A stretch of 51,287 nucleotides of DNA from an uncultured delta proteobacterium (GCA_947260035.1 CAMYOO010000040.1:1-51287), one strand, 5' to 3'. Counted from the first letter of the stretch, positions 1 through 51,287 are shown. Translations and numbers: made by a program. Notes: a model not told the origin generated them from the letters alone.

Positions 1-369
1 TACAAATCCCATCTGGTCGGAGTGGTCGGCGATCACGAGCCAGTCTAGCGGCCGTGACAGCTTCACGGGCTGCCCGCTGCTTGCCATGACTTCTTCACCC
101 AGCGCGAAGCGATAGCCGGTCTCATGCAGCGTGCGGTTGCCGAACAATCCGGCGTCCATTGAGTAGCCGGTGTGCAAATGCGTCTCACCCCAGAGCGGGA
201 AAGTCGCGAAAGTCCGCTGCGCATACGGTGAGTAAACCTTTCCTCGATATGCCGCGGATAGAGACTCTTTAGAAGTGGTTATTCCCACTTGTTCAGCGAG
301 TGCCACAGTGCCGATAAGACACAGCGCCACACTTGCTGCTACGCCCCGGACAAGAACGTTGCGTTTCAT
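1..369 (-). CDS. DUF3604-family protein, N-terminal 123 codons (gene continues past the left edge)
   Basis: Absent from the ORF track because no stop lies in the window. Reverse-strand ATG at 369-367 is preceded by GAGGAG. My translation gives MKRNVLVRGVAASVALCLIGTVALA (signal peptide), then FPLWGETHLHTGYSMDAG and RPLDWLVIADHSDQMG. These match my memory of the DUF3604 metal-site motifs. Confidence 0.7.
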   Translation of the reverse strand, partial: MKRNVLVRGVAASVALCLIGTVALAEQVGITTSKESLSAAYRGKVYSPYAQRTFATFPLWGETHLHTGYSMDAGLFGNRTLHETGYRFALGEEVMASSGQPVKLSRPLDWLVIADHSDQMGFV

Positions 370-526
370 TGTATTCTCCTCATCTGTTGACCAAGTTATC
401 TTCTTACCTGCTATTGCAGCTCCGAACTGCGCTTGTCATCGACGGTATCGGCTTTGGGGATTGCGATCTCGCCATTTCGCGCCACGCGATCGAGTGTGTG
501 CGTCAGTGTCAACGTGAGTACGAGGC

Positions 527-566
527 AAGATAAAGAGCTCACTGGCCATTTCGCGCCAGTGAGCTC
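527..566 (-). terminator. Putative intrinsic terminator (11-bp stem, 10-nt loop, T-rich tail on the minus strand)
   Basis: GAGCTCACTGG (535-545) and CCAGTGAGCTC (556-566) are perfectly complementary. On the minus strand the stem is followed by TTTATCTT (534-527). It lies 48 nt downstream of the stop of the 614-823 ORF fragment. Confidence 0.5.
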
Positions 567-613
567 CGGATCTTGCTCAAAGGGTTATGTAGTGGTGCTC
601 GGCACCAACCCCG

Positions 614-823
614 TTACTTCGCAAATTTTGATTTGAACAGTTCGGCAAGCGTCACCTCACTATCCTGAAGTGTGCTGGGTGTACCGGCAATAATGATGCT
701 TCCAGTCCTGCACGTTGAGAATATCTGCCTGTCAGCAAAGCCGCGCGGGTCGGTGTACAGCCGCCTACGGTCTTGCCAGGTTGAAGTCCCCCGGGGAGTT
801 GTCACAACGGGCGTTATAGGACC
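614..823 (-). pseudogene. 3' fragment of an unidentified gene (5' part missing)
   Basis: The frame is open only from 823 (in-frame TGA at 826-824) and ends ...GSIIIAGTPSTLQDSEVTLAELFKSKFAK. It is followed by the terminator at 527-566 and abuts the MscS fragment at about 845. No family was recognised. Confidence 0.3.
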
Positions 824-849
824 TCAGAAGCCCGCTTGGAGTTACTATC

Positions 850-1100
850 CGCTTGAGGACCGACAGCTCTTCCGGGGCTTCGGTGAGAGCTCCCTCGACT
901 TCGAGATGCGCGCCTTCACCGAGGGAGACTGGCTCAAGGTCATGAGCGAGCTGGCCGTCGCCACCTCCGAGGCCCTGGAGGCGGCCGGCATCACCATCCC
1001 CTTCCCCCAGCGAGACCTCCACCTGCGCAACGTCTCCGAGGTGCGGGATGCCCTGAAAGAGGTCGTCAAAGCACCACGCGGCCCTTCCGACGAGCCCTAG
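850..1100 (+). pseudogene. C-terminal fragment of an MscS-family mechanosensitive channel
   Basis: The tail of ORF 672..1100 reads FGESSLDFEMRAFTEGDWLKVMSELAVATSEALEAAGITIPFPQRDLHL. This matches the conserved MscS C-terminal domain (FGdSSLdF.lr.w ... IPFPQRdvH). No TM or beta-domain sequence lies upstream. Composition changes abruptly near 845. Confidence 0.6.
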
Positions 1101-2110
1101 TCACCAAGAAGCGGTCGCTTGCTGAAAGCGGGCTTGGGAATGACCGGTGAGAACACCAGCCGAAGGTTCCACTCGGGTCCGAAGTTGTCGGGCTTCTCCA
1201 CGTAGTAGTGCAGCTCCAGGCCCCATTTGACCGGTAGTTTCCCGATCTTGCTGGTGGTGTTGAAGCCAATTCCCACAGGGATCTTCCATCTGTTCTCACT
1301 GTCGGCATCCCAGTCGGCGGTGATGTTCGGGCTGCCGAAACCGATGTTGGTGCTGTCAGTCAGCCGGTAGAAAGCGACGTACTGAATATTCGTCAAGTTG
1401 ACATCCGACCGGTTGCTGCCGCCCGCGAAGTCCCACCAATGCTGCACGACAGTGCCCAATATCCATCCCCCAGGTGGACCGATGTGGAAAGCCAGAGCCA
1501 TCGGGCCTGCACTCCACTTTCCGGTGCCGAAGACCTCGTCCGTGGCCGTGTTCAGCATGGTGGTGGTGCCAAATCCGAAGATGTTCGGTGGCTTTGCCAT
1601 TTCATTGGTGGCGAAGGCGTTCCACAATACGATGTCACCGAGATTGAATTTTCCGTCAAAATCGACATCGACGGGCAAGTCACCGCCGGGGTAATGCGTC
1701 GGGGTCCCCTGTGAGATGCTCGGCGCTTCCCAGTAGTGGAGCGGGATCACGGGGCGAAAGATCCACTTCCAGTTCTGGGTCAACTGGAAGGGCATCACGG
1801 GCTGAAAGATCGTGGTGTTGAAGATCTTCTTGTCCTCGCCGAGAAAATCCAGAGCATCGCCGTCGTACCACGTGGTGTCGTTCTGCAGGAACAACATCCA
1901 GAGCTCGCCGAGGGGATTGTTGATCATCTCGTTGATCTGCGCCGAGGTGTATTGACCTTCGTTGGCCGAAGCGTCTGAGGCGTCGGCCTCCTCCTCGAAC
2001 TCCCTCTCGCTCTGCTGGATCTCCTCGTCCGCCGCTGCCCAGACTGGAGCCACCGGGCCGGTTGCCAGAAGGACGGACAGTGTCAAGGTGGTCAAGGATT
2101 TCGCTTTCAT
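1097..2110 (-). CDS. Secreted beta-barrel-like outer-membrane protein (MetA-pathway/'transporter'-type family, tentative)
   Basis: 337-aa ORF with AAGGAG 6 nt upstream of the ATG. Signal peptide MKAKSLTTLTLSVLLATGPVAPVWAAA and a GD(I/L) motif (NLGDIVLW). Clearly paralogous along its length to 31637..32500, for example FQPVMPFQLTQNWKWIFRPVIPL versus LQPVMPVPLTEEWNWINRPVIPI. The family name is from memory. Confidence 0.7.
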   Translation of the reverse strand: MKAKSLTTLTLSVLLATGPVAPVWAAADEEIQQSEREFEEEADASDASANEGQYTSAQINEMINNPLGELWMLFLQNDTTWYDGDALDFLGEDKKIFNTTIFQPVMPFQLTQNWKWIFRPVIPLHYWEAPSISQGTPTHYPGGDLPVDVDFDGKFNLGDIVLWNAFATNEMAKPPNIFGFGTTTMLNTATDEVFGTGKWSAGPMALAFHIGPPGGWILGTVVQHWWDFAGGSNRSDVNLTNIQYVAFYRLTDSTNIGFGSPNITADWDADSENRWKIPVGIGFNTTSKIGKLPVKWGLELHYYVEKPDNFGPEWNLRLVFSPVIPKPAFSKRPLLGD

Positions 2111-2123
2111 TTGGGTCTCCTTT

Positions 2124-2395
2124 TCACGCCTCGGTCGATCTCGAAGAGGCCGGGATCTCCGGTCCCAAAGAGGCGGCGGGGGATCTCTCGACCTCGAGCA
2201 GCTCGAGGCACAGGATCGGCAGGTGCACTTCGTAGAGTCCGTTCAACACGCCGAGCAGCTGGGACTGGTCCCGCAAGCGACCGGTGGGAGTCGTCGCCGT
2301 CCCGCCGTGCGCTCCGGGGCCGGCTTGGAGGCGCAGAGACCGCCCAGACGGTCCGCGAACTCCTCTGTGAGGGCGCCCTGGACCACGATCCGGTG
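2124..2395 (-). pseudogene. Frameshifted small conserved hypothetical gene
   Basis: One frame gives RIVVQGALTEEFADRLGG. A frame shifted by one base continues LRLQAGPGAHGGTATTPTGRLRDQSQLLGVLNGLYEVHLPILCLELLEVE to the TGA at 2126-2124. Joined, these resemble a roughly 100-aa family I recall (...G.T.LTG.v.DQaaLhGvL..l.dLgl.L.sv). The frame switch is near 2335-2345. Confidence 0.3.
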
Positions 2396-2908
2396 ACCGC
2401 GGCCTGTCCCAGCGACACGCCTTTCTCTCCGGACGAGTTCGCCACCGGCTATCAGAGGCTCCTTCTGCGGCTAGAATCGTCGGTGAAGATCATTCTAGAG
2501 GGAGGCGCGGTCGACGAGCCTCCCCCAAAGAGGATGAAAAAGGGGGGTAAAGACCTGTACGTACCCGGTCTTGTTCCAGGGGACGTGCATCACCGGCGGT
2601 CGGTCCTTCTCTTTCCTCAAGACCGTCCTGGCTCCAACGGAAGCGCTCTTCGAGCCACCCTGCCCTGCAGCAAGCTCCTCGATGAGCTTCCGCCGGAGAC
2701 CCCAGCTAAATTGAAGATCCCGTTACCGGTTCCGGATTGGCACGCAAGGAATCGAGGATCGCCCGCGCGGTCCACCTAACAACGTGATCGACAACAATTG
2801 GTTGGTGCAAGAGACCGTTCATCGCACTCAACGACCTGATGAATCGCGAAGTCACTACAACGACGCACTGCACGTGTTGACCTTGTCACGGAAAAGTGGA
2901 CAGGTTGA

Positions 2909-3079
2909 CTACGCCGCTTCCGCCTGATTCTTCTCTTCGAACTTTGCAGGGCTGGCGTTCCCATTCGTCGAGTGCTTTCGAGTTCGATTGTAGTGTATCG
3001 CGGATAGGGCACTCAAAGCACGCCCACCGGCGAATCCCAACCCTCTGCGGTCAACTTCCGTCTCGTCGATGGAATGAGA
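2909..3079 (-). mobile_element. IS3-family (rve/integrase-core) transposase C-terminal remnant
   Basis: A 56-codon open frame bounded upstream by TGA reads ...ALSALSAIHYNRTRKHSTNGNASPAKFEEKNQAEAA*. The YN..R.HS...G..SP..FE anchors match the usual IS3 OrfB tail. No catalytic DDE region is present. Confidence 0.4.
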
Positions 3080-3140
3080 TCAGCACCGCCGCCAGCTTCA
3101 GCTGACGACCGGGGCAGAGCGCCGCTACAGGAGAGGAGTC

Positions 3141-5477
3141 ATGAAGACGATCGGCACATCCGACTCGACGAGGCGCAGCGCCGTCCACTCCGCGCTGGCG
3201 GGCTTGTTCGCCATGGGACTGGTCAGCACGGGCAGCCCGGCGGAAGCGGATTTCAAGGGCTCGATCGGCACCACGGTTCGCGACTCGGTTCCGTACTGGC
3301 CACGAGCCGCCGAAGCCAGCCGTAGCGCGCCCAATGTGCTGGTCATCCTGCTCGATGACGTCGGATTCGCCGACCTTGGAGCGTTCGGCGCCGAGATCGA
3401 GACTCCGAACATCGACGCGCTCGCAAACGGTGGCCTGCGCTACAACAATTTCACCACGACTGCGGTCTGCTCCCCGTCCCGAGCCGCGCTGCTGACCGGT
3501 CTGAATCACCATTCGGCCGGCGTCGGTTGGCTCGCCGACATGGACAGCGGGTACCCGGGATATCGCGGCGAGATCCACTCCAACGTCATGACGATGCCCG
3601 AGGTGCTGAGAGGACACGGCTACAGCACCTTCATGGTCGGCAAGTGGCACCTGACCAATCAAACGCACCGGTCGGTGGCCGGTCCGTACGATTCCTGGCC
3701 GACGCAGCGCGGCTTTGATCGGTTCTGGGGCACGCATAGCAACAGCAGCCAATGGATGCCCGATGCCCTCTACCGCGGAAACGAGGCCATCGAAGTCGCG
3801 GCCGACGATGACTTCTACTTCCCGGACGCGATGACCGATACCGCCATCCAGATGTTGAAGGATCTGCGCGCGGTGGCGCGCAACAAGCCCTTCTTCCTGT
3901 ACTACGCCACGGGCGCAGCACACGCTCCCCACCACACTCGCGCCGAGGATCGAGCCAAGTACCGGGGCCGCTACGACGCCGGGTACGACCGGATTCGCAA
4001 CGAGCGCCTGGCTCGACAGAAGGCCCTCGGGATCGTGCCGCCGGACACGCATCTCGCGCCGCGGCTGCCGGGCGTGGAGCCTTGGGAGGATTTCACCGCC
4101 GATGAGAAGAAGATGTATGCCCGGCTGCAGGAAAACTACGCCGCCTTCGTCGACAACATCGACCAGCAGGTCGGTCGGCTGATCGGCTATCTGCGCGACT
4201 CGGGCCAGCTCGACGACACGCTGATCATCCTGACCTCGGACAACGGCGCCAGCAAGGAAGCCGGGATTCCCGGCACGACGATGAGGACTCGCTACCTGAA
4301 CGGCATCGCGGACACGACGGAGAAGAACCTGGAGGACTATGACGCCGTCGGTTCGTCCGCGACCGCGCCGAACTACCCGATCGGCTGGATGCAGGCCAGC
4401 AATGCACCGTTCCCCTACGCCAAGGGCACGACGCACGGCGGCGGAGTACGAGATCCGCTGATCATCCACTGGCCGGGAGGCATTGCCGACGGGGGCGCGG
4501 TACGCCCGCAGTTCCACCACATCCACGACCTGATGCCGACCGTGCTGGAAGTAGCAGGTGCAAAGGTGCCGAGCCGGGTTCGGGGCCTCGAGGTAAAGCC
4601 GATCGAGGGAATCTCGATGGCCTACAGCTTTGCCCGTGGGAAGATCGAAGGCCGTCGCCGCAAGATCGTGACCTACGTCAGGCCGCAGCAGCACTACGAC
4701 GCCGTGCCCTGGGAGCTCTACGATCTGCGGTCGGATTTCTCGGAAACCAACGACTTGGCGGCGGAGCACCCCGGGAAGGTCCGCGAGCTCGAAGCGAAGT
4801 GGTGGGCCGCGGCGCGGCGATACGACGTGCTGCCGCTGCACGATGAGCCCACGATGCAGCGTGGCCGGGCGGCGATGTCGCAGCTGGAGAATCTGCGTTT
4901 CGAGCAGTTTCGCTACGAGCCGGGACTGTCGACCATCCAAAATGTGCAGGCGCCACTCCTGAACGGCCGGTCCTTCAGCATCACGGCGACCGTGGATCGC
5001 GACGACACCGCGCAACAGGGCGTCCTCGTCGCGCTGGGCGGTCTCGAACAAGGTTACAGCTGGTACGTACGCGACAACCGACTCGTGTACGAAGTGAACG
5101 TCGGCGGATACCGCACCGTCCTGGAGTCTCACACCGAGCTACCGGTCGGAAGAATCACGCTGGCCGCGCACTTCGAGCTGGACGAGGATGCGCGCGAGGC
5201 CGACCAGCAGACCCAGCCGAACGACGACTTCTCAGCCGGTGATTTCTCGGCGCATCACATCCCTCAGGGAATCCTGACGCTGTACCTCGACGGGCAGCCG
5301 GTCGGATCGCGGCGTTTCGCGCCCGTCGTGCCCTTCAGCTCCTGGGAGGGCCTCGACGTCGGCCGGGACCTGCGTACGCCGGTATCGAACAGCTACGCGG
5401 CGCCCTTCGCCTTCAGCGGGGAGCTTCACGAAGTCGTCTACCGCTTCGACGCGACGAGTCGATCTCCGGAGCGGTAG
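3141..5477 (+). CDS. Arylsulfatase (formylglycine-dependent, type I sulfatase)
   Basis: 778-aa ORF. VLVILLDDVGFADLG plus the CSPSRAALLTG (C-x-P-x-R) sulfatase signature and GKWHL. The N-terminal signal carries RR (STRRSAVHSALAGLFAMGL...AEA). Confidence 0.93.
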   Translation: MKTIGTSDSTRRSAVHSALAGLFAMGLVSTGSPAEADFKGSIGTTVRDSVPYWPRAAEASRSAPNVLVILLDDVGFADLGAFGAEIETPNIDALANGGLRYNNFTTTAVCSPSRAALLTGLNHHSAGVGWLADMDSGYPGYRGEIHSNVMTMPEVLRGHGYSTFMVGKWHLTNQTHRSVAGPYDSWPTQRGFDRFWGTHSNSSQWMPDALYRGNEAIEVAADDDFYFPDAMTDTAIQMLKDLRAVARNKPFFLYYATGAAHAPHHTRAEDRAKYRGRYDAGYDRIRNERLARQKALGIVPPDTHLAPRLPGVEPWEDFTADEKKMYARLQENYAAFVDNIDQQVGRLIGYLRDSGQLDDTLIILTSDNGASKEAGIPGTTMRTRYLNGIADTTEKNLEDYDAVGSSATAPNYPIGWMQASNAPFPYAKGTTHGGGVRDPLIIHWPGGIADGGAVRPQFHHIHDLMPTVLEVAGAKVPSRVRGLEVKPIEGISMAYSFARGKIEGRRRKIVTYVRPQQHYDAVPWELYDLRSDFSETNDLAAEHPGKVRELEAKWWAAARRYDVLPLHDEPTMQRGRAAMSQLENLRFEQFRYEPGLSTIQNVQAPLLNGRSFSITATVDRDDTAQQGVLVALGGLEQGYSWYVRDNRLVYEVNVGGYRTVLESHTELPVGRITLAAHFELDEDAREADQQTQPNDDFSAGDFSAHHIPQGILTLYLDGQPVGSRRFAPVVPFSSWEGLDVGRDLRTPVSNSYAAPFAFSGELHEVVYRFDATSRSPER

Positions 5478-5867
5478 CGTCTCGCGCTCGAGCGTGAGGC
5501 GCAGCGTCACCGAAGGGCGGACGAGAATCGGAGGCGGCTCTACCCGATCCAGCGGAGTGAGCGGAGGCTCGATCTCTTCTGGAGAGATGTCGCAAGTGCG
5601 AGTTCAACGATCGCCTGTTCAGCGCGACTTCGAAAGGCCGCGAAAGCACTGCGAAGAAGCAGTGCGGCGAGGTTGAGCAGGACTCGCATGGCGCGAGCAT
5701 CCTGCATGATGCGCCTGGGCGGTACGAGTCTGATTCTGCGCTCAGGTCCGGCGTATCATTCGCGGTTTGAAAATTCGGAGCCGGGAGCAGAAAAGCCAGG
5801 GATTTCGCGACGGACCGATACTGAGAACGCACAACTACGGCTTGGCGGTCCCCCGTGGGCCAAGTCC

Positions 5868-6140
5868 CCGGCGCTCTTCCCGAACCCAACCAGCCGGAAC
5901 CGCGAACGCCGCTGGATCGCGAACGCGCTGCGCGAGGAGTGGAACCGGGCCGCCCGAGCGGTCGGCGTGAAGGTCCGCATGTACGAGGGCACCAAGCACT
6001 CGAGCGCCAGCCGGTGGCACTCCTCGGGGATGCCGCTCGAGCTGGTGCGCCGAATGCTGCGCCACCGCGACACCCGTTCGACGGAGCGGTACGCGAAGCT
6101 CGCGGACTCAGCGCTGGTGGAGGCATTCGCGGCACATCAC
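5868..6140 (+). pseudogene. Tyrosine recombinase (phage-type integrase), C-terminal roughly 90 aa only
   Basis: Part of ORF 5673..6494: LFPNPTSRNRERRWIANALREEWNRAARAVGVKVRMYEGTKHSSASRWHSSGMPLELVRRMLRHRDTRSTERYAKL. This covers the box II region with the His and the catalytic Tyr. No N-terminal SAM-like or Arg-I region lies upstream. Its 3' end points at the tRNA-Asp 3' end about 100 nt away. Confidence 0.7.
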
Positions 6141-6237
6141 GCCCGGCGTGGCGACCGCCGCCGGACCCGAGAGCGTGCTCAAGGTGTGCTCAAGGGCCGG
6201 AGAGGCACTCGAAAAGCTCAACGAAATCGAGCACCTA

Positions 6238-6314
6238 TGGCGGGGCGGACGGGACTCGAACCCGCAACTTCTGGCGTGACAGGCCAGTGCTCTAACCAGT
6301 TGAACTACCGCCCC
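6238..6314 (-). tRNA. tRNA-Asp (anticodon GTC), CCA encoded
   Basis: The reverse complement folds by hand: GGGGCGG TA GTTC AACTGGTTA GAGC A CTGGC CTGTCAC GCCAG AAGTT GCGGG TTCGAGT CCCGT CCGCCCC G CCA. It aligns almost base for base with E. coli tRNA-Asp. Confidence 0.95.
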
Positions 6315-6393
6315 GCGAGGGACTCTCGATTTAGCCGACCAGGGGGCCGGACGCCAGCGCAGGGTCGCCGCCCCCGGGGATTTCGGGCCTGGA

Positions 6394-7059
6394 TCAGCCC
6401 TCTTCCTTCTTGGGCGCCTGGGCGGCCTGGGCCGCGGCCTGCATCTGGATGGCTTGCATCTGCATCATCAGCGCCATGTCGCCGGCCACCATGATCTTGC
6501 CCTGCATGAAGGCGGCCATGGGGTCCAGGGTCCCGGCGGCCATGGCCTCGGCGTCTTCGGCGGTGATGGTCAGGGTGGTGGTCGGCTCCTCGGGGATGGC
6601 GCCGGGTCCGAGCTTGAAGTCCACCTGCCAGTCGCCGCCCTCGGCGCCGGATACCGCCATGCGGATCACGCCGTCCAGGGCGCGCATCTGCTCCAGCGCC
6701 TGCGGCGGCGGGGGGCCCTGGCCGGGGGCCGCGCCGGCGCTCTGGGCGCCGGGCTTGAAGAGCTGGGCGGACTGGGCGCCGATGGCGCCGCCCTTCCCTT
6801 CCCAGAGCGCGCCGCGCCAGTGCTCCACGCTCTGCACGTAGGTGAAGGCGCAGTCGCTGCGGGGCTCGGCGCTCACGCGGAGAGCGCCCTCGTTCACGTG
6901 CATGACCCACTCGCCGCCGCCTTCGCCGTGGAGCAGCACGCCGATGTGCGCCTCCACGTTGCGCTGCTCCTCGGGCAGCTCCGCCTCGGCGAAGGCATTG
7001 GGGAGCCAGCTCTCGAAGAACTCGGCGGCGGGCAGCGGGGATCCGGGGAACTCGGCCAT
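6394..7059 (-). CDS. SCP2 sterol-carrier-like domain protein
   Basis: 221-aa ORF. The C-terminal LDPMAAFMQGKIMVAGDMALMMQMQ matches the SCP2 signature (ldp..aFm.GKlki.GdmalamKl). AAGGAGA lies upstream of the ATG. Confidence 0.8.
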   Translation of the reverse strand: MAEFPGSPLPAAEFFESWLPNAFAEAELPEEQRNVEAHIGVLLHGEGGGEWVMHVNEGALRVSAEPRSDCAFTYVQSVEHWRGALWEGKGGAIGAQSAQLFKPGAQSAGAAPGQGPPPPQALEQMRALDGVIRMAVSGAEGGDWQVDFKLGPGAIPEEPTTTLTITAEDAEAMAAGTLDPMAAFMQGKIMVAGDMALMMQMQAIQMQAAAQAAQAPKKEEG

Positions 7060-7119
7060 GACGGTCTCCTTGCGACTGCGGGATGAGCGCAGCGCAGTCT
7101 ACCGCAGCCGGGGCCCGGC

Positions 7120-7764
7120 TCAGTCGGTGACGGTGCGTGCCCGCTCCAACGCGCGCTCGGTCCAGCTGCCGGTCGCCGGCTCGGCCGCCTCGAAGGTCGG
7201 CTCCGCGCCGGCCTCGGGCGCCAGCTGGGGCGTGGCCTCGGCCTGCGGGGTCGCGGGCGACGCGATCTCGGCTTCGGCGGCGGGCGCCAGGGCGGCCGGA
7301 GCTTCGCTCTCGACGGTCGGCGCGGGCGCGGCCTCCTCTGCGGCCGCAGCCTCTTCCGGGGCCGCGGCCTGGGCGCCCAGCACGCCGGCGATGGCGGCCT
7401 GGATCGACTCCAGCTGTGCAGCCACCTGCCCCACCGTGTCCTGGACCTCGGTCTCGCGGGCCTGGGCCTCGGCCAGGGTCGTCTCCAGCTCGGCCACCCG
7501 GGCCTGCAGCTTCTGGCGCTGGCTGTAGAGCACGGCCACGGCGGCCAGCGAAACCAGCAGCAGCACCACGACGGCCAGGCTTCCGATACCCCGGCCCTTG
7601 GCGGACGGAACCGAGGCCGACTTTTCGGCCTGCGGCAGCTTCTCGACGTCCTCGGCCTTATCAGCCTTATCGGCCTTCTTGGTGACCGGCTTCTTGGCCG
7701 AATCCTCGGCGCCCTCGCTGCCGCTGCCGTTGCTCTTGTTGCCGGGGAACTCGATCGTGCCCAT
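7120..7764 (-). CDS. Hypothetical single-pass membrane protein with a coiled-coil segment
   Basis: Start moved to the internal ATG at 7764, which is preceded by GGAGGTGGTG. It has a Lys/Asp-rich N-terminus, the TM segment IGSLAVVVLLLVSLAAVAVLY, a heptad-like QKLQARVAELETTLAEAQARETEVQ, and an Ala/Pro/Glu-rich tail. No family was recognised. Confidence 0.55.
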   Translation of the reverse strand: MGTIEFPGNKSNGSGSEGAEDSAKKPVTKKADKADKAEDVEKLPQAEKSASVPSAKGRGIGSLAVVVLLLVSLAAVAVLYSQRQKLQARVAELETTLAEAQARETEVQDTVGQVAAQLESIQAAIAGVLGAQAAAPEEAAAAEEAAPAPTVESEAPAALAPAAEAEIASPATPQAEATPQLAPEAGAEPTFEAAEPATGSWTERALERARTVTD

Positions 7765-7846
7765 CACCACCTCCTGCGCTGCCTCTTCCCGACGCGGTGA
7801 GTTAGCACACGGGGAGCGCTTGAAAAGCCGCGACCCCAACGCTGCG

Positions 7847-8443
7847 TTAAGACGCGCGGGTGCCGAGCCGCGGAACGAAGCGCGGCACCTGACGACTGTA
7901 CTCCCGGTACTCGTCTCCGAAGCGATCGCGAAGCTCGCGCTCCTCCAGCACCGCGATCCACAAGATCGCGGGAAGCCACAGGAACCAAAGCACGTAGACC
8001 GCCAGGTAGTTGGTGATCAGCGCCCAGCCCATCAGCCCGAGCCAGAACTGCACGTAGCGCGGGTGTCGCACCCGGGCGTAGATCCCTGTCCGCACCAGAG
8101 GCGTCGCGTGCCGCTGCGGGGAGAGCTCCGGCAGCCCCACGATCAGCCCGACGCCGAACTCGCTCTGGATCTTGCCGCGCATCAAGCCCGACACGACGAT
8201 ACAGACCACACCGCCGGCCACAAGCGGCCAGCGCATGCCGCACTCCACCGCGAGAAGCGCGTCCCGCGCCCGGTAGAGCGCCACAGCCCCGAGCACCAAC
8301 CCACTCAGCACGATCGAGTAGGTGACCCTCGGCCCCCGCCGCCGCCAGAAGCCGATGAAGCCGTGGATCAGCGGCCAGTAGAGCAGCAACGGCGGCAACG
8401 TGCACACCAGGAAGAGCGCCACCGCGTAGCGAAAGCCATCCAT
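7847..8443 (-). CDS. Isoprenylcysteine carboxyl methyltransferase (ICMT)/phospholipid methyltransferase family membrane protein
   Basis: 198 aa and polytopic. It carries GIYARVRHPRYV and EERELRDRFGDEYREYSRQVPRFVP, the family C-terminal motifs. Confidence 0.85.
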   Translation of the reverse strand: MDGFRYAVALFLVCTLPPLLLYWPLIHGFIGFWRRRGPRVTYSIVLSGLVLGAVALYRARDALLAVECGMRWPLVAGGVVCIVVSGLMRGKIQSEFGVGLIVGLPELSPQRHATPLVRTGIYARVRHPRYVQFWLGLMGWALITNYLAVYVLWFLWLPAILWIAVLEERELRDRFGDEYREYSRQVPRFVPRLGTRAS

Positions 8444-8447
8444 GCTT

Positions 8448-9251
8448 TCAGGGTCCGGAATGCCTGCGCCGGCGGCAAGCCGGCGCCGTTACGGGGTCAA
8501 CGAACCCGGCGCGGCCCGCCGCCCACCGGCGCCGGCTGCGCACGGCCGCGAACTCGTACGCGTAGGCGCCGTTCTGCGGCGTCACCGCGAGCTGGCCCAG
8601 CCGATTGCCCGTGACGGCGTCGAACAGCCGCACGAACTGGGTGCCCATATCCGAGTCGCCCGATACGCCCACCTGCATCACCACCTGGACATTCACGCTG
8701 CCCTCGCTCGAGACGACCTCGATGGTTGCCGCCGCGGGGCCGTCGGGAAGGCCCGTCCGATTCACCTGGACGCGGTAGCTGCCGAGCCCAGCGCCGTCCA
8801 CGCTGTCCGCCACGACGGAGAGCCAGCCGCCCGAGTCCTCATTGATGGCGCTGATGCTCAACGAGCCGCCCCCGCCATTCGAGACCGCCATGGTGATCTC
8901 CGCGAGCACCGCACCGAAGTTGAGGGCCTGCGGGCTCACCACCAGCACGGGATCGAGCACCGGCGGGATGCCGTTCTCGAGATCCTGAGCCGCCGCCACC
9001 GCCGCGGCCGCATCGATCAGGCCGTGGCCGAAGAAGTCATCGCGCCCCGCTGCACCCAGGTCCTGGGTCATGGCTCCCGACGCCAGCAGCGCATCGAAGG
9101 AATCCGGGGTCAGCGTGGTGGGCGCCACCCCACGTGCAGGCGCGGCGAAGACGCCCACGACGGCCATCGTGAGCGCGATCACGGTTGCGCGTATCACCGG
9201 CCAACCGGCCAAAGTGGTCCTCTGCAAGTCATCCGAGCCTATCTGATGCAC
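8448..9251 (-). CDS. Secreted protein derived from the C-terminal part of a subtilisin (S8) protease, with no catalytic domain
   Basis: GTG start. Signal-like VIALTMAVVGVFAAPARG is followed by LTPDSFDALLASGAMTQDLGAAGRDDFFGHGLIDAAAAVAAA, which is the very end of an S8 domain. A beta-sandwich-like segment follows (LVVSPQALNFGAVLAEITMAVSNGGGGSLSIS...). None of the D/H/S catalytic motifs is present. Confidence 0.6.
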   Translation of the reverse strand: MHQIGSDDLQRTTLAGWPVIRATVIALTMAVVGVFAAPARGVAPTTLTPDSFDALLASGAMTQDLGAAGRDDFFGHGLIDAAAAVAAAQDLENGIPPVLDPVLVVSPQALNFGAVLAEITMAVSNGGGGSLSISAINEDSGGWLSVVADSVDGAGLGSYRVQVNRTGLPDGPAAATIEVVSSEGSVNVQVVMQVGVSGDSDMGTQFVRLFDAVTGNRLGQLAVTPQNGAYAYEFAAVRSRRRWAAGRAGFVDPVTAPACRRRRHSGP

Positions 9252-9314
9252 GGGATCGCGTCGCGTTCGCCGGACGCGCTCGCGGACGTGCGCAACCCCT
9301 TGCTAACATTGGGT

Positions 9315-9866
9315 ATGGACTACCTACAGGGACGACGATTCGAGGGCTTCGCCGGCGCGTTGGCGGCGCTCGGTGCGGCATTGCTGCTGGGCTGCGCAAG
9401 CCCTGCGCAGCCGGGCGGCATGACGCCGCGCCTGGCGCGGCCGGCCGCTGCGGCTCCGCCGCGCACGGTTTCGATCCAGACGACGGGGGGCGCCGAGACC
9501 TTCTCGCTCGGGCGCTCGAAGATCTCCAACGCGGCGTTTACCGAAGCGCTGGCCGATGCGCTTCGCGAGTCCGGCATCCTGGTCGCACTGGCCGATCAGT
9601 CAGCCGACTACCACCTGGCGGTCGCCATCGACGAGCTCGAGCAACCGCATGTGGCGTTCCCGATGAAGGTTCGCCTGACCACGTCGTGGAAGCTCTGGCC
9701 GCGCGACGATCACGAGCCGGTGTGGCGCGAGACGCTCTCCACCACGTACACGGAGCCCTTCGCCGAGGAGTTCTTCGGCATCAAGCGCCTACGCCTGGCT
9801 ACCGAGGGCGCGGCGCGCCAGAACATCGAGCAGGCCGTGGCACGCCTGTCCGAGAGCCTTCCCTAG
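9315..9866 (+). CDS. Lipoprotein, function unknown
   Basis: Internal ATG of ORF 8442..9866. A lipobox is present (AALLLGC at ALGAALLLGCASP). The upstream part of the long ORF is antisense to 8448..9251. Confidence 0.65.
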   Translation: MDYLQGRRFEGFAGALAALGAALLLGCASPAQPGGMTPRLARPAAAAPPRTVSIQTTGGAETFSLGRSKISNAAFTEALADALRESGILVALADQSADYHLAVAIDELEQPHVAFPMKVRLTTSWKLWPRDDHEPVWRETLSTTYTEPFAEEFFGIKRLRLATEGAARQNIEQAVARLSESLP

Positions 9867-9910
9867 CCCCTGAGCCGCCAGCGTGGCGCCAGGGCCTGCG
9901 ACGTTCCACC

Positions 9911-10807
9911 ATGGCGAGGGGTGCGACGGGGCGGAGCATGGCGGAGAAGGAAGGCCAAGGCGGAGCGCTGCGGATTCCGACCCTGCGCGGCCTGGAGGCC
10001 GAGCTGGCGCAGCGCATCGCGAAAGCCCCGCTGCGCCTCAACGAGTACGGCTACGACGCCTACGGCTTCCACCCGGAGACGGCCGCCCGGATGCTGGTGC
10101 CCGCGGCGCTCCTCTACCGCTACTGGTTCCGGGTGGAGACCCACGGGATCGAGCGCGTGCCGCCGGGCCCGGTGCTGCTGATCGGCAATCACTCGGGCCA
10201 GTTCGGCTACGACGGCTCGATGCTCGGCGTGGCGATGCTCCTCGAGGCCGAGCCCCCGCGTCTGGTGCGCGGCATGGCCGAGTACCTCTTCTGGCGTACG
10301 CCCTTCGCCGGAGTGGCCGCCTCGCGAAGCGGAACGCTCGTAGGGACGCCCGAGAACTGCGTCATGATGCTGCGCAACGGCGAGTGCGTGGCCGTCTTCC
10401 CGGAAGGCGCCCGCGGTGCGAACAAGCCCTTCCGCAAGCGCTACCAGCTCCAGCGCTTCGGGCAGGGCTTTCTGCGCATCGCACTGGAGAGCGGCGCGCC
10501 GATCGTGCCCGTTGGCGTCGTGGGCGCGGAGGAGCAGCAGCCGGGCTTCGCAAACCTGGAGAGCTTCGGCCACAAGCTCGGCCTGCCCTCCTTCCCGATC
10601 ACCATCACCCAGCCCTGGCTGGGTCTGTTCGGCTCGGCCATGGCGCTGCCGGTGAAGTACCACATCCACTTCGGCGAACCGCTGTTCTTCGAGGGCCGCC
10701 CCGACGACGAGGACGCCGTCATCCAGCGCCACGTAGACACCGTGAAGGACGCCATCGCCACCCTGCTCCGCCACGGCCTGGATGAGCGGCGCGGCATCTT
10801 CAGCTAG
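9911..10807 (+). CDS. Lysophospholipid/1-acyl-glycerol-3-phosphate acyltransferase family protein
   Basis: LLIGNHSGQFGYDG (acyltransferase His motif region), VAVFPEGARG (FPEG motif) and IVPVGVVGAEE. The start is ATG 9911; ATG 9938 is the alternative. Confidence 0.82.
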   Translation: MARGATGRSMAEKEGQGGALRIPTLRGLEAELAQRIAKAPLRLNEYGYDAYGFHPETAARMLVPAALLYRYWFRVETHGIERVPPGPVLLIGNHSGQFGYDGSMLGVAMLLEAEPPRLVRGMAEYLFWRTPFAGVAASRSGTLVGTPENCVMMLRNGECVAVFPEGARGANKPFRKRYQLQRFGQGFLRIALESGAPIVPVGVVGAEEQQPGFANLESFGHKLGLPSFPITITQPWLGLFGSAMALPVKYHIHFGEPLFFEGRPDDEDAVIQRHVDTVKDAIATLLRHGLDERRGIFS

Positions 10808-10838
10808 CCCCACCGGGGCCCCCAAGGAGGGTTCTTGA

Positions 10839-12281
10839 ATGGACAGCGCTTCTCACGACCTCGACGCCTGTGCCCAGGCCGCGCTGGTTCAGCGCGGCGA
10901 GGCGAGCCCGCGCGAGCTGGTGGAGGCCGCCATCGCCCGCATCGAGAAGCTGAACCCTGGCCTCAACGCGGTGATCACGACGCTCTTCGAGGAGGCGCGA
11001 GAGGCCGCCGCGTCTCCGGACTTGCCGGATGGACCCCTGCGAGGCGTTCCCTTCCTGCTCAAGGATCTGGGAATCGAGCAGGCCGAACAGCCTTGCTACC
11101 AGGGCAATCGCGCCCTGCGCGACGCCGGATTCCGCTCGCGGCGCGACTCCGCGCTCGGCGCCCGCTTCCGCGCGGCGGGGCTGGTCACCCTGGGCAAGAC
11201 CAACACCCCCGAGTTCGGCTGGACCTGCACGACGCAGCCCCTGGCGTTTGGGGCGACCCACAACCCGTGGGACCTGGAGCGCACGCCCGGTGGCTCGTCG
11301 GGAGGCTCCGCCGCGGCGGTGGCGGCCGGCCTCGTGCCGCTGGCCCACGCCAACGACGGCGGTGGATCGATCCGCATCCCCGCGTCGTACTGCGGGCTCG
11401 TGGGGCTCAAGCCGACGCGAGGGCGCGTTCCGGTCCCGGCTCGACTCGACGCCCGCATCGTCAGTGACCTGGTCGTGTGTCGAAGCGTGCGGGATGCGGC
11501 GGCCGCGTTGGAGGCGGTGCACGGGAACGAGCCTGGGGCTCCCTATCTCGCCCTGCCGCCCGAGCGCTCGTACTGCGCGGAAGTGGGCGCGGAACCCGGA
11601 CGGCTGCGCATCGGGCTGCTCACGCACCCCATCGGCATGCTCGACGCGATCCACCCGGAGTGCGTGGCCGCCAGCGAAGGCGCCGCCCGAGCGCTCGAAT
11701 CGCTCGGTCACACGGTCGAGCCCGCCTGGCCGGACGCGCTTCTCGACGCCGAGCGCGGCGAGCGCACCATGCCCATCGCGATCGGCGAGCTGCGCGCGGG
11801 CCTGGCGATCCACGGAAACGACACGCTCGGCCGGCCCTTCGCAGAGCCGGATGTCGAGCCCTTCACCTGGGCGATACGGGCCCCCGCCTATCCGACGGTG
11901 ACCGCAGAGGAGTATCTCGAGGCGCTGGAGTGGGAGCAGGCGTGGGTGGCCCGCGTGGTGCGCTGGTGGCGCCAGGATCACGACCTTCTCCTGACGCCCA
12001 CCGTCGGCGCGCCGCCGCCCACGCTGCGGGAGATGGAGCCGCCGCCCGACGAGCCGCTGGCGACCGTCCTGCGCGTCGCCCGGCAGGTGGCCTTCACGCA
12101 GCCCTTCAATCTGACCGGCCAGCCCGCGATCTCGCTGCCGCTCCACTGGACCGCGACGGGCCTGCCGATCGGCGTCCAGCTGGTGGCGGACATCGGGCGA
12201 GAGGACCTGCTGCTCCGCGTGGCCGCGCAGCTCGAACGCGCGCAGCCCTGGGCGGATCGCCGCCCGCTGCTGCACGCCTAG
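10839..12281 (+). CDS. Amidase (amidase-signature family)
   Basis: 480 aa. It carries the [14 protein letters not shown] signature plus the Ser-cisSer-Lys context (KDL..., [12 protein letters not shown]). AAGGAGGG lies upstream of the ATG. Confidence 0.92.
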
Positions 12282-12574
12282 AGCCGCAGCGAACGCCGGT
12301 TCCGGGACGGCAACTCTGTTCCGGGGCATGCCGAGCGCAGAATCTCGGGCGAGCGTGAAACTCCAATGCGCATCACTGGCCACCACCGGGCACGGCCCCG
12401 ACGGTCCGATACGGCCCCAACCGTTGATCCATCCCCACCCCGCCTTCGACGGCGACAGATGCGCCCGCAGGACTCGAGAGCGAAGCGGCTGCGAGCCCTG
12501 CCGGGCAATCTTGGAGAAAGAGACGTGCCGGAGGGCGCTCCGGGTCATGTGGGGTGCTCGACGTGTTGGTGGCG

Positions 12575-13024
12575 TTACGCCTGCTGATCGGGCCTGGCCG
12601 GCACGACGAGGACAGGACACCGGGCTCCCCGAATCGTCCCCTCCGTCGTGCTGCCGACCACCGCGCGATACAGGGCCCCATGGCCGTGTGAGCCGATGAC
12701 GATGGCGTCGACCTCGAGTCGCCTGCTCTCCTCGAGAAGCTTCTCGATGGTGCTGCCCGCGACGAGCAGCGCCATCGCGTCGATCCCCCGCTGGCGGAGT
12801 GCCTCGGCCTGCGCCTGGAGGTCGCGGTGCTCGCTGCGCAGCGTCCGAGCGCGGTGGCGGCGTACCCCCTCGGGACCGGGCGCGTAGCCGACGAAGTCGG
12901 GCTCGGGCGCGGCGATGTGGATCAGGAACAGCTCCGCCGAGTAGGCCTCGGCGAGCGAAGAAGCGAGGGCGACGACGCGCTCCGCGACCGGCGAGAAGTC
13001 GACCGCCGCCAGGATTCTCCGCAT
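12575..13024 (-). CDS. Universal stress protein (UspA family)
   Basis: Start moved to ATG 13024 (MRRILAAVDFS...). The C-terminal VIGSHGHGALYRAVVGSTTEGTIRGARCPVLVV is the Usp ATP-binding motif G-2x-G-9x-G(S/T). Confidence 0.88.
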   Translation of the reverse strand: MRRILAAVDFSPVAERVVALASSLAEAYSAELFLIHIAAPEPDFVGYAPGPEGVRRHRARTLRSEHRDLQAQAEALRQRGIDAMALLVAGSTIEKLLEESRRLEVDAIVIGSHGHGALYRAVVGSTTEGTIRGARCPVLVVPARPDQQA

Positions 13025-13453
13025 GCAGGTTCCCGTCATCGGCCCCCCGCAGATCTTACTGTTCCCGCAGGAGAGATCCTCCCCTCCCACCGGGCCGAAA
13101 CAGGATTCCACGAAGCCGGGTGGGTCGCGGCTGTCCTGGAGGGAGCCGCTAGTGCAGCCGCCTGCGCCGACGCTGGAGCCGCATCAGGCCGGGCAGGATC
13201 AGGGCCAGCTCGAAGCCGAGGCCGCACGGGCCCGCGCTCTCCTTGTTTCTCCACGGCGCATCGGCGCACTCGGGGTCGGGGACGCTGACCACGTATCCCG
13301 GCGCAGACAAGCCACCGTCAAGGTCAGGGCACGCCAGAGCCTCCGGCAAACCCGGGGCGGTTCAGGCTGTCACCTGGCTGTCGGGAGGGAGCGGTCGCGC
13401 GGATGGTGCAGCGCGGCCGCGACTCATAGCCAAGGCTGTTCGATGCCTTGGCT

Positions 13454-13529
13454 GGTGGGCGCGCCCCGACTCGAACGGGGGACTTCCTGCTTGTAAGGCA
13501 GGTGCTCTAACCAACTGAGCTACGCGCCC
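13454..13529 (-). tRNA. tRNA-Val (anticodon TAC), CCA encoded
   Basis: Hand fold: GGGCGCG TA GCTC AGTTGGTTA GAGC A CCTGC CTTACAA GCAGG AAGTC CCCCG TTCGAGT CGGGG CGCGCCC A CCA. All four stems are Watson-Crick. Confidence 0.95.
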
Positions 13530-13571
13530 GGAGCCAGGAGGGTAGCGCCCCCGGCCGGAGTGGGTCCTCGC

Positions 13572-14198
13572 CTATCGCTTGGCGATCAGGCCGTCGGAGG
13601 CGATGCGCTTGGAGACGGCCTTGGTGACGGACTTGATGGTGTCGGCGGTCGAGGACGGGTCGAAGGTGTCTGACTGGGCGGCCCAGATCAGGTCCGCCGT
13701 CTCGGCGTCGTAGAGGCGGGTCTCGAGCCGCACGATGGTGACGGTCTGCCAGTAGCCTGGCGTGTGGACTACGTCGTAGGCCGAGCCGTAGTAGCCGTAG
13801 AGCCCGCCGGCGTAGCCGCGGGAGACGTAGTCGGTGCGGGGCGGGATGTACTGCTTGTCCTCGTCCACCTTGAGCAGCCGCGTGACCACAACGGCCTCGA
13901 TGCCCCGCTGGCGCACCACCTCGCGCACCATCTCCTCGGAGAGCCGCTCGTCCGGGGGCAGGAACATGTAGCTCGGCGCCGCCTCTGCGCCGCGCTGATC
14001 CAGCTCTGCGGCGAAGGCGTCCTCGAAGCTGCGCTTGGTGACCGAGTTCTCGGCGATGCCGATCACCAGGATCCGCGTCACCGGAGCCCGCGGCACCTTG
14101 GCGTTCCAGACGGTGCCCAGGTCCGTGCGCGCCCCGCAGGCGAGGGACAGCGCCGCCAGCGCGACGAGAGCGGCGCTGCGCATCAGGGATCTACTCAT
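13572..14198 (-). CDS. Lipoprotein (possibly DUF4136-like)
   Basis: 208 aa with a lipobox (LSLAC) in [22 protein letters not shown]. Its start overlaps the stop of the upstream permease by 8 nt. The family assignment is tentative. Confidence 0.7.
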
Positions 14199-15224
14199 AG
14201 GCCAGGGAGTCCACGATGTTCATGCCGGCTGCCTTTCGCGCGGGTTGCACGCCGAAGATCAAGCCTACGGCCACGCAGACTGCGAACGCCACGCCCACGC
14301 TCCAGGCGGAGATGGGCGCCTGCACGCCCAGCAGCAGTCCCACCAGCAGCGGCAAACCGGCGCCCAGTGCCACGCCGACGACCCCGCCCACCATGGACAG
14401 CAGCGCGGCTTCCAGCAGGAACTGGGTCAGGATGTCGCGGCGCCGGGCGCCGATGGCCAGACGGATGCCGATGTCGCGCGTCCGCTCGCGCACGGTGACC
14501 AGCATGATGTTCATGATGCCGATGCCGCCCACGATCAGCGAGATCCCGGCCACCGCCAGCAGCACCAGGGTGATGGCCTCGGAGACCCGCAGCGCCAGGT
14601 CCAGGAAGGGCTTGAGGGACTCGACCTCGATGCTCTCCATGCTGCGGTGGCGCGCGCTGAGCACGCGCTCGGCGATCTGCATCACCTGGGGCACGGCGGC
14701 GGCCGTGGCTCCGCGCATGTAGACCACGTCCACCTCGCGGTTGTCGTGGAGATGTCGCAACGTGGTGTAGGGAACGATGACCGTGAGGCCGGCGGCCTCG
14801 CTGCGCCTCACCACGGCCGCGGTGCCCACGCTCTCGCCGAAGATGCCCACGACGTCGAAGCGCAGGTCGTAGAGGCGCACGCTGGCGTCCGGCGGAAGCA
14901 CCCCGCCGTAGCGCCGTGTCGCCAGCTCCCGCGAGATCAGCGCCACCTTGGACCCGCTTTCCTCCTCCGCCGTTCGCAGGAAGCGCCCGGAGTAGATCCG
15001 CAGGTTGCGCACGCCGGCGTACTCCGGCGTGACGCCCAGCACGTTGACCGGCCAGGCCTGGCCCTTGATGGAGAGCGTGCGCGAGGTCTCGATGACCGGA
15101 GCCAGGGTGGCCACACCCTGCAGCGATTCGGCCAGGGCATCCACGTCCTCCGTGGTCACGAACTCGGGATTCACACCCTCGCTGGTACCCCGGGCCATGA
15201 CCAGGTTGGCCCCCACGCCCTCGA

Positions 15225-17858
<2,634 letters not shown>

Positions 17859-17888
17859 CGAGTCGGATTCTCCTCGGGGGGACGAGGC

Positions 17889-19762
<1,874 letters not shown>

Positions 19763-19899
19763 GGGCTCCGTCCATCGTTCCCGGCCTGCGGCCGGGCCTG
19801 TCTTGTTTTCGTCCGCACCTTGGGGGGAGGATAGACGCGGTTTGGCGCGGCTGCGCACCCGGGAAACCCAGGAGGTCTCCGGATGTGCGGGTTTCCGCG

Positions 19900-21207
19900 C
19901 TAACTATCCGAGGTTTCTTCGATTTTAGCTTCAGCGCAGAGGAAGGCAAGCGCCTTCTCATCCTTCAGCTGCACGCGCATGGCGTCCAAAAGCTCGCTGT
20001 CCTTGTAGACACTGCGCAGGGTCTGGGCATCCATGCCCTGGGACTCGGCCATCTCTTCCAGACGCGCGTCCAGCTCCTCGTCCGGCACCTCGATCTCGCG
20101 TTCCGCCGCCACCGCCTCCAGCAGCAGCGCCTCGCGGACGTCGCGTTCGGCCCGCGGCCGCCACGACTCGCGCCAGGCGTCGAGCTGGCCGTGCAGCTGC
20201 TCGTGGGGAACGGATGCCTCCAGCTCGCGATGGGCGCGGGAGAGCTGACTCTGGAGCCGCCGCTCGATCAGGCTGGCCGGCACGTCGAACTCCGTGCGCT
20301 CCACCAGCGAGTCCAGCACCGATTGGCGCAGTGCAGCATCGGCCTTGCTCTGCTGCTGCTCGGTCAGGTCGCTGCGGACGCGCTCGCGCAGGGCCGCCAG
20401 GTCTTCGAACTCGCCCAGGTCCTTGGCGAACTCGTCGTCCAGCTCCGGCATCTCGCGCCGCTGCACGCTGGCCACGTGCACCGCGAAGACGGCCTCCTTG
20501 CCGGCCAGCTCTTCGTTGGCGTAGTCGTCCGGGAAGGTCACGCTGACCTCGCGGTCCTCTCCCGTGCGGGATCCCTGGAGCTGATCCTCGAAGCCGGGGA
20601 TGAAGCGATCGCTGCCGATCTCCAGCTCCACGTCCTGGCCGGTGCCGCCTTCGAAGGGCTCGCCGTCGATGCGGCCGACGAAGTCGATCTTGAGCACGCT
20701 GCCCTGGGCGGCCGTGGTGCCCTCTTCCTCTTCCACGAGCTGAGCATTCTTCTCGCGCAGGTTCTCCATCTGCTCGAGAACGTCGGTATCGGAGACGTCC
20801 ACGGCGGGCTGGCTGGCCGGCAGGCCCTCCAAGGTGGGCAGCGCGATGCTGGGCTTGACCTCGATCTCCGCGGTGTAGCGGAACGGAGCATCCTCCTCGG
20901 GCGCCTGGGCATCGATGGAGGGCTCGGCCACCGGCCGCACGCCGGCCTCGGCCACGGCCTCGGGCAGACTCTCGGAGACCAGCAGCCGCTCGATCTCTTC
21001 GCGGACCTGGGGCCCGAACATCTTCTCCAGCACGCTGCGCGGAGCCTTGCCGGAGCGGAAGCCCTTGACCCGGGCACGCTTGGCCAGGTCGCGGTACGCG
21101 CGCTCGAAGGCGCGCCGCACGCGCTTGGGATCCACCTCGATCTCGAGCCGGCGCACGACCGGGCCCTCTTCGCTGGTGGTGACGCGAACCGCGCCCTCTT
21201 CGGCCAT
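19900..21207 (-). CDS. tig: Trigger factor
   Basis: 435 aa. N-terminal ribosome-binding motif GFRSGKAP. It occupies the conserved position upstream of clpP-clpX-lon. Confidence 0.95.
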
Positions 21208-21244
21208 GGTCTGGAGTCTCCTGGGGTGACGAGGCGTTGGGGGA

Positions 21245-21329
21245 TGGTGCCGGGGACAGGACTCGAACCTGCACGCCCGAAGGCAGTGGCTCCTAAGGCC
21301 ACCGCGTCTGCCAGTTCCGCCACCCCGGC
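21245..21329 (-). tRNA. tRNA-Leu (anticodon TAG), long variable arm, CCA encoded
   Basis: Hand fold: GCCGGGG TG GCG GAACTGGCAGA CGC G GTGGC CTTAGGA GCCAC TGCCTTCGGGCGT GCAGG TTCGAGT CCTGT CCCCGGC A CCA. Confidence 0.95.
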
Positions 21330-21343
21330 TTCCGCCGCGGAGG

Positions 21344-24300
21344 CTAGCCGGGTGGGGTTGGAGCGCAATCGCCCCCGGGGCGCGGATCCGGCGCCGCCGC
21401 GGGCAGCCGGCGCCCGTGAACCAGGGCGTAGAGGACGGGGATCACGATCAGCGTCACCAGGGTCGCGCTGAGCACCCCGCCCACCATGGGTGCGGCGATG
21501 CGCCGCATGGCCTCCGAGCCGGTCCCGGCGCCCCACATGATGGGGAGCAGGCCGATGGCATCCGAAGCCACGGTCATCAACAGCGGCCGCGCCCGCCAGG
21601 TGGCCCCCTGCATCACCGCGGCGCGCAGGTCGGCGCGGGTGCGCAGTCGGCCTTCTGCCGCGAACCGCTCCCGCGCCTGGTTCAGGAAGAGGAGCATGAT
21701 GACGCCGGTCTCGGCGCTGAGCCCGGCCAGGGCCAGGAAGCCGGCGCCGACGGCGACGCTGAGGTCGTAGTCCAGGAGCCAGAGCAGCCAGACCCCGCCC
21801 ACCAGGGCGAACGGCAGACCCGCCAGCACCAGCAGCGTGTCCGTGACGGTGCGGAAGTTCAGGTAGAGCAGCAGCAGGATGATGCCCAGCGTCAGCGGCG
21901 CGATCAGGCGCATCCGCTGCGCGGCGCGCTCCATGTACTCGTACTGACCGCTCCAGGTCAGCGTGTAGCCGGGCGGAAGCTCCACGGACTCGTCCAGCAC
22001 CGCGCGCGCGCGGGTCACGTACGTTCCCACATCCACATCCGCCAGGTGCACGAAGACCCATGCATTCGGCCGCGCGTTCTCGGTCTTGATGGCCGGCGGC
22101 CCGGCACGGATCTCGATGCGCGCGAGCTGCTCCATCGGCACGTAGGCGCCGCTGGGCGTCGGCACCAGCACGCGGCGCAGGGCAGCCGGGTCGTCGCGCA
22201 GCTCGCGGCTGTAGCGCAGGTTCACCGGGTAGCGCTCCAGGCCCTCCACGGTGGTGGTGACGTTGGTGCCGCCGATGGCGGTGGCGATCACCTCGTTCAC
22301 ATCGCCCACAGTCAGGCCATAGCGCGCCGCTTCACGCCGATCGACTACGAAATCCAGGTAGCGGGCACCCATGACACGCTCGCCCACGACGCTGGCGGTC
22401 CCCTCCACGCCGCGCAGGGCCGCCTCCACGCGCTCGGACAGCCCCGCCAGCACCTCCAGGTCCGGTCCCGCCAGCTTGACGCCTACCTCCGTGCGAATGC
22501 CGGTGGAGAGCATGTCGATGCGCGTGCGAATGGGCATGACCCAGGCATTCGACACGCCCGGGAACTTCACCGCCGCGTCGAGCTCGGCGATGAGCCGCTG
22601 CAGCGTCATGCCCGGGCGCCACTCACTGCGCGGGCGCAAGCTGATGGTGGTCTCGAGCATGCTCAGGGGAGCGGGATCGGTGGGCGTGTCGGCGCGGCCC
22701 ACCTTGCCGAAGACGCGTTCCACCTCGGGAAATCCGGCGATCAGGCGGTCCGTCTGCTGCAGGATCTCCCGCGCCTTGGTGATGGAGAGGCCGGGCAGCG
22801 TGGTGGGCATGTAGAGCAGGTCGCCCTCGTCCAAGGGCGGCATGAACTCGGACCCCAGGCGCGCGAGCGGCCAGGCCGTGGAGCCGAGCACCACCAGGCC
22901 CAGCGCGATCACCGCGCCGCGGCGCCGCAGGGCGGCGGCCAGGGCCGGGCGGTAGATGCGCTGGATCGCCCGGTTGACCGGGTTGTTCTCCTCGGAGCGG
23001 ATGCGCCCGCGCACCAGCCACAGCATCAGCACCGGAACCACCGTGATCGAGAGCAGCGCCGCGCCGGCCATGGCGAAGGTCTTGGTGTAGGCCAAGGGCT
23101 TGAAGAGCCGTCCGGCCTCGGCCTGCAGCGCGAAGATGGGCAGGAACGAGACGGTGATGATGAGCAACGAGAAGAAGAGCGACGGACCCACCTCGACCGC
23201 CGCCTCCACCAGCACACGCTTGCGAGGAGTATCCGGCGGCGCGGCTTCCAGCCGCCGGTGCGCGTTCTCCACCATCACGATGCCCGCGTCGATCATGGTG
23301 CCGATGGCGATGGCGATGCCGCCCAGACTCATGATGTTGGCGTTGATGCCCAGGTGGGACATCACGCCCAGCGAGAAGAGCACGCCCAGGGGAAGCGTTG
23401 CGATCGCCACCAGGGCGCTGCGCGCGTGCAGCAGGAACACCATGCAGATGACGGCCACGATCAGGCCCTGCTGGAGCAGCTTGCCGCGCAGGTTGGCGAT
23501 GGCCCGTTCGATGAGCGGCGCCCGGTCGTAGACCGGGACGATCTCGACGCCCTCGGGCAGCGTCGGCGCCAGCTCGGCCAGCCGCGCCTTGACGCGCTCG
23601 ATGGTATCGAGGGCATTCTCGCCGAAGCGCATCACGACGATCCCGGCCACCACCTCGCCGACCCCGTCCAGATCCGTAAGCCCTCGACGCAACTCCGGCC
23701 CCAGGCTCACCCGCGCGACATCGCGCAACAGCACCGGCGTACCGCGCCCGTCCGTGGCCACGGCGGTGTCGCGCAGGTCGTCCAGACTCTTTATGTAGCC
23801 GCGCCCGCGCAGCATGAACTCCGTCTCGGCCATCTCGATGAGGCGGCCGCCGACTTCGCTGTTGCTGCGCTCGATGGCGCGTCGCACCTGGCGCAACGAC
23901 ACTCCGAACGCAGCCAGGACGTTGGGGTCCACCTCCACCTGGTACTGGCGCACGTGACCGCCGACGCTGGCCACCTCGGCCACGCCGGGCACGGCCTGCA
24001 GCTCGTAGCGCAGCTGCCAGTCCTGGATGGAGCGGAGCTCCGCCAGGTCGTGACCGCCGCTGCGGTCCACCAGCGCATACTGGTAGACCCAGCCCACGCC
24101 GGTGGCGTCGGGCCCCAGGGCCGGCGTCACGCCGTCCGGGAGCCGCGCCGCCACCGTGGACAGCGACTCGAGCACGCGGCTGCGCGCCCAGTAGAGGTCC
24201 GTGCCGTCGTCGAAGATGACGTACACGAACGAGAGACCAAAATAAGAATAGCCGCGCACCACGCGCGCCCTGGGCACGGCCAGCATGGCGGTGCTCAACG

Positions 24301-24502
24301 GATAGGTGACCTGGTCCTCCACCACCTGGGGCGCTTGCCCCGGGAAGTCGGCGAACACGATCACCTGGACGTCCGAGAGATCCGGGATCGCGTCCACGGG
24401 CAGCCGCGCCAGGGCCCAGCCTCCCCAGGCCAGCAGCCCCACCATGCCAAGGCCGACCAGGACCGGGTTGTTGGCCGACGCCTCGATGATCCGGCGCAGC
24501 AC
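21344..24502 (-). CDS. cusA: Heavy-metal efflux RND pump, CusA/SilA type
   Basis: 1052 aa. The N-terminal DAIPDLSDVQVIVFADFPGQAPQVVEDQVTYPL is the CusA-type pattern as I recall it; CzcA has DAVPDITNVQV. 12-TM RND architecture. Confidence 0.93.
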   Translation of the reverse strand: MLRRIIEASANNPVLVGLGMVGLLAWGGWALARLPVDAIPDLSDVQVIVFADFPGQAPQVVEDQVTYPLSTAMLAVPRARVVRGYSYFGLSFVYVIFDDGTDLYWARSRVLESLSTVAARLPDGVTPALGPDATGVGWVYQYALVDRSGGHDLAELRSIQDWQLRYELQAVPGVAEVASVGGHVRQYQVEVDPNVLAAFGVSLRQVRRAIERSNSEVGGRLIEMAETEFMLRGRGYIKSLDDLRDTAVATDGRGTPVLLRDVARVSLGPELRRGLTDLDGVGEVVAGIVVMRFGENALDTIERVKARLAELAPTLPEGVEIVPVYDRAPLIERAIANLRGKLLQQGLIVAVICMVFLLHARSALVAIATLPLGVLFSLGVMSHLGINANIMSLGGIAIAIGTMIDAGIVMVENAHRRLEAAPPDTPRKRVLVEAAVEVGPSLFFSLLIITVSFLPIFALQAEAGRLFKPLAYTKTFAMAGAALLSITVVPVLMLWLVRGRIRSEENNPVNRAIQRIYRPALAAALRRRGAVIALGLVVLGSTAWPLARLGSEFMPPLDEGDLLYMPTTLPGLSITKAREILQQTDRLIAGFPEVERVFGKVGRADTPTDPAPLSMLETTISLRPRSEWRPGMTLQRLIAELDAAVKFPGVSNAWVMPIRTRIDMLSTGIRTEVGVKLAGPDLEVLAGLSERVEAALRGVEGTASVVGERVMGARYLDFVVDRREAARYGLTVGDVNEVIATAIGGTNVTTTVEGLERYPVNLRYSRELRDDPAALRRVLVPTPSGAYVPMEQLARIEIRAGPPAIKTENARPNAWVFVHLADVDVGTYVTRARAVLDESVELPPGYTLTWSGQYEYMERAAQRMRLIAPLTLGIILLLLYLNFRTVTDTLLVLAGLPFALVGGVWLLWLLDYDLSVAVGAGFLALAGLSAETGVIMLLFLNQARERFAAEGRLRTRADLRAAVMQGATWRARPLLMTVASDAIGLLPIMWGAGTGSEAMRRIAAPMVGGVLSATLVTLIVIPVLYALVHGRRLPAAAPDPRPGGDCAPTPPG

Positions 24503-24504
24503 GC

Positions 24505-25917
24505 TCAGTGCTCCCCGTGCACGTGGGCAGCGGGCGCTTCGAGCGCTGGCGCCGGTATGGGATCTTCGTGCTGCATGGGAGCGGGCTCGTGGTGATGCTC
24601 CATGGGCGCCATGGGCGCCGCGTCTGGGGCGCCCTCCCCTTTCTCGCTCAACAGCTTGCGCACGGCCTCCTGGAGGCGGCTCTCGCTGTCGATCAGGAAC
24701 TGCCCGGACACCACGACCTGCTCGCCCGGCGTCGCGCCGGAGAGCACCTCGATCCAGCCATCACCTCCGTCGAGGCCCAGCGCCACGTCGCGAGGCTCGA
24801 AGTGGCCCTCGCCCCGCACCACCAGCACCAGGTTGCGGCGTCCCGAGCGGATCACCGCCTCGTCGGGAACGGCCACCGCGCCGGGACGGCCCTCGGTCTG
24901 GAGCTCCACGTTGGCGAACATCTCGGGCTTGAGGACGCGGTCCGGGTTCTCCAGCTCCAGGCGCACGCGCGCGGTGCGCGTGCGCGGATCCAGGAAAGGA
25001 TCGATGTACGTGACGTCGCCCGTGAAGCTGCGCCCCGGCAGGTAGCTCAGCTCTACGGTCCCGCGCTGGCCCACCGCCACCCAGGGCAGCTCGTGCTCGT
25101 AGATGTCGGCGTACACCCAGACACGGGAGAGGTCTGCGATGGTGTACAGGTTGTCCGACGGCTTGATCTCCATCCCCTCGCGCACCCCCAGGGACGTGAT
25201 GATGCCCCCGGCCGGTGCGTAGAGCGTCAGCGTCTTGCGGATCGAGCCGGTGGAGATGAGCCGGTCGATGGCCGCGTCCGGGATGTCCCAGAGTGCCAGA
25301 CGCCGCCGCGTGGCGTCGAACATGGCCTCGCCGCCGCGGCGCACATCGGGGAGCGGGCTGGACGCCGTGGCGTCCCGGTAGCGCACCGCCACCAGCAGCT
25401 CCTCCTGGGTGGAGACCAGCTCGGGCGAGTAGATCTCCAGCAGCGCTTCGCCGCGCGCCACCTCCTGGCCCTGGAACTGGGCGTGCAGCCTCTCCACCCA
25501 GCCCTGGACCTTGGTGTGCACGTGGGCGACGCGACGCTCGTCCCAGGCCACGCGACCCACGGTGCGGACGCGCCGCACCAGATCGCGGCGCTCCACCGCC
25601 TGCACGCGCACCCCCATGGTCTGCACCACGCGCGGGTCCACGCGCACCGAACCGTCGTCATCGGCGCCGCCCGTCGGAGAAGACGCCGCCTCGCCGGGGC
25701 ACGCGGGCACCAGGTCCATGCCCATGGGCGATTTGCCGGGCTCGTTGCGCACATACGTGGGATCCATGGGCGCGCGCCAGTAGAGCGCGGCGGCCCCGCC
25801 CGGACAGGGCCCCGCCGCATCGCCGGCGCCATCGCGACGCGCCGAGCCGGCCCACCAGCCGATGCCCGCCGCCACGGCGGCCAGAACCACGGCTCCCATC
25901 ACGGGTAGCGCCTTCAT
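24505..25917 (-). CDS. cusB: Efflux RND periplasmic adaptor (CusB-like) with a His/Met-rich C-terminal tail
   Basis: 3' 471 codons of ORF 24505..27732, starting at ATG 25917 (MKALPVMGAVVLAAVAAG). Typical MFP barrel and lipoyl segments are present (YSPELVSTQEELL..., LTLYAPAGGIITSLGVREGM). ATGA overlap with the upstream OMF gene. Confidence 0.9.
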   Translation of the reverse strand: MKALPVMGAVVLAAVAAGIGWWAGSARRDGAGDAAGPCPGGAAALYWRAPMDPTYVRNEPGKSPMGMDLVPACPGEAASSPTGGADDDGSVRVDPRVVQTMGVRVQAVERRDLVRRVRTVGRVAWDERRVAHVHTKVQGWVERLHAQFQGQEVARGEALLEIYSPELVSTQEELLVAVRYRDATASSPLPDVRRGGEAMFDATRRRLALWDIPDAAIDRLISTGSIRKTLTLYAPAGGIITSLGVREGMEIKPSDNLYTIADLSRVWVYADIYEHELPWVAVGQRGTVELSYLPGRSFTGDVTYIDPFLDPRTRTARVRLELENPDRVLKPEMFANVELQTEGRPGAVAVPDEAVIRSGRRNLVLVVRGEGHFEPRDVALGLDGGDGWIEVLSGATPGEQVVVSGQFLIDSESRLQEAVRKLLSEKGEGAPDAAPMAPMEHHHEPAPMQHEDPIPAPALEAPAAHVHGEH

Positions 25918-27197
25918 CGCAGCCCCTCTCCCAGCGCCGCCTCGAGGCCCGCGAAAGCCTCGCGGCGCTCTGCCTGGGCCTGCACGAGCCGAAGCTCCGC
26001 CTGCACCAGGTTGATCTGCGCATCCAGGAGCGACGGGAAGTCCACGCGCCCCACCTCGTACCCCGCACGGCTCGACTCGAGCGACTGCCGGGCCTGGGGC
26101 AGCAACCCCGTTCCCAGCAGCGCCACTTCCTCGTGGGCGCGAACCAGGCGCGCGTGCCCACTGCGAATCCGGTCGCGCAGCGCCGCGCGCTCTGCGCGCA
26201 AGCGCGCCTCCTCGCGCCGCAAGAGCGCGTCGCGCTCGGCCACCCGCGAACGCCACTTGGAGCGGTTCACCGGCAGGCGCAGGGTCACGCCGGCGGAAAC
26301 GAAGTCGTCGCCGTCCACCGTGTCGCCGGCCACCGAACGGCGCACCCGATACCCCAGGCCCACATCCACGTCGGGATAGCCTTCCAGCTGGGCGGCACGC
26401 CGGCGGCGGCGCGCCTCCTCGACCCGCTCCTGCAGCGCACGCAGGCGCGGGCTGGCCCCCTCCACCCGGGCCAGCAGCGGTCCCCGGTCGGGAATCGTGC
26501 CGGGCTCTTCGAGCTCTCCGGTCCGGCCCAGGCGCGCGCCCTCGGGAAGGTCCAGGAGCGCGGCGAGCCGCGCTTCGGCCGTGTCCACGGCCGCCACGTG
26601 ACGCAGGCGCTGCTGCAGCAGCGTCGTCAGCTCTACGTGAGCGCGCAGCACGTCCGGCTGGAGCCCGGAGCCTACGCGGTAACGGGCCTCTGCAATCTCC
26701 ACCAGCTGCCGCAGCAGGTCCAGGTTGCGGTCTGTGATCTCGATCGCACGCTGGGCGAAGCCCAGCTCCGCCCAGGCTTTCTCGACCTCGGCCGCCAGCG
26801 TGCGGCGGCGATCGTCGAACTCGGCCTCGGCGGCCCGCGCGCCGGAGCGCGCGGCCTCCGCACGGTTCGAGAGCAGGCCCGGGAACGGGAGCCGCTGGGA
26901 CAGACGCAGCTGGTGACCGGAGAGCGGAGTCGACTTGAAGTCCCAATCGCCTACCGGCACGTTGCTGGCCTCGTAGCTGAAGCGCGGGTCCTCCAGCGCT
27001 CCGGCGGGACCGATGCGCTGGCGGGCGGCGTCGGCCTGGGCGGCGTCGGCGGCCAGGCTGGGGTTGGCGCCCTGGGCGCGCTCGAGGCACCAGGCCAGGG
27101 TCAACGGCACGGGCGGCGCGACGACCTCGGTCGCCCCGGCGCTGGATGTGACGAGCGCAGCGGCCAGGACCGCGGCGCCCACGAAGCGGGCTCTCAT
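25914..27197 (-). CDS. Outer-membrane efflux factor (TolC/CusC family)
   Basis: Start at the internal ATG 27197, preceded by GGAGGAGGAG. Signal MRARFVGAAVLAAALVTSSAGA, followed by two OEP repeats with coiled-coil character. Confidence 0.88.
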   Translation of the reverse strand: MRARFVGAAVLAAALVTSSAGATEVVAPPVPLTLAWCLERAQGANPSLAADAAQADAARQRIGPAGALEDPRFSYEASNVPVGDWDFKSTPLSGHQLRLSQRLPFPGLLSNRAEAARSGARAAEAEFDDRRRTLAAEVEKAWAELGFAQRAIEITDRNLDLLRQLVEIAEARYRVGSGLQPDVLRAHVELTTLLQQRLRHVAAVDTAEARLAALLDLPEGARLGRTGELEEPGTIPDRGPLLARVEGASPRLRALQERVEEARRRRRAAQLEGYPDVDVGLGYRVRRSVAGDTVDGDDFVSAGVTLRLPVNRSKWRSRVAERDALLRREEARLRAERAALRDRIRSGHARLVRAHEEVALLGTGLLPQARQSLESSRAGYEVGRVDFPSLLDAQINLVQAELRLVQAQAERREAFAGLEAALGEGLR

Positions 27198-27304
27198 CTC
27201 CAACTCCTCCTCCGATCCCGCTGCCAAGGGCTGGGTCGGAATGGCGGACGGCGGCGCCGGCGCGAGCAACGCGCCGGCCCCGTACAGACGAAGCAGGAGT
27301 GGGA

Positions 27305-27682
27305 TCAGAGCCGCAGGACGCCGGTCGTGCGGAGCGGAGAGAAGGCTGGTGGTGCGCGAGTGCGATCGATGGCGGAACGAACGTCACTGGCGCCGGCTGC
27401 GGGCGCTGCAAGCGCAGCCGCCACGGCGGCCGCGGCCGGTTCGGCGGGAGTCGACACAGCCTGGACCAAGGCCTGAGCCAGGGTGGTGCAATGGAGCAGG
27501 CAGCTGCCGGACTCGGCGGGCGAGGCCGGCGCTTCCGAGGCGGCTTCGGGACCGGCTGCGCAGTGCCCGGCCGCCGGCGCCGGAACCTCGGCTGCGCGCG
27601 CCATGCCCGGGTGCCACGCCGCCGCCCACAGCAGCCCCTGCAGGACCAGCACTGCGGCCGTCGCTCGGGCGCTTCGCACCAT
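27305..27682 (-). CDS. Small secreted Cys/His-containing protein at the head of the cus operon (CzcI/DUF2946-like, tentative)
   Basis: 126 codons from ATG 27682. Signal MVRSARATAAVLVLQGLLWAAAWHPGMARA, then GHCAAGP, GSCLLHCTT and a C-terminal RAPP. No convincing SD. The family name is from memory. Confidence 0.5.
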   Translation of the reverse strand: MVRSARATAAVLVLQGLLWAAAWHPGMARAAEVPAPAAGHCAAGPEAASEAPASPAESGSCLLHCTTLAQALVQAVSTPAEPAAAAVAAALAAPAAGASDVRSAIDRTRAPPAFSPLRTTGVLRL

Positions 27683-27693
27683 GTTCGGCAAGG

Positions 27694-27712
27694 TATACCC
27701 CCTCCGGGTATA
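27694..27712. promoter_or_regulatory. Perfect 7-5-7 dyad TATACCC-CCTCC-GGGTATA (candidate metal-repressor operator)
   Basis: Read directly from the sequence. It lies in the 58-nt divergent region between the small cus-leader gene (ATG 27682, minus) and the GH3 gene (ATG 27741, plus). Confidence 0.4.
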
Positions 27713-27740
27713 TGGCAAGCCGGCCCCGGCAAGCGGCAGT

Positions 27741-30116
27741 ATGCTGACCGGCATGGCCGAACCCACCTACCGCGATGCCTCCAGCCCCGTCGAGAAGCGC
27801 GTCGAGGACCTCCTTCAGCGCATGAACCTGCAGGAGAAGGTCGCCCAGCTGGGTTGCGTCTGGTCCACGGCCCTCGTGGACGCCGACTGCTTTTCGGCGG
27901 AGAAGGCCACGGGCTTGATGGCGCGCGGAACCGGACAGGTAACCCGGATCGGTGCCGCCACCGGCCTGCGCCCCGCCGAGAATGCGGCCTTCATGAACGC
28001 CATCCAGGAATGGCTGATGACCGAGACGCGCCTGGGCATTCCCGCCCTGGTGCACGAGGAGAGCACCGCCGGCTTCTGCGCCCGCGACGCGGACCAGTTC
28101 CCCCAGGCCATCGGCCTGGCCGCCACCTGGGACCCGGACGCCGTCGGCGAAATGGCAGCGGTGATCCGCGAGCAGATGCTCGCGGTCGGTGCGCGCCAGA
28201 CGCTGGCTCCGGTGCTGGACGTGGCGCGTGAGCCGCGCTGGGGACGCGTGGAGGAAACCTACGGCGAAGACCCCTACCTGTGCAGCCGGCTCGGCGTGGC
28301 ATACGTGCGTGGGCTCCAGAGCGACGACCTGTCCCACGGCGTCGTCGCCACCGGCAAGCACTTCCTGGGCTACGGCCTCTCCGAGGGCGGCCACAACCAC
28401 AAGCCGGCGCATCTGGGCGCGCGGGAGCTGCGCGAGGTCTTCGCCCGCCCCTTCCTGGCCGCGATCCAGGAGGCGGGACTGGCCTCGATGATGAACGCCT
28501 ACAACGAGGTGGACGGCCTGCCCTGCGGCGGCTCCGCGGAGATCCTGGACGACCTGCTGCGCGGAGAGCTCGGCTTCCAGGGCACGGTGGTGGCGGATTA
28601 CGCCACGACGCTGCTGCTCATCGTCAGCCATCGCGTGGCCGACTCGAAGGCGGCGGCGGCGAAGATGGCGCTCGAAGCCGGCCTGGACGTCGAGCTGCCC
28701 GCCCTCGACTGCTACGCGGAGCTGGTGACGCTGGTCGAAGCGGGCGAGATGGATGAAGCCCTGGTGGACCGCTCGGTGCGGCGCGTGCTGCACCAGAAGT
28801 TCGAGCTGGGGCTCTTCGAGCGCTGGGGCGTGGATCCGGAACGCGCAACGATCCCGTACCAGACGCCCGAGACGCGCACGTTGGCCCGCGAGCTGGCCGT
28901 CCGCTCGCTGGTGCTGTTGAAGAACGAGGGAGAGCTGCTGCCGCTGGATCCGGCCACGCGCAGCATCGCGGTGCTGGGCCCGTGCGCGGACGACGTCAGG
29001 CTGCTCCAGGGCGACTACCACTACCCCGCGCACACCGAGATCATCTACAAGCGCCAGGACGACGACGCGGGCGACATCCTGCCGCGCTCCGACACGATCG
29101 CCTTCCAGGCGGGGCCCTACTATCCGCCGACCGTCACCCCGCTGGAGGGCATCCGCGCCGCCGTTGCGGCGGAGACGCGCATCCTCCACGCGCGGGGCTG
29201 CGACGTGCAGAGTCCGGATCCTTCGGGCATCGCCGACGCGGTGCAGGCGGCGCGCGAAGCCGATGTGGCCCTGGTCTTCGTGGGCGGCCGCTCCGGACTC
29301 ATGCCGGATTGCACCGTGGGCGAGTTTCGCGACGCCTCGGACCTGGCTCTGACGGGCGCGCAGCAGCGCCTGCTGGAGGAGGTGGTGGCCACGGGCACAC
29401 CGACCGTGGCGATCATCGTGAGCGGGCGCGTCCACGCCCTGCCCTGGGCCGCGGAGCATGTGCCCGCGCTGCTCTACGCCTGGGTTCCGGGCCAGGAAGG
29501 CGGTTCGGCGTTGGCGGACGTGCTGTTCGGAGCGGTTGCGCCATCCGGGCGACTCCCCGTGAGCCTGCCGCACTCTGCGGGCCAGCTTCCCATCTACCAC
29601 GGCCGGCACTGGCCGGTGACGGGAGGCGCGGGCCCCCTCACCCACAACTACTCCGACGGCCTGGCTGCGCCTCTCTACCCGTTCGGGCATGGGCTCTCCA
29701 CCACGACGTTCGAGTACGCCGACCTGGAGTTCGGCGCCGAGCGCGTGGCGCCCGACCAGCCCCTGGAGATCGCCTGCCGCATCCGCAACAGCGGCGCGCG
29801 GGCGGCCGACGAGGTGGTGCAGCTCTACGTACAGGATCCCGTTGCCAGCGTGGTGCGCCCGACCAGCCAGCTGGCCGGCTTTGCACGGGTGCCGCTGGAG
29901 CCGGGCCAGAGCCGGCGGGTCGTGTTCGAGCTGGACCCCAGCCAGCTCGCCCTCTACGACCGCGCCATGCGCTTCGTCGTCGAGCCGGGCAAGGTGTTGG
30001 TACGGATCGGCACCTCCTCCACGGACACACGCCTGCACGGTGAGTTCGAGATCGCGGGCGAGACCCGCGCGCTCGAACCGACGCAGCTGGTGCCGACGCG
30101 GGTGCGGGTCGAGTAG
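27741..30116 (+). CDS. Glycoside hydrolase family 3 beta-glucosidase/beta-xylosidase, no signal peptide
   Basis: Start at the internal ATG 27741 (MLTGMAEPTYRD...VEKRVEDLLQRMNLQEKVAQL). GH3 motifs KHFLGYG and GFQGTVVADY are present, with a C-terminal fibronectin-like domain. Confidence 0.92.
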   Translation: MLTGMAEPTYRDASSPVEKRVEDLLQRMNLQEKVAQLGCVWSTALVDADCFSAEKATGLMARGTGQVTRIGAATGLRPAENAAFMNAIQEWLMTETRLGIPALVHEESTAGFCARDADQFPQAIGLAATWDPDAVGEMAAVIREQMLAVGARQTLAPVLDVAREPRWGRVEETYGEDPYLCSRLGVAYVRGLQSDDLSHGVVATGKHFLGYGLSEGGHNHKPAHLGARELREVFARPFLAAIQEAGLASMMNAYNEVDGLPCGGSAEILDDLLRGELGFQGTVVADYATTLLLIVSHRVADSKAAAAKMALEAGLDVELPALDCYAELVTLVEAGEMDEALVDRSVRRVLHQKFELGLFERWGVDPERATIPYQTPETRTLARELAVRSLVLLKNEGELLPLDPATRSIAVLGPCADDVRLLQGDYHYPAHTEIIYKRQDDDAGDILPRSDTIAFQAGPYYPPTVTPLEGIRAAVAAETRILHARGCDVQSPDPSGIADAVQAAREADVALVFVGGRSGLMPDCTVGEFRDASDLALTGAQQRLLEEVVATGTPTVAIIVSGRVHALPWAAEHVPALLYAWVPGQEGGSALADVLFGAVAPSGRLPVSLPHSAGQLPIYHGRHWPVTGGAGPLTHNYSDGLAAPLYPFGHGLSTTTFEYADLEFGAERVAPDQPLEIACRIRNSGARAADEVVQLYVQDPVASVVRPTSQLAGFARVPLEPGQSRRVVFELDPSQLALYDRAMRFVVEPGKVLVRIGTSSTDTRLHGEFEIAGETRALEPTQLVPTRVRVE

Positions 30117-30127
30117 CGGGCGCTTCG

Positions 30128-31538
30128 CTAGGGCCGGATGCCCGTGTGCCGCGCGGGCTCCGGCGCCTGGGCTTCGCGTCCCTCGGACAGAGCCAGCCCG
30201 GCCAGCAGTGCGTTGCGCAGCTCGCGCGGGTCGATGACCTCGTCGTAGGCCATGCTCTCGGCGCTGGACCAGGGGCCGCCGGCCTGGTCGCCTTCGAGCT
30301 GAGCCTGGTCCAGGTCGCCCAGCTTCGCCGCCGCGCCGCCGCTGGCCGCCGGCAGCGCGCCCAGCGTGGCCGTGGGAAACGCCAGCGTCAGGGTCTGGGC
30401 GTCGAAGGGATTCATCGCCATCAGCGAGCTGCCGAAGCCGAAGGCTTTGCGCAGGGTCACGTGCAGCTTGGGCGAGCGCACGCGCGCCTGGGCTGCGTAC
30501 ATGCGCGCCGCGGCGCGCAGGGTTCCCGCGCGCTCGGCGCGGCTGCCGGCCATGATGCCCGGGTTGTCGGCCAGGAAGACCACCGGCAGGTGGAACGCGT
30601 CGGCCAGCTCCAGGAAGTGGGCCGCCTTCTCCGCGGCCGGCACGTCGATGGCACCCGCGCGCACTGCGGGCTGGTTGGCGACGATCGCAACCGGGCGCCC
30701 GCCCAGCCGGGCCAGCAGCGTGAGCAGCGAGGCGCCGTAGCCCGGCTGGAGCTCGAGGGCGCGCCCCTCATCCGCCAGCAGCTCCACCACTGCACGCACA
30801 TCGTAGGGCCGCGCGTCCGCCGTGGGCACCACGTCCAGGATCGCGTCCAGGCTGCGCCGGCCGCTGTCTGCGCCTTCGGCCCGCGGCGGGCGCGCCCAGG
30901 CGCTGCCGGGCAGGAACGAGAGGTAGCCGCGCGCCAGCGCGAATGCTTCGTCCTCGTCCTGCGCCAGGTTGTGGGCCACACCGCTCTCGGTGGTCTGCAT
31001 CTCGGCACCGCCCAGCTCCTGAGCCGTAACCGTCTCTCCCAATGCGGCCGCCACCAGGGGCGGACCGGCGGAGAAGAGGGCCGCACCGCGCACCATCACC
31101 ACGAAGTCAGCCAGCAGTGCACACAGCGCGCCGTGGCCCGCCGACGGACCCAGCACGAGAGCCACCAGCGGCACGCGCCCCGAGAGCCGCGCCAGCATCT
31201 GCAGATCGTTGGGCGCGCGCGGCCAGGCGCACGCGCTTGGCATGGTTTCCAACTCCGATGGAGCCGCCTTTGACGCTGAAGTCCTCGGCGTAGACCACGA
31301 CGGGACGCCCGCCGATGGCAGCGATGCCTCCTACCAGGGCGTCGGCGGGGACCGGTGCGCCCACCAGCGTGCCCAACTCGCGGAAGCTGCCGGGATCGCA
31401 GAGCCGCGCGATGCGCTCGCGCGCATCGAGCCTTCCCGCGGCGCGGCGTTTCGCCAGCTTTTCCTCGCCGCCCATGGCGCGGGCCGCGGCCCGGCGAGCC
31501 TCGAGGTCACGCAGTCGCTGCTCCCAGTCATCGGCCAT
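30128..31538 (-). pseudogene. Acyl-CoA carboxylase carboxyltransferase (PccB/AccD5-like), frameshifted with an apparent internal deletion
   Basis: ORF 31107..31571 carries the N-terminal CT sequence (GRLDARERIARLCDPGSFRELG...VKGGSIGVGNHAKRVRLA). ORF 30128..31252, in another frame, carries the remainder (LSGRVPLVALVLGPSAGHGAL...FLADNPGIMAGSRAE...). The junction is near 31205-31225. Confidence 0.8.
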
Positions 31539-31636
31539 GCCCGGCGAGGCTAGGTGGCTTCGCCGGTGCACGCCAAGAGGCGTACGCTACAAGTGCGGGG
31601 CGCCGTTCTGCGTCGAGCGCGCGCCGTCTCGGGGGG

Positions 31637-32500
31637 ATGAGCATGCTTCGATTCGCGGCCTTCTTTGCGCTGGTCCTGGGCCTGACGGTCGCGGGGCCGA
31701 TCCGGGCCGACGAACCGCAAACGGACATCGACGAGGTTGCTCGGCAGCTCAACAATCCGGTGGGCAACGTCTGGAACCTGGTGGTCCAGAACAACTTCTC
31801 GCTCAACAAGGGCGACATCTCGGACTCCCAGCGCGGCAAGTGGGTGACCACCCTCCAGCCCGTGATGCCGGTACCGCTCACCGAGGAGTGGAACTGGATC
31901 AACAGGCCCGTGATCCCCATTGTGGACGCGCCGATCCCCCAGCTCGATGGCAGCTTCGACCGCGAGACCGGGCTCGGAGACATCGCCTACATGGGTCTGC
32001 TGACCCCTGCTCAACCCAAGGGATTCCTGTGGGGCGTCGGACCGACTCTGCTTTTCCCCAGTGCCACGCCCGACGAGCTGGGCACCGAGAAGTGGTCCGC
32101 GGGTCCCGCCGCGGTGGGCCTTCTACTGAACAAGAAGTTCATGCTCGGCGCGCTAGCGCAGCAGTGGTTCTCTTACGCCGGGGACGACGACCGCGACGAC
32201 GTGAACCTGCTCAACCTGCAGTACTTCTTCTGGTGGTTCCTGCCCAACCAGTGGCAGGTGGGCATGGGCTCGCCGACGATCGTGGCCAACTTCGAGGCCA
32301 ACGGCGGCGACGTCTGGACTGTTCCCGTCGGCCTGGGCGTGGGCAAGACCTTCAAGATCGGGCAGATGCCCTTCCAGATCAGCTTCGAAGCCTCCTACGC
32401 GGTGGTCCACCCGAACACCTTCGGGCAGCGCTGGAACTTCCGGCTGCAGCTCAAGCCGGTGATCCCCGCCCTGGTGAAGCAGCCGATCTTCTCGCGCTGA
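31637..32500 (+). CDS. Secreted beta-barrel-like outer-membrane protein, paralogue of 1097..2110
   Basis: Start at the internal ATG 31637 (MSMLRFAAFFALVLGLTVAGPIRA). Collinear similarity to 1097..2110 throughout (NNPVGNVWNLVVQNN, GLGDIAYMG, KWSAGPAAVGL, DDVNLLNLQYF, WTVPVGLGVGKTFKIG, RWNFRLQLKPVIP). Confidence 0.7.
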   Translation: MSMLRFAAFFALVLGLTVAGPIRADEPQTDIDEVARQLNNPVGNVWNLVVQNNFSLNKGDISDSQRGKWVTTLQPVMPVPLTEEWNWINRPVIPIVDAPIPQLDGSFDRETGLGDIAYMGLLTPAQPKGFLWGVGPTLLFPSATPDELGTEKWSAGPAAVGLLLNKKFMLGALAQQWFSYAGDDDRDDVNLLNLQYFFWWFLPNQWQVGMGSPTIVANFEANGGDVWTVPVGLGVGKTFKIGQMPFQISFEASYAVVHPNTFGQRWNFRLQLKPVIPALVKQPIFSR

Positions 32501-32507
32501 GCGAAGC

Positions 32508-32924
32508 CTACGCGCGCGCGGAAAGGCGGTCGTGCAGCCACATGCCTGTCAGCATGGCGGCGACGAACACGAAGACCTGGGGAACCCCTTGGAGCACGCC
32601 CGCCAGCGCGGGCCCGGGGCAGAAGCCGCCCAGGCCCCAGCCCACGCCGAAAAGGGCCGCGCCGGCTACGAGCTTCGCGTCCAGGTCGGTGCGATCCGGG
32701 AGCATGAAGGCCGCTGCCAGCAGCGGGGCGCCGCGGCGGCGCGCCACGCGGTAACCCAGGGCCGACGTCACCAGGGCCGTGCCCATCACGAACGCCAGGC
32801 TCGGATCCCAGCTCCCGAGCACGTCCAGGAAGTTCTGCACCTTGGCCGGATTCGTCATGTCCGCCAGCGCCAGGCCGGCGCCGAACACCACCCCGGCAGC
32901 CAGCGCCACCCACGAAGTCCTCAT
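32508..32924 (-). CDS. YeeE/YedE-type sulfur-transport membrane protein, second half-size subunit
   Basis: Start at the internal ATG 32924 ([34 protein letters not shown]...). Contains [16 protein letters not shown] overlap with 32921..33352. Confidence 0.8.
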
Positions 32925-33352
32925 CCCGCACCTCCGAGCAGGTGGCGCACCACGAACACGGTGAGGGCTCCCGTGAGCATGAACACCGCCGTGGCCACGA
33001 TGGAGCGCTGCGAGCCGCGTCCGATTCCGCACACCCCGTGGCCGCTGGTGCAGCCGCCGCCCAGGCGCGTCCCGAACCCGACCAGCAGTCCGGCTCCGAT
33101 CAGCACCGGCAGCGGGGTCGAGACCTGGATCTCCAGGCCACCGCGCAGCGCTCCGACCGCGAGCGCACCGAGCGGGAGGCCCAGCAGGAACAGGAGCCGC
33201 CAGGTCCGATCGTCGCAGCGGCGCGCCAGCGCGCCGCCGAGGATCCCGCTGATGCCCGCGATGCGCCCGTTGACCAGGAGCAACAACACGGCGGCGCACC
33301 CGATCAGCAGGCCACCCAGGATCGCGGTGAAGGGCGTGAACGGCGTGGGCAT
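32921..33352 (-). CDS. YeeE/YedE-type sulfur-transport membrane protein, first half-size subunit
   Basis: 143 aa. [20 protein letters not shown] is the conserved YeeE/YedE Cys motif. Confidence 0.85.
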
Positions 33353-33362
33353 GCGCGATCAG

Positions 33363-33466
33363 GCTAGCACCCGACGCCGAAGCCGAGCGCTAGCACCCGG
33401 CGCCGAAGCCGAGCGCCAGCACCCGGCGCCGAAGCCGAGCGCTAGCATCCGGCCCCGGAGGTCCCC
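33363..33466. repeat. 26-nt tandem repeat, three good copies plus one degenerate copy
   Basis: GCTAGCACCCGACGCCGAAGCCGAGC (33363-33388), GCTAGCACCCGGCGCCGAAGCCGAGC (33389-33414) and GCCAGCACCCGGCGCCGAAGCCGAGC (33415-33440), then the degenerate GCTAGCATCCGGCCCCGGAGGTCCCC (33441-33466). The repeat runs directly into the ATG at 33467. Confidence 0.9.
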
Positions 33467-35152
33467 ATGGCAGACAAGAACCGGATCCTCATCGTCGGCG
33501 GAGTGGCCGGCGGCGCGTCGTGCGCCGCGCGCGCGCGCCGCCTGTGCGAACACTGCGAGATCGTCATGTTCGATCGCGGGCCCTTCGTGTCCTTCGCCAA
33601 CTGCGGCCTGCCCTACCACGTAGGCGACGTGATCGAGGAGGAGGCCAAGCTCCTGATCGCTACGCCCAAGCTCTTCCGCGAGCGCTTCGACATCGACGTG
33701 CACACGGAGACCGAGGTCACGGCGATTCATCGCGAGGCAAGGCAGATCGAGGTCCGCGACCTGCGCAACGGCGAAGTCCGGCGCGAGTCCTACGATGCCC
33801 TCGTGCTCTCCCCGGGCGCCGGGGCCATCCGCCCTCCCCTGCCCGGCATCGACCTTCCGGGGATCCACGTGGTGCGCACCATTCCCGACACCCGACGCAT
33901 CCGCGAGGCGCTGACCGGCGCCTCCCGCGCGCTGGTGGTGGGCGGCGGCTTCATCGGCCTGGAGATGGCGGAGAACCTGGCGCACCGCGGGCTGGAGGTG
34001 ACCCTGGTGGAGCTGGCACCCCAGGTGATGCCGCCCTTGGACCCGGAGATGGCCGCCTACGTTGCGGATCATCTGGTGAACCATGGGGTCCGCCTGCAGC
34101 TGGGCGCCGGCGTGGAGGGATTCGAGGCCCGCGACGGTGGTGGGCTCCAGGTTCGCGTGAGCAACGGCGAGCGCATCGACGCCGACCTGGTGATCCTGGC
34201 CATCGGCGTGCGCCCGGAGACGGCCCTGGCGCAGCAGGCGGGGCTCGACCTGGGCGAGGCCGGCGGCATCCGCGTGGACGATCACATGCGCACCAACGAC
34301 CCGCGCATCTGGGCGGTGGGCGACGCCATCGAGGTGCGCGACATCGTCACCGGCGCCGAGCGGCCGCTGGCCCTGGCAGGCCCGGCCAACCGCCAGGGGC
34401 GCGTCGCCGCCGCGTCCATCCACCACGCCCTGGGCTCCGAGCCGCCGGGCGCACGGCGCGAAGCCATCCGCTTCCGAGGCGTGCAGGGCACCGCCGTCTG
34501 CGGCGTGTTCGAGCTGACCGTGGCCATGACCGGCGCCAGCGAACGGACGCTGACGCGAGCCGGGATCAGCTACGAGCGCGTGTACCTCCACCCGGGCAAC
34601 CACGTGGGGTACTACCCCGGGTCGAAGCCGATCCACATGAAGCTGCTCTTCGCGCCCGACGACGGTCGCATCCTGGGAGCCCAGGCGGTGGGCGAAGCTG
34701 ATGTGGCGCGCCGCATCGACGTGATCGCCATGGCGCTGCAGATGGGCGGCACCGTCTTCGACCTGGAGGAATCCGAGCTCTGCTATGCGCCCCAGTACGG
34801 GGCGGCCAAGGACCCGGTGAACCTGGCAGGCATGATCGCAGCCAACCACGTGCGCGGCGATCTGTCGTTGGCCGACTGGAACGCGCTCAGCGAGGGCGAT
34901 GCCCTGATCGTGGACGTGCGCACGCCGGCCGAGTTCGCGCGCGGCCACATTCCCGGTGCGAGCAACGTTCCGCTGGAAGAGCTGCGCGGTCGACTGGACG
35001 AGCTTCCCAAGGAGCGACCCGTCTGGCTGGTCTGCGCCGTCGGCCAGCGTGCCTACTACGCCAACCGCGCCCTGCTTCAGCACGGCTTCGACGTACGCAT
35101 CCTCTCGGGAGGCATGCAGACGTACGCCACGTTCGCCCGGGAGACCGACTAG
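33467..35152 (+). CDS. CoA-disulfide/persulfide reductase-type FAD oxidoreductase fused to a C-terminal rhodanese domain
   Basis: 561 aa. ILIVGGVAGGASCAARARR (FAD), the redox Cys in VSFANCGLPYHVG, a second dinucleotide fold ALVVGGGFIGLEMAE, and the rhodanese loop VWLVCAVGQRAYYA (C-x5-R context). Confidence 0.92.
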   Translation: MADKNRILIVGGVAGGASCAARARRLCEHCEIVMFDRGPFVSFANCGLPYHVGDVIEEEAKLLIATPKLFRERFDIDVHTETEVTAIHREARQIEVRDLRNGEVRRESYDALVLSPGAGAIRPPLPGIDLPGIHVVRTIPDTRRIREALTGASRALVVGGGFIGLEMAENLAHRGLEVTLVELAPQVMPPLDPEMAAYVADHLVNHGVRLQLGAGVEGFEARDGGGLQVRVSNGERIDADLVILAIGVRPETALAQQAGLDLGEAGGIRVDDHMRTNDPRIWAVGDAIEVRDIVTGAERPLALAGPANRQGRVAAASIHHALGSEPPGARREAIRFRGVQGTAVCGVFELTVAMTGASERTLTRAGISYERVYLHPGNHVGYYPGSKPIHMKLLFAPDDGRILGAQAVGEADVARRIDVIAMALQMGGTVFDLEESELCYAPQYGAAKDPVNLAGMIAANHVRGDLSLADWNALSEGDALIVDVRTPAEFARGHIPGASNVPLEELRGRLDELPKERPVWLVCAVGQRAYYANRALLQHGFDVRILSGGMQTYATFARETD

Positions 35153-35181
35153 GACGTCGAGCCGAGAAGCCGGGACCGGGC

Positions 35182-35257
35182 TGGTGAGCGCGCGGGGAAT
35201 CGAACCCCGAACCTAGGGATTAAGAGTCCCTTGCTCTGCCAATTGAGCTACGCGCCC
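35182..35257 (-). tRNA. tRNA-Lys (anticodon CTT), CCA encoded
   Basis: Hand fold: GGGCGCG TA GCTC AATTGGCA GAGC A AGGGA CTCTTAA TCCCT AGGTT CGGGG TTCGATT CCCCG CGCGCTC A CCA. There is one G-U pair in the acceptor stem. Confidence 0.95.
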
Positions 35258-35427
35258 GGACGGAATCTAGACCGCTTGCGGGCCAGCGCAACCCCGCGGC
35301 ATACCGAAGCTTTGTAGTTCCCGGGGGCAACGCGGGGGACGGCGTTGCGAGGGCCATCCGTCAGAGCTACCGAGGCACGGGTCGCCGGGCCGTGGAGCCG
35401 CAGGCGATCGCGAACCGAGGAGAACCC

Positions 35428-35829
35428 ATGCGCCTGCTCGCCCCGCTGCTGACCTTCGCCCTGCTGCTCCCGGGCGGCGCAGCCCTGGCCAAGCCGGCCG
35501 AGCGGTCCATGGACGAACGCTTCGCGGAGGCCGACTGGAACGACGACGGCTTCATCGACCGCCGCGAGTACTACGAAGCGCTGGTCTACGCCTTCTTCCG
35601 GCTCGACGCCGAGAGCACCGGATACCTCACCCGCGCCCAGTTGAAGGACGTGACCCCGGAGGTCTTCCAGGCCGCCGACCGCAATGGCGACGGCAAGATC
35701 GACCTCAACGAGTACATCGACGCGCGCTGGGACGACTTCGACGCGGCGGACGAGAACGGGGATGGGCTGCTGACCCTGGACGAGGTCAGGCGCTTCGACG
35801 CGAAGCTGCGCCCCGGCGAGCGGGGCTGA
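35428..35829 (+). CDS. Secreted EF-hand calcium-binding protein
   Basis: Start at the internal ATG 35428, preceded by GAGGAGAA. Signal MRLLAPLLTFALLLPGGAALA. EF-hand loops DWNDDGFIDRRE, DRNGDGKIDLNE and DENGDGLLTLDE. Confidence 0.85.
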   Translation: MRLLAPLLTFALLLPGGAALAKPAERSMDERFAEADWNDDGFIDRREYYEALVYAFFRLDAESTGYLTRAQLKDVTPEVFQAADRNGDGKIDLNEYIDARWDDFDAADENGDGLLTLDEVRRFDAKLRPGERG

Positions 35830-35835
35830 CCCCGC

Positions 35836-36927
35836 TCACCAGCCGTCCAGCAGACCCCCGTCGTACCAGTCCCAGAGCAGGTAGATCCCGAAGCGGGTCG
35901 GGCGGCGGCCGGCGTCGGTCAGCGGGATGCGCACACCCAGGTCGAGCCGGATGTGCTGACGCCGATTGAGCGGGATCTGGACCTGGGGAACCAGGTCCCA
36001 CTGCTCGTCCACTCCCCCACCCACGAAGGCCCAGCTCCCGACCGCCTCGACCATGGGCGAGATCACCCGGCCGAAGGGCTTCAAAGTGAAGCTCGTGCCC
36101 AGCGCGCTGCGCAGCTGGAACTCGTCGGGAATGCCGCGGTCCGTCGGAAACTCGCCCAGGGCCTGGACCTGGAGGAAAGCGCCGCCGGGCAGGATCTGCC
36201 CCCAGGCCAGATAGGGCTCGAAGACCGTCGTCCCCTTCCCGAGACCCCGATCGTCGTCGCCCGTGGGGAGCTTCACCTCCGCGCCGAGGCTGGCGATCGT
36301 GCCCCAGTCCAGGCTGTGGAAGAAGGCGTGCTTGACGCCCAGGCCCAGATCGCCGACGCCCCCGTTCCACGAGCCACTCGAGTCCGGGCGCTCGCGGGCG
36401 ACGAAGGGCAGCGATAGCTCCACCTGGCTGCGGGGCCCGAAGCGCTTCTCGAAGAGCAGCTCGCTGACGACCTCGCCGCCGCGGTTCGTGTTGGCGAAGA
36501 CCGTGGCGACGGCCTCGTCTTCCGGAAAAGCCTTCTCGGTGACCAGCGGCCGCGGCAGGTTGAGCTCGCCCCGGGGCCAGCGCTCGTCGCGGCACAGGCT
36601 GCGCAGGTGAGCGAGCACCGCCGCGATCTCCGCAGCGGTCAAGGTCTCGGCGTGCGCCGGCATCAAGGGGCTGAAGCCGCGGCCGGGCCCGCCCAGATGG
36701 ATCACAGCGGCCCAGTCGCTGTCCGGCTCGCGCGCGGAGAAGGCGCAGTCGGTGAAGTCGGGCATCGGCATCTGGAAGGCCTGGGTTCCCGGACCCCCGC
36801 GTCCATCCTGCCCGTGGCACTGGGCACAGCGCGCCTCGAACAGCGCGGCGCCATCGGGCTCGGCGGCGGCTGGCGGTGCGGCCAGCAGCGCGATCAGCAA
36901 CCCCGAGCGAACCGCCCGCGCCCTCAT
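35836..36927 (-). CDS. Cytochrome c domain fused to a MetA-pathway/'transporter'-type beta-barrel domain
   Basis: 3' 364 codons of ORF 35836..40548, from ATG 36927. Signal [22 protein letters not shown] and heme motif CAQCHG. The barrel-like region has GGVGDLGLGVKHAFF and ends in an aromatic residue (...LLDGW). ATGA overlap with the oxoprolinase stop. Confidence 0.75.
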   Translation of the reverse strand: MRARAVRSGLLIALLAAPPAAAEPDGAALFEARCAQCHGQDGRGGPGTQAFQMPMPDFTDCAFSAREPDSDWAAVIHLGGPGRGFSPLMPAHAETLTAAEIAAVLAHLRSLCRDERWPRGELNLPRPLVTEKAFPEDEAVATVFANTNRGGEVVSELLFEKRFGPRSQVELSLPFVARERPDSSGSWNGGVGDLGLGVKHAFFHSLDWGTIASLGAEVKLPTGDDDRGLGKGTTVFEPYLAWGQILPGGAFLQVQALGEFPTDRGIPDEFQLRSALGTSFTLKPFGRVISPMVEAVGSWAFVGGGVDEQWDLVPQVQIPLNRRQHIRLDLGVRIPLTDAGRRPTRFGIYLLWDWYDGGLLDGW

Positions 36928-39900
36928 CCGACAGGCCTCCCGAAGCCGCCCCCTCCCGGGGTCTCGACCCGCAGCCGTTCGCCAGGCTGCATCTGCAGCG
37001 TTGCACGCCCGGGGAGCTCCTCGACCCGGCCGTCGGCGTGCACGACCGCGTTGCGACCCCGAGCGCCCGCCGCGCCACCCGCGAGGCCCCAGGGCGAAAG
37101 CACCCGGCGCTCGCTCAGCAGCGAGACCGTGACCGGCTCCAGGAAGAGCCAGCGCCGCACCAGGCCCTCGCCACCGCACCAGCGCCCGGCCCCGCCCGAG
37201 CCGGCCCGCAGCGCGAACACCTCCAGCCGCACCGGGTAACGTTCTTCCAACACCTCGGCGTCGGTGATGCGCGTGTTGGTCATGTGGGTGTGCACTCCGG
37301 ATGCTCCCGCGAAGCCGTCGCCCGCGCCGGCGCCGCCGCCGATCGTCTCGTAGTAGCCGAAACGCTCGGTGCCGAACGCCACGTTGTTCATCGTGCCCTG
37401 GCTCGCGGCGACCCGGCCCAGGGCGCCCAACAGCACGTCCACGATGCGTTGAGACGTCTCCACGTTGCCGCCCACCACCGCCGCGCCGCGCGGCGGATCC
37501 AGCAGACTGCCGGACGGAACGCAGATCTCGACGGGCGCCAGACAGCCCCCATTGAGCGGGATGCGCTCGGCCACCAGGCTGCGCAGCACGTAGATCGCCG
37601 CCGCCTGCACCACCGCGCGCGGCGCGTTCAGGTTCCCCTCCACCGCGGCGCCGGTTCCGGCGAAGTCGATGCGCATGCGCTCGCCGCGCACACCCAGGCG
37701 CACGCAGACCGGCGTGCCGTCGTCCATGGCGTCCTCGAAGACGTGCTCTCCGTCGGGCAGGCGTGCGATCTCGCGCGCCACCTTGGCCGCAGCCGCGTCC
37801 TGAAGCTGACGCATGGTGGTCTCCACCGCGTCGAGCCCCCACTCGGCCACCGTCTCCAGAACCAGCGCCTCGCCGGCGCGGTTGGCGGCGACCATGGCCT
37901 CGAGGTCGGCCAGGTTGTCGTCGGGGCTGCGGGCGGGATGCGGGCCGCCTTCCAGCACGGCGCGGATCGCCGCCTCGTCCAGGCGCCCGCGACGCACCAG
38001 AAGCATGGGCCGGATCAACACGCCCTCCTCCTCCAGGCGCGTGGAGGTGGACGGCATGGAGCCCGGCGTAATCCCGCCCACGTCGGCGTGGTGGCCGCGA
38101 CTGGCGACGAAGAAGCGCGGCGCGGCGCCGGACGCCCCCACCACGAAAACCGGAGTCACCACCGTCACGTCGGGCAGGTGGGAGCCGCCGGCGAACGGAT
38201 CGTTGGTGACCACCACGTCCCCCTGCGCGAGGTCCGGAAAACGGGCCTGGACGGCGCGCACGGTTTCGCCCATGGCGCCCAGATGCACCGGGATGTGGGG
38301 TGCATTGGCGACCAGGCCGCCCTCGGCATCGAACACCGCACAGGAGTAGTCGAGCCGCTCCTTGATGTTGGTGGAGACCGAGGTATTGCGGAGCACCGCA
38401 CCCATCTGCTCGGCGATGGACATGAAGCGGCTTCCGAAGACCTCGAGCCGCACCGGGTCCGCCTCCTGCGCAGCAGGCGCCCCCTGCGTCGCAGCCGGCG
38501 CCCCCTGCATCGAAGCGGCGCGGCCGCCGACGTCGCTCAGCAGGAGTGCGCCGTTCGCGGCCACGCGTCCCTCGAAGCCGGCATCCAGGATCAGCGTCCC
38601 CGTGTCCTCGAGCACCACGGCCGGTCCGGAGAGCTCCGCGCCGGGGCCCAGCGCCTCGCGAGCGAAGACCGGCGCCACCACACGCCCCAGATCGGGAAAC
38701 CACACACTCTCGGTGCGCAGGGGCTGCGCCGGCTGGGCGCCTCCGGTCGCGCCGGGAAGCCGCGGCACCTCCGCCTGCTCCACCACGCGGACGCGGGCCG
38801 TGACGACCTCCAGCGGACGCTCGTCGCGCACGTATCCGAAGCGGGCGCGGTGCTCGGCGGCGAAGGCGTGGGCCCAGTCGCCGTGGGGCGGCTCGGCGAC
38901 CGCCAGGGCGGTCTCGGTTCCCGCATAGCGCAGATCGAGGCGACGCTCGACGCGCAGGGCGGCGGGATCGAGCCCCTCGGCTTCCAGCGCCGCACGGCCG
39001 CCGGCCTCGAGCTCCTCGAAGGCGGCGCGCAGCGCCTCGGGCAGGCCCTCCGCGGGCGCGGGGAGCAGCACGCGGCCCGCGTCGCGCTGCCCGTCCCAGC
39101 TCGCCTCCGCGATGCCGATGCCGTAGGCGGACAGCAGCCCCCCCAACGGGTGCAGCACCACGTGACGCATGCCCAGGCTGCGCGCCAACGCGCAGACGTG
39201 TTGGCCGCCGGCGCCGCCGAATCCGACCAGGGCGCACTCTCGCGGATCCACGCCGCGAGCGACCGACACCTCCTGGATGGCGCGAGCCATATGAGCGTTC
39301 GCCACCTCGACGAAGCCCGCAGCCACCTCGTCCGGCTCGCGGGCGTGCCCCGCCTCGGCCAGGGCGTCGCGCACCTGCTCGAGCCGCGCCGCCACGGCCT
39401 CCCGATCCAAGGGGAACGGAAAGCGGTCGGGCTGAAGACGCCCCAGGTAGAGGTTCACGTCGGTCACCGTCAGCTCGCGCGCCGCGAGCCGGCCATCGGC
39501 CGCGCGGATCCCGTAACAGAGCGGACCGGGATCGGCGCCGGCGCTCTCGGGACCCACGTTGAGGCGAAATCCGTCGAAGCGGCACAACGAGCCTCCACCC
39601 GAGGCCACGGTGTGGATGCGCAGCATGGGCGCCTTGACGCGCACGCCCGCGACCACGCTCTCGAACCCGCGCTCCACCTCTCCATCCAGGATCAGCGACA
39701 CGTCGGTGGACGTGCCGCCCATGTCGAAGCCGACGGCGCGGGGGAAGCCCGCCTCGGCCGCGACGTGGGCGGCCCCCACCACCCCGCCGGCGGGACCCGA
39801 CAGCAGCGCGGCGGGTCCGCGGAAGCGGGCCGCATCGGTGAGCCCCCCGGACGACTGCATGAAGCGCAAGCGCGAGCCGGGCAGCGCCGCCTCCAGCTCG

Positions 39901-40577
39901 GCGGCGTGGCGGCGCAGCAGCGGCGTCAGGTAGGCGTCGGCGCTCGCGGTCTCCGTGCGCGCCAGCAGGCCGATCTCGCGCGCCACCTCGTGGGACGCCA
40001 CCACATAGGCCAGGCCCTCTTCCCGGGCGATCTCGGCGATGCGCGCCTCGACGTGCGGGTGGGCATAGGCGTGGATCAAGGCGACGGCCAGCGAGCGAAT
40101 GCCGCTGCCCCGGGCGTCGCGCAACGCCGCGCGCAGGGCTTCGGCGTCCAGCGTGTCTACACGCTCGCCGTTCACGCCCACGCGCCCGCCCACCTCGACC
40201 ACTCGCTCGTGCAGCGGCTGCGGCTTCTCGATGCGCAGGGAGAAGAGCTCGGGTCGCTCCTGGGTGCCGATGCGCGCCACGTCGCCCAGCCCGCGGTCGG
40301 CGACCAGCAGCGTGCGCTCCCCGCGGCGCTCCAGCAGGGCGTTGGTGGCGACGGTGCTGCCCAGTTCGACGGAGCAGGCGGGGAGCGACGCGCCGGGCGC
40401 AGCGGCCCCGCAGCGCTGCAGGATGGTGCGGATGCCCTCCACCGGAGCCGTATCCGAGGACAGCACCTTGGCGGTGTGCAGCGCGCCGTCGGGCGCCAGG
40501 CCGATGCAGTCGGTAAAGGTGCCGCCGCGATCGACCCAGAACTGCCACTGGTTTGCCTTCGTTCGCCTGCGGCTCAC
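36924..40577 (-). CDS. 5-oxoprolinase (ATP-hydrolysing)/hydantoinase, fused HyuA-HyuB type
   Basis: Start chosen at GTG 40577 ([26 protein letters not shown]), because homologues begin just before DRGGTFTD. The HyuB half reads [37 protein letters not shown]. 1218 codons. Confidence 0.9.
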
Positions 40578-40653
40578 TGCGCGCCCGCCTTCGGCGGGCT
40601 TGCGTGGGCCGTAGTCCCGGCCGGACTCACCGCCTTGGCCAGCCCGGGCGCGC

Positions 40654-42615
40654 TCACCCGTCGTTGCGGCCGTAGAGCAGCTCGCGCAGGTCCAGGGCAA
40701 GCGAGCGGCCGTCGAGCCTGACGCGGCGCGGATTGAAGCCCTCCGCGCGGATCGAGAGCGCCAGGTCGGCGCTGTCCACGTCCGAGGGCGTCGCGAACCC
40801 GAACACGCCCCCCGGGCCACTGCTGCCACGGGCCACCACCCGGGGCGCCTCGCCCTCGCTGTGCGCCTCGACCACGACCTCGGCCTCTTCCACGGGCGGG
40901 CGCTCGCCGCTGGGCAGGGCGTCGTTGTCGGAGACCAGCACGCGGCCGGTGCGGCCGTCGCCCTGGCGCTCCACCTCTACCGCCAGGTCGCGCAGCCAGA
41001 TCATCGGCTCGCAGACCACGCCGGCGAAGCCCAGGGTCTCGAAGTGGTTGGCCGGGTGCGTGGCCTCGGCATCCTGGGGCGCCATTCCGTGGTCCGCCGT
41101 CAACACCAGGAAGGTCTCCTCGAGAAGCCCGGTCTTCTCCAGCAGCTCGAGCACGCGACCCACGCGCTTGTCGCCCTCCTCCAGGGCATCGGCCAGTCCA
41201 TCGGAGTGCGGTCCGTACTCGTGGCCCACGCCGTCGGTGAGGGTCAGCTCGTGATAGACGAAGTCCGGCGCGGGCCTGTCGGCGCGACTGAAGAGCTCCA
41301 CCACCTGCGCGATGCCGCGATTGTCGAGCACCGACTCGTCGATGGCCGACTTGCGGCCCTCCTCCCGCCAGCGCGGGTTGCAGTCGGTCGCGTACTCCTC
41401 GGTCAGGGCCTTCAGGGTCGGGCGATGCGAGGTGTTGCGGTTCTCCAGCGCGGCGTGGTCGGCGCCGCGACCGAACGGGGCGTAGATGGCCGCCGTGAAG
41501 CCGTCGTCGCCGCGCACGCGCTTGAACGCCTCGTAGAGCGACTCCACCGCCTGGCTGGAGAAGCCCTCGGTGAGAATCTGCTGCCCCTGCGGCGAGATCG
41601 TCTCGCGCTTCTCGCGCAGGTAGTAGCTGGGGTTCACCACGTCGTGGTGGCCGCACCAGGCCCCGGTGCCGATCGCCGTGTGGCTGGGCCAGGTGATGGA
41701 CGGGAAGTTCACCACGGAGCCGCCCTCGACCTGCGCCGCCCGCTCGCGCAGGCTGGTCAGATTGGGGTAGCGCTCCGGCTCGGCCTCCAGGCGCGCCTGC
41801 AGCTCCGTCATGTGCAGGCCGTCCATCAAGAACAGGTAGGCGCGGCGCGCGGGCGCGGCGCCGCGGTCCAGGACTTCCTCCAGCACGCGCCCGTCCTGCC
41901 GGCGCAGGTAGACGTCGGGCTCCACGCCGCGCTCGCTGGCCGTGCGACCGCTGTGATCGGCGCCGTCGATGCGGGGAAGGTCGCAGGCCGCCAGGATGGT
42001 GGGCGCCAGATCCACTGCGCGGACCGCCAGGCGGTGGCGCCCGGGCCGCACCCGCGGCCCGGCGAACCAGAGCGGCGCACGCGCCTGGCGTACGTGCAGG
42101 GCGCCGTGATTGCCCGCGTAGGGGCCCTGAGCCCAGTCCGTGGGCGAGATGGCCAGGTCCGGTGCATGGGGAGAGTCGAAGAGCTGCGCGATGCGCTCAC
42201 AGGCGAACGGATAGCTCTGGTACGCGGGCGCGATGAAGCGTCGATCCGCCTCGTCGGCGGCGAAGCCCGAGGCCAGGGCGGCCGTACGCTCCGCGTCCAG
42301 GCTGTCCAGGGCATGGGGATCCTGGTTCCCGATCGGATTCTCGCCCATCACCTCGATCACGGGAAAGTCGAAGCTGCCGTCGTCGCGCAGCACGCGCCGG
42401 AAGCGCACCAGCCCCCGTCGGGACCAGACCTCGTACGCGCCGCCCTCGGCGTCCTCGCGAAAGGTGACGACCAGGTCCACCCGGTCGCCGCAGTCGGGGT
42501 CGGTCAGCAGCGCGTGGATCGCGCGATTGCCCGACTCCTCCTGGTTCGCATCCAGCCCCTGTCCGCCCGGCCGCTCGGGTTCCCACGTCTGCATGGGCCC
42601 GAGGGTATCACGCAC
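40654..42615 (-). CDS. Alkaline-phosphatase superfamily protein (NPP/phosphodiesterase type), unusual domain order
   Basis: GTG 42615, or ATG 42594. Motifs YLFLMDGLHM (Asp), FPSITWPSHTAIGTGAWCGHHDVVN (Thr nucleophile), LTDGVGHEYGP (D-x3-H) and LVLTADHGM (DH). The GNHGALH ... VDLAPTILAACDLP segment lies N-terminal to all of these. Confidence 0.8.
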   Translation of the reverse strand: MRDTLGPMQTWEPERPGGQGLDANQEESGNRAIHALLTDPDCGDRVDLVVTFREDAEGGAYEVWSRRGLVRFRRVLRDDGSFDFPVIEVMGENPIGNQDPHALDSLDAERTAALASGFAADEADRRFIAPAYQSYPFACERIAQLFDSPHAPDLAISPTDWAQGPYAGNHGALHVRQARAPLWFAGPRVRPGRHRLAVRAVDLAPTILAACDLPRIDGADHSGRTASERGVEPDVYLRRQDGRVLEEVLDRGAAPARRAYLFLMDGLHMTELQARLEAEPERYPNLTSLRERAAQVEGGSVVNFPSITWPSHTAIGTGAWCGHHDVVNPSYYLREKRETISPQGQQILTEGFSSQAVESLYEAFKRVRGDDGFTAAIYAPFGRGADHAALENRNTSHRPTLKALTEEYATDCNPRWREEGRKSAIDESVLDNRGIAQVVELFSRADRPAPDFVYHELTLTDGVGHEYGPHSDGLADALEEGDKRVGRVLELLEKTGLLEETFLVLTADHGMAPQDAEATHPANHFETLGFAGVVCEPMIWLRDLAVEVERQGDGRTGRVLVSDNDALPSGERPPVEEAEVVVEAHSEGEAPRVVARGSSGPGGVFGFATPSDVDSADLALSIRAEGFNPRRVRLDGRSLALDLRELLYGRNDG

Positions 42616-44170
42616 CTCGCCGGGCGAAGCGACGGGTCAGGCGGCCCAACGCGTCGCGCAGGGCCTCGTCGCCCAGCAGCCAGGCCAGTGGCAGGGCCAC
42701 GGCGGCGAAGGCCGCGACGCCCAGCGCCAGGTCCAGGAACGCGCCGGCGAAGCCCTCCCCGCCCCGCTGCACCCAGAGCGCGGCACCGGCCGCGGGCAGC
42801 GCCGCCGCCAGGGCCCGACCGCTGCTGGCCCCCAGAGCGGCCAGGTCCGGCGACCCGTGCAGGCGCCGGGCCAGCAGCAGCGTGGCCAGGGCATTGGCGC
42901 TCATGGCGATGACGCCGGCCAGCGCCAGACCCGTAGCGCCGGCCTGACGGCCCAGGCTGATGTAGAGCGGCAGGGCCAGGACGGCGACCGCGGTGCCCAG
43001 CAGCATGGGTCGCCAGGTATCGCCCCTCGCGTAGAAGGCCCGCGCGGCGACCTGCTGCACGACCCAGGCAGGCACCGCCAGGCACAGGATCTGCAGCAGC
43101 CCGGCGACCACCACCGCATCGTCGGCGGAGAACGCACCCCGGCGAAACAGCACCGCGACGCCGGCCTCGGCCAGACCGAAGGCCGCGGCGCCGGTCAGCA
43201 CCGCCAGCGACAGCGCCACCTGCAGCGTGCGCAGCAGCACCCGGTCCAGCTCATCGTGACGGCGGGACGTCCACAACGCCGCCAGCGTGGGCAGGGCCGC
43301 AGCGGCGATCGCCTGCCCAACCACGGCCACCGGGGCCAGCATGAGCTGGCGCGCGTAGCCAAGGCTGGCGATGACGCCCTCGCCCACGTCGTCGCCGAAG
43401 ACCTTCTCGTACCACTCGTCCACGGTGAGCAGCGATGCCCCGACCATCAACGGGAGCGCTACCAGCAGGTACTTCAGGAACTCGCGATCCGCAGGAGCGA
43501 TGCGCAGCCGCACACGAAGGTTGCGCAGGGCGTCGAACAGCGCGATTCCGAACGGCCCCAGCGCCGCGCCCAGCAGGGCGCCCCAGATGAAGCCCTCGGG
43601 TCCCCTGCCCAGGCCCAGCCCGGCGCCGATGATGGCCAGGTTGTAGACCAGCGGCGCGGCGGCCTGGGCGCCGAAGCGACCTCGCGCCATCAGCGCGCCG
43701 CGCAGGATGCCGCCGGTCACGAAGAAGACCTGCGCCGGCAGCACGATCCGCGTGAGCCGCACCGTGAGCGCACGGATCTCCGGCTGCATGCCGTCGAACA
43801 GGAACCCGACCAGCGGCTCCGCGTAGAACCAGATCAGCGCCGTAAAGAGCAGCGCGGCCAGCCCCAGGGTGCCCAGGACCGTGGCCAGGAAGCGCTCGGC
43901 GGTCGCTTCGTCCTGCTGCTGGCGCATGCGGGTGTAGAGCGGGATGAAGGCGATGGAGAGCGCACCGCCCGCCAGCAGGTGGTTCAGGATGTCCGGGAGC
44001 ATGAAGGCGGCCCGGTAGGCGTCCATCTCGGCGCTCACGCCCACCTGCCAGGCCAGCACCATCTCGCGCACGTAACCGATCACGCGCGAGAGCAGAACGC
44101 TCCCGGCCAGCAGCGCCGCCGCCGCGCCAATCCGCCGCCCGTGCGCCGCCGGCTCCGGCCCCTCGCTCAC
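42608..44170 (-). CDS. murJ: Lipid II flippase MurJ (MviN)
   Basis: Start chosen at GTG 44170. The upstream part of the ORF runs into the palindromic repeat. N-terminal SVLLSRVIGYVREMVLAWQVGVSAEMDAYRAAFMLPDILNHLLAGGALSIAFIPLY is the MurJ signature region. 521 codons. Confidence 0.9.
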   Translation of the reverse strand: MSEGPEPAAHGRRIGAAAALLAGSVLLSRVIGYVREMVLAWQVGVSAEMDAYRAAFMLPDILNHLLAGGALSIAFIPLYTRMRQQQDEATAERFLATVLGTLGLAALLFTALIWFYAEPLVGFLFDGMQPEIRALTVRLTRIVLPAQVFFVTGGILRGALMARGRFGAQAAAPLVYNLAIIGAGLGLGRGPEGFIWGALLGAALGPFGIALFDALRNLRVRLRIAPADREFLKYLLVALPLMVGASLLTVDEWYEKVFGDDVGEGVIASLGYARQLMLAPVAVVGQAIAAAALPTLAALWTSRRHDELDRVLLRTLQVALSLAVLTGAAAFGLAEAGVAVLFRRGAFSADDAVVVAGLLQILCLAVPAWVVQQVAARAFYARGDTWRPMLLGTAVAVLALPLYISLGRQAGATGLALAGVIAMSANALATLLLARRLHGSPDLAALGASSGRALAAALPAAGAALWVQRGGEGFAGAFLDLALGVAAFAAVALPLAWLLGDEALRDALGRLTRRFARRGA

Positions 44171-44211
44171 CCACCCCCCCTCACCCAGCAGGGTACTGCA
44201 ACGCGCAAGGA

Positions 44212-44380
44212 GGGACGTTCCTGCGTAACTGCATTCGGTGCCACTCCTGCACGCAGGGACGTTCCTGCATAACTGCACGGAGGGTCACTCCTCACCGCCA
44301 GGAGTGGTACTGCGTGCAGTTATGCAGGAACGTCCCTGCGTGCAGGAGTGGTACCGGGTGCACTTATGCAAGAACCTCCC
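44212..44380. repeat. Nested near-perfect palindrome: two direct plus two inverted copies of a 44-nt unit
   Basis: AGGGACGTTCCTGC(G/A)TAACTGCA occurs at 44211-44233 and 44255-44277. Its reverse complement occurs at 44315-44337, with a degenerate copy at 44359-44380. The arms 44236-44279 and 44313-44356 are complementary with one mismatch. The symmetry centre is at 44296. Confidence 0.92.
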
Positions 44381-44426
44381 CGACGCGCGTGAAGCGGCTT
44401 GCTCGTGGCGCGGCAGCCTGGCCTGA

Positions 44427-45533
44427 TCAGCGCGGATTGGGTTCGCGCCAGAGGCGGCCGTCGAAGCTCTCCACGATCACGTCGTCGCCCTCGCGACCGC
44501 GGAAAAAGGGGTGCTGCAACGGGACCTTGCCGTACGGGGTGTCGAGTACATACTGAGGGATCGCGAAGCCGCTCGTGCGGCCGCGCAGGCTGCGGAAGAG
44601 CGCCAGGCCCTCCTCCACGGGAACGCGGAAGTGGGCGGTCCCCTCCAGCAGCTGGGCCTGGTAGCAGTAGTACGGGCGCACCCTCATGCGCACCAGGCCC
44701 TCGCAGAGCGCCCTCATGGTGTCCGGGTCGTCGTTGATGCCCCGCATCAGGACGCTCTGATTGCCCAGCGGGATGCCGGCTCGACTGAGGCGATCGCAAG
44801 CCTCGGCCGCCTCGGCGGTCAGCTCGCGAGGATGGTTGAAGTGGGTGTTCAGCCAGATCGGGTGGTGCCTCTCCAGCAGCCGGCACAGGTCGTCCGTGAT
44901 GCGGAACGGCAGGGTCACGGGCAGGCGCGTGCCCAGGCGCACGATCTCCACGTGGGGGATGCTGCGCAGCTCGCCCAGCAGCCAGGCGAGCTTGTCGTCG
45001 GAGAAGACCAGCGGGTCGCCGCCGGTGAGCAATACGTCGCGGATCTCCGGCGTACGGCGGATCCACGCCAGGGCCGTCTCGAGCTCGCGCTGTTTCATGG
45101 CCCAGCCCGGCTCGCCCACCATGCGCTTGCGCAGGCAGAAGCGGCAGTAGAGCGCGCACTCGTTGTTGACGCAGAAGGCGATGCGATCCGGGTAGACGCG
45201 GATCACGTTCTTCACCGGCGAGTGGGCCACCTCGTCCAGCGGGTCCGCCAGGCCGGCAGGGTCCTGCAGCTCGGCGCTGCGCGGAACCACCTGGCGCCGG
45301 ATCGGGCAGTCCGGATCCTGGGGATCCATGAGCGCCGCGTAGTACGGCGTGATCACGAAGTGGAAGCGCTGGGCGAGCTGCTCGATGGCCAGCCGCTCGT
45401 CCGCCACCGGGTCGGCGAAGCCTTCCAGGGCGGCGGCGTCGCGCACGCGCGCGCGCATCTGCCAGCGCCAGTCGCGCCACTCCGCCTCGGTCACACCCTC
45501 CGGCGGCGACGTCTTGGGGAATCCACTGGTCAC
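44427..45533 (-). CDS. KamA-family radical SAM protein (lysine 2,3-aminomutase-like)
   Basis: Start chosen at GTG 45533, a GTGA overlap with the upstream stop. Cluster motif CALYCRFCLRKR (CxxxCxxC) and LLTGGDPLVF are present. The N-terminal region reads WRDWRWQMRARV...FHFVITPYYAALM. Confidence 0.9.
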   Translation of the reverse strand: MTSGFPKTSPPEGVTEAEWRDWRWQMRARVRDAAALEGFADPVADERLAIEQLAQRFHFVITPYYAALMDPQDPDCPIRRQVVPRSAELQDPAGLADPLDEVAHSPVKNVIRVYPDRIAFCVNNECALYCRFCLRKRMVGEPGWAMKQRELETALAWIRRTPEIRDVLLTGGDPLVFSDDKLAWLLGELRSIPHVEIVRLGTRLPVTLPFRITDDLCRLLERHHPIWLNTHFNHPRELTAEAAEACDRLSRAGIPLGNQSVLMRGINDDPDTMRALCEGLVRMRVRPYYCYQAQLLEGTAHFRVPVEEGLALFRSLRGRTSGFAIPQYVLDTPYGKVPLQHPFFRGREGDDVIVESFDGRLWREPNPR

Positions 45534-46531
45534 GCCAGCCCCAGCCGCTTCAGGCCCGCGGCGATCACCTCGGCCAGCAGATCCTCGTGCCGCCGGCCGG
45601 CCAGCTCCGCCAGGATGCCGAAGGAACCATCGGGCGCGAAGGTGGGCAGCGGGTTGATCTCCAAAAAAAACGGACGCCCCTCGGCGTCGAGCCGGAAGTC
45701 GGTGCGGGCGAAGTCGCGACACTCCAGCGCGCGCCAGGCGCGCAGGGAGAGCTCCGCCAGCTCCGCCTCCAGCGACGGCGTCAGCTCGCCGGGCAGCGCG
45801 TGACGCCAGCCGCCCGGCGGCGCCGCGTGGCGCTCCAGGGCGTGCAGGCCGATGCCGGTCTCGGCCTCGAGCGCCCGCTGCAGCACCGGCAGCGCCCGCG
45901 GCGGATCGTTGCCCACCAGGGTGACCGTGTACTCCGCGCCGGGCAGGAAGGGCTCCGCCAGGGCGGGCTGGTCATAGGCGCGCACCAGCTCCTCCACCCG
46001 TTCGGCCAGGGCCGCCCGGTCGGCCACCCGCGACGCCGGCCCGATGCCCTTGGCCGTCCCTTCCCAACGTGGTTTCACGAAGAGCGGGAACAGTCCGGGA
46101 AGCAGAGCTTTTTCCGCTTCCTCCGCAGAGGCCAGCAGCACCCGCGGCGGCACCGGCACTCCCGCCGCCCCGACCTTCTCGGCACACCAGGCCTTGTCCA
46201 GAGAGAGAGACAACGTCAGCGCATCCGAGCCCAGGGCGGGAACTCCGCACATCTCCAGGAGCACCGGCGCCCAGGCCTCGCGGTTCCGCGAGCCGCGTCC
46301 CTCGGCGATGTTCAGCGCCGCGTCGAGCGGCGGCAGCTCGCCCTTCCCCGCCCGGCCCAGCAACTCGTGGGGACTGCCCAGACGCAGCGGCTCGTGACCC
46401 AAGGCGCGAACCGCGGCTGCCAGCGCCTCGACGGTCGCCTCGGGCTCATACTCGGCGTCGGCGTCCGGCGGATCGCCGGGGCAACCCGGGAACGTGCCCA
46501 GCAGGTCGTATACGAGCCCCACGCGCAGCAT
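45530..46531 (-). CDS. ATP-grasp ligase, D-alanine--D-alanine ligase-like family
   Basis: Start at the internal ATG 46531 (MLRVGLVYDL...). Ddl-like ATP-grasp features: DKAWCAEKVGAAGVPVPP, LFVKPRWEGTAKGI, AEYTVTLVGN and the C-terminal DFRLDAEGRPFFLEINPLP. Confidence 0.85.
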   Translation of the reverse strand: MLRVGLVYDLLGTFPGCPGDPPDADAEYEPEATVEALAAAVRALGHEPLRLGSPHELLGRAGKGELPPLDAALNIAEGRGSRNREAWAPVLLEMCGVPALGSDALTLSLSLDKAWCAEKVGAAGVPVPPRVLLASAEEAEKALLPGLFPLFVKPRWEGTAKGIGPASRVADRAALAERVEELVRAYDQPALAEPFLPGAEYTVTLVGNDPPRALPVLQRALEAETGIGLHALERHAAPPGGWRHALPGELTPSLEAELAELSLRAWRALECRDFARTDFRLDAEGRPFFLEINPLPTFAPDGSFGILAELAGRRHEDLLAEVIAAGLKRLGLA

Positions 46532-46589
46532 GTCCGCAAGGGTAACGGCGGGCGGGCCGTGCGGCCCCGAGCGGGCCATATTCCCCGGG

Positions 46590-47063
46590 GTGGACCCCGA
46601 AAGCGCGCGTCGCCGTCGAATCCAGGCCTGGCTGGCGGTCGGCGCGTGGGCGGCGTTGATCCTGATCCTCGGAGGCGACCAGTTCTCGGCGGGTGACACC
46701 CGCGGCTGGCTGCGCGAGTTGGTGTTCCGCTTCTTCCCCGGGCTCACCGACGCCCACCTGGATCAGGCCAACTACTTCGTGCGGCGCAGCGCCCACGTGG
46801 GCTTCTACGCGGTGCTGGGCTTCCTGGCCTACCGCGCCCTGCGTATCTCGTCGGTGCGCATGACACCGGCGGCGCTGGGGCTGGCGCTGCTGCTTGCGCT
46901 GTGCGTCGCCGCCGCCGACGAGGGCATGCAATCACGCCGGACAGGGCGCACCGGCTCGCCCCGCGACGCGGCGCTCGACCTGGCCGGGGCCGGCGCCGGC
47001 GCGTTGCTGCTGGCGGGCTTCGAGCGCAGGCGCCGCTACCGGAGCAAAGCGGCCGATGCTTGA
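46590..47063 (+). CDS. VanZ-like membrane protein
   Basis: In-frame GTG 46590, chosen to avoid overlap with the divergent ATP-grasp gene. VRRSAHVGFYAVLGFLAYRAL ... ADEGMQSRRTGRTGSPRDAALDLAGAGAGALL matches the VanZ pattern (hf..Y..L ... DE..Q.f.pgR..s..D...n..G). Confidence 0.7.
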   Translation: MDPESARRRRIQAWLAVGAWAALILILGGDQFSAGDTRGWLRELVFRFFPGLTDAHLDQANYFVRRSAHVGFYAVLGFLAYRALRISSVRMTPAALGLALLLALCVAAADEGMQSRRTGRTGSPRDAALDLAGAGAGALLLAGFERRRRYRSKAADA

Positions 47064-48678
47064 TCGCATCGAGCGCCTGGGCAACGCATTACCCGACCCC
47101 GCGACCCTGTTCCTGCTGGGCGCGCTGGCGGTAATGGGTCTGTCCCAGCTGGCGGTGTCCTTGGACTGGAGCGTCGAGAAGAACGTCGCCCGTGAGGTGC
47201 AGGTCCCGGTCCTCGATGCAGCGGGCAACCCCGTGATGGACCCGCTCTCCGGCCGCGCGCTCACGGTCGCGAAGCTCGACCCCGCTACGGGAGACGTGGC
47301 GCGTGAGCGCGTGGCAGTCCCGGTTCGCGCCGTGAGCCTGCTCTCCTCGGACGGCCTCTACTGGGCGGTCTCCAGCCTGGTGAACAACTTCAAGAACTTC
47401 CCGCCGCTGGCGATCGTGCTGGTGGGCATGCTGGGCATCGGCCTGGCCGAGCGCACCGGCTTCATCGGCGCACTGCTCAAGGCGACGCTGGTGGGCATGC
47501 CCCAGGCGCTGCTCACGCCCACGGTCTTCCTGGTGGGCGTGCTGTCCTCGGTGGGCCTCGACGCGGGCTACGTGGTGCTTCCTCCTGTGGCCATGGCGCT
47601 CTACCAGCAGGCGGGGCGCTCGCCGCTGGTGGGACTGGCGGCGGTCTTCGCCGGCATTTCCGCGGGCTTCAGCGCCAACCTGTCGATCACCGCCCTCGAT
47701 CCGCTGCTGGCCGGCCTGTCCGAGTCCGGCGCGCGGATCCTGGACCCGGACTATGCGGTCGCGGCCACCGCCAACTGGTGGTTCATGATCGCTTCCACGT
47801 TCCTGCTGGTGGCGGTGGGCTGGGCGGTGACCGCCTTCTGGGTCGAGCCCCGCTACCACGCCAAGTCCGTCGAAGAGGGCGGCGCCTTGGGCGGCGAGAC
47901 CGAGGCGGAGCCCGCGCTGAGCGACCTGGAGCGCCGCGGCCTGCGCCGTGCCGGCCTCATTGCGCTGGCCGCGCTGGCCGTGATGCTGGCCGCGACCTGG
48001 ATTCCCGGAGCGCCGCTCCACGGCATGGCCGGCCGCTTCCCGCGCTGGGTTTCCGCCATCGTGCCGCTGGTCTTCCTGGGCTTCTTCCTGCCCGGCCTGG
48101 TCTACGGTGCCGTCACAGGCGCCATCCGCAGCGACAAGGACGTGGCCCGGATCCTGGGCGAGACCATGGCCGGCATGGGCCCGTACATCGTCCTGGCCTT
48201 CTTCGCGGCGCAGTTCATCGAGTACTTCCGTCACTCGGGCCTGGGCGAGATGCTGGCCATCACGGGCGGGCAGGCGCTGACCCGCGCTCAGCTGCCCCCC
48301 ACCCTGCTCATGGCCGCCTTCATCGGCGTGGTGATGATGGGCAACCTCTTCATCGGCTCCATGTCGGCGAAGTACGCCTTCTTCGCGCCGGTCTTCGTGC
48401 CCATGTTCATGCAGGTGGGCATCAGCGCCGAGCTGACCCAGGCCGCCTACCGGGTGGGCGACTCGGTCTCCAACGTCATCACGCCGCTCAACCCCTACGT
48501 GGTGATCATCCTGGTCTTCATGCGGCAGTACGTGCCGCGCGCCGGCATCGGAACCCTGGTGGCGCTGATGCTGCCCTACACGATCGTCTTCGGGCTGACC
48601 TGGACCGCGCTGTTGGTGCTCTGGATGCTGAGCGGCGTGCCGCTCGGCCCCGGCGGGCCGCTTACCTACGCGCCGTAG
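47056..48678 (+). CDS. AbgT-family transporter (aminobenzoyl-glutamate/dipeptide-type)
   Basis: Start at the internal ATG 47056 (MLDRIERLGNALPDPATLFLLGALAV), the characteristic AbgT N-terminus. Polytopic, 540 aa. It overlaps the VanZ stop by 8 nt. Confidence 0.9.
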   Translation: MLDRIERLGNALPDPATLFLLGALAVMGLSQLAVSLDWSVEKNVAREVQVPVLDAAGNPVMDPLSGRALTVAKLDPATGDVARERVAVPVRAVSLLSSDGLYWAVSSLVNNFKNFPPLAIVLVGMLGIGLAERTGFIGALLKATLVGMPQALLTPTVFLVGVLSSVGLDAGYVVLPPVAMALYQQAGRSPLVGLAAVFAGISAGFSANLSITALDPLLAGLSESGARILDPDYAVAATANWWFMIASTFLLVAVGWAVTAFWVEPRYHAKSVEEGGALGGETEAEPALSDLERRGLRRAGLIALAALAVMLAATWIPGAPLHGMAGRFPRWVSAIVPLVFLGFFLPGLVYGAVTGAIRSDKDVARILGETMAGMGPYIVLAFFAAQFIEYFRHSGLGEMLAITGGQALTRAQLPPTLLMAAFIGVVMMGNLFIGSMSAKYAFFAPVFVPMFMQVGISAELTQAAYRVGDSVSNVITPLNPYVVIILVFMRQYVPRAGIGTLVALMLPYTIVFGLTWTALLVLWMLSGVPLGPGGPLTYAP

Positions 48679-48745
48679 CCGCGCGGGAGGCGTGGTAGGG
48701 TAACCGGGCCCCGCAGCCGGGAGAGGGTAATGGCCGCACGAAGAA

Positions 48746-50371
48746 GTGGGCGGCCGCCCCCAGAAGAACTTCAAGAACCGCCAGCCGTCGCTGCGGGACC
48801 TGGTCCGGACGGCCGCCGCGCGCGGCGACGCCGACTGCATGGTCTACGGCGAGCGGCGCATTTCCTACGGCGAATTTGCGCGGCTGTGCTGGGGCGCCGC
48901 CCGCACCCTGCGCGACGAGCACGGCTTCGGCGGCGGCGACCGTCTGGCGGTGCTGTCGTACAACTGCCCGGAGTGGATCGTGGCGCTGTTCGGCGCCACG
49001 TCCCTGGGCGGGATCGGGGTCGGCCTGAACGGCTGGTGGGCGGCCGAAGAGCTGGACTACGGGCTGCGCGACTCCGGCGCCAGGGCCCTGGTGGTGGACG
49101 AGCGGCTCTGGCCTCGGGTGGAGCAGGTCGCGCGCGAGGCCCCGGACCTGGAGCGCATCTTCTACATCGGCGAGAGCCCGCCGCCGGGCACGCTGCCCAT
49201 CGCCGAGCTGCTCCAGCCCTGCGACACGGTTCCCGACGAGCCCATCGCCGAAGACGACCCCTGGGTGATCCTCTACACCTCGGGCACCACCGGGCGCTCC
49301 AAGGGCTGCATCACCACCCACCGCGGCACCATCGCCCAGGTGCTGGGCATCCTGTTCGCGCGGGTGTGCACCGCCGCGGCCGACGGCGAGGCGGCGCCAG
49401 CCGGCGACGCGGGCCAGACCGTGAGCCTGCTCTCCTCGCCGCTGTTCCACGTGGGCGGGCTCCACTCCAACGTCTGCGCCCTGCTGACGGCCGGCGCGCG
49501 CATGGTCTTCCTGGAAGGCCGCTTCGACCCCGAGAAGGTGATGGCGCTGGTGGAGCGCGAGCGCGTGCAGAGCTGGGGCGCGATTCCGACCATGCTGCAC
49601 CGCGTGGTGCACCACCCCAAGGTGGGCGACTACGACCTCTCCAGCCTCAAGGCGATCTCGTTCGGCGGCGCGCCGACCGCGCCCGAGACCATCGAGAAGG
49701 CCCAGGAGGTGCTGCCCATCGAGCCCTCCTTCGCCAACGCCTACGGGCTCACCGAGACCCACGGCGTCGCGACCACCTGCAGCGGGCGCGCCCTGCTGGA
49801 GCGCAAGACGTCGGCGGGCCTGCCCATCCCGGTGCTCGACCTGGAGCTCCGCGACGAGCAGGGCCGGCCCGTGGAGCCTGGCCGGCTGGGCGAGGTCTGC
49901 TTTCGTGGCCCCACCATCACGCCCGGCTACTGGAACCGCCCCGAAGCCAGCGCCGAGACGGTCCAGGACGGCTGGCTCCTCACCGGCGACCTGGGCTACT
50001 GCGACGACGACGGTTTCCTCTACGTGGTGGACCGGGCCAAGGACATGATCCTGCGCGGCGGCGAGAACGTGTACTGCGTAGAGATCGAGAACTGCCTGGC
50101 CGACCATCCGGAGATCGACGAGGCCGCCATCGTCGGCGTGCCCGACGCGGAGCTGGGCGAGCGGGTCAAGGCGGTGGTGCGCCGGGTGTCGGGCTCGCAG
50201 CTGGGTGAGGACGCCGTGCGCGCCCACGTGGCGGCCCACATGGCGTCGTTCAAGGTCCCCGAGTTCGTCGAGTTCGTGGCTACGCCCCTGCCCCGCAATG
50301 CATCGGGCAAGCTGCTGAAGACCGAGCTGCGGGGCCAGGCGTCCCGCTTCGCAACGCCCGACGACCAATGA
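48746..50371 (+). CDS. AMP-dependent acyl-CoA synthetase/ligase
   Basis: 541 aa. AMP-binding motif ILYTSGTTGRSKG, plus YGLTET, TGDLGYCDDDGFLYVVDRAKDMI and a C-terminal GK. Confidence 0.9.
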   Translation: MGGRPQKNFKNRQPSLRDLVRTAAARGDADCMVYGERRISYGEFARLCWGAARTLRDEHGFGGGDRLAVLSYNCPEWIVALFGATSLGGIGVGLNGWWAAEELDYGLRDSGARALVVDERLWPRVEQVAREAPDLERIFYIGESPPPGTLPIAELLQPCDTVPDEPIAEDDPWVILYTSGTTGRSKGCITTHRGTIAQVLGILFARVCTAAADGEAAPAGDAGQTVSLLSSPLFHVGGLHSNVCALLTAGARMVFLEGRFDPEKVMALVERERVQSWGAIPTMLHRVVHHPKVGDYDLSSLKAISFGGAPTAPETIEKAQEVLPIEPSFANAYGLTETHGVATTCSGRALLERKTSAGLPIPVLDLELRDEQGRPVEPGRLGEVCFRGPTITPGYWNRPEASAETVQDGWLLTGDLGYCDDDGFLYVVDRAKDMILRGGENVYCVEIENCLADHPEIDEAAIVGVPDAELGERVKAVVRRVSGSQLGEDAVRAHVAAHMASFKVPEFVEFVATPLPRNASGKLLKTELRGQASRFATPDDQ

Positions 50372-51287
50372 ACGCCGCGCTGCTGGCCGCGCTGGTCTTC
50401 GCGGTATTCGCCGTCGGCTACCGGTACTACTCGCGCTTCCTGGCCGACAGGGTCTTCGGCCTGAGCGACGACGAGCCCGTCCCCTCGCGAGAGCAGGAGG
50501 ACGGCGTGGACTTCGTCCCCACGCCCAAGCACGTGCTCTGGGGCCACCACTACACCTCCATCGCCGGCGCCGCACCCATCGTCGGGCCGGCCCTGGCGGT
50601 GATCTGGGGCTGGCTGCCGGCGCTGCTCTGGGTGACGGTGGGCACGGTGCTGATGGGCGCGGTGCACGACTTCGCCGCGCTGGTCATTAGCCTGCGCAGC
50701 CGCGGCAGCTCCATCGGCGAGATCGCCGGCCAGGTCATCAGCCCGCGCGTGCGCACCCTCTTCCTGCTGATCATCTCCTTCCTGATCTGGATCGTGCTCG
50801 CAGTCTTCGCCTTCATCATCGGCACGCTCTTCGTGCAGACCCCCGGCTCGATCTTCCCCATCTGGGTGCAGATCGTGGTCGCCATGGCGCTGGGCTGGCT
50901 CGTCTACCGCCGCGCGGTGGGGATCCTGGCGCCGTCCCTGGTGGGCTACGTGCTGCTGCTGGCGGCCATCTTCTACGGCAACGCCTTCGCCGAGGCAGTC
51001 CCCGCGATCACCGAGATCTCCGTCGGGACCTGGGTCCTGTTCCTGATGGCCTACTCGTTCGTGGCCTCGGTGCTGCCGGTCTGGCTGCTGCTCCAGCCCC
51101 GCGACTACCTGAACTCCCACCAGCTCCTGACGGGCCTCACGCTGCTGACCCTGGGACTGGTGATCCTGCAGCCCACCATCCAGGCCCCGGCCGTGCGCCT
51201 GTGGCCGGAGGGCGCCCCGCCGCTGATCCCGTTCCTGTTCATCACCATCGCCTGCGGTGCGATCTCGGGCTTCCACGGCCTGGTGTC
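50368..51287 (+). CDS. cstA: Carbon starvation protein CstA (N-terminal part; runs off the right edge)
   Basis: Absent from the ORF track because it is truncated. ATG 50368 forms an ATGA overlap with the previous stop. Translation: MNAALLAALVFAVFAVGYRYYSRFLADRVF...VLWGHHYTSIAGAAPIVGPALAVIWGWLPALLWV...GAVHDF. This is the typical CstA N-terminus. Confidence 0.92.
   Translation, partial: MNAALLAALVFAVFAVGYRYYSRFLADRVFGLSDDEPVPSREQEDGVDFVPTPKHVLWGHHYTSIAGAAPIVGPALAVIWGWLPALLWVTVGTVLMGAVHDFAALVISLRSRGSSIGEIAGQVISPRVRTLFLLIISFLIWIVLAVFAFIIGTLFVQTPGSIFPIWVQIVVAMALGWLVYRRAVGILAPSLVGYVLLLAAIFYGNAFAEAVPAITEISVGTWVLFLMAYSFVASVLPVWLLLQPRDYLNSHQLLTGLTLLTLGLVILQPTIQAPAVRLWPEGAPPLIPFLFITIACGAISGFHGLV

Follow-up and report, generated by a model that had tools for sequence, protein, structure and literature searches.

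The 169-nt nested palindrome that separates a kamA-like gene from murJ in an uncultured deltaproteobacterium is real, and it is neither unique nor an assembly artefact. Very probably, it is a four-unit cluster belonging to a lineage-specific, REPIN-like family of extragenic repeats that is tied to a transposase of the RAYT/TIRYT kind (TnpAREP subclass 2.1-like). On this reading, an eye-catching palindrome is ordinary selfish or domesticated repeat DNA. We analyzed the whole stretch of 51,287 nucleotides in which the palindrome lies (GCA_947260035.1 CAMYOO010000040.1; hereafter, the window) together with loci from related genomes and metagenome contigs, which are designated by L numbers.

The nested palindrome upstream of murJ

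The whole palindrome, a cluster of two direct and two inverted units (2+2), spans positions 44201–44390, as delimited by folding, by the long-hairpin matches described below and by the inverted repeat itself. Each arm consists of two direct 44-nt units whose starts are 44 nt apart. On the murJ side, the outer unit A1 (44205–44248, plus strand), whose 22-mer core at 44212–44233 carries the G variant of an R position, precedes the inner unit A2 (44249–44292, plus strand), whose core at 44256–44277 equals the family consensus. After a 7-nt loop, CACCGCC, which folding places at 44293–44299, the inverted inner unit B2 (44300–44343, minus strand; core 44315–44336, also consensus) is followed by B1, the degenerate outer unit on the kamA side (44344–44387, minus strand), which has three mismatches in its core at 44359–44380. 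The 22-mer, GGGACGTTCCTGCRTAACTGCA, thus occurs four times in the window, at 44212 and 44256 on the plus strand and at 44315 and 44359 on the minus strand, the last being the copy with three mismatches, where 100 shuffles gave an expectation of 0.00. There are no further copies in the 51-kb window, even when six mismatches are allowed.

The two arms of 81 nt (44212–44292 and 44300–44380), with 7 nt between them, are complementary at 70 of 81 positions (86%). According to the initial annotation, four 44-nt units, of which two are direct copies and two are reverse complements, form a nested palindrome with inner 44-nt arms that pair with one mismatch and continue into a 7-bp stem and a 7-nt loop. 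A repeat scan and folding confirmed this architecture: the inner arms (44236–44279 and 44313–44356) depart from perfect complementarity at one of 44 positions, and the loop is closed by the stem CACTCCT/AGGAGTG. Outer pairing runs about 7 bp further than had been described, to approximately 44201–44390. Folding the region, as had been proposed, yielded a very stable hairpin both as RNA (−152.8 kcal/mol, z = −15.7) and as DNA (−89 kcal/mol, z = −15.0). The mirror-image ORFs that had been noticed are also present, with VQLCRNVPACRSGT... encoded on the plus strand and ...PCSYAGTSLRAGV... on the minus strand.

When the whole window was scanned at Rfam gathering thresholds, we recovered four tRNAs and no family for the element. 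A sensitive scan of 43900–44700 returned only miRNA-precursor models, on both strands, at 75.8 bits against a threshold of 168 bits. These sub-threshold matches span exactly 44201–44390 and are typical of any long hairpin.

The genes on both sides of the palindrome are on the minus strand, where the order is an ATP-grasp gene (D-Ala-D-Ala-ligase-like), kamA, the element, murJ, a phosphodiesterase-family gene and a hydantoinase/oxoprolinase gene. The kamA-like gene (44427–45533) encodes a KamA-family radical SAM aminomutase of 368 aa that contains the Pfam domains Radical_SAM and LAM_C and has homologs of 357–390 aa; in a homolog search, these homologs carry Myxococcota names, which assigns the window to that group. 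Its most likely start is the GTG at 45533, which results in a 4-nt overlap with the upstream ATP-grasp gene, and its TGA stop is at 44429–44427. The gene murJ (42608–44170), which encodes the lipid II flippase (Pfam MurJ, 217 bits), begins at the GTG at 44170, with an N terminus that aligns with those of L002, L042, and L003. The placement of the palindrome between these genes was correctly described at the outset, but both distances were off by one: the 169-nt palindrome lies 46 nt after the kamA stop and 41 nt before the murJ GTG.

Comparison of this junction across relatives revealed that the number of units upstream of murJ varies. Whereas the window contains 2+2 units, L002, whose KamA is 94% identical to that of the window, has an omp85-family gene after kamA and then a 1+1 element directly before murJ. 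In L042, which is part of the MAG Meg19_46_Bin_213 and shares 88–90% nucleotide identity with the window over 7.4 kb, omp85 is followed by a 2+1 element. The same 2+1 arrangement is found in L078 and L109, whose 300-nt sequences on either side of the element are 98.7–99% identical to those of L042. In L003 (GCA_947259215.1; KamA 84% identical to that of the window), kamA and murJ are 18 nt apart and there are no units. Since the window, L002, L042, L078, and L109 share not only the element but also its right flank, GTA(C/A)CCTGC(T/G)GG before the murJ start, the element is old at the murJ site and its unit number depends on the lineage. As judged from these alignments, the element upstream of murJ predates the split of the window lineage from three related populations.

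Between kamA and the palindrome, the window retains a vestige of omp85. Alignment with L001 and L002 identified 44388–44426 (minus strand) as the kamA-omp85 spacer plus the first ~19 nt of the omp85-family gene; the ATG has become ACG (44406–44404), and the gene body is absent. As the spacer and these ~19 nt remain, omp85 was evidently deleted in the window lineage next to the degenerate outer unit. The element therefore marks the junction of a change in gene content, the loss of omp85. The earlier proposal that the palindrome splits a tightly coupled gene array holds only in comparison with the distant L003, with its 18-nt spacer, as the closest relatives have an extra gene, omp85, at this position.

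That the inverted duplication could be a fold-back assembly or amplification chimera, absent from the organism itself, has to be considered for any palindrome as near-perfect as this 2+2 structure. Moreover, of 150 clusters of the same family, ~18 are within 60 nt of a contig end, indicating that assemblers struggle with such repeats. However, independent assemblies (the window, L002, L042, L078, and L109) carry the element at the murJ site, and the 2+2 architecture recurs at L017, L031, and L105 and on the flanks of a transposase gene described below. In addition, a fold-back would yield a perfect copy, whereas the arms are imperfect (70/81) and the outer unit is asymmetrically degenerate. 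We consider the probability of a chimera to be negligible. As a warning, these units do disrupt assemblies of these Myxococcota MAGs and give rise there to spurious mirror-image ORFs.

A dispersed family of extragenic units

The copy-number check that had been suggested for the 44-nt unit established that it is multi-copy and extragenic in a related MAG and in metagenomes. When a single representative genome of each GTDB species was scanned, the 22-mer GGGACGTTCCTGCRTAACTGCA was present at 41 stretches, all of which belong to a single MAG, "Deltaproteobacteria bacterium Meg19_46_Bin_213," a related Myxococcota MAG. When up to four mismatches were allowed, the stretches from this MAG contained 102 units in 43 clusters, and 94 of the 102 units had at most one mismatch. 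A further 84 stretches with the 22-mer were found in JGI metagenome contigs, and none in viral contigs.

Units are arranged in a characteristic way. Among the 150 clusters, 103 contain units in both orientations, and all but one of these are convergent (54 are +−, 22 are ++−, 22 are +−− and four are ++−−). As the sets are inverted and convergent, a long hairpin can form in each of the two DNA strands and in a transcript. The DNA folding energies of the family clusters range from −33 to −89 kcal/mol, with no asymmetry between strands across the family. Except for ORF-extension artefacts, the clusters are extragenic and lie between ORFs. Where both neighboring genes are within 150 nt, we counted about nine tandem pairs, six convergent pairs and one divergent pair. 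The ends of the elements are often 0–6 nt from a stop codon, and many elements begin right after the stop.

Alignment of 106 units gave the 44-nt consensus CTGCR-N4-GGGACGTTCCTGCRTAACTGCA-YN3-GKRYCASTC, which can be read as a series of TGCA-delimited modules (TGCA-N4-10mer, TGCA-TAAC, TGCA-N4-10mer). The spacing of the innermost cores falls into classes that are 22 or 44 nt apart, with inner lengths of 32–37, 54, and 76 nt, and many elements have an extra outer half-unit. Comparison of closely related loci revealed differences of about this size. Between L037 and the near-identical loci L067 and L115, the difference is exactly one 44-nt unit that ends at TGCA, and L031 differs from L061 by a block of ~46 nt, about one unit, which is bounded by a 10-nt direct repeat. 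The whole-unit differences at the murJ locus, the 44-nt indel elsewhere and the omp85 deletion adjoining the element provide circumstantial support for the early suggestion that the palindrome could be a recombination hotspot.

The cores of these units are strongly conserved. Three of the four cores in the window equal the MAG consensus despite ~11% divergence in the flanks, which would have a chance of ~5e-4 if the cores were neutral; this identity suggests either constraint or ongoing homogenization. The 22-mer offers no more than a 4-bp TGCA/TGCA mini-stem and a loop-less near-palindrome, GGGACGTTCC, and the upstream bases that could lengthen a stem are variable, so that on its own it makes an unconvincing hairpin. 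We found no GTAG tag on the unit, and CGTC occurs inside GGAACGTCCC rather than as a stem-end tag. The 22-mer therefore falls outside the classical definition of a REP as an imperfect palindrome of 20–40 nt with a GTAG/CGTC end tag. We also examined the variable inner 14 nt for covariation and detected none: the two arms matched at 9.21 of 14 positions within elements and at 9.64 of 14 between elements. Because the arms of one element match no better than arms taken from different elements, selection for pairing is not indicated, and the conserved feature of the family appears to be the sequence of the 22-mer and not pairing.

These results bear on the possibility that the palindrome is a regulatory hairpin, selected by the host to act between kamA/omp85 and murJ as a terminator, attenuator, insulator or mRNA-stability barrier, with its repeat nature secondary. 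The hairpin is very stable as RNA (−152.8 kcal/mol), the element has been kept at the murJ site across populations that are 88–94% identical, and the family is found mostly at gene 3′ ends, many members being a few nt from stops. In E. coli, REPs at gene 3′ ends affect mRNA stability and translation. However, a scan of 43900–44700 for intrinsic terminators identified 0 terminator-like sites, and the sequence after either arm is GC-rich and lacks the U-tract of an intrinsic terminator. As a T-run is absent, the role of strong terminator that had been proposed is unsupported. A promoter scan found no sigma-70-like promoter around the element; since no separate promoter for murJ is predicted in the 41 nt downstream of the palindrome, a full stop of transcription at this site would be costly. 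No compensatory changes were seen, with arm pairing no better within elements than between them, so that covariation does not favor the insulator or RNA-stability roles listed at the outset, and the 22-mer sequence is conserved even in lone units, which are unpaired. Finally, because the number of units at the murJ site varies (1+1, 2+1, 2+2), no particular structure is conserved there. Thus, a host-selected regulatory hairpin is unlikely.

We favor the view that the palindrome belongs to a repeat family and that its copy upstream of murJ is most likely a tolerated passenger. A very stable hairpin does sit in front of an essential cell-wall gene. It would form part of any kamA-to-murJ transcript, where a role as a partial barrier or stabilizer is possible, and one may speculate that the element RNA could modulate kamA-to-murJ read-through or mRNA stability.

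A Y1 transposase gene bracketed by the units

The search for a RAYT that had been recommended identified a RAYT-type gene flanked by units in the related MAG and in metagenome populations. This partner gene is known from Meg19_46_Bin_213 and the metagenome populations; the window contains only a single copy of the element. In L029, from the MAG, two direct units (++, 2591–2656) are followed by an ORF (2741–3550) and two inverted units (−−, 3585–3650). The 269-aa protein encoded by this ORF matches Pfam Y1_Tnp with 40.3 bits (cut-off 23) and the NCBIfam model for REP-associated tyrosine transposases with 71.3 bits, below the cut-off of 80, over model positions 3–142 of 146. The motifs H60-x-H62 and Y119-x3-N-P (residues N59, H60, H62, Y119, N123, and P124) do not vary among 47 homologs.

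Profile searches indicated that the protein has two parts. With a profile built from its homologs, the N-terminal half matched E. coli TnpAREP (4ER8; E = 9e-4), and the C-terminal half matched structures of DnaA domain IV (E = 8e-6). There is a weak HTH_23 match in the transposase, and PF08299 is found in many homologs. The profile did not match IS200/IS608 TnpA sequences, and phmmer, run with the transposase sequence, found nothing in the PDB. We also used an AlphaFold2 model of P0121, which is 99% identical to the transposase (pLDDT 91.9). The best fold match of this model in the PDB was 4ER8_A (E = 3e-7, TM 0.68, 18% identity), with the IS608 and ISDra2 transposases ranking lower.

Homologs that are 84–99% identical to the transposase occur in the other metagenome populations that we examined, and they are accompanied by the same units, again oriented as + gene −. 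As in L029, the arrangement is ++ gene −− in L048, L049, and L050; it is + gene − in L046 and + gene −−− in L047, and L045 has units on one side only. Of the loci with downstream sequence, L045, L047, L048, and L050 have a Cation_efflux gene downstream and L046 does not. Within the 848 kb examined, which represent parts of genomes rather than whole genomes, each population has only one such locus. More distant homologs, 49–57% identical (L136, L138, and L140), are flanked by inverted GGGGACGTTC(C/T)TG termini. L138 and L140, with homologs that are 53–57% identical, have the same upstream order of APH, a ~620-aa gene and then the RAYT gene. Because these two loci keep their upstream neighbors, long vertical inheritance of the RAYT gene is indicated. 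The loop of the window palindrome, CTCCTGGCGGTGA, resembles CTCCTGGACGGTGA, which at the transposase locus lies immediately interior to the left terminus, a similarity that is too short to rely on.

With a multi-copy extragenic unit that flanks a RAYT-type Y1 transposase gene, the REP/BIME-like role that was among the initial candidates is supported. Another candidate, a MITE-like element, applies loosely, in that the palindrome is a miniature non-autonomous element, but there are no target-site duplications and there is no DDE parent. A classical MITE, an internally deleted DDE-type IS with terminal inverted repeats and target-site duplications, would share with the family its small size, non-coding sequence, multiple copies and inverted-repeat ends. 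However, no target-site duplications were found at either candidate boundary, where the lengths of direct repeats fit chance. Moreover, the only gene bracketed by units encodes a Y1/HUH transposase and not a DDE enzyme, this gene is single-copy and syntenic, unlike an IS, and unit number changes in steps of 44 nt. We therefore regard a classical MITE as very improbable. Among 136 loci, we found no pair of filled and empty sites, as the orthologous partners all carry an element because the loci were selected by the repeat; the only empty site is that of the distant relative L003. No recent insertion or excision was found, and the changes observed at fixed sites were confined to the number of units.

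One could also imagine that the units are sites for a dimeric DNA-binding protein, an operator or nucleoid-organising array around the near-palindrome GGGACGTTCC, with no relation to transposition. This 10-mer comes close to being its own reverse complement, conservation of the 22-mer concerns its sequence and not its structure, and the partner protein has a predicted dsDNA-binding HTH like that of DnaA domain IV. However, the sites lie at the 3′ ends of genes or between genes that converge and not at promoters, units bracket the Y1 transposase gene in every lineage examined, and copy number per site changes freely. Binding sites unrelated to transposition are thus very improbable, and the association of the repeat family with the transposase remains our preferred explanation.

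The exact 22-mer was also detected in contigs of 45–50% GC from other metagenomes (L055/L071/L100, L097, L108, L121, and L125). In several of these AT-rich contigs, it is located directly after the stop of RAYT-like genes, or upstream of them behind promoter-like sequence; the RAYT-like genes of the 45–50% GC contigs are ~50% identical over the aligned part. In other contigs of this kind, the 22-mer lies between small toxin-antitoxin-like gene pairs. All copies in the 45–50% GC contigs face one direction. Since a 22-bp site has been kept across such different genomes, these observations argue for sequence-specific recognition by the transposase clade.

How might such units spread? TnpAREP and the TnpA proteins of the IS200/IS605 family have an established single-strand DNA chemistry, and it is from these enzymes that we infer mobility of the family described here. 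By analogy, the transposase would recognize the 22-mer and, at places where inverted units make single-stranded DNA fold back on itself, would cut and rejoin that DNA. Cleavage and rejoining at a fixed short sequence would spread units to extragenic sites, usually just past stops. Recognition of the invariant 22 bp, as duplex DNA or within the hairpin stem, may fall to the DnaA-like HTH, and the self-complementary TGCA that bounds the modules is a candidate cut or join site. Whole units of 44 nt come and go at fixed sites, through the action of the enzyme or through slippage from one TGCA-delimited module to another. Cutting at TGCA would explain the modular indels, although slippage during replication accounts for them just as well.

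More tentatively, and at odds that we would put well below even, HTH-bearing TnpAREP-like transposases (subclass 2.1/TIRYT) might drive REPIN-like populations, so that the element would be a programmable, modular generator of hairpins and not a passive relic. In this scenario, the DnaA-like domain would recognize the 22-bp sequence that is conserved from 45%-GC to 72%-GC genomes, and cutting and joining by the transposase would take place at the TGCA tetranucleotides on the borders of all modules, such that the enzyme itself would build, expand and shrink nested arrays in place. We know of no biochemistry for transposases of this HTH-bearing type. With its invariant 22-mer, TGCA modules, gains and losses of exactly 44 nt that distinguish near-identical populations, and cross-phylum conservation of the site, the family offers a test system for DNA recognition and processing.

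Relation to known repeat-transposase systems

The initial annotation knew of no described element with this sequence, in agreement with our full-text literature search, although the class to which the family belongs has itself been described. Searching for the repeat sequence gave only chance matches in mammalian papers and no TIRYT repeat with this sequence, and searching for RAYT together with Deltaproteobacteria gave nothing. Because the family behaves like a REPIN-RAYT system while the classical definitions of both REPs and MITEs fail, we file it under RAYT/TIRYT-associated repeats. With REP/REPIN-RAYT systems, it shares multiple extragenic copies, inverted doublets, a RAYT flanked by the repeat, a HUH/Tyr protein with a TnpAREP-like fold and, within the 848 kb examined, a single-copy syntenic RAYT. 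With TIRYTs and subclass 2.1, it shares a C-terminal HTH and inverted termini with dispersed copies. The family therefore seems best described, on sequence grounds, as a further member of the RAYT/TIRYT-associated repeat class and not as a new class, with the subclass assigned by domain architecture only.

E. coli REPs are GTAG-tagged hairpins of ~35 nt, and BIMEs alternate the orientation of REPs (Y/Z). The family described here resembles the E. coli REP/BIME-TnpAREP system in that 4ER8 is the best structural match of the transposase and in that extragenic palindromic repeats cluster in mosaics. It differs in that its units are 44 nt long and are stacked directly before inverting, and in that the protein is only 18% identical to 4ER8.

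REPIN-RAYT systems (Bertels and Rainey, 2011; Bertels et al., 2017) are similar in several respects. A short, conserved extragenic sequence occurs in inverted pairs that form hairpins, its copies number from tens to hundreds, it flanks a single-copy and vertically inherited RAYT, and elements persist at orthologous sites of related lineages. In the family described here, by contrast, the 22-mer is a poor palindrome that lacks GTAG, the transposase has an additional DnaA-like HTH, and higher-order copies are nested (++−−) and not tandem REPINs. Abundant repeats have been linked only to RAYT Groups 2 and 3 (Bertels et al., 2017).

The domain architecture of the partner is that of subclass 2.1/2.1.2, in which a TnpAREP-like core is joined to a C-terminal Bac_DnaA_C or HTH_23 domain (Quentin et al., 2018, BMC Genomics 19:475). 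Pfam, the PDB profile matches and the Pfam assignments of the homologs all point to a TnpAREP-like core with a DnaA/HTH_23-like C terminus. Automatic and manual searches did not find REP-like sequences next to subclass 2.1 genes (Quentin et al., 2018). In contrast, the units that bracket the gene described here belong to a family of which a single MAG contains at least 102 copies. It thus provides a natural example of an abundant repeat family tied to a DnaA-HTH-bearing RAYT-like transposase, for which a large survey had no REP partner.

The closest description is that of TIRtrons/TIRYTs, RAYT-like genes flanked by long inverted repeats that share GGGGWSAS (Di Nocera, De Gregorio and Rocco, 2013, BMC Genomics 14:522). 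TIRYT proteins are RAYT-like but longer than RAYTs and have a C-terminal HTH (Bac_DnaA_C, HTH_23 or HTH_28) (Di Nocera et al., 2013; Quentin et al., 2018), and TIRYT termini are dispersed at moderate abundance as monomers, dimers and clusters (Di Nocera et al., 2013). Similarly, the Y1 gene described here lies between long inverted termini and not between GTAG REP hairpins, and copies of these termini are dispersed as monomers, dimers and clusters. The inner (second) box of the unit fits GGGGWSAS in many copies (GGGGTCAG), while the outermost box, (G)GGGACGT, fits at only 6 of 8 positions; the corresponding box in relatives is GGGGACAC in L140 and GGGACAC in L138. The family differs from described TIRYTs in its host, an uncultured Myxococcota lineage, and in its architecture, a TGCA-delimited 44-nt unit that is repeated directly in tandem within each arm to give nested palindromes.

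The omp85 remnant in the kamA-murJ neighbourhood

The gene neighbourhood around the palindrome (window 36924-50371) is conserved among Myxococcota assemblies, including the related loci L001-L003. Genes for an ATP-grasp ligase, a KamA-like aminomutase (a homolog of which one source names 'arginine 2,3-aminomutase'), in some cases an omp85-family protein, MurJ, a phosphodiesterase and an oxoprolinase follow one another on one strand; a VanZ-like gene (in the relatives only), an AbgT transporter gene, an AMP-ligase gene and cstA are divergent from this set.

Relatives L001 and L002, and the same locus in MAG Meg19_46_Bin_213 (L042), carry a full omp85-family gene of ~419 aa at the place where the window retains a vestige (44388-44426, minus strand). 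This vestige consists of the kamA-omp85 spacer together with the 5′-terminal ~19 nt of omp85, in which the start codon has changed from ATG to ACG (44406-44404). Thus, omp85 was deleted in the window lineage; the deletion junction lies at the palindrome's degenerate outer unit.

Other features of the window

The first 3,000 nt of the window (1-3000) contain 57-61% G+C, compared to ~70% elsewhere, which could mean that this DNA is foreign or unusual in some other way. The intergenic region that separates a 146-aa ORF (32921-33358, minus strand) from a divergently oriented pyridine-nucleotide-disulphide oxidoreductase/rhodanese gene, starting at ~33467, holds 3.7 copies of a 26-nt unit, GCTAGCACCCGGCGCCGAAGCCGAGC (33363-33457; 92% identity). 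The ORF of an EF-hand protein (35224-35829, plus strand) probably has its true start downstream of 35224, because its mechanical start falls within a tRNA-Lys(CTT) gene (35182-35257, minus strand). This tRNA gene and part of L003 share 98.8% identity.

Boundaries and possible origin of the elements

Many members of the repeat family, in the stretches L004-L135, start 0-6 nt past a stop codon, with TGA or TAG followed at once by C(C)CTGCA. Examples are found in L002 (12207-12215) and L042 (7458-7466), as well as in L039, L024 and L128. The non-repeat flanks of several elements are mutual reverse complements, such as tctaaccc...gggttaga in L010 and cgcctgac...gtcaggcg in L014. Either a preference for certain target sites or element ends that reach further out may account for this.

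The loop region of the window palindrome (44287-44306; CTCCTGGCGGTGA, minus strand) resembles the sequence adjoining the left terminus on its inner side in the RAYT-type transposase locus L029 (2657-2700; CTCCTGGACGGTGA). This likeness, in a match too short to be conclusive, hints that the hairpin elements could be derived from the transposase locus by internal deletion.

The 22-mer in AT-rich genomes

The exact 22-mer core, TGCAGTTATGCAGGAACGTCCC, also occurs in AT-rich genomes, represented by metagenome contigs of 45-50% GC (L055/L071/L100, L097, L108, L121 and L125). Some copies lie directly 3′ of the TAA stop of RAYT-like ORFs, some lie upstream of a RAYT-like gene behind a promoter-like TTGACA-N17-GAGATAAAT, and others lie between toxin-antitoxin-like gene pairs (nucleotidyltransferase/HEPN-like). 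Whereas all 22-mer copies in the AT-rich contigs face the same direction, those in Myxococcota are in an inverted arrangement.
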